Part shown: positions 1 through 64,000 of the stretch, piece after piece
Layout of the letters: every line of letters starts with the position of its first letter
Numbering within the stretch: the first letter of the stretch is position 1
Source: Acanthaster planci
Lineage: Eukaryota
Reading direction: 5' to 3'
Assembly (NCBI RefSeq): GCF_001949145.1
Contig: NW_019091357.1
Span: 3,169,078-3,233,077, forward strand
DNA: 64,000 nt
Translations under genes and position numbers: made by a program
Notes under the pieces: generated by a model
Seen by the model: the letters and a program-made list of their open reading frames with translations, nothing else
Databases searched by the model: none
What the model was told of the DNA's origin: nothing

Positions 1-252
1 TGTATGTGTAATGCACGTATAGTGCATATCCCAAATTAATATGTCCTCAAAATTAGCGCATGCTAATCCAGCATACGTGGACTTGTCTTGGTTTGAACGT
101 CCGTTGAACATCATTGAATGCTGATAAGCACACATGTATAGTCTACTCTGTGCTACCCAACGACCCTGCCATTCATGCAGATGCAGGAGGCAGATGGATT
201 TGGGTATCGGATTATTGATGGAAGGATAAAGGAGGAACATAACTGTACGCAC

Positions 253-344
253 TTGTAGCAGACACCTGTGGGCCTATTTTGACGCAGATCTTGACTCTCT
301 TCCATCAGTATACAGTTATCGTCCAGGGGGTCCGTTGTGGCCAT
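253..344 (-). CDS. Possible first coding exon of an unidentified gene running off the left edge (MATTDPLDDNCILMEESQDLRQNRPTGVCYK...)
   Basis: ATG in good context (caacATGG) at 344 and a GTGCGT donor-like site after 253, downstream of a promoter-like region at 640-1000. No recognisable domain. Confidence 0.25.
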
Positions 345-639
345 GTTGCCAAGATAGATAGCAACGTGTATCGCGCGGAGATGTGATGGGTTGCCAGGCA
401 GGAAGTGGCACGTACGAAGTACAGCAGTGGAGCGGACGAGGCCAAGGGCGACGGTGATGTGAATATCAGTGTTCAGCACAATCCGTCGCTGCATTTGCGT
501 GTACGTAGGTTCTCCTGGTACGTTGTGCCACCGAAAAGAAAAAAGACATGTACCGTTTGTGTATGGCTGAATACGCCAAACCTTCAGTATTCAAATGAAC
601 CGAAACAGTCAGCCGGCTATTGAAAATTATCTGGCCTTG

Positions 640-1000
640 CGCGCTAGCCACCATCTTTGTAATTTGTGACCCCGTTGTACATCAGTCGACATAATCTATC
701 CCGGCATGAATGGACACAGACTTCGTGCATTAATAATAGCCCTATAGATCGTGTTTCGATGACGCACGTTATTGGTTCGGTGCTGTTTTCACAAGTACAT
801 GATTGGTCAATTTCGCGAACAGTTCATCACGACTGTTCCACTTCATCACGACACAAGTTTGAGAACCGCGCTTCACTCCGGAAACTAGAATCACGAAAGT
901 GAAGCCCGGAAGCCACCGCGGGGACGAAGGCAAGATTTGGGCAAAACACGATTTTGCATGTAACTAAGCATCGTCATGGTGACCGTTTCTTATCCCCCAG
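640..1000. promoter_or_regulatory. CpG-enriched promoter-like region
   Basis: More CpG than its flanks, ATTGG (CCAAT) motifs near 771 and 802, and CCGGAA ETS-like motifs near 878 and 906. Confidence 0.3.
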
Positions 1001-1542
1001 CAATTCGTGAAGTAGTAACAGTTTCTAAACCCCAACACAACGAGAGACTGTTTCTAGCGCTTGCGCACAGCAAGTGAACCTATCGGAGTATCCCAGAGAA
1101 CGTACCATTGACAGATGTAATCATGGTGTTGGTGTGGACTTTTACATATCCCCACGTCAAGGCCATCCAACAGAGCTTGACTTCGGACACACTTCCCGTA
1201 ACAATTTATTCAGAAAGGCACCAATCTATTGGCTCGTATCAGAACACGGTACACGACATGGAGCCTGAGAACAAATTTCAAAAGCGACTTGATAATATTT
1301 TTCCATTGCCACTGAACAAGAGAACATTCACAAAAGAGTTCCATCTTTTGGCCTCGACTAAAATATCTGTAAGCACCGCAAGTACACCCACAAACGTGAC
1401 GTGGGTCGCAAGGAGAGTTTAGCTACAAGCAGCCGGCCTTGGAGGATAACATACTAGATTTTGCTGAGACCACTTTAATTCAAAATAAGCTTGTTCCCAT
1501 TCAAAGACGTGACAACAAAAATAACTCTTGGTAAAAGCTAAT

Positions 1543-1770
1543 GTTGTCGTTGTTTTCGTTTTAATGGCGCTTCCAGCCACTCAGGCTAGTTGCGCCAATA
1601 ACTATACGTTTATTCATAACCTTTATATATCAGCATCACGTTACGGAGTTAGGAAGAATGTCTAGTTATAGAGGCATGAGGAAACCGGAGTACCCGGAGA
1701 AAACCTACGAGTATGGACTGGAAACCAAATGCACTTAAAGCCTGGGCCGAGCCTCGACTCGAACACCACC
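1543..1770 (-). mobile_element. 5'-truncated SINE, same family as 60364-60612
   Basis: Colinear similarity to the 60.4-60.6 kb copy (AACTRTACGTTTATT, TCAGCATCAC, GAGTTAGGAAGAA, GAGGAAACYGGAG, TATGGACTGGAAACCAAAT). The GAGGAAACCGGAGTACCCGGAGAAAACC block resembles the V-SINE central domain. Confidence 0.7.
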
Positions 1771-2659
1771 ATGTAAAACACTGTCGCTTTTAAAATGGAA
1801 TTCCACTTCCACTGCAGATGAGAACAATTCAATGCTACACTCCTGTGTTTATTACTAATTGTAACATCTGAGCCAAATATATATTCTTGAATAAATAACA
1901 GAAAATATGTTAAAATACCGGTTTGATATAAAACAAATTATAACCTTAACCCAACCTAATGCCAGCTACCACCTGACATTGAGCCTATTGTCCATTGCTG
2001 CAAATGGAAAATGTGCGTGGAAAGAACTTTAAATAAAAAAGGCACCCAAAAATCCCAAATATTTAATACAAATCCTGTATTATGCTGAAACTGTGAATAT
2101 CTCCTTTTAATAAAAACAGGAAAAAGTGCACCAAAATAGAACGCCCCCAAGGTCTTCAAACCTGAGATGTTTTAGCCTATTTCATCATTGCACCTTGTTG
2201 CCCCTCAAACAAGTGTCCTACCAATGAATGCATCACTAGCTTACAGTAGCCTCAACCAACCCACAGAAAGTCCAGTCTATCCAAAGCCCACCCACTGCTG
2301 TCTCCACACTGGCTTGGGCCAGGCCAGTGTTTATTATTGGTTCTTTGTCTTGAAATGGACAAACCTCTTGGCGCATACTACCCCATGACCTCCCACCTAC
2401 GCCGATGGTATGCAAGTCCACTGCCGGTCACTTCAAAGCTAATGCTGTCATCCATTCTCTGCAATGGGTGGAGAGCTGGAGAGGCAAGTGGAACAGGAAA
2501 GTGGCTTGCCCAAGGGCAGAACATCTGACCAGCAGTTTGATTCCAACCCCCGACCCTCTAATCCCCTACGAGATCACAGCTGATGAGCACCAGCAGAGGC
2601 AGGAGGGACCTCTTTTAGAGGTTTAACAGTTCATTTTTGTAAAGCACACGTTCTGGACA

Positions 2660-5600
2660 TCACCTGAAACGGTCGAGCAGCGCCTGGAAGACATTTCCAG
2701 GAATACGTTGGTGCTTGCGGATTAGTTCCCTGATGGCAGAGCTAGTCTAAGAGAGATGACACACGTGAACAAAATAAACTGCTATTGCCACCGGTAAGTT
2801 CAGCAAAACGTGTACATTGGTTCCTAACCCTCTCTCAGCTCGACTCTAAACAGCATCACTCTCACTCCTCAAAACCCTCCATCTGGAGATCTGACAGTAC
2901 AGCAACCCTACCTTTTCTGCAAGTTGAGTTGCAGTTAGTGACTCGTCATGTTGTATTGGCTTCCCAATGAATGTCCTTAACAAAAAGGTAACAATATAAA
3001 GTCTCTGGAGTGGAAATTTAAAAACCAAAGATAGATTAATCTTTCACGATACTTTCACAATTAAGATCTTTAATAAAATTACGTTGATAGTTTCATTTTG
3101 TTATTTGTGGAGTCCGCATCGTGGTTCCAAAGAAAACTTAAAGTTTCAACTCACCTTAGTTTGACTGGAAATCCACCATAAATTGGTACAAGAGGAAGAC
3201 GCGTCTTTTCATAAAGGGTTTGAAGATACCTGCGACCCCACGAGGGAGTCCTAAAGGCCTCTCGACAGTTTTGGGTGAAAACTGGAATAATAGGCTAAAA
3301 AAAATGAATGAAAGACATCAAAGTCAAGACTCTCGTGAGCAATTTCTGTACAGTAGAACAATGAAAGCATTTCTTCAACTTTGTTTTAACTTTTATGATC
3401 AAAAGGCAGGAGACGAGATTCAACTTCATTCATTCCACATTCTTTGTACTTCAATTTTCAAAGAGTTTCAAGCCTCATGCTCAGTAGATTAACACTGCCA
3501 GGGTCCTTTCTCTGCAACCCTACAGAATTTTCTGACAAATTCATGGCGGATTTTGAAAAAACTGGGGGGGGGTTAGATTTAAATGTGTTGGTTTAGCATG
3601 AACAAAAAAGAGACCGTGGATTAAAACTCACTGATCCAAATCAACTTCAAAAGAAGCATCAGATGGGACATAGGGTCATGAAGAGTTAAGGACCACTTTT
3701 GTCTTACCACTTTGGCTTCAAGCGCGCACTTGGCGAAGCCGCACCGCTGGCCCCAAACAAGCTCGTAGTGCTCGTCACCAAATAGTGCCTCTCTAACGCC
3801 CCCGGGTGCAATGGCCAGGATGTGCCCCTCCTTCAAGAGGTTCACGCACTCCGGTACTGACCCTCGGGTCACATGAAAGACCTTCAGGAGAATTCTAAAC
3901 CCTGTCCGGAAAATGAGCGAAATGCAAGTCCACAGCGCAACTTTGAAGAAAAGTCTGGAAAATGATGCTGCAGTGGACGGTGTAGGTTATCGTCTCTGTT
4001 CAATAAACATACATACCAAACAGTCCCTAGAACTACAACACGCAGAAAAATTTATTAAGGAGTATACTTCTACATAAAAGTGAAAGATTAGAGAGTGGAA
4101 ATCACGACTCCAATAATGCATACATGTATAAATATTTAAATCTTCACCTGGAATCCCAAATAAGAACCTGTCACCAACGAGCTGCATGAGGCGGCTCTTG
4201 AAGAGCAGAACCTTGGCCATGATGTAGTAGAAGTCAAGGGGAATAGTTCCATGGTAGTATATTAGGACTGCTGCCCCCTCCTGGGGTATATTCTCCAGGC
4301 CGACAATGTCATAGCCTGCAGTGAAAATTGCCCGGAGGCCAACTGACAGACTATGCGACGTGATCAATAGTTTAATATTTATTTCCCAGAAGTGCACTAT
4401 CATTGTTCCATTTCACCAGAAGTCAATTTTCTTTTGTTATTGTGTAGCAATGCCATAGTCCAGTCAATCACAAGTCCCTGCAAGTCAATGACAAGGTCAT
4501 TTAGTCTCGCAAGGAGTCACCAGCTATTCAACTGAACCGTGACAACAGCATTCCTTTGAAATTGTTCATTCCAGTAACTGGCCTAGTGAAAAGATTTGTG
4601 ACTCAACTTGTGAAGGGGTTTATGACGGGACTTGTGATGAACTTTATTAATCATATCTGGTAATGACACCAAGGATTCCTCAAAAGTGCCCTAGGCACTG
4701 TGGCTCGCAAGCCTGAAGAGACCTGTAGAGAGGAGACAATGAGAAGCAGTTACAGTTTTAGGAGAAGGAGAGGTGGGAGGAAAACCCCAGAGGAATATTC
4801 TGGGTAAAACCCACAGAATCAGGTAGGGACTGCAAACCTAATCCACATGTCACGATGTGGACCAGGCCGGAATTTGAACCCAGACTGCAGAGGTGGAAAG
4901 CGAGGACAGAACCACCACGCCAACCTGACTCCCCGCAACACTAATATGGCGACAACACTAATATTCAGTAGCGCATGAGTCCGGGGATGAACTTGCAGAC
5001 ATCTGAAAAACAGCAAGGCATCCACCCAATGTGTAACCAACAATCTAGAAAAAAGGAGTGGAAAAAACACATCACACTTGTACAATCCTCGGCCAACAAA
5101 TATCTCACTTACACATCTTCACATATGTACGCAGATAATGGTTTCATTTGCTGAATCATTATTTGAAATACTCACCGTCACCAAAGTAGGCAGGGTTTTT
5201 GCCAAAAGGGGGCCACATTCCGATAGACAGCAACCAAAAAAAGTTCAATTTGACAGCAAGTCAATGTTGATGATAATGAGGGGGACATGTACACCTTCTC
5301 ATGGGCAAAGTACTCGTATCCCTTCCCATTTTTCATAAAGTTTTGGGGGAAGGGGGATACTACCATCGTCTCTCTCCGAAGTAAACTGGTACTTACCATG
5401 CCATATATTGCCCTGCCCCTCCCAGAACGTCGCAAGCACCATGCGGGCCCAGTCCCACGTGCCGCTGCTGTAGTAGGCGTCGGCCAAACGGTGCCGTGCC
5501 TTGTAGATATGCAGGAAGAGCACGGACCCATAGATCATCACCAGGATGACCACAGGCAGCAGGAAGGCCATGACTATGGGGGCGAACAGCCACAGCAGCC

Positions 5601-5712
5601 AGGACAAGAGGTTGTAGTCCAGGCTAGCCAGGCTCTGCTCCAACCACTCGGGGAGGTGTAGGCTGAGGTTGGTGGCAAGCCATTGGAAAATTTGATCGAC
5701 GTTACCAGACAT
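2660..5712 (-). CDS. TMEM68: Transmembrane protein 68 / DIESL acyltransferase (PlsC/GPAT-like), 322 aa, complete
   Basis: Six GT-AG exons: 5712-5397, 4315-4148, 3901-3708, 3294-3155, 2975-2912, 2746-2660 (969 nt, phases consistent, TGA at 2662-2660). Motifs: hydrophobic N-terminus, IWHGYDIVGLENIP, YYHGTIPLD (HxxxxD), IAPGGVREALF, PIIPVFTQN, PIYGGFPVKLRTFIG, HQRIPGN..ALLDRF. The ATG exon has an acceptor at 5782, so a non-coding upstream exon exists. Confidence 0.95.
4700..4934 (-). mobile_element. tRNA-derived SINE in the first coding intron of TMEM68
   Basis: Minus-strand head with A-box-like TGGCGTGGTGG and B-box GGTTCAAATTCC, followed by a V-domain-like segment (plus strand GGGAGGAAAACC...AAAACCCAC). 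Left boundary approximate. Confidence 0.65.
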
Positions 5713-7079
5713 GGTTGGGTTGCCGTCACCCTACAAGTGTCCTATGCAAGCAAGTTCTGAACACTAGCAGCCTAAGGACATCCTGCAAACAAAACGCAGA
5801 AAGAAGATGAAAGGAAACCTCGTCTATTACACAGATGCTCTGGCCAAAATTTTTCCAGACATCATTGTTAACTTGTGCACATGTATACAGCTGTTAGCAG
5901 GGTTATAGCAACCAATGAAAACATGCAATCAATAGGGGGCCTATCATGCCTATGGAAGGGTAGGCGTATACATGATGTGAGCCACGTGCACAGCACATAC
6001 ATTGACATACACGACAACATGCGCATTCTGCCTCACTGATTGAGAAAACTATCATGATAAGCTAGCAAAATTATAATTATGGCTCCACATCATGTTTCAC
6101 ATGTTACATGCAGACCTAGTACTATGGTGTCGATGTCGCCATCAATCAGTCTGGATCATGGATGGTTTTCCGTGGATAAGATGGACATGATGGATGATGG
6201 AACAATGACTAAGAAGGAAAAGAAAGGTCCAGCATGTCCAAGGTTCTTCATGTTCTTGAATTTTAGACATGTCAATGAGTTTAACCAATGAAAATCGGTC
6301 TTCAGGAACTGATACATGCCACTTACTTAACAGAGAGTTTACGTCCTCCCATCACCCGTCAGCCTAGCGCCTAGCAGTGGCACTGAATCGAGATATATTT
6401 TTATATATGCAAACCTCTGAATCCGATAACCAGCGAAAGTTGTTAGCGCCCTCACCTGTTGTGTGTGTACCATCTTTGGTGGAGATCCCGCAGACCTACA
6501 TGTACTGTACGTACATGTACATTGTACAACCTACATTTTATGTGTCTGTTGTGGGTGATTCCGGGCCCCGGTGCGGTTTTTCCAACAGCCCCTGTGTACA
6601 AGTTGTCTCATCGCAGAGCACATATATGCGAAAGTGGTGTAACAGTGCAGGATGGGGAGTGCCACGCTCCCTCCCCTGGGTTTTCCCCTGTGTCCCCCAC
6701 CCCACCCCCTGAGAAAATTAGAGAGGGAAAAATCTGGTGATACTTAGTCCTTGATAGTCTGTCTGTTTTGACTCTCCAGAAAATGAGTCCCCCAAGGGCC
6801 CTAGGGCCCTCTGCAAAATTAACCCGCTAACAAAATAATTTTTAAAACCCACTGATAAAGTAACAACAATAAAACATTCACATTTTATTAATTAAAATAA
6901 TGATTAACTGTCTTATTTTATGTTGGTTTGTAGCTTACTGTTTAATGATGGAGATTGCCAAGTTGTATGACAGTTGTATGTAAAAAGGGGTCACAGCGGA
7001 TTCAGCGCGAGTCCATGTCCAATGGTTTATATTTAGTTCACAAGATTATTATCCTTAGCTTTGTTGAAATTCTGTTTAC

Positions 7080-7810
7080 GGCGCCACAGCAGGCGTAACT
7101 TCCTTAAGCCCCGCCCTCCATTTCGGAATTTTACTGAGCTCCAAAAAATTGGAACAAGTCAATTTGCAATTTTGAGAGCAGACTCCCCGGGAAATCTGAA
7201 TTTGATAATACTGAATTTTCCATTTTCAGTATTTTGAGGGTAACAGGAAACAGGGGCACGCAGGTCTATTATTCGGAAACCCATGCACCCCCCTCTGGTC
7301 TCGCCACTCCCCTATTTCATTTCCATGCCACTCAGCTCATCAGTGTGGCCCAGGCCAGACATCCCTGTTCAGTCCATAATACAATCGCCCACTGCATCAT
7401 TCCTTTCTGCCTCCTGGGAGTGATTCATTTTACACATGGGGAAATCCACGTACACTTAGTTACATGGTGAACGCCTCTTCCTTTTCGATAGCTCACGGTA
7501 TAAACAGGGTACCCGTCAACTCCCCGTGTTTTGTTCTGTTGTTTTGGCAGCTGGGAATGTTGCAGACGACGCAGACACGTTGAAACTGCATGTACATATG
7601 CGAAAGGACCTCGTAATTATGCATTTTTGGAAAGGAAACGCCAAATCAAACCTTTCTATAATTTAGGAATTCATGTCATGGGCATGGAAGAGGATATTGC
7701 TCCAAAGTCTTCGTCCAAAAAGGTAAGAGTTATCAGAAATTATTGCATTTGTTTTAAACGAGATCATCTCTTTTTGGACCGAGCTCAATTCAAAATGGCC
7801 GACGAAGTCA
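7080..7810. promoter_or_regulatory. Probable bidirectional promoter region shared by TMEM68 and CCM2
   Basis: Start codons face away from each other about 2 kb apart (5712 on -, 7684 on +). GC box GCCCCGCCC near 7108, YY1-like AAAATGGCCG near 7792, minus-strand donor-like sites at 6326 (GTAAGT) and 7496 (GTGAGC) that could end TMEM68 5'UTR exons. Confidence 0.45.
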
Positions 7811-10800
7811 TTTTCGGGGTGCTCTCAAGATTTTAAAGTTACCTGTAAATTCGCTAAAATTAAATTGTGCAAAACGTTTTGTTTTTGTTGCATTATAATA
7901 CAGCTTCAAGGATATTGAGATATTTCATTGAATTAAGCCCCCAAAGTCTCAAACGAAGTGACCACACCCAGACTACACTGAGTAAATTTGCTCATGTGAA
8001 CTCAGTATTCCCGTCATTGCACTGATTTCGTGATAAAAGTGAAAATGGAGTTTTGCCCGTTTACGTCTTTTTTATTTGTAGTTTTCACGTGTGTAGATAA
8101 GATGTACACTATATAGTGAGCTATGTATGCATTTAACATAATCAGGAATTGATCATTGTGGAATAATCCTGCACTAGTGCCTGCTCTGGACTTTGGCATG
8201 TTTGAGAATGATTTATTACCTTTATTGTGAGTCCACTTGTAATGTTCCCATTTCTCTCTGTTTTGTCAAAATATTTGTAAATTCCATTGGAACATATCAG
8301 TACCTCCATAAATTACCACTTTGTAGTGATTTGTAGGGGCCTACTCTGAATTAAAACATCATGTTTGAAAATGTTACACCCCGACTATAGCATTAGTCCC
8401 AACTATAGTTAGTTGGGCCCGTCCCAACTAGAGTGCTACAGTTGGGCCAGCCCAACTACAGCAGAGAGGTTCTGTGCGCATGATGTGCCCAGCATGTGCC
8501 AAAGTCATATTGTTTACAAATGTCATGTCATAGGGCTAGATGAACAGATGAAGTGCCACATTTTACAAGTATGAGACACATTGACTTGGATAATGTTAAG
8601 ACATTTCCCACAGACATTGGTCAACAATAGTTGGGCCAGCCCAACTGCAGCACTACAGTTGGGACAGTCCCAACTATAGTTGGGACTTAGGCTATAGTTG
8701 GGGCGTAACAAAGATATTATAACCTTTAGTTACCATATATGTATAATGTACATGTAGCTGTTAACAAATTTATAATATAAATTTCATTTAGGCATTCGTA
8801 GTCAAGTAACTACATGTAGCTAGAGCCTGGCTGTGCCTCAATGCCCATTGAAATGTCCCCGTAGACAAGTTGATTTTCTGAAAAAGGGGCCTTTGCAAAT
8901 GAGAAATTGCCTTGTCCTTTCAACACTTAGTTCCTGCCCTGCTGTTACACCCTATTTAGAAACACCATCTGCCCCAACCACACCATAGGGATGATCCCAA
9001 CTACATGCAAATGCATAGTTCCAAACCAGAGCACTGCAGTTGGACCAGCCAATCAACACTGTATAGTTGGAACTGTGCAAACTTTAATTGGGACCGTTGC
9101 CTTAACACGTGGAGCCTGTTAGTGATGTGCGTTTTCTGTGCATTTACTTCAAGATGTACATGTAGTGATAGAAAAGGCCACTAACTTAAAAAAAAATTTA
9201 CAGGATATTAAACTGAGTCTGTTTTGATTTTGTGTTTTTGGACTTTGAAACTTAACGCTAACTTTCAGTCTATTCTTTACTAGATAGCTCACTAAATCCT
9301 AATTTCCTACTTTGGTGGGAGCTCAGTGTCACATTTTTATTCTCTCATCACTTGAATTTTTCAAGGGTGAAAGAACAGTGGTTGGGCCCGGTATCTTCCC
9401 TAAACCTCCAAAATCCTTTTGTAACCTGGTCGATGGAGGAACTTCATTAACTAGGGGCAGTGTTGTTTCTCCTTAGGTGTTCCAAACGTTTATTAGAATA
9501 CTAACAATCCCCAACTAGCCTACATGTGTAATTCAAACACCAGAGTTTGTTGGAATCTGTTAGGATGAGTAGTGCACTAGTAGGCTGTGTTTTATGTAGG
9601 ATTAGGCAAACCACAAAGAAACAGAGTCCAACTGTTTATAAATCAAATTGATCAAATAAGTAGCACACCCAATTATGGTATGTGTAATGCACTGTACACT
9701 GAGTGATGACTGTACATGTAGGTTGACTCAGTGACAGGGTTTTTCTTTCCTCCACTTTTCCTTTCCAGCAAGGAGGGTTACTGGGTCTTTTCAACAAGGA
9801 CAAGGACAGGGACAGAGGCCGCGTGGGCATCAACAGGCACTCCCGGGATCGGGAGTCCAGAGATTCTCACGAAATCTCCTCACAGTTGGCCCATCACCAC
9901 CCCCACCACCACCACACTGCGCTGGAAGGCAGGCGGGCGCTCAAGACCATGGAGCTGAGTCCCCCAGAGTACAAGGTGGATCCGCAGGTCCTCATCGACA
10001 GCTTTCTAGAAATTGCAATCAAGGTATGAAGTCTGTACCATTTTCTGAAAAACCTTCTCTCGTTTCAGTTTTTTTTTTCTACTTCCTTTGAGGGAGGGTG
10101 TTTTGCGTTTGGGGTTCCAATTTGTTCAGGGTACTTCGCGGTCATATTTACTTGTTTCTTATAGATGTTTAATCCTCAAACACTGTGGAAAAAATGCAAA
10201 TGAACTTGCACACTACGTTAGTGACCAAATCAGAGCAAACGCCCTCTGTTGTGCTTTTGTAGTAAGAGTTTGATTTCAACTTTTCAGACCTGGTTAGAAA
10301 TCATGAGATGAATACATTAAGATTTTAAAAAATTCAGTCATGGTACAATGACTGGAAACTTCTCTATTTTTCTAAACTAACTAAATATTGGAACTCCTAG
10401 AGATTCCGGAAGAAGGATGCAAACAAATGTACCAAAATATTGAACCATACAATGAATTGTAAAAACACACCCATGAACATGTAAGAGTCAGGGGATTTTC
10501 GTGCATACACCACGTTTGTCAGATTTTTGTTGGTTTTTTTTTTTCATGCTTTGTTTCCTCTGTGTCCATTGCATGTACAATGTATTTGTACCTCTGTCGT
10601 CAGTTTCCTGGTTGGAATGTTTTCTTCGGCTGAAGATTTGGCTGGGGAAAAGGACAATCTCAAAAAATGTTGTGTACCATGGCAGCAGTGGTTATTCGCT
10701 CCATTGAACATGCTAGACAGAACCTTACATGACTAGTCGGGGTTAAGTTGCAAGCATTGTCTCACTTGTTGCAGTCAAGGGGAGGTCTGGGGTTTGGCTG

Positions 10801-13800
10801 AAAGTTGGGAAATGTAGCGTGAACAAGTCACAGATATTAACCCTAACCTTCCCCAACCACTCAGAATTAAACAGTAGTAAAGTGTTTAATTCTGTAGGGA
10901 TAGGTCTGGTAGGCCCTTAACAGCTGGCTTTTGCATTGGGTTTTTCATACATGTACCTCAGAAAAATAAAGTCCAACAGCCTCTGTGCACAAAGTCCCAT
11001 ATGGGTGTTTAACTTTGTGTGAATGGGGAGGGTTAGGGCCAGCAACCCTTGGGTGGTTAGGGTTAATAAAGAACAGTTTTGTATCACGTTGCAAATGTGC
11101 AATCTAACACTTCACCGAATGAGTTCCCCATCCATGTACCACTTAGTTTCCTTAATATAACTTGAAAACTGCCCACAAGTGTAAACTTGATGAAGAAACT
11201 CTTAATTTTGAAGTGAAGAAACTTTCAAAGTTTCTTTGAAAATGCATATTTTGGATTTTTTGCTGTCATGGCCCATACATGTAGTCTTAAATTTTTGCAC
11301 AAGATCTAAGGTGGAAGCCAGATAAGGAACACTTTCCCGGTACTTATTTGAATTAAAATTAAAATTGTGCTTGTCTTTGAACTTGCTTGCTGGTCTCTCC
11401 GGGCCCTATGACTCACTCATTTGCCCCAGGATCCCATCCATCACTTGCACACACATAATGGTACCATGCAGCCCCTGCTCTGCAGGCACGCATGCCACAC
11501 ACAATGTAGCATTTAATGTAACATGCTTTCAGATCAGAGACCCTTATTGTGAACGGTGTGAAAGGAATCACAGCCAGGCTTTGGCATGTTTAACAATCAT
11601 ACACCCATTAGTACCAGCACCTTGCATGAACCAGTGCAAGGCGACGGCCATATGTTCAATACTGTTGAGGGAAAATTTGATCCCATAACTGTGGGCCATT
11701 TACCCAGTAATTACATGCACCCAGTGGCTGGTCTTTTAGTCAATAAATACTGTACGTGTTTTGTTTTTCTTTTTTCTTCATATTGAACAATTTTTTAACC
11801 CTTCCCCGAGATACTTGTAACCCACCAGGAAGTTTTTGAACATTTCATTTCCAGGATTGTTGAGGAAGTGAAAGCCTAGCCTTGGCACTGTCAGTATACT
11901 CGGTGCTCAATCATGCCCCTTTGTCAGTTGAAATACCAAACTAGAATGCCAGTGGGTTCCTGCACAGCAGAGGATGGAGGATTGAGGACAAATTCCTGGC
12001 AGAATTTTCTATCAGATAGACCTCGAGGTTGATATTACAGGTCTGAAGATGGTCCTGTCACAGTCCTTGCTCTTAAATACTTCCTTTCCTCCTTCCAGTA
12101 CTTGGGGGTCATTCCGAGTGTTCCATACGGACTGGATCCCACCAAACGGACAGAGCTGCTTAGAATTGTTGATAAAGGAAAGGTAACTACAGTACCTGAG
12201 AGGGTCTCGCACTTGTTCTGAAAGGCCAGGGATGTGTCTGACTTGTTTCACCGACCTACTTTCATGTGATTCAATGTCAAATTTACTTGTTGGCTAAACA
12301 AGAAATAGTTCATGAGTTAGCTTTTATGAAAGAATTTTGACAGGAATACAGTTTCTGAAGTGCCCCACTAAGGAGCATACTGAAAAATTCAGCCGTATTA
12401 AAAATCTTAAAAAATATAAAACGAAAAAGTACTGGTGGACTGGTGGTCCTTCTTAAACTTGAAAGTCATATTCATATGTGTTACTTTATCCACCTGCCGT
12501 GTTATTGATTGGATGCATGTACATACCTAGAGTTATTTGCAGTCAGCCCCATTGGACACTTATATATCCCTTGAATAGCTACTGAGAAATAAAGAGATGT
12601 GGAAGATACAAAAAACATTGAAAAATTACCCGCGTGTACTGTGGATCAGATGCTGGTTTTAAAAAAACCACTCTCTTGTTCATGCATTGAGCCCACAAAA
12701 AGTTGAATGTACTTGTGAACACTTACTCTCAACGTTGTTCCTTTTGGTGTGTCCAGAAGCAAGGTTTACTACCCTGGAGCACAAGGGAGAACAAACACGA
12801 TGCCATCCTGTCAGTCTCAGCCAAACAGATCAAGGTGGTCAGACGAGACGGAGAGGTAAGTGCTTGATGAGAAAAACGGCTTGGCTTTCGTCAACTGAAC
12901 GCTGCACCATTTCTTGTCCGAGAAAGGTGAAAGCTTATTCTGTTGTCCTGCACTTGACATGAAAAACAAAGATGTAAATGTGTGTGATTCAGTTCTGGAT
13001 TTATTTCCCTTTTTGTTTTTCAGGAAACACTAGTGCGTTTGCCAATCCACGACATAGCTGCCGTAAGTTACATCCGGGACGACGGACAACACCTCGTCAT
13101 GTTCAAAATTGGTAAGTTGTACATATCTCACAAGTCCTTTTGGACGAAAAGCCGACTTCAGTCAGTCAAGGTCAAACTACTGTACAAACTAATGGCACAT
13201 GGCTACGTGTAGACGGATATCAGTTCTCCATTCTGTGTGGTTTTTTTCCCAGTTATGATGATTTCAAGTAAAGCTCGGAATGGTTGATGGCAAAGCACTA
13301 TGATATGCATTTTGGAGATACCTTCTACCAATCTTTTGTACTTGTATACCGTATTTCAGCGACTGACAGTCAACAGGAGCAATGCAACCTGGTCGTGTTC
13401 GAGTGTCGATCAAAGGCAAGTGGACACCTGACTTTCTCCTGTCCTTGCATTAACAGTATACAGCACAATTGTGGCCCAACCCATTTAACTGAGCTTGGAG
13501 CTGCTAGTGCAGCTTTGCGTGGTTAAGGGCACTTGAAAAGAAATTTTGCACTTAACAGAAATTGGCAGTGGTTCTCGAATTGTCTGAAGCACCCAGTCAA
13601 AGATCAACACGAACATACACGTTTTCAATTCAGTGACCAAATGGCCTAGGAATGTTGTGCTCTGATAAAGTTGTACATTTCATGTAGTGTCTTCATTTGA
13701 GAGACAACTGAAGATTATGAGGGCTTGAATTGGCAAGGAAACCAAGTGTCCTGCCAGAAGCTGGGCTGGGAACTGGATAACAATATTTTGTTTTCATTCC

Positions 13801-16670
13801 TGCTGCTTTGCCCTACGTCTTGAGAAGCCCAGATAGCAGCATGAGGTCAGATTTTCTATTCAGTCTGGCTCTCAAGATTGGTTAGTCCATGTCATGCTCA
13901 AGTCCCATTTCAATGGTATCATATTTCAACAGGAAAGTGCCGATGAAGTGTGCGCTTTGGCCCAGCAGATTTTCTACATAGTCTACACGGAGCTGACCAT
14001 GAAATACTTTGATCAGAGCATCATCAGGGCAGCAAGAAACACGTCCCTCGGAAGTGGTAAGGCAGAGCGTGATGAAAACTATGTTACCAAACCAAGCCAA
14101 CCCTAAGTCAGTCTGACGTTGCAAGCACAACATGGTGCACGGATCCTCAGACCTCGTTGCATTTGTACATCATAATTAAGCAGTACTAAATAGTTACTCA
14201 GAGTTTGTCCTGGTAAGCAGTGTCCGTTTGCAATCTTATGGCAGCTAGTGAACTGGGATGCCAAGCCTATTTGGACACGGGGTGGTTGGACCTATTGGGC
14301 GTCACATTAAACAGGCAACGGTTGTGCGTTGTTGAATTTAGAGGGATATAAAATATACCGGCAACACAGATTTCGATCCAAAGTTCATGGATAGGTATGT
14401 GATTTTCATGTTTTAGGACATTTATATGTACCGCTTTACATGGTACTTAGCAGATTAGTATTAATGGTGTACGTGTGGATCAATGTGGGCAGGGGGCTGT
14501 ATGCGTTTTCTTAGCTCCAATTGTTGTGAACAAGTTTCACCGAGAATCAGAAATCCACCAGATTGTAATTATTACCACCTTGATGTCTGCCTAGTTTCGA
14601 GGAGTGTGGTCAGCCGGGCAGCCCTTGATCCTGACGTCTTCCAGCCGCCCCCGTAAGTCTGCCATCTGTGCATTCAATACCTAAATCTAAATCTATTTCA
14701 GTTGATCTTACCTGAGAAGCTGAATTAGTTGGATGTCTCTTAAACCAAGTTTTCTCACATAAAACTTGTGCATTTTTTAATTCAAACTGCTGACATGTAT
14801 CTCTTAGAAAATAACTTTCCTAGCTGAACTTGGACAAGTCATTTCTAAGTTCTTACTGAACTTTGGTAGTGGGCTTGCAATTGCGAGGCATTACTTTCCA
14901 CTATTCTCTTATCAAAATTGAAGTCATGACAGTTGTCAGTTTATTTCTTATCAGCATTGTCCTGCTATTATAATTTTGATTATAATTTGTTATAATTAAT
15001 TATAATTAACATTGTTTTTAGGTCTAGCACAGCTTCGTCTGAGTACCCAGGCTCGCCGGCAATGAGACAGAGCAATAGCATGGACGATCTGAGCGTCACT
15101 GCCAAAGTGTTACTCCAAGAGTACATTGAAGTGGTACGAGAAATGCCTTTGGTGATTTTTAGAGAAACGCACATCCCCGTAGACCTGCACTGAGTCTTGA
15201 TAGACTGATCCATTCGGACCCGCCCTGTTGTTTTCTGACAAATCATGGCCATGATTCATGTCCGACATGCATGCACAAGCACAGCTGGAACGTGTAGTGT
15301 GGTATTGGAGAAGAGCACGCACTATAAAGTGCCCGCATGCACAGTGGCTCTTTAGATCTTTTGTCCAGGTCTTAGTCCAAGTCCCAAAATGGCAAATGTT
15401 CCAGGGTGGGAGTGACCTCTGCTACATTGTTCATCCTGACTAAAGTCTCAATGTGAGTCACCACCAAAAAATTACAAATTCCTGGAAGTGAGTGGACATT
15501 TCCATTTTTTTATCACTTTCCCAGAGTTTTATTTCCCGACCTCCATACAAATTTTAACCTTAAATCTGACTAAGATGAACAACAGATATACAAATCTGTT
15601 GGACCTGTTTGCTTTGAGCAGTCAACGGTAGCAGCATCATCTGTCCATTGTGAGACATTGGAAGCCGATCCCATTGAAGCTGCCTCTGAACTAGGGGCAT
15701 AGTAACCCCACAGCCTCCGAATCCGAGGCTATTTGGCATTGGGACGGTTGGCCTTTTGGATCTCGTCACAGCCAGCGGGTTTCCCACTTGGAGTGGGCAT
15801 GGCAGCTAGTCTGAATTCTGTAAAGATAAGGATCAGCGTGATTTGGATAACTCACTGATGATGTATCTCTGTGAATTTTTTTTCCCTTGTCTCAACAGCT
15901 TCGGAGTAAGCTCTCGTCTGACGAGCTACAACAGTTTGCAGGAATCCTACGTGACTACCGACAGACAGGATCAATCAAGGAGTTCTGCACCAGGCTGCAG
16001 AAGCTTTACGGACCCGATCGAAAGCTGCTCTTTCCAGGTACAGTCAAAAGAACACTGTCAATGAAACGAGTAATTGGAAAAAAATGAGTACGCTTGTAGC
16101 AGACCATATGCGGCTTGTCCTTCAGAAATAAGCGGGAGTTTAACCCTGAGAATTGTCTTGGGAATCTTGAAAAATAAATTCTCTTTGCAGTTCCTTTTGT
16201 TGTGTTCATCTAAGACATCCGAGTATACAATTAAAAAGACCTTGTGGGATACTGTGTTTGTAAAATATGAATGATAAATATCAAAAGATTACCAATCAAA
16301 AATAAGTGCAACCCTGGTAAACTAGGTCCACCTTGTTTCCTTGCAAGTGGTATTTTGTCGGAACGTTCATGCTTCTGCTGGCTGTGTTTATCTCAAAGGT
16401 ATGAGACCCTACATTCCAGAGAAGGACATTGACTACTTTGAGAATGCCCTGGAGAGGATGGGCATCCAGGATGCGGCGGCCAACGGCTACTACTACTACA
16501 CCAGCCCCCATCGCTCAAGGCGAACCAACAGCGAGGCCTCCTCCTCCATTGGAGGGTTCGATATGGGACTCTACAGCCACTCCATCATGTCGGAGCGGGA
16601 TGAGCTAGACCGGGCACTGCAGGACATTTGCAATGAGGTGGAACACCTGGAGACAAGCGTGGACTCGTGA
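7684..16670 (+). CDS. CCM2: Cerebral cavernous malformations 2 protein (malcavernin; PTB + harmonin-homology domain), about 441 aa, complete
   Basis: Eleven exons: 7684-7722 (alternative in-frame ATG 7678), 9769-10023, 12099-12182, 12757-12855, 13024-13111, 13360-13415 (GC donor), 13933-14056, 14595-14652, 15022-15133, 15899-16037, 16399-16670; 1326 nt, phases consistent. CCM2-like motifs: [95 protein letters not shown]. Confidence 0.95.
8372..8710. mobile_element. MITE-like element with about 85-bp terminal inverted repeats (TGTTAC...GTAACA)
   Basis: Left TGTTACACCCCGACTATAGC..AGTCCCAACTATAGTT is near reverse-complementary to right AACTATAGTTGGGACT..GCTATAGTTGGGGCGTAACA, with repeated CCCAACTA/TAGTTGGG. 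A degenerate related copy lies at about 8943-9100. No clean TSD. Confidence 0.7.
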
Positions 16671-16707
16671 GCCTGTACAGCCCGGGGATTCATTCGAGTA
16701 GTTTGGC

Positions 16708-16905
16708 TCTCTGACTCACATTATTAGGTGATCTCTGTGATCACATGAGCAACTGATCTCTGTGACTCACATGAGTAACTTATCTCTGGTCACGAGTAAC
16801 TAATGTCAGTGACTCACTGAGTAAACGTCTCTGTGACTCGCATGAGTAACTGATCTGTGACTCACATGTGTATTAGTGAATACTGTGACTCATGAGTAAC
16901 TGGCC
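16708..16905 (+). repeat. Imperfect minisatellite (unit about 24-26 bp, TCTCTGTGACTCACATGAGTAACTGA) just 3' of the CCM2 stop
   Basis: Roughly 7-8 degenerate units visible directly. Confidence 0.75.
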
Positions 16906-17182
16906 TCTGTTACCATTTGAGTGATGCCTGAGCTTTTTGATGAGCAGGAGAAGCACCTTGTCCGTGCCACCCAAAGTTAAAGTGAAGGCAGCTGACACAG
17001 TGACTGTTAAAAGCGCATGACAATGAGCACGATGTTCTGCACGTGCCCTCTCACCACAAAACAACTGCTCTTCCATCACAGCAGGCACTCTAGAATATGC
17101 ACAGAGTGGGGCTTTTTCCTACAGTATACCTTCCCAACAAACAATACGTAATCTATATGTTGTACAACTCGCATCATGATGA

Positions 17183-17427
17183 GGGTAATTCCAGAAATTA
17201 GGGGTCCAAAAGTGTGACATTTTCGTGTCCCTGTTACATCTTACCTTTGTTGTTTGACATGGAAATATCACCGGAATTGATTTCAAACTATTACTATTTG
17301 TTTGGCAGGTAATTTGCATCAATTCATCACTCTTGGAAATTAGAAAATGTGCTCTGAACTTGCAGAATCATATGTCAGATGTGACAGGGACATGAAAAAA
17401 CTGGACCCCTAATTTCTGGAATTACCC
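17183..17427. mobile_element. Non-autonomous DNA transposon (MITE), possibly Sola2-type, with 4-bp TSD ATGA
   Basis: GGGTAATTCCAGAAATTAGGGGTCCA at the left end and its exact reverse complement ending at 17427; a further inner inverted match (TGTCCCTGT.ACATCT / AGATGT.ACAGGGACA); ATGA on both flanks (17179-17182, 17428-17431). Confidence 0.75.
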
Positions 17428-20400
17428 ATGACAAAGACCTACACACACACCAAATGTTGGACAGATTAGCATGTTGATCTCGAAATATCTTGACTTTTGA
17501 CAGGGATATTTTCCTTATACAAGTTGGGTGGTCTTCACCTGTGATACCCTCTCACTTTAAAGACAAGGAGTGTTGACTTTTAAAAGGGAGTGATGAAATT
17601 GCAGGGTAGACACAACTGGTTATGATTGGCTTTCCTTTTCTGTTGCAATAAAATTAGACCACTGAATTTCACAAATGAGAATTACTGTTTTCCTCTATAA
17701 AGAAACCGATGAGAAATATTTAAACGGGGGAATATACACCTTTCACATGCATCATGTCGCTAGGACCAGTCGCCACGTTCGTGGGAGCAGGGCAGACGTC
17801 GGACCCCACAGTTCTGGGTTAACGGCCACCGACAACCCTTTTTGTGCCAAAATAAGCTACTCACTGGGGGTTTGTGTTTACGGGTATTTTTGGAACCGGG
17901 CACCTTTTATGTTAATACCAGGTACTTTATCAATATGAAGAACAATTTAACAAATGGAATTGGGCTGAATCCCGGCAAACCATGTGCTCGAAAGAGGGCT
18001 TTGTTGGTACATAGGATGCAGCACATTATTTGGAATGTTGGAGGGGAATATCCCCCACCTTTTTACTACCTTGTTAATGTTACCTTTCATTCATAACAAA
18101 AGTACCTCCGTCAATCTCTGAACCAGTTATAACCGTGGCACCGGGTTTTTCAGAGGCACAAGGATTTTTCAGCAGTTCTGTTAAGTTCACATACATTTTT
18201 GGGGGGTTTTTTGTTTTCCGAAAAACATGGAACTGGGTTTTGATATCGACGGGCGACTGAAGCAAAAGTAGTGAAAGACTGCCCCCGTAAGGGTTCAACC
18301 TGTTCTCCTTTGGTGTGCCATGGATTATACATGTACCGAAGCTCAGGAGTGAGGACCGGCAGAATATAATGAAGAATAAGATCTTCAGTTTCATCCTTCC
18401 CAAATTGTAACCATTTTTCAATGCATGCACATAGCTTTTGTTCATTGCCCAGTGAAACCGTTCAAATAATCATCCAGCCCAGGTTGGACGTTGTCCTCAT
18501 TTACACGTCGACTGAATGCAATGTAGACACATTCACGTCTGTGAAGTGAAAAAAAAATGTTAACTCCCCCAAACTTGTTTTTGTCACACATCCGGTGGTT
18601 CCTTTGCTTAACTCACAGAGAATGGGAATTTTTTAAAGCAGCACAACAGCAGTCGAGAGGTTTTGTCTTATTTGAAACTGTAAAGTTGTGCTCGTGTACA
18701 TGTCTTTTAGTGGAGATGTATATTTGTTTGATTTTATAGATAATGATTATTGTGGTACTCGGTGGTTCCCACATCTGTACTTGGTTGTATGCAATTGTGT
18801 TCGTGAAGAAGTGCATTATTTTAATTAAAACATGGGAACTGATTTCCGAAAAAAGGGTCAAATGTTCCCTGTTCAGCTAAATTCGTCCCAAGTTGATCAT
18901 ATTGATGACTTCGGTCGATATACATGTACGTTTATGCACTTCAACATCAACTTGCATTGATTCAAGTCACTGAAAAAGTTGAACATTACTTTTTATTGTC
19001 CACAGTTGAACAAAGGTTCTTTCAAACGAGGAATAAAAATGCATTGTGTTCAAAGATGTTACAGAAGAAGTACCCAGAATAAACTTGAAGAGTAAATGAA
19101 GCTTCTCCTGCTTTGTCATTAATTAAACCAGGTTTCCATTTCACAAGTATAAAGCAAAGCAAAGTCAAAAATGGACAGTGCTTACTAGTGATTGTCAATC
19201 AAAACGGGTGACACACTTTTGACTTCTTTTTCTATTTTGTGTAAAGTAAGGTCTTTGCCTTTGTCTCTTGTTGCTATTTTCTGTGAATTTCAGGCTCAAC
19301 AAAGATGAAAACTATTTTTATGACCCTGATGGCATTCTTTATACACCTTAATTTCCTCTCAACCGTTTGGGGCTTTCAAATTTTAGCTTTGTCTTGGCTT
19401 GTCACAGACACAATGACAGGCAGCCTTTGGAGTTCACAGTTCTATGAGAAGTTGTTTTTTTACAGCCGAGACGCATTGAACTGCACATCAACCAACTGAA
19501 GTAGTTGGGTTTAGTTTGCACACTGGGGGCTGACAAGCAATATCAGAGACAAAATATGCGTTGGGAACAAAGCCAATCTTTGGAAACAAAAAAAGCACTG
19601 CATGTAGCCTTTGCATTAATGACCTACCACCACCTTCTTAAAATCTCTCGTCACAATTCACATTATGACTGGGGTAGCTCTTAAGAGTAAAAAAGTATAT
19701 AAACATACAAAACTATTAACAGAGAAAGCATTCCCCCTATCCTTGCAAGCCCAAAGAGGGCGACCATGGAAGAAATATCAAGTACTACATGCATACTTCA
19801 TTCTCACTGTAAAACCTCTTCAGTCTCAACCACAGTTATCTTCCAAGACCATGAAAATAGGGAGTGCATAATCTGTGTCAAGCTCTATGTTAGGGCAACT
19901 CATACACTAATACCCATTCAAACTACTATCAAGACCTTGAGCAAGGCGTCGATTCCTTTGGTACTAAGTTCACATTTTAGGTTAATGCAGAAACTCGGTA
20001 ATGAAAGTTAACAAGAATTACGCTTCAAACTTAATACTGATATCTGTTGTGCTGGGCTCGTCTCATGCAGCACATCTTTACTGTATATCTCACCTACATG
20101 CACATTCACGTCAAACAACACGCCGAGCACTAGACAGTTTCTTGACCTTCAAAATGCCCCTCCTTTTTTTTAATCTGCAGGCTTATTCAAGCACACGGAA
20201 CTTAAATAAACCATTATTGTAACAGAACTTGAATAATCATTTTAATGGGCCTGGACTTCCCATGCCCAATGCCAAACTGTACATTTACAGTTCCAGAAAT
20301 CATGATACATGTACAGTACTTATTTTGGAGGCCCTGTATGATGGGGGACGCACCACAATGCCGTCCAAATTTTCCAAACATGCTGAATATTCCTCTTTCC

Positions 20401-22662
20401 CGTAATTCCAGCCAAGACACACAAACGCTGCTTTCATCTAGTACTGTTGTCAAATAATTAACAAGTGTCGAGTAATCTGCCAAATACTCAACTGGTTAGC
20501 AGTGAATAAAGCTGGAAAACATGAGACATGGATGGTAATGCACGCAGGAAAGATGTTTAAAAAGCAAGACTTCAGACATTTTTCTCTTTTAAAAATTACA
20601 GTTTAATCAAATAAGCACACAAAAAGCACCTGACAGAGAACTTTTTGAGTGCTTTTGTCATGTAAAAACTTAATATTTCTTAAACTGTGATGGTCTGAAG
20701 TCATCACTTCTTTTGTAATCTTACCTTTGTGCATTCATCGTCCAATGACCACGTTCTTGACTTTTATCCCCTCCTAAACCAATTCACTATTTGGCAGAGA
20801 CCTCTGAGCTTGACTGCCTCTGTCTACTGAAGTACCTTCATACAAATTCAGCCCTAGAGTAAGTTTTATGATTTCTATCATTAAAAATGTCTGAAATAAG
20901 TTTGGCACACGCTCCGTAAGTAAGGTACTTTTGCATGCACTTGTTCAGCCTTTCAAAGCATCTAAAACATCTTGGAATCCCGCTTTCTTAATTACTCTAA
21001 ACATAATTTCAAAAAGATTCCAAAGTTATGGTTTCTGTACATGACAAAACACCTGGCCTAAATGCCACATAAATACAAGTACTGAGAAAAAGAAAATGGT
21101 GAATATATGAAAATAATAACTTGACAGAACGTTTAGAAATCCTTCACTCTGCTGGAACACACAGCATGTTTGTATCCTAACTTCCAAAGGGCATGAAGTC
21201 CCATGCAAATGGCTCAGATCTTTACAATCCTGCAAAATCCTCCAAATCTTTTCAGCGGATTTTAATAGATCTAAAAGAGTTCGGGGTAAAATGCATACGT
21301 CTGTGTAAACAAGGTCAACACATTTCTGATATATGAACAGACGATAGATTTTGTTTCGTAACAAGGCACTTTCAGTTAATTGAAGAAAACTTTTACTGTA
21401 AAGACAGCAGCATTTTTTACTTTTTTTCAGCACCATCTAAAAAGTCACAGTACTAACTGCCAAGTATTTAATTTCAGAAAATAGAAATAAAGATATCAAA
21501 TCTCACAAAAATATTTTTTCTTTTCTTTTTTCTGAAAAGCCTCGTGATATTTCCATGTCAACTTGACAATTATGGAAGACAATGCCACAAACAAGACTTA
21601 AAAAGTTGACCACACATCAGGAGTAAAAATCTGCCAAAGACACATTTACATGCTTTCTTTGAACGTTTGATCACAAATTTTCCAATCATTTTGGAAACTA
21701 AATAAGCCGAGCGTGTGGGGCTAAACAAGAACATAAAAACCGACGACACAACAGAACCATTTGGCAAGCTTGCTGTTCACTACACACAAACTGCGCAAGT
21801 TTTTTGGCTGATATTCCGCAGACACAACCCTTGAAAGCAAACAACATCTGGAACTGCGTATTTACACGATTTATGAATCTGTTCAGAGGAATGCCATATA
21901 ATGCATTTCTTTTCCAGATCCTTTTCGCTGTCGCGTACTCTGTGTCTTGTAAAGACAAATTGTTCCTCTCCGTTGAAAAGCATGCACTAGCGGAGGGATG
22001 CCAGTGATGGGCAAACGCATCCTTGCTGTTATAATTTCACATCACCCTGATCCACAATTTCATCAAATGGGTGATTGCTTCGACAGTCCAACTGTCCACG
22101 GCAACTCTGCTCTCAGTTGCTACGGTAGTTGGTCACGACCGTCTTTAACACTGGCTCTTAAGTTAACGAAACTTGCTTGAGGTGGCCAGGCACACTGAAC
22201 CAGGTTTTGGTTGGAGTTCCTTCTTGGAGTAACCTGTGATCAGCAGCGTAATCCTGGTTTTGAGCCTGGGAAGTAGGGTAGGGCAAGGGACAAGTCCCCC
22301 CCCCTCCATTATGTCTCTTCTTTGTACTTTATCATAAGCTCACAAAAATCACTGACAATGAAGGTACAGACGTAGTGGTGACTTTACAAAATTGTGTTGC
22401 ATAGAATCTTCCAAATAATTGAAATGAAAATAGTCTACAAAATATAGTACCAAGTATTTACAGTAAGTAAATATATATTTATTTATATCATAATATAGCT
22501 CTAAGTACTTGGATACACTTACATACTCATCACATGTGAGCATATAAATATTTCTTTTTTCACAATAATGCAAAACGATATAAATATGAGACAAGCTATC
22601 GTGTACCAGGTCTGTGGAACAGTCCCATCATCTACGGTGATTGGAAACGGAGGAAGATTTGT

Positions 22663-25600
22663 TCATAGCGGTTGAAGACTTGGATCTTGGCAAACGGCAT
22701 CAAAGAGAACTTCCAGAAGTTGGCAAATCTGCTTCGCCTGACCCTGTGAGGTCCATAAAGAAACAGGAGTCCACAGAGGCTATTAACTGTTTTTTTACCA
22801 CTGTGACGTGTGACATGGTATTTGTTACACCTGAGGGACGCATGGCATTCAAATTGAAGTCAAGGGTACCACAAGTCCCAGAGAGCATTTAAAAAGCCCA
22901 GAAAAGCTAGCACGAGAGACAGAATAAACATTTTGCACTATCATTCAAAAGCTGGCCAATTAATTTCAATCTCTGTGCAAAATTGGCCAATACTTGGCAC
23001 TGTGCTCAAAAGCTGGCCAATCAGCTTCACTCTCTGCTCAAACACTGACCAATCAGTTTTACTCTCTGCTCAAATGCTGACGAATCAGCTCCACACTCTG
23101 CTAACAAGCAGACCAATCAGCTCCACTATTCTCAACGGCTGACCAGTCCGCTTCACTCTCCGCTCAAAAGCCAACTAATCAGCTGAACTCTGCTCAACAG
23201 CTGACCAATCGCCTTCACTCTTTCTTCATAATCCGACTAATCACTGCACTCTTTGCTCATTTAGCTGGCCAATTAACACACACCCTTCTCCAAGGTGAGC
23301 CAATTACTCACATCCTGGGCCTCACCTGGTGCTCACACTGAAACAGCATTTAGCTGGCCAATTAACACACACCCTTCTCCAAGGTGAGCCAATTACTCGC
23401 ATCCTGGGCCTCACCTGGTGCTCACACTGAAACAGCAAACAGTCGTACGTGTCCTCCCCTTCTCTGCCAATTTTCATGGCCAGCAGCTGGCTGCCGGTGG
23501 AGTCTTCAAAATGTACGAGACGAATGACCTCAATCAGGCCGAATCTCCAGCGAACGAGCTGATCAGAAGTAAAAGGTCAAGTCAATGACAGCTTCATGCA
23601 AATCAATGTTAAGCATTATGACAGCAAGTCAAGCAGACTGTTTTCCGTTAACATTCCGGGCAAGTTTTACATCAGAACAGGAATTGTCGAAGTCGGCTCA
23701 CAGAGTTTGATATTTGTTCTCGTTTTTTTGTGTTAATTGCTAACTGAATTATTCTACAGTACGTAAGGACAAATAGATGGACAAACTGCTGTGACACCAC
23801 AATTTTACTTTCTGCTTAGCAAATTTTACAGGTTAGAAGCTCAATTATCAATAAACAAGGTTTATGAGCTCTCACAGAATTCTTCAACTGTGTAGTACTT
23901 TTCTCATTTCTACAAATTTCCATGACCTTCAAAAACCAGGAAATTGTACACAATATTCAATGACTCTTCCAAGTTTTTTGCCAGACTAGTTCATACAATG
24001 CAGGTGGTTTGCGCTGATGCTGTATGTTTCAGTCTCTTATGATCCGCTGTCTTTGATCATGTCCAAGTGAATTGGCTATAGCCTTAAATTTATAAGGTCC
24101 CCTGCCCCCTCCCTACCCCCCCCCGAAAAAAATTCCAACGGCATCCACGTAAATTTGTGCCTCACCAGCTTACCTGCGGAGCTGGAGAGAACGCCTCAAT
24201 GATCTTGACGCCGTACTTGGAGAGATTGAGATAAACACAGTCCCGCTGGGTCTCTGCGTGCTTGAATTGGGCCTCCTTCTAAAACGTGAGAATAAAACAA
24301 TAAAAATATCAGTCAGTTCTCATATAACGCATCTCACGGAATGTCTCTGTCCCTATGCACATTGGGCTCACATCATCTGAACATTCCTGAAACCATCTCA
24401 GCTCCCTGGGGAGTACACTAGCCTAATGCAGCCACTTTGGGTGCAAACGGCTAAACAAACCTGTGTCTGCCCTCACAGGTACCCATTTACTCCTGGGTGG
24501 AGAGAGGCACATAGGGGTAAGTGACGTGCGCCAAAGATCACAACAAGCTGCCACCAGCTGGATTTGAACCCCCGACCCTATGGTCAGAAGCTACAAACCC
24601 TAACCACTCGGCCACATCTCCCCAACACTACAACAAGCAACACTGCAATACTAAACTCAAAAACTTTAATTCATGCGACATCGCCGAAAAGCAGACCAAT
24701 GCAGGGGTGGGAGGGAGATCTGGGGCACACCCAGCACAGGGGTTGTACAAATGACAACAAAAAAACTGACTTTTCAGGACCTGTAACGACTTGTTTCAAT
24801 CGTACAGGGAGTTGACAGTCAAGCTATTTGGCATAATATGCACCTAGAACGAGGGACATAAATGTGAGCTATGTCATTTTCGCCCAACTTTTCAGCCTAT
24901 GTGAGAGGTGTAAGCCCTTGTCCGATGCAACACGCTGAAATGCTGTTGAACATTTTGACGCACAAAAAAAAAAGAAATCAGACAATTTCAGGAGGACTTT
25001 ACGCAATGCCACAGAATGAGGGCTTCATGAGGGTGGTTTGCTCGAGATGTGGATATCTCTGACATCTTTTGTTTGCTGAATAAGGTTCACCGCCAAGAAA
25101 ACCCGACGAGCCTGAGCCTCATTGTTGCTCACCTGAGCCTGATCCAGTGCATTGATCAAGTCCACCTCGTCCTCCTCCGAATGCTGGAGACCCTGAGCGT
25201 TGTGAATCATGCCCACGTACCGGACCGAGAAATCTACACTCAGCTCCACTAGAAGGTGATAAAACACAAAAACAGAAGAGCGATTCGACCTGGAAGGTAG
25301 CACCGGTCAATATCCCCAGTACCCTACAAGCAGGGATGGGAAGGTGTGGCAAGCAGGGGGGGGGTTAAGTGTCATATTTCCTGTTAACCCTAACAGTCCC
25401 AAATCCTCCAATTTCAAAACAATTTTACATACACCCTTGGGGGTTAGGGTTAAACTTGCGGAAGTAACAGGTGTCTCCAGGCTAGCTGGATCCAAGACAA
25501 TTCAGTTACCATAGTGGACAAAAATGAACATTGTTGGGGTTGATTTTGGATTGATGAAAGCACGCAATCCAAAATCTCTATCTGATTGGCATATTTTCAG

Positions 25601-26329
25601 GTCTAGTGCTGCGTAGTTATTTATTTTTGTTTCTCCAAAAAACAATGCATACCAGGCAATCCTGAGGCTGCATCAGTGAACAAGCTGCTGTTTAGCACCA
25701 TGTGATCTCCAGGTCGATTGCTGTGCACCATGTCTGTGTTTCCCTGTCAGAGGAGAAGAAAATTGACCGAGATTGGAAAAATCAAAGTCTTTCCCCAAGA
25801 GATGTCATTCCGGGATCAGCAGTGTACTTTGAATTTTACCTTTGCGACCAGGGATCGAAATTCCGACTGCCACAGGTTGATGTGATTTGGGTTTTCAGGC
25901 CCTTGCTGATCCTAGTGGGATTGCCTGGGAATACTTGTCCAGGGTTTTCTTCTCAAGGTTTCTTTAATCCTAACACTCCTCGATACTCCAAAATCTGCCT
26001 GTCTTGAATAATTTTTGCCCGTCTACTCTACAGAACAGGTGACCAGTTGAAACACTGAGAGTGTGCACATTTAGAGGAAAATGCAATGGGTTTGTGCACA
26101 TTCAGAGGAGAATGCTGGGTTTTTTTTTCTATGGCGCATTCACCAGTGAGTGAAATTCTACCTGAGTGTGATTATTGGCGGCTGGTATTCCACGATGCGA
26201 CGTGTGCACTGCCGACTCACGACTTCCCTGTCTCAGCGGAGGGTGGCCCGTCTGGATGGCTGCTTCAAGTGCCGCTGTGATGGCTGCCTCTTTTGGGTCC
26301 GAGCGCTCCTTCTTCTTCCTGCGGAACAT
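22663..26329 (-). CDS. ITGB1BP1: Integrin beta-1-binding protein 1 (ICAP1; PTB domain), 184 aa, complete
   Basis: Five GT-AG exons: 26329-26221, 25248-25133, 24278-24174, 23558-23415, 22743-22663 (555 nt). Protein MFRRKKKERS...DFSVRYVGMI...DLINALDQAQ...SKYGVKI...IRLVHFED..GSQLLAMK...FQCEHQGQAKQICQLLEVLFDAV matches my recall of vertebrate ICAP1 (MFRKGKKRHS...EFRIKYVGAI...DLINYIDVAQ...SKYGIKV...IRMVCYDD...KSLLALK...YQC...QAQAICKVLSTAFDSV). The ATG exon has an acceptor at 26493; a probable upstream non-coding exon ends at 28285. Confidence 0.88.
22950..23257 (+). repeat. Degenerate minisatellite (about 32 bp, AGCTGRCCAATCAGCTTCACTCTCTGCTCAAA) in the last ITGB1BP1 intron
   Basis: About 9 imperfect units, most carrying CCAAT or a close variant. 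Confidence 0.75.
23258..23435. repeat. Near-perfect 89-bp tandem duplication spanning an ITGB1BP1 exon end and splice donor
   Basis: 23258-23346 and 23347-23435 differ by one visible substitution (ctcacatcc vs ctcgcatcc). Confidence 0.9.
24310..24622 (-). mobile_element. tRNA-derived SINE in an ITGB1BP1 intron
   Basis: Minus-strand head GGGAGATGTGGCCGAGTGGTTAGGG...GGTTCAAATCC (A and B boxes), followed by CCACCCAGGAGTAAATGGGTACCTG, which resembles a conserved SINE central domain (Deu/Nin-like; tentative). Confidence 0.75.
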
Positions 26330-27761
26330 ATAGGGCAGTCGTCTGGCGCCCCCTATGCACACATTGTTGCGGTGAAGAAGTCAAGGCAGGGGCATGTACG
26401 TATGCAGTCGGAGGTTGCTTCACTGCTGCGTGACCGTAATGACAACGATCCTGCGCCCAGACGCCTGCCAGCATCACAAGGTGCCTGGCAACTCTGTGAG
26501 GAAAGAGTGAAAAAAATGTCACATTCACTCTACGTAATGCTCTTCAACAAACACGGCTCTTACTCCAGCAACCTATTTAGCAGTCTGCAGAGATTCTACT
26601 TTCATAACCCGTTCCCCCACCACAGCAAGATCTTGGAAAACGACCAGCCCTCCTTGATATCGGCTGTCTGAGCAGGATGTAGTGCAACCTGTTTGGCTTA
26701 TGTCAAGATTTATTTCAACATCCGTAAAAAAATTTGGGTAAAAAAGCAACAAGAGAGCGCTTTGTATGATCACACACTGTGCTCCTCCCAGAACTGTAAG
26801 GTTCATACAAACCTAATACAGATAGTATGTACAAACTCGCATATGCACATTTTGGCTGTTTTGATTGTGCCAACTTTACTCTGCCATCACAGCTACCTAC
26901 AACAAAATTTCATACATGGCTTCTTGGTAAAGTTAAATGTCTGATGAATGATGGGGACGTTTATTCATATTATATCTTCATTAAAATGGGGAAATTCTTG
27001 AGCATTTTTCCCATCCACACTACAGAAAATGGGCAGCATGTACTCTCACCCACTGTCTGCTGCATGACAGCTTGACCAATCGCAACACAGCTCCTATCTC
27101 TTCCTTTTTGTTTTCCTGTCACCCACAGGTGAAAGCCACAATGTCACTGACCCAATTTGCTTCCATTCCAATGACCAATCAGAGCTTAGCTTTCATTTTG
27201 ATGGGGTCAGGAAATGCCAAATTGTGTTTATGCAAGTTTGTACATAGCTATCTGCAAGGTTTGTATAAACACTGTTCTAAGAATATTATCTAAAGCAGGA
27301 AACATTCATTATCATGTCATGCTTATTCAAAGAGATGCACACACTGACATCAATAATTCCCTTGCAGTGTCAGTATAGCTTATCATGTCCTAAAAAGTCA
27401 AATTAAGTAGATAGCCCAACAAGGCCCACTTAGACTTAGCCCATCCTTGCTCTATGGCCTAAATCAGTGTAAGTTAGCTGGTATTAGTAGAAAACACGAC
27501 GTTACACTCAGTCTGACATACATGACTGACATATCTGAGAGACTGAGTGATAGGTTAATGCATAGGCATGACTGGGAGTCGAGTCACATCCGGATATCCA
27601 CGGTTAACAATCAGTGACAATGGCTGCTTAGTGCTATCCTGGAGGTAGAAAACATGGTGCTGTCATGCCACGGTGCTATTAGTATTATTGGGAATTATAA
27701 AGTTCCTGGCCACATTGTCCACTAGTCAGGCTAGTTATTATTTCGCCATCATTATGTTGGC

Positions 27762-27841
27762 TACCCTCAGAACTGTGGGATCCGACGTCCGCCCCGCTCC
27801 CCGGAGCGGGGCGAACGTCGGACCCTACAGTTCTGGGGCTA
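27762..27841. repeat. About 80-bp near-perfect palindrome (dispersed hairpin repeat)
   Basis: CAGAACTGTGGGATCCGACGTCCGCCCCGCTCC-CC-GGAGCGGGGCGAACGTCGGACCCTACAGTTCTG; a half copy occurs at about 17783-17818. Confidence 0.75.
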
Positions 27842-28950
27842 TTCTGGGGGTACATGTCACTGACATGTCGGCCAAGTTCGCGTTTGCAAATGTCCGGGAA
27901 CTGGGCATTAATGCAAAGTGAGTAATCCATGCCGTTTACAAACCAAATTTCTTCGCACAGGTGGCGGGGCAAATCTGTGACAAACATGCATTCGACCATT
28001 CAAGCAATCGAGAAATTCACACACCGATATTCCTTAAAACCAACCTCTAGGGTATGACTTCACTGATAGTAAAAGACAGCAGCCCGCCTTTAACTTCTTC
28101 GCCTTCCTGATTAACTTCACTCAGCTCTGCTGCATGCGGATGTAGGACGCGCGTTGACTTAACTTAAGATATCGACCTTTTCAAAAATCAGGCTGAGCGT
28201 TGCTCTCAGCATGTATGTAAGGTCCATAAACGATTGCAACCATTTTCTCGACAAGGCAGAGTAACAAAAAGTTGTAGATCTTACCCTCAGATAGACGTTT
28301 GCTCATCAAATTCACTTGATTTAAACTCATGAACTGAATTCATTAAAATAAAACCACACCGAGGCGAAGCCGAGATTTTAAAAAAGAACCAAGAAGAGAG
28401 GACGCCCTCATACATTATCAGGACAGGCTTCGCTCGTCAACGTCCAGTTATGGCTGGGAAGTACGGAATTTTTGAAGGGACATGGGTGAGAAAACAATTG
28501 GAAAAAATAATGTTCGTTCGAAGGATTTTTGTTGTTGTTGGAGTTCAAATGAATTTTCTCGTTTGAACAAACATTTTCCCCATTTTTTCTCACCAATGTC
28601 CCTTTTAAAGCTCTGTACCAAAGTGTTGCCATTGGTGAACCAAAAAATAAACAAATAATGCATCGCTACAGGAAGGGATAACCTCGTGGTCACAGGTCTT
28701 GCACAATGTAGCCAATCACAGTGCAAAGCCATGACGAGCGAAAGGACAGGCCCAGTCAGTCACAGAACACGCGCACGAAAATACCAGGGGCGGATCCAGG
28801 GCTCGTGGGGGTTCAGCCCCCTTTTCCACTAAAAAAGTAATAAACAAACAAAAAAGAAGAAAAGAGGGAATGAGAAGAAAAAATATGGATCATACAGCCT
28901 GAAATTGTATCACAGAGCGCCTAGATCTAATCCATCCTATAATCCGTTAA

Positions 28951-29464
28951 AGGGTAGCTGCAATCAGTATTTTTGTATACAAACCTATAAAATGCACCTT
29001 TGTGCTTCAGCAAACCTTATTTTAAACTTGGTTTCACTATTTGAAAGGGTATTTTAATGCCTTTTTCAGTTTTATGCTCACGATTATTTCCGTATAAATC
29101 ATGAGAAAAACCGTGATGTCATCTCAGGAAGAAGCCTCAATGTTACATTGGTTTGTGCACAAAAACGTCCTGCGTTTTTGTTCATTACTGTCTGTGTGCA
29201 TAGAAATAAGAAACCATCAATCCCCTCTCAGTAAATTCAGGGTTGACAGTTTATATAGGAATACCTATGCACTGAGCCATGTCTTCCTCAGATGACTTCA
29301 CAGCAACAGCGCCCTCGATTGTCCGGGAAAACAGGCATAATTTTGATTGTTTAAAAGTGTGCGTTTTTCAATGTATTTAACCATATAGGAGTGTGGAAGA
29401 GTTTTGAAGAAAAGTACAAAGATGCAGAAAAATTGCGTCGAAGAAAATTCGTTGCAGCTACACT
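28951..29464. mobile_element. Non-autonomous Kolobok-like DNA transposon with TTAA target duplication
   Basis: TTAA|AGGGTAGCTGCAA ... TTGCAGCTACACT|TTAA (13-bp TIR, 1 mismatch, AG...CT ends) with an internal inverted pair GTGATGTCATCTCAGGAAGA / TCTTCCTCAGATGACTTCAC. Confidence 0.65.
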
Positions 29465-31455
29465 TTAATTAAGCGGGCCATCAAGGACCTTCAAGATTGA
29501 TCCTGTCAAATTCTCTTCTGTTTGGGCATTTCACGACTCGTTAGTGGATGGTTTGCTAAAAGAAGGATCACCGTAGTTACGACTTAGTCATTTTGGGCTC
29601 ACAAATTTGTCAAATGACTGATATAGATAAGTCGGGTTTCGATGACTAACTAAGTCAAGACAGGACTAATAAAAAAATAAGTCAACAGGGACTGGCTTTG
29701 GTCAAACTGGACTAATAATTGACTTAAACTATGTTAGTTATTGGCCGGTCTGACAAATTTAAATTGGTCATTTTAGACATAGAGTTAGATTAACTTTTGT
29801 TAGCCAACATGAAATTTTTTACAGTGATGGAATTAAATTATTAAGCTACTGGCAGGACCACCGTCTTGTATTTTTGAAAGTGTTGGACAAAACAGGGCCC
29901 TCGAAAGGGCACTATTTCGTAACGGAATGCATCTATTTTCGAAATGGCGATGAGCTTATTATTTCAGGGGAGAAATGTCTTAAAAAGTCATGGAATGAGC
30001 CGCGAAAATGAAAAAAAAAGAAAAAACCTGAAAGCTGAGAAAATGATATTCAATTTGATATGTGTCTTGAACACCAGAGAAACTTGTATTTTTCCTGATT
30101 TTTTGGACGTATTTCTCTATGGCAGCTTATTTACTGGTCTACAAGCCTATAGGTCGCCAAATGTCTTCAAGGCTGTTAAAGCTCTAATGGGGCGGAGAAT
30201 CGGATGACTTTAGGCGGGAGAAATTTTCTCTGTTATAAATACAAAAGAAGTAGCCAGTCACGTCTTTTTTTTTTTTCTTCTTTCTTTTTCTTTTTAAACT
30301 CCCAGCCATGTTTTTCCGACGACCGTGTAAAAGGTATAATTGCAAAGGCCATTCGTAAAATACTTTTCTGCTGAATGGCGTGCGGAATTCTATCCAGTCA
30401 ATAAAGTCCGTCGGCCTGTTTTAAATCTATTCTGGGGAGTGGGGCTCTTGCCAGACGATCGATAAAACTTTATATCGGCCCTCCAGTGAGCTGCTCTTTT
30501 ATTTTGTATTTATTTTTTTTGGCTCGAAGCATTTTTTTGTGGCGCCCATATAAAAATATACATTTTGCGTATACACCCTCTTTTTCTACTGGCGGACACG
30601 CAGTGTTCAAAATAGCTTTTATGATAGCGTTTGAGTCAAACAAGTTTATAGCCCTGTTTTAAATATATTCTGAAGATTGGGGCTCTAGCCATATGGTGCA
30701 TAAAAATAAATGGCCTTCATTGAGGTGCATGTGAGTAGGCCTACCTGCTTGCTTCCACCAAACTGGTCTCAGTGCAGGAATTTCTTCAATTTCTTTAACA
30801 TTAACATGAAAAACAAGCTCAGGGCCTTAAAAGTCAGTGGTCAAATCCAATGCCAAAAGGTTCGATACGGCGCGCACTATGCAAAGCTTGGCCCGTATCA
30901 CACCGTCTGATCTTGTTCATTGAAGGATACGAAAAAAGAAAATGTACAGCTTGAAGTCCAACCAGTTCCATTTTTTAAATATCCCTCAGTGAACAAAATT
31001 AAATGGTGTGATACCAAAGGCTCTGGTTCCGGTGAGTCGCAAAAATATCAAGCGACGGAATTTACCGATTTTTAGTAGAATGCACCTGGAAATAATGTAA
31101 TGTTACGGTTATGCGACCTTGGAATTGTTAGAGCATGCAAAGGTATGGCGCCATTATGACTTATGAACCAGCTTGTTAAGGGTACTTGCACTGTCATGAG
31201 AAATTGATGCCATTCGTTAAACTATACCTGTATTATATGTTAACCGATATGTAATATGTTAACTGATATATAATTTCTGGCCAAACAACGGTCCATCAAA
31301 ATACATGCATGCGTTCAAGCTGTCAAGACGTGCCGCCGCTTTCCCGTGCCAATCACCCACTTGACGCATTGTGGCTAAGCAGAGCTCGACGACTTCTGTT
31401 AAACCCGCGCTATCGCATGCCAATCTACAGGCATCCATTTGACTGGTACGTCATC

Positions 31456-34400
31456 ATGTCTTCTCCCACCTGTTTGAGCGTCTTTCTGCTGGTCGTAATG
31501 TTGGTTGCTCAGCCCCTGAACACTCAGGCCGGAGGTGTGTACAGTTTCAAACAGTCTATAAGCTCCGTAGATGCTTGACTGGGTGAATAACTCATGCCAG
31601 ATAATTACACATCTAATGCTTTCAAGGCGTCAGTCGTTTTAGGGATTTATATAACACCTCGAGCTGGCAAAGTCAGTTTATACCATTTTATTGATTGCAG
31701 TACTGGATACTTTCTGGTTTCCATTTTGCATTGTTGAAGTGCAACTTGAAAAACGTTTAGTTTTGTCGGGGGTTACTTGACATATTTGGAGCAGAACACG
31801 GGAATCAAAGTGGTTTAGTTTTTGTTCGTTAAGGCTTTACTACTGAATGTTTGGTGTTCATTTTGACTTGCCAATCAACTGCCCGTATAACCTAATCCCT
31901 GCAGAGCAAAGGAGAAAACTTGCTCTAGGCTTTCCGCAGTAATATGCGTCACATTGGCATTCAAATTCCTTTTAAAGCGATTCTAATTCACGGGAGGCTT
32001 TTCCTATGAGTGTTTGTTTTTCAAGAATTCAGATTTAAATTAATTTGATTTGTTTCATTTTTAGGTGCAAAAAGTTTTCAGAAACAATTCAAATTTTGTG
32101 TTCTTCACGCATAAACATGCATGACCACTATCACATTTATTTTCGCCTGGCTGCCCAGGTAGGCCATAATTTCATCTCTGAAATTCCCCTCTGTTTGTTA
32201 ATAGAATTCCCGCCCCCACCCCCAAAAAATACAATGGAAGATTTACTTGCATACAATATATCAGCTTAATGTGAGTTTTCAAGGAACAAATAGATGTATC
32301 GATTGCTGAAATACAGCTAAAATGTTGGTCTGCCGTAAAATCTCGTGCAAACGATAGCAAAACGCGGTAAGAATGAAATGTTGAATTCAGGACTCGAATT
32401 CTGGAAAAAAAGAGGATCACCTTGGCAGCATTCGTACCACAAGCATCCTTTCGTTAGACATGTTATGCACTGCATTATGTATAGCCTTTTAGAAGCATGG
32501 CGGACACCATAGGAGGGCGCTGTTTGGTTTAGGTCAAATCTTTTGCTTTTGCTCCAAATTCCATTTCAAATAGTGCCCTCCTATCCGCTCCGGGCGGAAC
32601 AAAAAAGTTCGGGTTTTTTTTCGGGTACTCACCTCATGGGCGCGCCAAAGTATAATAATGCGTTTGACGCGGAGCACGGCTTGTATGGTCTTTGCGGACA
32701 CGCAGAGCGCGTGCAAGAACCCGCTTGTAACCCCCTACCTGTGTTACATACAAAGTGTGGACATTACTTTGTTCTCCTGTGGTTAAGGAAACTTGAGGAT
32801 AATGCTCACACACACAAATACAACACAAAACAGAAAAACGCTTGAAATGTTCAATCAGTTTACATTCATTTATGAAAGGAGCATGGAAGCAAAATCAGGC
32901 CCATGATTTCTAATTCAAAAAGTGCATTCTCGTTCCGTATTACCACAAATGCTTTCAATTCGCCAAGGCTGTCTAAACACAGTCCATTGTCTGATATCAG
33001 TCCCACAAGGGGTGCACAAGTGTTTAACAAACTCAAGTGGAACTTCAATTTGTAACTGCGTGCACAGCATTAGAATTTCAAAAGTATGGACACAATCTGC
33101 ACGGAGCTGAAGTGCATCCCAGTCAGCAAAAGAAAAACATGTGTGTGGGTACACGTGAGTTTGTTTCTGCATTCAATTGAGGACCCCGAACAATAGAGGA
33201 CATAAGGTCCCCGATTGACAGAGGGTCCCCGGTTGACAACTGTGTACAAAGTATATAGGTGGTTTTCTAAAATAGTTAAAGTGCAAACAAAAGAGGAACA
33301 ATAGTGGGTCCCCAGTTGCAGGCAAATACACATTTGATGTGTGTGTGTGTACGAAATTGACTGAGACTGAATTATTAAATTATACCGCTAATGGCTCTTA
33401 CGAGTTTGGGTAGAGAAACATTGGGGGTGTAGCTTTAATCCCAAAGTGTCTTGGATGACTTTGCCATTTCTCTTTTGGTTTACAGTGCAGGACACGATAA
33501 CAGCTTTGAACACTCAATACGTTAATGCTATTAACCAAGACAATGTAAACAGCGTCATGGAGTTGTACGATAACGATTGCGTTATGATGCTGGAAGGCTT
33601 CGAGACCATTTCTGGGAAAAGCCGTAAGTTTCCTTTCACCCCATAGTTATTTTTTAAAGCCTCAAATTACCGAATTGGAAATCAGACACTTTATTTGCGA
33701 AGCCATGGACTTATTGTACTCACGTATCTTTGGTGTTGTTATATAAAACGATTCCGCCTCTTCGTCTCCTTCTCAGCACAACAGATTTTTCGTTTCATCT
33801 CCATGATAGGTACGCAGCCATACGTAGCTAAAATGATCGGAGACGTGACGACGGTCACCTTCACGAGTCAAGAGGTGACACCAATGGACGACGCAGCCGA
33901 CTACGTCTATCAACGCTCGAAATTCTCCGGGCAGAACGCCAATGGCAAAGTCGTATATGATGGAAAGTAAGCATGTTGTCAAAACTGTACACTAGTAATC
34001 GTTACTGTCAGAATTCAAAATTCAAAGCGTTGATACTAGACATGTCCTGTGGAAAGGACGGCAACGGGTGCCGCTGCGGTATAGGTAGGCCCACACGCGA
34101 GTGTAGGCGAAGTTTATTTTCGTGTTTTAGAACTGTTGCGTTTTGCAAGTGACTGTGCTTCGAGAAATCGATGCATGTTGATTCTGCTTAATTTCTTCGG
34201 TGCGTTTTTATTTCTCTTGTATGACTCTGCACACAATTCCGCAGGGGACTTCGCGCGTAAAGCAACAAATAATAGCACTTGCAACACTGTAATTTTTTTT
34301 GTACCGACTGAAGCCATCGGAGGCTATTTTATCCGTGAGGAATACAAAGGCGCCTTGGTTCGCTCACTTGTGGCTGCATTCAAAGCTATATTGATGTTAC

Positions 34401-34766
34401 AAACGATTTAAATAACGATGGAATGCGAGCCCCGTTGTATTACCTTTGGAATTCAGCAGGGTAAGATGGCTGCCTAATGGATAGCACGAAACAGCTTTGG
34501 GATCACTGATCGTGATTCAGATTTGTGTGAAACAAGCAGGCCCACTGATGGCGAGACGGATCCTCGTGAAAGAAAATTGGCCCCGTGTGCCGAATGTCGC
34601 GCAAGGCATGCTGGGTGAAACATGGCGCGGTAGGAACAAAGTAATTGGCATTGTGCGCACAGCCCTTCATTGTACACATTCCTTTCTTTGCAGGAGTTTG
34701 ATGATCTGGAAGAAAAATGACAGCAGCTACAAGATCCATATCCACATGTATAACTCAGACAGCTAA
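31456..34766 (+). CDS. Secreted SnoaL-like / DUF4440 (NTF2-like fold, YybH-type) protein, copy 1, 148 aa
   Basis: Exons 31456-31534, 33486-33623, 33810-33966, 34694-34766 (447 nt, phases 1/1/2, GT-AG). Signal-peptide-like MSSPTCLSVFLLVVMLVAQPLNTQA, then LNTQYVNAINQDNVNSVMELYDNDCVMM...ETISGK...YVYQRSKFS...VYDGKSLMIWKKNDSSYKIHIHMYNSD, a pattern typical of SnoaL/DUF4440 proteins. Confidence 0.85.
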
Positions 34767-36959
34767 ATACACAAGGGTATGGTACCACGTCGAGGTCGTG
34801 TGAATTGAATTGATTTTGAATGGTTACATACTTGAGTGTTGCTTGAGCTTTAATTTGCCTTCTAAATGCCAAGATGTTTGTTTATTCGGTTTGTGGGTTT
34901 AATAAAGGGACTTTGAGGCGTTTGGTGTCGACAAGCATACTCAGTCTGGCCTTTTTACGAGTTCTGAGCATGCGCGCGTTGATCTGGCGGCAGACGTGCA
35001 TAGTTCTGAGCACGCGCAATGCGGCAAAGGACCCATGTCTACCGCCACCAGCGTCTCAAAGTCTCCCACTGTTTGCACGTAGGACATTTCAAAGCACTCA
35101 CCACAGTTACATGTATATTGACACAATAATATCTGATTACTGATCTTTAATTATGGAAGTCTACCATAACACATGTATTAAGGTTTATTTCAATTTTCTC
35201 GCACTGGTTCCATATTGACATCTTGCTTTATACACCTGTTGCTTATAAAAACACCATACCCTGAATAATTGTTAAACTCGTCAGGGGTGCGTGTGTTAAC
35301 GATGAAACAATAACTTATAGCCAAAAGAAACTAAAATTAAAGCCGACGTGCAGAACGGGATGTGCATGGTGAAATTTTGTATCAAATCTTATTTAAAGGA
35401 CAATATATTATGCTGAAAATAAATGAGTCTGAATGACAAATATGTTGCGTCATGTTTCCTGTTGCTATTCAAGAGAGCCTGCAAGTTAACCCCTGATTGC
35501 GCGCTTTCGAGACCCTTGGATATAAAGAATAACCTTAAAAAATGTTAGAAATTGAAAGTTATTTGCGTTCGTTTAATACTTAAAAATCAGCATTTCAAGA
35601 AAGTTGCGTGGTGTCATTGTAATATCGACTAATTTGCGAAATGATTTGGTGTCTACTCCTTGTAAACACGCCACAAGAAAGACTGTTGGTGGGTAAAAAA
35701 CAATTGAACCAAACGAAGGGGGAAAAGCCGGTATTCATTGCAGAAAAAACGTAAAAAACCTACAATATATATTTTTACGTTGGAAGTACATATTAATCTT
35801 ACTTTATAGGAAAACAAAAAACCTGCCAACTGAGGTCCTGACGAGGTTCGGAAATAAGAAATAGAAGGGAAAAATAGAACAATAAAATAACAACAAAATA
35901 TAAACAGAAACATAAGCCTACTCCATAAATGAATCACCTCCTATACGCAGAAGACGAGTTAAGTGGTGAGTCATTGCTCAGTTGTTCATAGTTTAAGAAA
36001 ATCAAGCACAGATCGGATGTTCCCAGTGCCAAATCTTTGTCTTGGTCGCGTGCTGCTAAACAACGAGAATAATACCCGTAACATGATTTGCAACAAAGAC
36101 GGATGAACAAGTTGTTGACGAAATCGTTTGCCGGAGTTGTAATTGTGGTGGTGGTTGCTGTTGTTGTTGTTTATGTTGTTATTTTTGTATGTTTGTTTGA
36201 ACAACATTTTCACCTCATACTTAATTAAGTATATATTTTATTCAAGATGTATCCTTTTCTTCCGTCGTTGTCCTCCATTGGCTGTCTACACCATAGAAGC
36301 ATGCTGTCCAAACGCACGTGAGCTTTGTAATCTGTCCCCGTTTGTGATAAATAGAAAGGCCAAACGGTCAAGAATTTATTCGATGTTGCAGAACAAATAT
36401 TGAGAACAGATATGAACTTTATAAATCGTGCTTAAGACGACAAAATATGTCTTCAGAAATTACCGCCACGAGATATACGATTGATGGTGACTTATTCGGC
36501 TCTTTTTGGCGGAAATGTTGGTTCTAACAATTGAGATACCCGGTGTCGCAACTCGCTCTGGGATTTGTCAGAGATGTATACAGGGAGAGTGGAGTTGCTC
36601 TATGGGTTTCTGCCAAGATGGCAGATTATGCGTCAGTGGACATGAACATTTAGCACATAATAGCTGCATGTTGCACTGTATTTTCAAGTAATTTATATTT
36701 TGGCGGGATTTAATTTTTCTCAATCAGTTTAGGGTCAGAAATAGTCGGCATAACCCTGGAGTCGAAGCGCCCATCTGACTGCAGAATCAAGAGAAAAAAG
36801 AGCCGCTCAAATATCCTTGCATTTCTGCTGTTTTCTCAAAAACTGTAAAGCTTAGAAACTTAGGGTTATTGCAAATTGTAGCCCTGCATGTTATTCAGCA
36901 TTCTAAAATGGAACATCTCTTGGGGGGAGGAATAAAAAGGGGCTCGTCTAACAAGCATA

Positions 36960-37320
36960 CGTGACCGTATTTCAGCCAATCAGGATCTGGATCATGATCA
37001 GTGATCCTTTGTTGGTTTCTGGACACCCAAACTCGCCAAACGAACGATCACTGATCGAGATCCTGATCCGTGTGAAACGGATCCAACTCGCGATCAGTTA
37101 TCCTTCATTGGTGGCACCAAAGAGAGAGCCCGCATAATGGACAGAGCAAACCAGCTTTGGGATCACAGATCGAGATCAAGCCAATGTTTGTTTCATACGG
37201 ATCTGGACCGCGTTAGTAATACCAAAGATGGTTTGCATTATCCACCAGGAGGGTTCAGGTGTCAGTGAACCAATGCTGGATCACTGATCACGATCTGAAT
37301 CCGCGTGAAACAAATAGGCA
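36960..37320. repeat. Dispersed repeat rich in GATCA/TGATC sub-repeats
   Basis: Shares CAGCTTTGGGATCAC.GATCG and GTGAAAC motifs with 34490-34535 in copy 1 intron 3. Confidence 0.45.
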
Positions 37321-38489
37321 CACAAGAGTCGTGTGGAACGAACAGGGGATATTAACCAGCCCCGTGGACAGGACGTCTTCGTTGGAAAATTTCAACTGCG
37401 TTTGTGAAAGCCATCATGCAGGCGCGTGGGCACAATTCTCAAAAACGCACGCATATGCCACTTCTGCCGATGCCCGTGATAGTCTGCAGGAATTCTCCAA
37501 TACTTCGTTCATTTCCCGATTCTCGTTCGCGACATGTCCTTCGCTGCAGTGGTCCCAAATTTGTGGTTAAAAATATTTCAAACTGGTCAAGCGCTAGCGA
37601 CTCCGGTGTGTACATTACCCGTATCGATTCCCCTTGTTTTTACGTTTTTGTAAGATACAGTACAAACTGGTTTAAAATATTATTCACCCTATCACAAGGC
37701 CATATTAGTTTTACGAGTTTACGAGGCCAGTGAAGGCACCTTAATAAAGGCACCGCGCGGTTTCCATCTATAATTGGGATGCAAACCACATGTTCCATTG
37801 AAGCTCTGTCCTTCAGTGGTCATGTGCATACAGAATCATGGTATTGTATATTACTTTGATCTTTTTTGAATTTGCAGATAGCTTTGTCAGACAACCTTTA
37901 AAGCGCTCACTTCTTGCAAGGCCGCAAACTTTCAAGTCCGGAATGTGATCTATTTTTGAGTAGCCACGCGGTCCATTAAATGCCAACCATACGTGTTGAC
38001 TGACCAACCGACCAAACGATCAATCTAAAATATATATTCATAAATTATTCTTTGTGATACGTACAAGCCCATAAATATCTTGCTCAATATGTAACAGTAA
38101 CATCTCTCTGGTTCTTCACTGTGACGTCGTTTCACTTGAAACCGCGCCCACTCTCAAGGTGTTGCAATGGAAGCTTTGGAACTGGAAATGGTGCAAAGTT
38201 GGCATGTTAGCCAATTGGAATTAAGAGAGCATGCGCTGTGTGTGACGCCGTCACTTAACGTTAGCTTTACCATGACAAAATGATACCACCTGCTAAGTTA
38301 CTTGTTATGGATGCCAATACTTTCTGGTCAAACGACAAGTTCAATTAAAAAGTCTCAAACTGTACATAAAGAACTGTGGCCTCTTCCCTGTACCACATAT
38401 CGACTCGACACTTTGCAGCCAAGCAGTCTCCGACCTGTAAATCCGAATATTGTCACGCCCTCTTTGGTATCGACTTGACTGTTGTCATC

Positions 38490-41400
38490 ATGTCTTCTCC
38501 CGCCCGCCTGAGTGTCTTTATGCTGGTCGTGGTGCTGGTAGCTCAGCCATTGAACATTCAAGCCGGAGGTTTGTACAGTTTCAGTCGGTCAAGTGAGATG
38601 TTGTGGGCATAAATCATGGCCGAATAAAATACCCGTAAAAGATTTTCCAGAAGTCGTTTGTTTTACAGTAAGGATAACACCTTAAACCTGCAAACTCATT
38701 TTATACCTTTTAATTGTTTCCAAAATTGGACATTTTCTGCTTTCAAACAGATCGAGCAGACTTTTAAACTTTTGTCCGGGTAATCGACTAACTTGAGAAG
38801 GAAAAAGGAAAAGCGACAAGCAGTGAGCCACAAAAAACCGCTTTCTAAGGAGAGGGTTTGCGGTAACACCATGTGGATGGATCTCTTTTTGGAAGGGGTA
38901 TGGTTTTGATAAGAACCGGTGAGAACCTTACCACTTCCAAAAAGAGATCTATCCACGTGGTAGTACCGCAAGCCGTCTCTTCAGATGGCTTATCTAAACT
39001 GTTTTCGTGTGCTGTGGCTTTACTATGGTGATGCTCGGTATTTTACATCAGTCTCAAAAACAATCAACAATTATTGGCCTTTACGATAAAAAATGCAGAG
39101 CAAGGGTAAAAACTAAAAGCTAAATGATTTTTTCTCGGCCAAATTCGTCCAATCGGCATTCAAATTCCTTTTCAAGTGTTCATATTAATGCGCCGTGTGA
39201 TCCATGCAGTGGTTTGTTCAAGAATTCAGATGCTTTTTTTTTAAATTTAGGCCCGCAAATTTCCGGAAAAAATTAAACGTTGTGTGTTTCACTTTTATAC
39301 GTGCATATTAAACCGTTATCACATTCATTTTCGCAAAACTGCCTAAAGAAGTCGTAATATGTCTCAAGTTTCCTTAAGTTTTTTTTTGCCTGGAAATCAG
39401 CTTCGCAGAATGGGAATTCAAAGAAACACTAGAGCAGATTTTACTTGCGTAGAAAAGTTCCGTTTGGTGTTATTTTCAAAGAGTAAAATTTATCGATTCG
39501 GTTTTGTTTCTTATGGTTATGTGTTCATTGTGGGTATGTCCAACAAAGTCAATGTATTGAGAGAATTACGATGTGATGCAACATTTTAAAACGAAGAGAT
39601 GTAAGTCAGATCTAACCTGATTTCTCGGCAAAGTATTAATTTCCGGAGACAGTGAATCACTTTAGCCTTCCTTCTGAAGCATCGCCTGGCATTCTGTTGT
39701 GTACCCTTACAATTTTGCACGCACTCATGCCTGCAAATTAAGTTAATTCACTTTGGGCTGTTAAACTTTGGCTCCATGCCTCTCCCTCCCCCGTCATAGG
39801 TAAGGGGATACAGGCCTACGTCTAGCCAAATCCACTAGCGCTTCACTGAACACTCCTGATGACCCCCTTGAAAAGTGGGATAAATACTAAGTAGGCCCCT
39901 ACAAACACTTGGTTTTGTATTTTTGCTTGTTTTGGTCGAAAATGGACTTAAATGATCACCTTCGAAATTTGAATACCAATAAGCGTCACTCAACCCTTTT
40001 TTTTCCGTGGGCAATTCACAGAGGCCGACGTTTTGCATACAGAACGATAATTAAGCCGTTTTCCACGTCTGGGGTAATATTTAATACCATTTCTCTTTGG
40101 ATATTCAGTGCAGGAAACGATAACATCTTTAAACACTCAATACGTTAATGCTGTTAACGAAGACAACGTGGACAGCGTCATGGCGTTGTATGATGATGAG
40201 TGTACTCTGATGCTGCAAGGCTTCGAGACCATTTCTGGGAAAAGCCGTAAGTTTCTGGCGTTTTTCACCCACATACCTATTTTTGAGGTCGCAAATTACC
40301 GAACTGGCAACCGGACAATTTATCTGCAAAAGAGCTTGCAATGTACCGGTATACATTCTGAATTTAGAAGTGTACAGTACTTGTACTCAGTACTCGTACT
40401 CGAGTACCATTTCAGAGTACTTGTATCGAGTATCATTTCAGAGTACTTGTTTCGTACTTATAGTCAAAGAAGCGAGTACTCTTACTCGGAAGCACAAGCA
40501 CCTGTGCTTGGAAAACCAGCACATGTTCTTGGCTAGCGAGGTACTCTGATTTTCACAGCACTCCGAAATCTTAGTACTCGGCAGTACTCAGTACTCGGCA
40601 AAAAAAGTACTCGACTACAACACTAGATTTTAGTTGGAAAAAAATGCACTTCTTCGTCTTCTTCTTAGTGGCGATTTTTCCTTTCATCTCCACACAGTTT
40701 CAAAGCCATACATCGCTGTCATGATTGGAGACTTGACGACGTTCAACTTCGCAAGTCAAGAAGTGACGCCCATGGACGACGCAGCCAACTACGTCTATCA
40801 GCGCTCGGAAATCTCTGGGAAAAATGCGAAAGGCGACACCGTGTATGACGGAAAGTAAGCTCTTGTCGATGCTGTAATGCTTGTGTTCGATAATGTCGGA
40901 ATTCCACATTTGGTTAGTGTTAATAGAGGCCTTGCGTGGTAGCCATCTTGTTGGGCAGTTCTTTCGTTCCACAAACCTCCTTTGTGCATACCCTGTGGAG
41001 CAAACGCGCTGACCTGCAAGATGGCATCCACGCATACCCTCTATACCAGACACGTCCTGTGGATATTGTGGCGGCGCTAAAAGCCACCGTGATAGGTGAT
41101 GTTTATTTTTATTTTTTCAAGACTGTTGCGTGTTGCTAGTGACCATATTTGAAGAGGACAGTGTTGGTTTTACAGAACACGAAATGCGCGTGCGAAATCC
41201 GAAAAGGACCAGAGCTAAAGTCCACTCCCTCAGAGTATCGGTTCGGATTTGAGAAGGAAGGAAAACAAGTAAAACAAAACAACTTTCTGCGCGAAAAGCC
41301 GTCTCCGTCCACCTCGTATACAGCTACTGGTACTCTGTTTCCCATTTTGTTATATCTATACATGAAATGTGACAACGCAGATTTAAAAGTTTATTTTACA

Positions 41401-41868
41401 AAGTGCCCCGCCTATCGACCCTGTTTCTATACTAAAAAACGCGAACCACAGTGTTTATGCACAACCAGTCGCTACCCTATCAATGTTTGATCATGCAAAA
41501 TTAGTGATCCAGTACCGGGGCGAGAGAGCAGGTAACTGGTGGCGCACTACTCGAGTGTATGTCAGAGTGGCGACATGAGCGTCGCAAACGTGGAAACAAA
41601 ATGGCGGTTACCATTCATCAGCGCACCAGTTGGCGCATCAGTGCAGTTGGCGCTAGTCTGCATACGGCTGTGCTCCACGGGAGGGTGGAAAAGTAACATA
41701 GCACAGGAAATATCGCACCCATGAGAACAATGCTAGGCACCACATAGCACTTCATTGTAAACTTCGTCTATAACATCTTCCTTTCTTTATAGGAATTTGA
41801 TGATTTGGAAGAAAGTTGGCAACAGCTACAAGATCCACGTCCACGCGTATTGCGCCGACACCAGCTAA
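38490..41868 (+). CDS. Secreted SnoaL-like / DUF4440 (NTF2-like) protein, copy 2, 149 aa
   Basis: Exons 38490-38568, 40109-40246, 40698-40854, 41793-41868 (450 nt). First three exons have the same sizes as copy 1 (79/138/157) and high similarity; ends NLMIWKKVGNSYKIHVHAYCADTS. Confidence 0.85.
40364..40626. mobile_element. GTACTC/GAGTAC-rich MITE-like insertion in copy 2 intron 2
   Basis: Many AGTACTCG/CGAGTAC units, ending GTACTCGACTACAACACTA. A related element lies at 61760-61925. Not present in the shorter homologous intron of copy 1. Confidence 0.6.
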
Positions 41869-44800
41869 ATGCACGAGGATAATGGTACCACGCCCAGGTT
41901 TTTGAGTATATCTCTGCTGATGGCACATACGGAAAAAAAATCACGGCAAATGCCTTTTGGTTGAAATTTGAACTTTAAATTTGTTTGAATTCTACTTGAG
42001 CTCCACTTCGCCTTCTTAAGCGGCAAAATTTATCTATCGCAAACGACTGACGCAATACTCTGAATATGAAACAAAATCGGTGTCTTTTCGGTTGGTGTCA
42101 AAGGATGGAATGGTAACTTAGAAAAAGTAAACTTTACATAAGTAGGCCTATGGTACGTATAATCTTTGTCAAATCGTGTTTAAGAGACACACAATGATTA
42201 TCGAAATAAATGAGTCTGCATGAAACATATGTTGCGTCACTGGTCCTGTTGCTCTTTTATCGCAATGCCCACAGAATAAACATCGTTACCTTTAGAATTT
42301 CCTTTACTAGGTTTTGAAGTTTCATAATAGTACATGTATTGTCCTTGAGTCCCTCTATAGCAAAGGAGATAAAAGTGAGGGAATAGGAATCAGATCAGAA
42401 TAAAATAAATAATCAGAATAAAATGATTATAATGCACCTATAGAGCCCTGGGTATGCGCATTAGTTATACAGAATGATTTACCAAGCATCGCGTAGGTCT
42501 AATTCTTTAACCGAAAGATTTGGTTTCATTTTAGCAGTGATAACAACAAAGTAGCCAATAAATCCTTTGAATGTGGTAAATATTGAAACCATTTAACAGT
42601 TAATAGCCTCTAAGTTAGAATAAAGTGAAATTATCTCTGACGAAATGAGGCAAACAAAATGTCTGGGAATTGTCTTTTCGCCAATAAATCCTAATTATGC
42701 ACGCCTGCGCCTAAATGGCTATGGCGGTAAATGCTCAAGCACTCATTAAGATGTACAGGGTACTAACTCAACGGTCAATATCCCTCAAATTAATTATCAG
42801 GGTCTATTCAGTTGTTTTTCAGGAAACCCTCTGGTATCGTCATAGCTTTTTATTTCTGGTCTCAAATAAAAGTGGGTTGCTGTATGATGAACGTAATAAA
42901 CAATCACAACTTGCTTTCTCTCGGAGCGTACGAGGTTAAAATAATTTAACAGGGCTCCTTTCCGAGTGTGTTTAATAAATAACTTCGCGATTCGGGGTAC
43001 CCATATGCACCAATCTATTTAACGTTTTGCGCATGTGCGAAAGACCAGTGTCATTTCTAAAATGACGGCTTCGTCCCCGTCTTAAACTTCGTCTTTAACA
43101 TTCAAACCACTTGTACGCTTTTGGTGTTGGAAGTAAATGGAAGCTACTTTCCTCTACAAGACGACAATACATGTTAACGGTCAAGTTTGCTCGCAAAATA
43201 TTATTTTTTATTAATTAAGCTTAAAAATTTAAAGTGAGAGAATAAAAAACAGTCTGAGCGACGAAACGCGTTGAAGCCGAGATTCGGAAACTCCATTCAT
43301 CATTCCAGTTCGATTTTCACTGGTAACCTATGCATTAAATATTTATCGGGCATCAGGGAAAATCGGCCAGTGGTTAACAAATTGCCGCTGATCGAACTTG
43401 CCCTGCACGCGAACTTGCACGCACCTAAATGGTGCATGGTTCCCTGAATCGGCCCAGTTTGTTTTTTGAAGCTCATGGAAGGACTCCCTGCTGATTTCTG
43501 TTGAAGAAAGAAATTTCATAACTCTCTTTTTTGTATATAGTCCTAAAGACCTATTTAGTTCAGAAAGTAAAAGCTGTCGTGATTTTAGAGGGTATATTCT
43601 GAAGAAACAAGTGCAAAATTCTGCATAATCTGTGAGAAAATGACGTTGAATTTTTGTGCGCACCAATTAAAACATATTTGAGTGGGCCTCTTGCCCATTT
43701 TTCCCGTCTTGGCCGCTTATGTGCATGCGTTTGTCACTTTGAAGTTATCAGTGAAAAGGTCCACGATGGCCTTTTATAGACCATGACCATGCCAGATGCG
43801 ACTGGGATTCTTGACGGCCAAAACAAACTAATGAATTTGATGAAAATAGTGTGCAATCGAGCGATACTAAACTGGAGACAGCGTGGTGCAGCAGGATTAC
43901 ATTGTCGACGGTGTGGTTTTAAACGTACAAGTTTGTACCGGTAACTTGTATACATCATGCTTTATTTCTATAATAAAATATAATATACGGCTGAAAAGTG
44001 TTAAAAACCTGTCAACAATAAACGTGGCCCAGAATACGGACAAACCTGTCTGATTCTAGATTCTGCCTCAATAAGAAATTAAAGGAAAAGCAATACCATA
44101 TAAGCCTGTTAAAAATAAATAAAATAAAACAAAAACTTAAAAGCTACACCGGGTCGAACCTGGCTTACACTTACAGCCTGTCGGAATAAGAAAATTTTCT
44201 TACTGTAACCACTCATAGATTATGTAACTATATATAATGTAATTGTAATATATAATATATATATAGTATATATGATGTAATTAATGTTGGAAGGGGGCCA
44301 CATCAGGAAACGGCGATCTTTTGTTTACAGGAAAAATAACGATGATAAAGTCTTTTTATAGAGCACTACAAAACCCGTTTAGATTAGAAACTAATAGCAA
44401 AAACAATTCAATGGGATTTTCTGAAGACAAAAATGAACAAAGCCAGAAAACCTGAGAGAAAATGATCATCAAAGTAGCATCCCTGTACTTTTTCAATGGC
44501 CCGCTCACGCTTCTTACCGCCGAGGCCATTTGTGTGCATGCGTGCATAATTATGAATTCATTTAATAGTGAAAAGGTCCATGCTCTTTACCTTTTTTGGG
44601 GGGGTTAAACACTCGGCTTTTGTGAAGTCTTCCTGATTGCATACCTGGGTTCTGTCTACCATCTGTTACACGTCAACTGTTAATAGTAATACCGATAATT
44701 TTAGGGCTGTTTCCGTTGGGTTCATTAGAAATGCATACAAAACGGTAGGCCCCATATAAAGGACCGCCGCCACTATCATGTATTAAGTACATGTACAATC

Positions 44801-44886
44801 ACCCTGTGGTTGCGTTGGGGCCACACGCAGACTTCTAACTCAAGTTGGATTTCTCGGACAGGACTGACTCATTGACTGGTATCATC

Positions 44887-47800
44887 ATGTCTCCTTCCTC
44901 GTGCTTGATTGCCTTCCTGCTGGTTGAATTGTTAGTAACACATCCCGCCTGGGCAATTAAGAAATTGGGGCAACCGATCTTTGGCCGCGCAGGTGGGGAC
45001 GACCAAACAGGTAGGTATCCACACTCGCTTTACTCACTCAAAGTTTGAGTGTTGGAATTTGTGTGAATGTTGCAGAAATTACACAGATTAAAACATTGGT
45101 TTAATTGCTAAAACCTGCATCTTGCACTTTCAACTATTCCTTTTGAACATATCGTGTACAGCATCGGTTATTTTCCTTATATCAAAACCGCCGCTCGAAA
45201 GATGTGTGTAGTGCTTGTGCTATCAAAGACGTAAAAATCGTCACCCAAATTCAGAAATAAAGTGACTAGGATCTAGGACGAGCGATCACCGTACAAAAAA
45301 GTTGTTTTCTCTCAGAAAGGGTTTTCTTTTTGGTATAATAATTATCCACACACAGTGCAACAAACGATTGAGGATTTGGACGACGAGTGGGTTGCTCGCG
45401 TTGAACAAAACAGTGTGGACAGCGTCATGGAGTTGTATGACGATCAGTGTGTTTACATGCCACCAGGCGGACCCTCTGCTACTGGACATACCGGCAAGTT
45501 TCCTTCCTTCGAATTTTTGAAATACCCACACTGGCCGTGATACGGCTAAAAGCGGGATATTCCCTCCTCGATTTCCCTCTAATTTGGTTTTGAAGACTGT
45601 AAACATGCCGTCAGAGTTTATAGGCTGTGAAACATATGTCTCAAAGAAGCCTGAAATTCCATTCTGTGTTAACCACATACAGTAACTAAAAAATTCGTCC
45701 AACGTTTCATTGGAAGTACTATTTCTCATGATAAAACATCCGTTACCACAAATAAATTTTACCAGTTTTGATAAAAAAGTGACTCAGTTGGTAAAATAGT
45801 GGGGGGGGGCGGAGTCTGCCTCCCCAAATACATCTTCTTTGATATATGTTTACAATTATTTTTCTTTTGACTGTAATACCTCAATGAGTGCTTCAGGTAG
45901 TGTGTTTCAGTTATCCAAACACCAAATTTGTGAAAATTTCACGTCGCAGGGAGAGGGGAGCTGTTCCCTCATCCTCACCTGTGAGATGGTGAGCGAAGGC
46001 CTCCTAGTTAAAATTGTGCAGAATCTGCAGGTTATTTTACGGAAATTTTATGCACAGGGTTTAGCCAGAGACAAACAGAAATACACTCCCATAAGAATAG
46101 GAAATACAATTCCCATTGGAATGTGTACAAACATCTTCCAGATGGCAGAGACAAATGTTTACGTAACGGCTGGCTGGCTTGCCCAGGCCCTACCTGTGAC
46201 ACATAAACGACCTCTGTAAAAGCCGTCAGGCTTCTTCGAAGCGTCGTGACCGTCCAAGGCCGTTTTCCAATAGGCTTCGTCTCCGTCTCAGGCTTCGTTC
46301 CCAAAACCAATCCCCGGTTGTGGGCCTGAAGCGTTTAAATTACATTGGATTACTGTAATTTTTTGCTTTCTTACATCTTATTTGATGTTCTGTGGCACTA
46401 TTAGACTGATTACTGCGCTTACAGCTTCAACGTCAGCTAGTTAAAAAACAGTTGAAGCCTGAGACGGAGCCGAAGTGGAGTATTGGAAAACGGCCCAGGC
46501 ACGTGCCTGGGTCATATATGTTACAGAGGAAAATTATTAACTGCGCAAGTCCCATTAGGTTCATTGCATAAGTAATGAGGAAATTGGTAGCCACCACTTA
46601 TTCCTTCCTCCATGTCTCTATGCACTGGATGGGCAGCTCAGCAGTAACTGCCATGTGTGAATTGAAGTGACCACGCGGCCATCTTAGGATATTCAGTACA
46701 ATGACCTCAAACTTCAGTGCGTTCGTGCACGGCGCTAAAGCCGGTGACTTGGGAAAATGCCATTGTATTGAATAACCTAAGATGGCCACGCAGTCGCTTC
46801 ATTTCGCAGAGCAGAGCTGCCTATCCAGTGTCTAGAGATCAGTGGTATAGCGGGGTTAGGTATAAGCCTGAGACTATTCCATGCGGCTTGTTACTGAAAG
46901 ATAGAACAGCAGTAGGGTCAAAGCTTACTACCTTGGTTTCTCTGCGGATTTAATGGTTAGGCCTACAGGGTGCAGAGGACATACTAACGGGATGGGGATA
47001 CAGAATCGCAACGTTACGAGTTAATAGTGAAAAAATGGCAACAGCCGCCGTTAATACACAGTTCATACTGTAGACAATTTCCATATTCAACAACGTGCTA
47101 TTACACGCATTAATGCCCGCTGCGATTTGATGATGCCCGCTGCGTTAAAACGTTCTGGCACCCTCATGGATACGAGACAGTTTTATCCTCTTATATTGGT
47201 CAAGAGTTTGTTAAAGGTGGGTCAAATTTAAGTTTAAATATATTTTTGGTTTGAAATATGTTTGGTATCGAAACCTTATCCCCCTGTTTACTTCTTTGCC
47301 GCGAAATCAGTTGGATATCCCACCGTAGAATGCTGCAACCGTCCGCTAATTCTGACCCGCTTGTACCTTGGTGTCAGCCCTTACCGTACAACCTATTATT
47401 AGGGATGGAATCCCAGTCAACGCTGTTTGGTTTATGTTCTGCGTATTTTTGTTTGTTGCCTCAGTAGATGTGCTTTTCTTCTTGTTTGTTTGTTTATTTA
47501 TTTGTTTATTTTCCCCCAACGCCCTATAGCCGTGGAACAACTCATGAGCTGGATCAATGGCGTAGGGACAGTTACCAAGACGATTGAAGAAGTGACGCGT
47601 ATGGATGGCAGCGCCTCTTACGTCTACCATCGCGGGAACTTCCAGGCAACGAACAAGAATGGCGACACCGTCATTGATGGAAAGTGAGTGTTTAACATCC
47701 AAAATTGATAGAAAAAGTCGATTTCAAACTTTTTGGCGGTTCGGGTCCAAAATGTCCGGTGCATCTCCGATGGGAGACATGGCAGCGCTGTTAACGGGCT

Positions 47801-48242
47801 GTGCTGAATGAAAAGGATTGTTTGTGGCGTCCCTAAAGTCCTTAACTTTGTTGAGCCTCTTCTGTTAGCAGTAACTAAGATGAAACAGTACGTAAAGAGC
47901 CAAGGTATTATGGGAGAAAAAGTTGCTTCTGTATCAAGAATTTTCATCACCGAAATGAAGAAACTGACAATCAGGGCCAAATCAAAATGTTCATTATGCC
48001 CCATCACTATGTGAGAGCTGAGTATTCTCGAGCCCGCCTTTCTGGGAACCACATGTGACGTGGTCTCAGGCGCGTAAATCCCAGAAGACTCGACTAAGCA
48101 TGGCTATTAAAGTCCGGACATCGGTCACACAATCATTTCAAGACATTTCATTTGGATTTTCTTTTTCAGGGAGCTGATAATTTGGAAGAAGGATGGCGAC
48201 AGTTACAAGATCCACGTGCACATGTATAACAAAAATAACTAA
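44887..48242 (+). CDS. Secreted SnoaL-like / DUF4440 (NTF2-like) protein, copy 3 (divergent), 162 aa
   Basis: Exons 44887-45010, 45356-45493 (GC donor), 47530-47683, 48170-48242 (489 nt, phases 1/1/2). Signal-peptide-like MSPSSCLIAFLLVELLVTHPAWA; VMELYDDQCVYMPPGGPSATG...YVYHRGNF...IDGKELIIWKKDGDSYKIHVHMYN. Confidence 0.82.
46258..46495. mobile_element. MITE-like element with inverted termini
   Basis: GGCCGTTTTCCAATA..CTTCGTCTCCGTCTCAGGCTTC at left and GAAGCCTGAGACGGAGCCGAAG..TATTGGAAAACGGCC at right. No clear TSD. Confidence 0.65.
46615..46838. mobile_element. MITE-like fold-back element
   Basis: CACTGGATGGGCAGCTC...GGCCATCTTAGGATATTCAGTACAATG is inverted as CATTGTATTGAATAACCTAAGATGGCC...GAGCTGCCTATCCAGTG. 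Confidence 0.65.
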
Positions 48243-50242
48243 AACGCGAGGGCGTCGTACCGGATGTGGAGCCCTCAACTGTGCAATGGCCTCTGTGGAA
48301 TTATTTTCAGAAAATAAAATTCGATTTGCCTGTCATGTCTCTTGATTAAAATTTGAATTAACTTTTAGACTAACCCTTTTGCTTGTTTTTCCAAAGACGC
48401 CTGACAGAGTAACATACGGCAGATATATTTTTCTTCTTAATAGGAAACGTTCTTTAAAAAAAAAAGAAACGACTGATGCCCCTTGAATTGTACGTGCACT
48501 TAGCACGACAGAGAAAAAGAAAGCAAATTTGGCGTTACTGCATTCTCGGAGAAATCTGCCAAAAATTGAAAACGTGTCGTTGCACAATAAGATTCATTAG
48601 ATTTCATTTATTCATTTCATTTATTTATCTAAATAAATCTAATTTATTTATCTAAATAAATCATTATCTAAATAATGGGAATTTGAAATTAGTCAACATC
48701 TATCGAATTAGCCCTCGCTGTGGATTAACTCATTGCTCATTTGTTCATAGTGTAAGGAAATTAACCACGCGTTGTTCTCAATGCCCAATAGGTTTGTTGT
48801 TGCGGTGGTAAACGGTAAGAACAAAACCCAAAACATTATTGCTGCCATTATTTGTTCATCTGCTTGGTTTTTGTGGGTTTGGGTTTTTTAGGGGGTTGTG
48901 GTTTTGTGTCTTTGTTTCGTTTTGGTATTTTTAATGGGTTCCTCTTCAGCGTCCGCATTCCTGTCTATACTTTTTTTACCCCGAAGATGGTTTGCGTGGA
49001 AGCTGTTTCCTTTCTTTTCTGGAAAAGTCATTTTTCACGGTATAAATCAAGGGATTTGGGGTGTTATCCTTGGCTTTTCATCACTGTGACAGTCTGTCAT
49101 TGCTACTTTGTAGTCTCTTTAGCATGCTCTCCAAACACGTGAGAATTTTGTGACCTTTCCCTGTTTGTGTTAAAAGAAAGGTGTTGTTTAAAGAAGAAAG
49201 AAGAAAAAAGAAAAATGATGATCCAACCGAATGTATATTCGAACTTTGTCAGAATCGTATTTTACTCTAAAAATCGATCTTATAAATTACTGTTATGAGA
49301 AATACGATGCATCGTGATTCATGTGGCTCTGTGACCATTGAATTAGCACGCTTCGTTCCCTCAACAAAAAAGTAAACATTTATCCATTGAATAGTCGCAG
49401 AATTGTATCTTTCTTTCTTTGTTTCTCCAGTACACAAGTGCATCGACAGTCGATTAGTATAAATTTCAGAAGTGGGGTATGTCTGGATGTTTCTGTTTCG
49501 ATTTTAAGTTTGCAACAGGTAATTGGCTCGTTACTGTCAAACAAAGGCTTTTCCAGAATAAACTTTCTGACAATTTCAAATAACAGAATTTTCGCAAATC
49601 GTCCAATTCACAGATTCCAGACGCGCGAACCAGGGGTCATCTCTCGGGCTGTAGGGGCTACCCTCTTTGCAGTTGTAATGCGAGGCGCTGTGGTTTAACG
49701 GTTAAACGTGACAGTGAACAGGCCCAAAATCTCTGTGGATTTAGTGGTTCGTCATAGACTGCAGTTTGTAAATGAGGATGGATGGATTTGGAGTATTGGA
49801 CCAAACGGTGCCCTCCCAATCGCTCATTATGCAATGGAGTGTAAGTATCAAATTACAGAGTGGCCATGGGCCTTGTAACTGTTTGGAAGGGCGATTTTTT
49901 GTACAGAATTCGTTAAGCAACTGAAAATTAAAAGGGAAACGAAGATGAGGAAGTGAGCTTTAATTTGATATGTCCTGCAGTGAACACCAGAGAAACTTGT
50001 ATTTTTTCCAGATTTTTTGAAGTGGTCATATCTACGGCAGCTTATACTGATCTGCAACTTTAAATGCAGTCTTTGCTCTATGATATGCCCATTACACAGT
50101 TCTGCGTTCAGTCGAGTTCGTATACACATAGAGTGTTGGGAATTAAGACACGAAAGCAAAGCCCTTCCTAATGTGTAGGCTATTAATTGTGTACCACGAA
50201 AGCCCAGTTGTACCAGTGGAGTACACATTTTTAACCTGACAT

Positions 50243-50340
50243 TAATTCGTTTTAACGAATTACTAATCCGAAATAACGAATTACTAATCCGAAATAACGA
50301 ATTACTGATTCGAAAAAACGAATTACTAATCCGAAAAAAA
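50243..50340 (+). repeat. 21-bp tandem repeat (AACGAATTACTAATCCGAAAT) x about 4
   Basis: Directly visible; produces the repetitive RISNSLF peptide in ORF 49848-50360. Confidence 0.85.
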
Positions 50341-51833
50341 CAAATTATGTACTGATCCACACAGCCCCCTAGATGGCGCTCTTTAATGGTTTGTGTGCCC
50401 GCGTATGATCGCAGGCCAGTAAATAAACTACCGTAGCTAGCAAACAGTGATAAATACCTGAATTTCGAAATATTTACAGGTTTCTCAGACGTTCGAGACG
50501 CACAGTAAATTAAAGCCCATGCTACGATTTTTCATTTTCTGTTCAAATTTCTATTCATTAACTGATTTCTTTTGAAGATATTGTTTTCCACGGAAGCTCA
50601 CCCCTAAAATGCAGTCTTGAAGGCTCTTGACATTTACAAATATTGATGCCTACACTTCAAGTCGAAAAATGGACCGTTTTCGGGTACCGATTTCTTCCAA
50701 ATCTAAATCTCACTCAGAAACAAGTTGGAATTCGTTTTCTACAAATCTTCATCGGCCACAAAGTGCTCTGTTTCTTAGAGAATTTGAGTGCATACAAATT
50801 GTGGCTTCGCCAGCGCATGCAGTTTTCGGCCTATTTACTGGCCTGCAGCTATGTGTTGTAGTACAGTAACGGTGGTTCTCACAGCCGAAACTACTCTGCA
50901 TTAGTTTCTCCACATCAAAGAGAAGTGTCAGGTGCTAGGCGCTATTGCCATGAAAATCACAGGTAGGCCAATATATGGTGCACTGCACCAAATACGCGCC
51001 CATAGATAACAGTGCCAAATCGGACTGAAATAGCGCCGCCTGTTGACTCTGGGGAAGAGGTTGGCCTCAGGTTTTTCAGTCGAAATTCAAGATATTGCCA
51101 GAGGTTCACTTTTCGTGAACGCACGCAAGTTAAGAGTGCGATAACGTATACAGCATGCGTGCCTCGATCACGCGTCACGTGGGAATCAACGCAAAACAGC
51201 GCCATCTGGAGGCTCGAGTAATTTGTTATTTCGAATTAGTAGAAAAAGGCTGTTGCAGAGACCCTCACACAGGCCCTCATCTGCATCTCTGAATGAGGGT
51301 ATGAGTATGTAACAACCAAAATACCAACCAACAAAAAAATTGGCTCCTCCTATCGCTTCATTCAAATTTTCTTTGCTGAGCCTTGCATTGTTTGTAAATG
51401 TTCGTAGGACTAAGAGCAAGTTTACTGATATTTACATAAGAATGTTGGGATATCACATTTTTTTCAAGCGGGAGTGACTGTTGTTAAAGCATAGAGGAAT
51501 GGTTAAAGCATAGGCACACTTCGGTGATAAATATTTAAATGTAAAGCAAGAAAAATTATTGTACAATTTTGTTTTATTTAGAAAAGATATTTTATCTATC
51601 CAAAAGTGATAGGTAATAAGTTTAAGTAATCGGCATTTATACGACTTTTAGTGGAGATAACCCCTATAAAGTTTGGTATAGTCTAAGTCCCCATCGCGAA
51701 ACGCGAAGTCTGTACCGCCATTTAATATTTGAGGACCGCCTATTTCCGACGAATCGCAGTCAGGCATTTATTAAATTGAGCTTTGGAAGAGAAGTTGTGG
51801 CCCGTATTTCCTCTAGAAAACAGGGTCCAAAAC

Positions 51834-54800
51834 ATGGCGAGTCCCGTATTTGTCGGGCTTTCCCTCGCCCTAGTCATGGTACTGAGCTTCCAGGCCGTGA
51901 ACACGCAACTCCTGACGCCAACGTACTTCAACGTGGCCGAAGGCAAGCCCATCACCGCCACCGCAACTTGCGGGGAAGGTTTCTCCCCGCCCGGCGAACT
52001 TTACTGCAAGTTGACCGGTAACACCGGAGACACGTTGAGGCAAACGGAACGGGACATTATTCAGGTAAAAAGAGCTGCATTATGAGGAACATTAGTTAAA
52101 TCTTTGTTGGAAAGAGTTTCGTATGCGGACGCCACTTGACACTTCGTGCATAAACTTTTTGAGCTGGTCTGACAAGAGTTTTCTGTGTAAATGGCTCTGT
52201 ATTTTCCCTCCTAAATCACGTAAATTGAACTTTTTCTGGACATGTTTTGCTTTCAGATGGCAGTAGTGCTTGTATTGTAATTACTAGGTCACTGTAGCCT
52301 TTTAGTGCAGGGAACAGTTACTGGCGTCCGATGAAATTCTTTCCCAACCGACAATGACTGAAACTTTTTTCCGTTTCAAACATATCAAACAAAGCTAATG
52401 ACCGCATATATACAGTACATATACTTATATGGTTTTGTTGCAGATATTTTTAGGCCAAAAATATTATTTCTTAATTCTTTGGTGGTGTTTTCTGCTATAG
52501 TGTTACTGTTACACATTCCAGAAGTGAATTCGCTGCTTATTTCAAGTTGATTTATATGTTCATCTGCTGTGACAGGGACAATACTGTGATTACTGTGACC
52601 CATTCAACCCCTTGAAGGCCCATCCCATCGAGTATGCCATTGATGGCACCGAGAAGTGGTGGCAGAGCCCTCCCCTCTCCAGGGGAACGGATTTCAACGG
52701 GGTCAATGTCACCATCGATTTAGGACAGGTAAGACGGTGACAGCAAAACACATGATTACCTTGTGGCAGTTGTCCAACTGTAGATATGTGGAACATTTAC
52801 TGAGATTTCTGTGTCTTGCAAAAGTTTGAGAAGAAATCTTCCAATTCAAGAGACCTACATGTACATCTAGCATCAGACTGTTGTTCAGAAAATTAAGGCA
52901 TTTGGATTTTGAGGAAAAGGCGTAATACAAATATTTCTTGTTAGGGTTTTCTTGAAGATATACCCCACATATTATTTACAATGGACATTAGTAATGACAC
53001 TAAATGCCATTTTATGCAGCATCGTCATCAGAAGCCAGTATCGATCCTTGACACACATGTATCATAAACTCATTTTTATCGACACCATTAAACCCTAACT
53101 AAATTCGACACTATTCAATTATAATCTAGAGTTTGTTATGCAATAAATCTCTGTGACAATAAAATCACAGCAAACCAGATCTTTAAGTTTGTAAATTATG
53201 TGGCATTAAAAAACGTTTCAAAGCTAATGACCATCATGATGACCTTTACTTGTTAATTGCTGGCGTCATAGTTATGTGTTTCACATTCTTGTGAAATCCC
53301 TGCTTGCAAGAATATTGATTTGTTTTACAGAGAGAGAGGAAATAAACAAATTTTCACTGCTCGAAGAAGGCTACTGCATATTTGATTGCATAAGATCGTT
53401 GACTAACAAAATAATTCATCAGACATGTAGTTTCCATACAAAAGCTCGCTGGCATTCCAGTTGAAGAAGGAAAGATATGTGAGATGCATCAGAGACTAAG
53501 TAACAGGAAAAAAAGTGGCAAAGCCAAAAACTCACAGGCCCTCACACTGGAAAGAGCACAAACAGGCATGCATGCTTTGCCCCGTGCCCACAGCCTTACA
53601 AAAGCAAGCAGGTTAAATCCAAAGAGAGAGGTGCCTTGTATGGTGTTACAAAAGCAGGGATTTGAATACAGGGTCTCTGAATACTCTCCACATACTAGCC
53701 TATGGGGACTTCAATTAACTTTGTGCCACTCTGTCTTCTCCAGTGGCTATACATGGATTCAATGAATCTGTTATGAACGTACAGAAGACGAAGAAGGGGT
53801 CACACTGGTCCTTGTTACTTCCTACTACATGTAGTCCCTCTGTCCCAGGCCCCCATACCAGGATCCTCTGCTGTGTCAACAGGCTGGGCTTTGCTCAGTC
53901 AAGCATGGCTGGAGTCAGGCTGCATAACAAAAGCCAGCCATTTCCTGTGGCATACCACAAAAGGCAGTAACCCATGCATGCATCCTGTGTGCTCAGAGAT
54001 CTGTAAAAAGGGGCATTTGGTGGTGTGCTTGACCCGCTCTATACAAAGCTGGCCCTTGTTTGTCTTCAGCCAGACTTGTCCTAGTCCATAAAGGTTCTCT
54101 CGTTTTTTTCTTGTTAAAATTAAGCGAACTCGTAAAATTGATCCAAAAATGTAAATTTTAAATGTTGGACTGTGGCAGATCTGTAGTTTGGGTACAACAG
54201 AAAGAAAAATTGAGGACATTAAATCAGATGTCTGGCAATGTGGTTTTTTTTTATTTTATTTTTTACTGTTTTGGACATGTTTCTACTTCCTACACAGCCT
54301 TCATGTGCAGAAGGTTGCCTCTGTTAAAAGAAGATACACTGTGTGTGCGAACGAACGAAGCACCGTGGTGCCCGAAGGTGTAGCACTTGGTTTACCCATC
54401 ATGGTTTACTGAAAATAATGCTCTCTGTAATTTAGGGACCTGTATGCCCCTTGATACTAGTGGTACTTACAGTGTCACTGTCAGTGTGGGTTTCAAGTAG
54501 CACAAAAGGACCTCTCTTAGGGTCGTGACCTTTCTGTGTTATCACACCCATGGAATGCAGACACACCACAGATACAAACATGTACACCTGTATCCAAGCT
54601 GAAGGGGGGAGGGGATGTGATTAGAGGGGGGGTTTGGTTTTGATTATAAAAGGGAATGAAATGAGGACAAACCAGATAGGTGTATGGACCCTGTGAGAAA
54701 ATTATAGGCCTAGTGCTTTGGGAATTTTACTTTTTTCAAGGTTCGAGTGTCGAGGTTTAGGTTTTGATGTTTGAGTTTCGAGGTTTGAGTTCCGAGTTAA

Positions 54801-57800
54801 TGCCTCAATTTCACCTTGCACTTTGAGTTAATGCCTCGATTTGTACCCTGCTGTACGAGTTAATGCCTCGATTTTTCACGCTCACTTTGAGTCTGTAAAC
54901 GTCAAAACTCAAACTCGAAAGTGGAAACTCAAACCTCGAAAAAATCAACACTCATGCTTTGGACATTGCTCTGCTGCTTATGAGGGGTATACAGTTGGGC
55001 ATGCAAACGCCCTTCTGTTTCACTCAGGACCTAACTCAAATTACACGTACGTGTTCGTTGGGCATGCCCGAAAGGCCTGTACTGTAGGCTGTATTTGCCA
55101 TTCAGTTATGCTTTAAAAGTGTTGGATTCAGAAGTAGGCCTATGTTTGTCGTGGGGAAGAGGGTTGTTGAAGAGAAAGTAAGCCCTTGTCATCAACTGAT
55201 CATTTGAATGATTTGGTCAAAGATTTTACCTGTCACCATTGTAACCAATTGATTGCTAAGTTCTCTCTGTGACTCTTGTACAAAATGCACGAAAAATCCA
55301 GGTCTGTTAAGGTTTTGAAACAAGAAAAAGCATTCTATTCTAGAACTCAATTCTATTCTATTCCATTCTGTGTGGAAGCTTCTGACATCAGATGCTACCG
55401 AGACAATTATAATGAGTGTGCAAGTGCTGCTAAATACATCGCTGTATGACAAACCTTTGTTAAAGCCCAACATTAATATGCATATTTTCCAGTGTCCCTA
55501 CATTTCACAACAGTCTATGTGATTTTGCTAAACACCAACTCTCATTCTACCTATGAATGTCCTGTTTATTTTTGAGGGCAGCCATTTTAACCCACATGTC
55601 ACATTTGCCAGACAGTGGAAAAACACTGGCAAGTCTGCAGTCTGTGTTTGGTTGAGATGGGACAAGTGTCCAGGGCCAGGGATGCATGAAAGCATCAGGA
55701 TCATACTGACGAGATTTTGAAAGACCTTGTTTGTTTCTTTTTTTGGGGGAGGGAAATTTGATATCACTTGGGTTTGTCTGGTCAGTTTCCTAAAGTGCCT
55801 TGAATTGGGCCGGATGCACAGTGGTCCAAGTGTGCGACTGCACTTTTAACCAGATTCCTTTTCCTGTGTCACTGGTGTGATCTGCAGTCCTTGGAACAAT
55901 CATTGAGCAAAGTACAGTATTGTGCATGTGGCATAGGTCAGATTTGTCAGTAGGACCTGCCTGGTATTTACCATTTGGCTGCAATAACCGGCTTAACAGT
56001 GCTCTGGGCAATTACCAAGACCAGACCAAACAGCGATTAACAGGTTGACCCAGTCTATGTATGTACAATCCATGATGCTATAGCAGCACACTCTGTAAAC
56101 CTAAAACACCCGTGTCAGAAGGCTGGCTTGTTGGAGATGATTCAAAAAAATACGGGAAAAAATGGGCCCCTGTAGGCCAGAAATTTTTGCAATGAAAGCA
56201 AACTGAAAGGCCCTACATTAACCCTAACAGTACCGGTACATAACATTAAAAATTACTACTTAGTAGTAAAATATAGTACATGTATTCAGCTCTGTTGCTT
56301 GTAAGAGGACATGACCTTATTGTTCTCTGAAGCCATAAAATACAATAGATTTATAAACAATGTATCATACAGTGCTATGGCACTATGAATGCATGACTTT
56401 CTGTTCCCTGTTCGAGTAACAGTGGAGGGAGCCATAGCCAGAAGTAGTAATTTATACTAGTGCTAGGTCCTTCAGGCTCAGACTACCGTGTAGTATTTTA
56501 TAGTACTGAGTCCTGCAAGCCAAATGATGTGCAGAACTGTCAGGGTTAATGCTTCAAAGGTATCTGAAAATATTTTTGGTTATCGTATTGGCCTGAGTGC
56601 GGATTGCTCACAATTGAGGATCTCAGTCATGCATGCACCAGAAGGTATGTGTACTCGATGCTGAGAACTACATACATGTATGGTGATCAGTTCAGAGTAC
56701 TGAACAAATCATTACATCAACCATCCTGGAAGTATTTCAGTTCAGTCCAACTTATTTTTATTCCCAAGTGGCCCTGTGCATTGTCAATACCTGTATTACA
56801 GTAATGTGCATAAAAATTGTGTATTTATTTGAGTTGAGAACTGTTTAGACTAGGAGCTGTTGAACTGGAAAGAAAATTTGTCGTGAATCTCTCGTCGGAT
56901 ACTTCTGTGCTCAAGGAAAGATAAACAGAGGTGTCCATCATCATGTCTGGGGGGATTGTATATTTGGGGACCCCGTTCTTATAAAGAAAGGGAGACTTAC
57001 ATTTTAATTTTTGGATTCACCTTGGGAGATGACTGTGACGTCATGCTCAATAACTGTAGGGTTGATGTTGTGAATAGAGGGCTGGGTTTTGAGTTTTGAG
57101 GGAAATTATGCGGGGAAACTATGTTTTAACACATAACACATATGGTGGATTCAAATCTGCATGGCTGATTTATCGGTGTAAAGGTCACATTTTCTCTCAA
57201 TTTACAAGTTGAAATTTCTACAAAATTAAAGAGAGCATTGCCTTTGGTTTTTGGGGACTGACCAGTTTTACAGGATTAAAGTGACAAAAACCCGGGTCCC
57301 AAATACACAATCCCCCGTGTCTGGAGCCTCGGTTAAACTTGGTTTTATTATTTTAGCCATGGTGGCTCCAAAGAGCCTCCGTAGTGAGAGGAGTGGAGAT
57401 TCTTATCTTTGTTGAACTTGGGATAAATTTAGTCCAGTTAGATTTTGTTTTCTTCATACAGGAAATTAATATTCTAAGGCCCCAATGCAGCTTGACCTTA
57501 TTGGTCTAGCGCTGGAGTGCAAAGTGGGGGAGTTTGGGGGGAGGTCGAGAGATGGAGGTGTTGGAGGAGGGGGCATCCATGCGATCCCTGAAGACAGGAC
57601 TAAGTAGGCACATGTTGTATGAATTCTTTGGAAACATGGTTAGAGACTTATTCTTACTTGACCTATCTGTAAATGTGGCAGAACTGGGCTGGGTGCACAA
57701 TTTGTAATGAAAAGAAGAGAGACATCGATTTTTTTTTGGTGTTTACATGTTTGCTCACTTATTATTCATCGCTTTTGCAGACTGTTTCTGGTAAGTTCAA

Positions 57801-60800
57801 AGTTACACAAATGTTTGGAACATACACAGCATAAAATTCAATCAGCCTTTGAAGATGCAAAATGAAAAGAAAATTGTTTCTTATTACATAAAGGAACGTG
57901 GAACCCTTACAGTACATGGGGAAGTCAAAACTTTACTCCTGATAAAATGTCCTCCCCTACCTGGGTATGTTTGCACACGGTATACATGTATACCAGTACA
58001 TGTTTGAAGTAAGGTACGTCGTCGTGTGTGTGTACATGTATATGAGCATTTCAGTTTGCCAGGCCAGTAGATGTATGCTTTGTGCAAGTTCGGGGATGAG
58101 ATTTGTCAGGATTTTTCCAGATTTCAGGATTTTTGTCATCAGACTTCTCCTGATTTCAGGATTTTTCAAACAGTCTCTTCGAGAAATCCTGAGCTTAACA
58201 TCTAGATATTTTTTTTACCATTGATACACACAAGAGAAATTAAAGGGGGTACCTTTAGGCAAAGACACATAACCATGGACCCTACGCTGCTGAAGGCTGC
58301 TGATTATTTCGACCCTACGCTGCTGAAGGCTGCTGATTATTTCGTAGATTTTGTTATTTTACTCGTGTCTTGTGTAAGAGTGATGCCTCCTTTAAGTTTT
58401 AGTCTCCCATTCTTATATATAGGCACAAAAACAAGTCTTGCTGCCCTGTACACAGTAGGCCATAAATTCCTTTCCCAGCTAGTTCTCTGCAAGGCACCAC
58501 ATTATTAAGCTCCTATCTGACCTCTGCGGAATTACTTGTCCAGACCTCATGGGGTGGACTGCCTAGTATCATTACATGTCACGTTCTGGAAGGCTGGAGA
58601 TGTTACCATTGGCAACAAGAATATGCCTTGTGGAATGGGATCAGCTGCTTTTGCAGTTGAGGGAAGATCATTAAAGGGGCAGGGACTGAAGCACTGTACA
58701 TTCTTGGGCAAACTTGAAGTACTTACTCGGTACGATGCATGTTTGTAAGTTTGTAGATAGAATGATTTGCATCTTATCAACTGAAGTAAAGGCAAATTAG
58801 AGCTGTATGGCACTCAATTACATAAATTCCTGTTATTTTCAAAAATATTTTCAAGCATGTCAACAGTGTACACATGTTGTCTAGCCACCTCTACTCGTGG
58901 CCTCATAGAATGTTGTGTGGATTCACTGAACAAATAGGGACTTTATGATACCATTGACATTTTATCCAAGTTTCAAATCTCCGAAAAAGACTCAATTACC
59001 GTACATGTACTTTGACAGATAGTTTTGGTTTCGGTAACCTCAAGGTGTAGTTGTGGCTGACCCTAGGGAAATACGCTTTGTACATGTCATTAAGCCTGTG
59101 TGCCATACCAAGATTGAAACAAAGGGAAACCAATTAACCACACATGTGTTTTCCATTATGTTTGATTGCTTGGTTCAGATTGAAAAGGACAGGAACTGTT
59201 TTCGTTGTATTTCAAGTTGGGTCAGAACTACCCCGTCGGTCGCAATAAGTCAAATCACCCACATTACCTGTTAGTATTATCGCTGTACACAAAGACTGAG
59301 GGCTTTATATTGCTTTTTGCTGTCGCCTGTTGATGTGTTTTCCAACGCAGAAGCATACTGGCACTTGACAGTATATTTTGTTCGTATTAAAAGGCACTCC
59401 CCCCCCCAAAAAAAAACCCCTTAAAAGCTGTCCCCTATATCAGGAAATTGTACATGTCAAGTGCTTGTAACTGAAACATTGTCCTGCAAGTTGGCACTTC
59501 TAGACATGGAGTAGTTTTTCCTTTACATTTACCCTTGGCCAAATGGAAGTTTTACATGAAGACTGCCCGAGGAGATGCAATGACTGTGACACTGCACTTC
59601 ACTTCCACGTAGCCCTCCACATTTGTCCTGGTATTACTGCAGTTAATCTCTTTTATGAGCTGAGCTTTTAGGAGTTTTTAGTAACTCTTTCCAGTCATTC
59701 CATTAAAATCTGACATACCGTTGTGGCCCAACACCCATTTCTGAGACAGACCGGCTAAAACATGTTGACTTTTCACTGCTGTGCTCAGTAGTGCGGGCTG
59801 ACGCGCATGTGGCCTTGAACTTCCAATAACCATAACAGCAAAACCATATGTCAAAGTGAGGATTGAAACTCTGTACTTGGTACAGTATAGCTAAGATTTG
59901 GAAAAAAAAATCAGGCATGGGGTGCCCAGCTGAGTTGGGGCGGGGAAGGGGGCAGAATCCCACTACGAGATGGTCCAGAATAACCGGGCTCTTTTAGGGT
60001 TAAGCTGAGAAGGAAAGCTGGTTACCACAGAGTGTCTTGTAGCGTCTTTATCTTCTGGCGATGATTTGCCTGAAAATGGTTGCTGTTCCTGCATGTGTTT
60101 TGAACCTGTGCACGGTGGATAAAGAGTCCAAGATTTCTAACAAGACAAATTCCTTTTCAAGATGCACTGACAAAATCCATGTACATGTATGGCGTCTTCT
60201 TCATTTCAAATCTTAACCCTCTGTGATGCATCTTCACCAGTGGTCTTAATGTGGTCAGTATTTCATAAAAGACAGAATTTCACACATCTTTTTTCTTTAG
60301 TACCTGGACAAATGGTACAAAACTCTTCCGCAAGCAATGATAAACGATGAACCTGCACCATTGTTGTTGTTTTGATGCTGCTATCAGCTACTCTGGCTAT
60401 TTCGCATCAATAACTGTACGTTTATTTATAACCCTTAAAAAATCAGCATCACATCACAGAGTTAGGAAGAAGGTCTGGTTGTAGAGGCAGGAGGAAACTG
60501 GAGCACCAGATCGATTATGGACTGGAAACCAAATACACGCGAAGCCGGGACTCGAACCCAGGCTTCATTTGTGCAAAGTGAGGAAAGACCCACTACGCTA
60601 ACTCGCTCCCCCTACATGTACCTGCACCATTGGTTCTATGGTCCAGATTTCATCCACGAATAGATTCCACTCACTGCATATGACTAAGTGTCTTCTTTCT
60701 TTTCTTCTGCGATTTACCGGTAAATCCCACCAGCTTTACCACGTGGCCTACCTGATCATCAAGTTTGCCAACTCACCCCGACCGGGCGTTTGGATCCTGG

Positions 60801-63754
60801 AGCGCTCCAAGGACTACGGCCAGACCTACCAGGCCTGGCAGTACTTTGCCGAGACCAAAGGCGAGTGCAACCAGCTCTTCGGCATGGAGTCCATCGAGGA
60901 GATCACCCGGGACGACGATGTTATCTGCACCGATGAATATTCCAGCATTGTGCCCTTGGAGGATGGCGAGGTGAGGTGTTTTTTGTTTTTCTCAGCCACA
61001 CTGGTAGAATTGCCCTCGGGAGGCAGTCGTTTCCTCTGGATCACTCTGATACATCTACCTCTTCTTAGATTTTGTAGGATTTGGGAATATGTAGACCATA
61101 CATGTGCACCGTTTCTGTTCATGGAATTTGTCAAGCCTCGTTAAAGTACAATTACAAAGATTGTATTACAGGGTTCCTACTTATTGTTAGATTTTGTAGG
61201 ATTTGGGAAGGTCCTGCAAAAAAAGTGATTCGGGAGTTAGTGTCAGGTCCTTTTTTTTCCAAGGAAGTTTATCAAAATCTATGCAAATTCAGTTGACAAA
61301 AATCAAATAGTCAAACATAAAGATTTTTCGGAAATTCAGTTGGCCCTTACATGTACATGGCTTTAACTGTTCTAATGTCTAGATATTGTTTCATGAGGAC
61401 ACTGAAATGGCCTCTTTAGAGTATTCTTTGTTTAGGGGAAAGGAAAGGCCGGGCTTAGCAAAACAGGGGCCCAAACCAGTGACCATTGATTTGAGAAGGG
61501 CTGATACAGTAGAATGGAGGCAATTTTAAATATCGGTCTTGCACACCAGATTGTTGTGTCGTTGGTGAACGGACGTCCTGGCGCCACCAACTTCTCCTTC
61601 TCAGAGGTCCTCCAAGAATGGACTAAGGCCACCAACATCCGGCTTCGTCTCCTGCGCACCAACACCCTGTTGGGCCACCTCATGGCCATCGCCAGGCGAG
61701 ACAACACTGTCACTCGTAGGGTGAGCTACCCTTAATTTTTTCCTGTTAAAGTTTTACTTTTGTAGTCAAGTACATTTCCATGAGTATGAGTGCAAGTATT
61801 TCTACCTGAGTACTGTGCCATGAGTACAAGTACTAGCAGGTGGAATTTTTTTGGTGAATGCGAGTGTGTTCTCATGAGTACAAGTACGCTACATGAGCAA
61901 TTGAGTAGGAGCACTGCTACACTGTGCAACTTACCTAACAAGAAAAATTAAATGAACACACTGCACTGCAGTGAGTCCTGTCTTCGGATTCTGTTCATTC
62001 TGGTCTTTGCTTTTTGGCACTTATTTCCTTGTAGGAAAATTGGTCTGTGTAGAAACCCACTCAATCAGAGAGCAACCTTGCATTTGTGTCAAGTCCACGG
62101 CAGGGCTCATCACAAGTTCAGTCACAAGTGAAGGGAGGAACATTGACAAAGGAATGCAATTTACTTCCTAACCATGCCAAATCCAACATCACTTGCGTCA
62201 GACTTTGACTGTCAGGTGATGGAGACTTGTGATGGGCCCAACTGCAGCACAGGAGGGGACCGGTGAACCATGGTCACATATTTTCCCAGCCTTGGTAGGA
62301 TCGATTTAGGGACACACCACATGAGGGGGAAGGAGTGATTTAAAGACATGCCATATGAAGGGAAAGGCAAGGAAAGAATGACTACACCAACAACCCTCCA
62401 ATATTGAACATATAAAGACTTGGATTAAATCCTGACCTCTGGTTCGTTTTTCGTGTCACCAGTACTTTTACAGCATCAAGGACATCTCCATCGGGGGCCG
62501 GTGCGTCTGCAACGGCCATGCCAGCACCTGCAACGAACGTGGCAACAGCGGCCGGCTGGTCTGCGCCTGCCAGCACAACACCTGCGGGGAGGAGTGCGAG
62601 ATGTGCTGCCCGGGCTTCGTCCAAAAGGCCTGGCGGCCGGCCACCATGGACAGCGCCAACGAGTGTGAACGTGAGTGACGATTGCCGTAGCTCCGTCACT
62701 TCAGTCATCCAGCTTGTCTGTCTCAACCCTTAAAGTTTGAACCTTTGTTGTCCTGCTACCGTACATCTTGCAGCTAACTGAAACCTTTGTGCATGGGAAT
62801 CGGCCAGTCAGGGCGTTATTAATATAAATAATTGTTAACAGGTTGAAACACCGTTAACAGAAGTTTGGAAGGGTAGTCATGAAAAAATGGCACAAAAAAG
62901 GCATACCGGTGCTTTCTGAGTACAGTAAACACCAGTTAAATCAGCACTCTCGGGACTCAAGAAATTATGACGACTTGCGCGAATGCCGACTTGTGCTGTA
63001 AGTCATCATTTTGCCGACGTAAACATACACATGTATTGCCTCTGTACGCTATGATTCCTTGCACTAATTCAATGGCTTTGATTTTATACCCTGGTTTATT
63101 TCTACCTCCATGGTTGATCCCAGCAAATTCGTTCTTGATCGGTCATACTAATTACTGTCAACACGCAACGGACCATCAACACACCGTCAACACCTCCAAA
63201 ACACATTAAAAATCAGAAGGTGTACTCGACAGTAAAGTGTTTGCCAAAAGGATATTTTGGCTAAACCTCAACTGGTTAGACTCAGGAAAAATGCCATTTT
63301 AATTTGGCTGCATCGCCTCCTTTGAACCAGCTCAGAAATCAGTAGCCATTTTGCCTTTTGGGCAGTTGGAACCATACCATTACGCCAAAGGGGTAAGGTT
63401 GGGTACCAGGCAGAATTAACCAATGGTTAACAAGTAATTGTTCCTGGAACTTGCTTGCCCCCTGTTGTGGGCTACTGCCATTCAGAATGTTCGACCTCAT
63501 TATGTCCACAAAACCTTATATTTATCCCATTTTATTCTGTCCAGCGTGCAACTGCTTTGACCACACGAACGAGTGCGTCTACAATGAGACCATCGCCGCC
63601 CAGCGCCTGTCCATCGACATCTATGGCAACTATGAGGGCGGGGGCGTCTGCCAGAACTGCCAGCACAACACGGTGGGGATCAACTGCGACCAGTGCGCCC
63701 CGGGCTTCTACCGACAGGCTGGGGTCAGCTTGGACTCCCCAGATGTCTGCCAGC
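51834..63754 (+). CDS. LAMA5: Laminin subunit alpha (alpha-3B/alpha-5, LanA type): signal peptide, LN domain and first LE repeats; partial, continues beyond the window
   Basis: Exons 51834-52064, 52576-52728, 60734-60970, 61550-61720, 62463-62670, 63545-63754, all GT-AG with consistent phase. Motifs [145 protein letters not shown]. Symbol indicates the closest vertebrate type (likely LAMA3/5 co-orthologue). Confidence 0.95.
54733..54945. repeat. Inverted-repeat element with TCGAGGTTT / AAACCTCGA sub-repeats in laminin intron 2
   Basis: Left TCGAGGTTTGAGTT versus right AACTCAAACCTCGAAAAAA; internal GAGTTAATGCCTC three times. Confidence 0.55.
56950..57316. mobile_element. MITE-like element in laminin intron 2
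   Basis: GGGGGATTGTATATTTGGGGACCC at left and GGGTCCCAAATACACAATCCCCC at right; flanks ATGTCTG / GTGTCTG resemble a 7-bp TSD with one mismatch. Confidence 0.6.
58278..58343 (+). repeat. Perfect 33-bp tandem duplication (GACCCTACGCTGCTGAAGGCTGCTGATTATTTC x2)
   Basis: Directly visible. Confidence 0.85.
60364..60612 (-). mobile_element. Apparently full-length tRNA-derived SINE with target-site duplication
   Basis: Minus-strand head with A box TAGCGTAGTGG and B box GGTTCGAGTCC, V-domain-like core, (CAA)n tail; ACCTGCACCATTG on both flanks (60351-60363 and 60620-60632). Confidence 0.8.
61760..61925. mobile_element. Degenerate GAGTAC-rich MITE-like element in laminin intron 4
   Basis: TGTAGTCAAGTAC...GAGTACAAGTAC repeats...CTACACT, similar to 40364-40626. 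Confidence 0.45.
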
Positions 63755-64000
63755 GTAAGATTACAAAGTTGTTCATTTCTTGTTTGCCCTGACCCCTTAG
63801 CTGCATGATAAAATGTCTTAAATGAGATTGGAAGATTCGAGACTGTTATGTTGAGAGGAAGAGTGGCACGGCTGAGCCCAGGGGTTATGAAAACTGATTT
63901 TATAGGCAGGTCACTTGTCCAAATGCCACTCAAAGGTGATGGCTACAAGAAAAAACAGGAAAGGGAAAAGTGTCAAAAGGAAAAAGTTCAGTGGCCGCGA

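Follow-up and report, generated by a model that had tools for sequence, protein, structure and literature searches.

Human CCM2 (malcavernin; PDB 4WJ7, 4FQN) and human ICAP1, also named ITGB1BP1 (PDB 4DX8, 4DX9), are the closest described counterparts of the two genes in our study. Human and nematode CCM2 are described as binding KRIT1 NPxF2/3 and MEKK3 (PMC7729028, PMC13013565, PMC6470173). For human ICAP1 seven KRIT1-contact residues have been named, and human CCM2 has been located on 7p (PMC6663315). Exon structures are also described for other PTB genes. Pig Dab1 has exons of 67/140/99/132 with the phase-0 junctions LK/GV, TG/AL and QA/AE (a slash marks the intron throughout) and a PTB domain at aa 37-169 (PMC3044655 Table 1), and the human DAB1 variant c.307-2A>T confirms the middle one of these junctions (PMC7830234). 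NOS1AP has a phase-2 boundary at c.344/345 (PMC10763988), an intron which CCM2 and ICAP1 lack.

We analysed a window of 64,000 nucleotides from the sea star Acanthaster planci in which CCM2 on the plus strand and ICAP1 on the minus strand are neighbours lying tail to tail (Table 1). In our preferred reading, to which we assign a probability of roughly 0.7, these are ordinary genes whose introns come from a Dab-like ancestor, likely sisters that separated before the sponges, and their adjacency is possibly a relic. The CCM2 exons joined by coordinate gave an open frame identical to the database protein P0011 (443 aa). All ten of its introns were covered by RNA-read joints, including the one after 13415, whose GC-AG borders (GC donor at 13416) the initial annotation did not mention. 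The protein matched Pfam CCM2_C (PF16545) with 104.8 bits and, through exon 5, PDB 4WJ7 (E 8e-08), it combines an N-terminal Dab-like PTB domain with a C-terminal harmonin-homology domain, and the CCM2 clade had a support of 100/95 in the ML tree. Similarly, the joined ICAP1 exons were identical to the database protein P0001 (234 aa), and RNA-read joints were found for 5/5 coding introns. Its stand-alone PTB domain with a basic N-terminus matched Pfam ICAP-1_inte_bdg (PF10480) with 61.7 bits (cut-off 25) and PDB 4dx8 with E 6e-14, and a model of the Patiria orthologue gave a Foldseek TM of 0.84. Six of the seven KRIT1-contact residues are identical in the sea star (L135, I139, C184, D93, Q96, D146), and I138 is replaced by V. 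Judged from their sequences, these are an ordinary sea-star CCM2 gene and an ordinary sea-star ICAP1 gene. By analogy with the human and nematode proteins, ICAP1 would bind the first NPxY of KRIT1 and beta1 integrin tails, and CCM2 would bind NPxF2/3 and hold MEKK3.

Table 1. Positions of the CCM2 and ICAP1 features in the window.
Feature	Position	Strand	Details
CCM2 coding span	7678..16670	+	11 exons, 443 aa, PTB + harmonin-homology domain
CCM2 exons 1-4	7678-7722, 9769-10023, 12099-12182, 12757-12855	+	
CCM2 exons 5-8	13024-13111, 13360-13415, 13933-14056, 14595-14652	+	
CCM2 exons 9-11	15022-15133, 15899-16037, 16399-16670	+	
CCM2 PTB exon, 84 nt, from K/YLG (phase 0) to shared junction 1	12099..12182	+	RNA reads, family alignment
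CCM2 99-nt exon, junction 1 to junction 2	12757..12855	+	RNA reads
CCM2 exons of 88 + 56 nt (= 144 nt), phase-1 intron between	13024..13415	+	RNA reads
CCM2 exon from shared junction 3 onward, C-terminal PTB helix	13933..14056	+	RNA reads, family alignment
Gap between both stop codons, 6.0 kb	16671..22662	.	RNA reads throughout, strand not resolved
ICAP1 (ITGB1BP1) coding span	22663..26329	-	6 exons, 234 aa
ICAP1 exons	26329-26162, 25743-25653, 25248-25133, 24278-24174, 23558-23415, 22743-22663	-	
ICAP1 extra 5' exon	near 28045	-	
ICAP1 105-nt exon, junction 1 to junction 2	24174..24278	-	RNA reads
ICAP1 144-nt exon, junction 2 to junction 3	23415..23558	-	RNA reads

The initial annotation had proposed that the PTB domains of both genes share three phase-0 intron positions, and this was borne out by the RNA reads and by two alignments. 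Junction 1 (CCM2 IVDKGK/KQG, ICAP1 ALDQAQ/KEA), junction 2 (RRDGE/ETL, SPAPQ/LVR) and junction 3 (FECRSK/ESA, FQCEHQ/GQA), all of phase 0, fell into the same columns in the family alignment as well as in a profile-profile alignment. The corresponding exon sizes of 99/105 nt and 88+56=144/144 nt were correct and confirmed by RNA reads. Since the chance that all three ICAP1 introns hit CCM2's four phase-0 sites within about 135 codons is only about 1e-5, the match reflects common descent. Two more introns of the CCM2 PTB domain, K/YLG (phase 0) and KI/A (phase 1), have no ICAP1 counterpart. Beyond the positions, the introns together with an "identical 144-nt block" had been taken as a signature exclusive to CCM2 and ICAP1 and left by a local inverted duplication. 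The block is equal in length and differs in sequence, as only 45/144 nt and 4/48 aa are identical in the ungapped comparison. Shuffled blocks gave 35.7 +/- 5.3 identities, with 247 of 5000 shuffles reaching 45, an optimal pairwise alignment introduces one gap into each block, and no DNA-level similarity is left between the two genes. Nor is the length diagnostic, being present in 22/29 ICAP1 sequences but in only 3/32 CCM2 (range 135-225) and 1/3 MIT-PTB sequences, yet also in 2/6 ANKS1-like ones (loci L015 and L074). Mammalian CCM2, moreover, has a block of 225 nt and lacks the junction-2 intron.

The comparison with other PTB families, which covered CED-6/GULP, ANKS1 (AIDA-1) and Dab1, revealed phase-0 introns at the three CCM2/ICAP1 sites in CED-6/GULP, in ANKS1 loci and in pig Dab1. 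It comprised 119 motif loci, nine of them unclassified (seven bacterial or unrelated-looking, two missed by the filter); CED-6 and ANKS1 family identity was checked against PDB, and spliced alignments upstream of the contig end or the homology end were disregarded as noise. The fourth phase-0 intron, K/YLG, occurs in CCM2, CED-6 and ANKS1 and is missing from ICAP1. All four were found in the CED-6 loci L004, L049 and L079 (exons of 72/99/138 nt; three of 23 loci run, L049 and L079 being near copies) and in the ANKS1 locus L048 (one of 16 loci run). CCM2 shares four introns with this ANKS1 locus and three with ICAP1. Junction 3 is exact in ANKS1, with the AG acceptor precisely at the CCM2/ICAP1 position in 42/42 ANKS1-type loci. 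CED-6 differs here by two codons, its acceptor following that much later in 34 of the 35 interrupted loci. For junction 1, MAFFT placed CED-6 and ANKS1 three columns before CCM2 and ICAP1; hhalign placed them exactly at the same position with low confidence there. In a structure model beginning at helix 1, the first residue aligned to CCM2 85, ICAP1 85, GULP1 43 and Dab2 66, and CCM2 85, GULP1 43 and Dab2 66 are the values fixed beforehand for an identical junction 1, in a test that reads the first aligned pair only. By this modelling, junction 1 too is probably common to other PTB families.

Because CED-6/GULP, ANKS1 and Dab1 share them, the introns of CCM2 and ICAP1 indicate no special link between the two; they are the ordinary exon plan of Dab-like PTB genes and are therefore likely to have been inherited from the ancestor of the whole group. 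The same intron positions in most Dab-like PTB genes were what the initial annotation itself had named as refuting its claim, and its intron argument fails by this standard. At junctions 2 and 3, exclusivity has already been disproved. An exclusive signature of local inverted duplication could still draw on the exactness of the junctions, on the reciprocal best hits between the families and on MAFFT, the only method to separate junction 1 from that of CED-6/ANKS1, but in view of the shared junctions and of the 144-nt exons in ANKS1-like loci we consider it highly improbable.

The 2003 paper on the discovery of CCM2 is said to have already likened its PTB domain to that of ICAP1. Among the PTB domains in PDB, a CCM2-only profile recognized ICAP1 with 53 bits, followed by GULP1 with 16, and an ICAP1-only profile, built without the sponge CCM2 P0044, recognized CCM2 with 61 bits, followed by GULP1 with 42. 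With a shallow echinoderm ICAP1 profile, ICAP1 was the sole match in PDB. The hhalign score between CCM2 and ICAP1 was 167 compared to 43-71 to CED-6 or ANKS1. CCM2 PTB domains reached 41 bits on the ICAP1 Pfam model (curated cut-off 25), more than on PID, and sponge and basal proteins scored similarly on the CCM2 and ICAP1 family profiles. In structural comparisons CCM2 was the best match outside ICAP1. In the VIA comparison it ranked first (Z 13.8, rmsd 2.4, 106 aligned), with EPS8 only 1.4 Z below it and above the ICAP1 representative itself; an initial model of low confidence (pLDDT 53.6) gave the same top match. The ML tree separated CCM2+ICAP1 from CED-6+ANKS1 at 100/100 and rejected CCM2+CED-6 (p-AU 0.0005), with CED-6 and ANKS1, which are close to each other, as its only outgroups. 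It left out EPS8, ARH, APPL, CAPON, Numb, Dab, Shc, X11, SH2D5 and PID1, and 29 redundant or partial rows out of 89 were excluded. A profile from both families jointly gave 175 matches at E<=0.001, all CCM2-like, ICAP1-like or MIT-PTB among the 112 Pfam-scanned of the best 150; it is no test of sisterhood because it was built from both families.

Alternatively, CCM2 and ICAP1 may not be sisters and may have converged on KRIT1-type NPxY ligands, some unsampled family being closer to one of them. This is what the ESM Atlas features of the CCM2 PTB domain would favour, as they put SH2D5 (0.90) and other PID clusters, PID1-like ones included, above ICAP1 (0.86, rank 10), and the few outgroups of the tree leave room for it. 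However, each family is the nearest to the other by profile, with wide margins among the PDB PTB domains, and by structure, and both the Pfam scores and the sponge and basal proteins argue against convergence, which we therefore regard as unlikely. The comparisons thus suggest that CCM2 and ICAP1 are likely sister paralogues. The common origin from one PTB gene that the initial annotation had deduced is supported in this way by profiles, structure and tree, but not by the intron and 144-nt arguments. Our full-text searches yielded no paper that describes CCM2 and ICAP1 as sisters, their linkage or their common introns; the relation may be covered by Uhlik 2005 and Fisher 2015.

CCM2 is found in the sponges Amphimedon (named) and Vazella (by domain content), and ICAP1-like proteins in the sponge Oscarella and the choanoflagellate Diaphanoeca. 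The choanoflagellate ICAP1-like clade was placed tentatively (96/79), and ICAP1 monophyly was not rejected (p-AU 0.19). The MIT-PTB-harmonin proteins P0128 and P0178 grouped with CCM2 at 99/92 and are probably the CCM2-like protein of choanoflagellate-grade organisms. Going by these proteins, the split of CCM2 and ICAP1 predates the sponges and is probably older than animals.

In Patiria the two genes have the consecutive accessions XP_038057507/8 and XP_038057509, accession order being an unreliable proxy, as the adjacent Acanthaster planci genes are 1,340 numbers apart. In Patiria, the two Asterias species and Diadema setosum, a single longest contig carries both genes, and with Acanthaster planci this makes four sea-star species and one species of sea urchin with linkage on one scaffold. 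In Diadema antillarum, CCM2 is on a 931-kb contig and the longest contig of ICAP1 measures 7.1 Mb (a second contig was not seen). Adjacency in sea stars beyond Patiria is probable. The local duplication that the initial annotation had placed behind the adjacency is plausible, with conserved linkage known within echinoderms only; from species outside this phylum, no pair of both genes was retrieved. The two genes could instead be sisters that remained on one ancestral chromosome and became neighbours secondarily, by rearrangement in the sea-star or echinoderm lineage. A sponge-age split means that a relic must have outlasted more than 600 million years, the side-by-side position is known in sea stars only, human CCM2 and ITGB1BP1 lie on 7p and 2p25, and Diadema antillarum gives no sign of linkage. 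On the other hand, a given pair of genes would rarely be neighbours by chance, in roughly 1 of 500 cases if they share a chromosome and 1 of 10,000 genome-wide by our estimate, and the arrangement is kept at least in Patiria, with one contig in both Asterias species and Diadema setosum. Secondary adjacency is therefore a serious possibility that we do not favour, and we lean slightly towards the original tandem arrangement.

Under our preferred reading, the ancestral Dab-like gene would have had four phase-0 introns, one preceding the YLG strand, a second where helix 1 ends, a third in the loop that leads to the HxI strand and a fourth ahead of the last helix. It would have given rise to one CCM2/ICAP1 ancestor, which was then duplicated. 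The initial annotation further conjectured that the copies were inverted from the outset and divided KRIT1's NPxY sites between them; under such a subfunctionalisation, their ancestor would have bound all three KRIT1 motifs. ICAP1 may have lost the first phase-0 intron afterwards, CCM2 may have gained the phase-1 intron and gained or kept the harmonin-homology domain, and vertebrate CCM2 would later have lost the third of the four phase-0 introns. Beyond the ordinary intron signal, the findings chiefly concern specialists in CCM and integrins: the two KRIT1 adaptors appear to be closest relatives, and their genes still lie side by side in sea stars. An ancestral linkage would both date and localise the rise of the two-adaptor KRIT1 complex, and the sponge and choanoflagellate proteins could be used to test the origin of NPxY1 versus NPxF2/3 specificity. 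More tentatively, the sea-star pair may be the surviving site of the pre-animal tandem duplication that made both KRIT1 PTB adaptors. On this reading, with an ICAP1-like and probably a CCM2-like protein already in choanoflagellate-grade organisms, the core of the cavernous-malformation complex with its two adaptors would predate blood vessels and animals.

Compared with known systems, human CCM2 has the same PTB and harmonin-homology domains as the sea-star protein, and its exons of 84, 58, 112 and 139 nt equal the sea-star sizes. Human CCM2 also keeps K/YLG, junction 1, the phase-1 intron and junction 3, whereas the sea-star gene has an extra intron at junction 2, where human exon 4 (184 nt) is uninterrupted. 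The sea-star block measures 144 nt instead of the 225 nt in human and other mammals because it lacks the 27-residue acidic loop. Unlike its human counterpart, sea-star CCM2 adjoins ICAP1. Human ICAP1 shares the basic N-terminus and PTB domain with the sea-star protein, and the vertebrate exon-skipping isoforms P0115 and P0152 break at junction 1 and at junctions 2 and 3. In ICAP1, junctions 2 and 3 enclose 144 nt in the sea star compared to 150 in vertebrates, and the exon before junction 2 is three codons longer than the vertebrate one. CED-6 and Dab1 have a 99-nt exon between junctions 1 and 2, the same size as in CCM2. In CED-6, junction 3 is two codons nearer to the last helix, with a loop two residues shorter than in CCM2 and ICAP1, and genes of the CED-6/ANKS1 type have lost junction 1 in many arthropod-type loci; CED-6 and ANKS1 form a tree clade separate from CCM2+ICAP1 (Dab1 being outside the tree sample).

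Irimia et al. reportedly described in 2012 ancient tandem paralogue pairs that are kept as microsynteny. The supplements of that study may list the pair, and the CCM2 and ICAP1 gene names are absent from the two supplementary files of Simakov 2015. Like those pairs, CCM2 and ICAP1 are two related genes of one pathway lying side by side across species; unlike them, their conservation is known in sea stars only, to which a single sea urchin adds linkage at the chromosome level.

The CCM2 and ICAP1 (ITGB1BP1) families are probably sisters, on grounds other than introns or exon size. The initial annotation had derived both genes from one PTB gene; the kinship holds by profiles, structures and a tree, and not by the shared introns and the 144-nt length that had been offered for it. 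With a CCM2-only profile, ICAP1 scored 53 bits, against 16 for GULP1, the PTB ranked next; with an ICAP1-only profile, CCM2 scored 61 and GULP1 42, and AIDA-1, ARH, X11, Dab and Shc came lower. CCM2 PTBs scored above the cut-off curated for ICAP1's Pfam family. Profile-profile scores were 167 for CCM2-ICAP1, 115 for CED-6-ANKS1 and 43-71 for the cross pairs. CCM2 was the top non-ICAP1 structure by Foldseek and by VIA (Z 13.8, rmsd 2.4, 106 aligned; runner-up EPS8-like, 12.4). An ML tree of 60 of the 89 rows, with two outgroups only, split CCM2+ICAP1 from CED-6+ANKS1 at 100/100, and the grouping CCM2+CED-6 was rejected (p-AU 0.0005). Atlas features, which place SH2D5 and PID1-like clusters higher than ICAP1, speak against a sister relation.

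CCM2 is found in the sponges Amphimedon (by name) and Vazella (by CCM2 domain content), and an ICAP1-like protein in the sponge Oscarella. In the choanoflagellate Diaphanoeca, one short PTB protein (P0109) is ICAP1-like, and its clade has only a tentative place in the tree. Three MIT-PTB proteins, with MIT ahead of the PTB (Pfam MIT match in 2/3), cluster with CCM2 at 99/92; we infer that such proteins are choanoflagellate. Therefore, the duplication is older than sponges and probably older than animals. No description of this CCM2-like MIT-PTB architecture was found. At its C-terminus, one MIT-PTB protein carries the beginning of a harmonin-like helix (E 0.03), and P0128, P0178, P0134 and P0161 are MIT-PTB proteins clustering with CCM2.

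The sea-star gene models agree with known proteins and with transcripts. The ICAP1 exon is a 100% match to Acanthaster planci protein P0001 and the CCM2 exon a match to P0011, also from A. planci; both proteins were exactly reproduced when exons were joined by coordinate. Joints in RNA reads were found at 10/10 CCM2 introns and at 5/5 coding ICAP1 introns; at the duplicated end of the ICAP1 144-nt exon, the original donor is the one used. The genes are convergent, with stop codons 5,993 bases apart. AATAAA occurs in the gap between them on the + strand as far as 21486 and on the - strand at 22483 and 18997, and their 3' UTRs may overlap there, the library looking unstranded.

Features in the window
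Feature	Position	Strand	Basis or remark
Multi-exon membrane acyltransferase-like gene	3709-5712	-	head to head with CCM2
GC-AG intron at CCM2 shared junction 3	13416-13932	+	reads of three runs and one contig set
CCM2 58-nt exon	14595-14652	+	RNA-read joints
CCM2/ICAP1 inter-gene gap	16671-22662		RNA reads cover entire gap
89-nt tandem duplication	23258-23437		final codons and donor of ICAP1 144-nt exon repeated in intron
Three or four small secreted NTF2-like genes in tandem, similar exons	31400-47700	+	ORFs; weak NTF2 match
Laminin gene, 5' part	51900-64000	+	Laminin_N and EGF matches

CCM2 and ICAP1 have consecutive accessions in Patiria and accessions 10 apart in Asterias amurensis, accession order being a loose proxy for gene order, and lie on the same longest contig in A. 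rubens and Diadema setosum. Linkage was not seen among the entries listed for D. antillarum, and no same-species pair was recovered outside echinoderms. Between the two sea-star genes no DNA similarity is left. Human ITGB1BP1 lies at 2p25. Human CCM2 is placed at 7p (PMC6663315). A tandem-duplication relic would require very long persistence; we favour it slightly, because sister paralogues seldom become neighbours by chance, and regard the linkage as a modest lead. The acyltransferase-like gene, presumably TMEM68, had no Pfam match giving a name. Human XKR4-TMEM68-LYN (8q12) and XKR7-CCM2L-HCK (20q11) are paralogous blocks, and a TMEM68-CCM2 link may therefore be ancestral in deuterostomes.

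Human ICAP1 binds the first NPxY of KRIT1 and beta1-integrin tails, and human CCM2 binds NPxF2/3 of KRIT1 and MEKK3 (PMC7729028, PMC13013565). In C. elegans, KRI-1 co-purifies with both adaptors (PMC6470173). The sea star retains 6/7 ICAP1 contact residues, and its CCM2 and ICAP1 likely act as their human counterparts do. In a putative scenario, the ancestor would have bound all three KRIT1 motifs, which the copies then divided.

The three junctions reported to be shared by CCM2 and ICAP1 are real, all phase 0 and in identical alignment columns (chance match about 1e-5); the PTB holds five introns in CCM2 and three in ICAP1. The exon sizes were also correct. The "identical" 144-nt block between junctions 2 and 3 is so in length but not in sequence (45/144 bases and 4/48 residues ungapped): 247 of 5,000 shuffles reached this base identity, and the optimal alignment needs one gap per sequence. 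In the sponge-containing ICAP1 clade, an intron-read-through fragment (P0144) begins at junction 1, is broken at junction 3 and unbroken at junction 2.

However, these introns are not exclusive to the pair, as the same junctions occur in CED-6/GULP, ANKS1 and Dab1. Scanning metagenome contigs for a motif yielded 119 loci (68 CED-6/GULP type, 42 ANKS1 type, 9 other), with family identity checked against PDB. By spliced alignment, 3 of the 23 CED-6 loci run (L004 and the near copies L049 and L079) show four phase-0 introns, their exons measuring 72, 99 and 138 nt, and one of the 16 ANKS1 loci run (L048) has the same four introns with exons of 72, 87 and 138 nt. In many further loci, junction 1 has been lost or the sequence does not extend far enough to reveal it. 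Junction 2 occupies one common column in CCM2, ICAP1, CED-6 and ANKS1. Junction 3 is exact in ANKS1, with AG at that codon in 42/42 loci, which comprise 37 different exon starts and do not represent independent species, and in CED-6 it lies two codons closer to the last helix in 34/35 interrupted loci, in a loop two residues shorter. Besides, CED-6 loci L057 and L068 have another phase-0 intron (TPK/AE) without junctions 1 and 2, and in L030 and L056 the PTB is intronless.

Junction 1 of CED-6/ANKS1 lies three columns ahead of that of CCM2/ICAP1 by MAFFT and exactly at it, with low confidence, by hhalign. The ICAP1 PTB was folded from helix 1 (pLDDT 92), the first aligned residue having been predicted beforehand for each register. 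This predicted structure gave the "exact" values for CCM2 (85), ICAP1 (85), GULP1 (43) and Dab2 (66), reading the first aligned pair only and presuming a gap-free 12-residue helix; the Dab2 expectation depends on a Dab1-Dab2 offset that we assume.

The block measures 144 nt in 22/29 ICAP1 sequences, in only 3/32 CCM2 sequences (range 135-225) and in 2/6 ANKS1-like genes; as in ICAP1, those two genes have the block in one exon. With the human exon table (PMC6825194) projected onto a mammalian CCM2, it is 225 nt without an intron at junction 2. This region of the fold normally spans about 46-48 codons. Both the intron and the size argument for a special CCM2/ICAP1 link are thus refuted, since both features are seen in other PTB genes; the observation is genuine and its cause ordinary.

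In pig Dab1, exon lengths of 67, 140, 99 and 132 nt (PMC3044655, Table 1) place phase-0 junctions after residues 69, 102 and 146 of a protein whose PTB spans residues 37-169. The middle junction is confirmed by human DAB1 c.307-2A>T (PMC7830234), and the third, 23 residues short of the PTB end, is near the sea-star position. CCM2 itself has four introns in common with ANKS1 and CED-6, compared with three in common with ICAP1.
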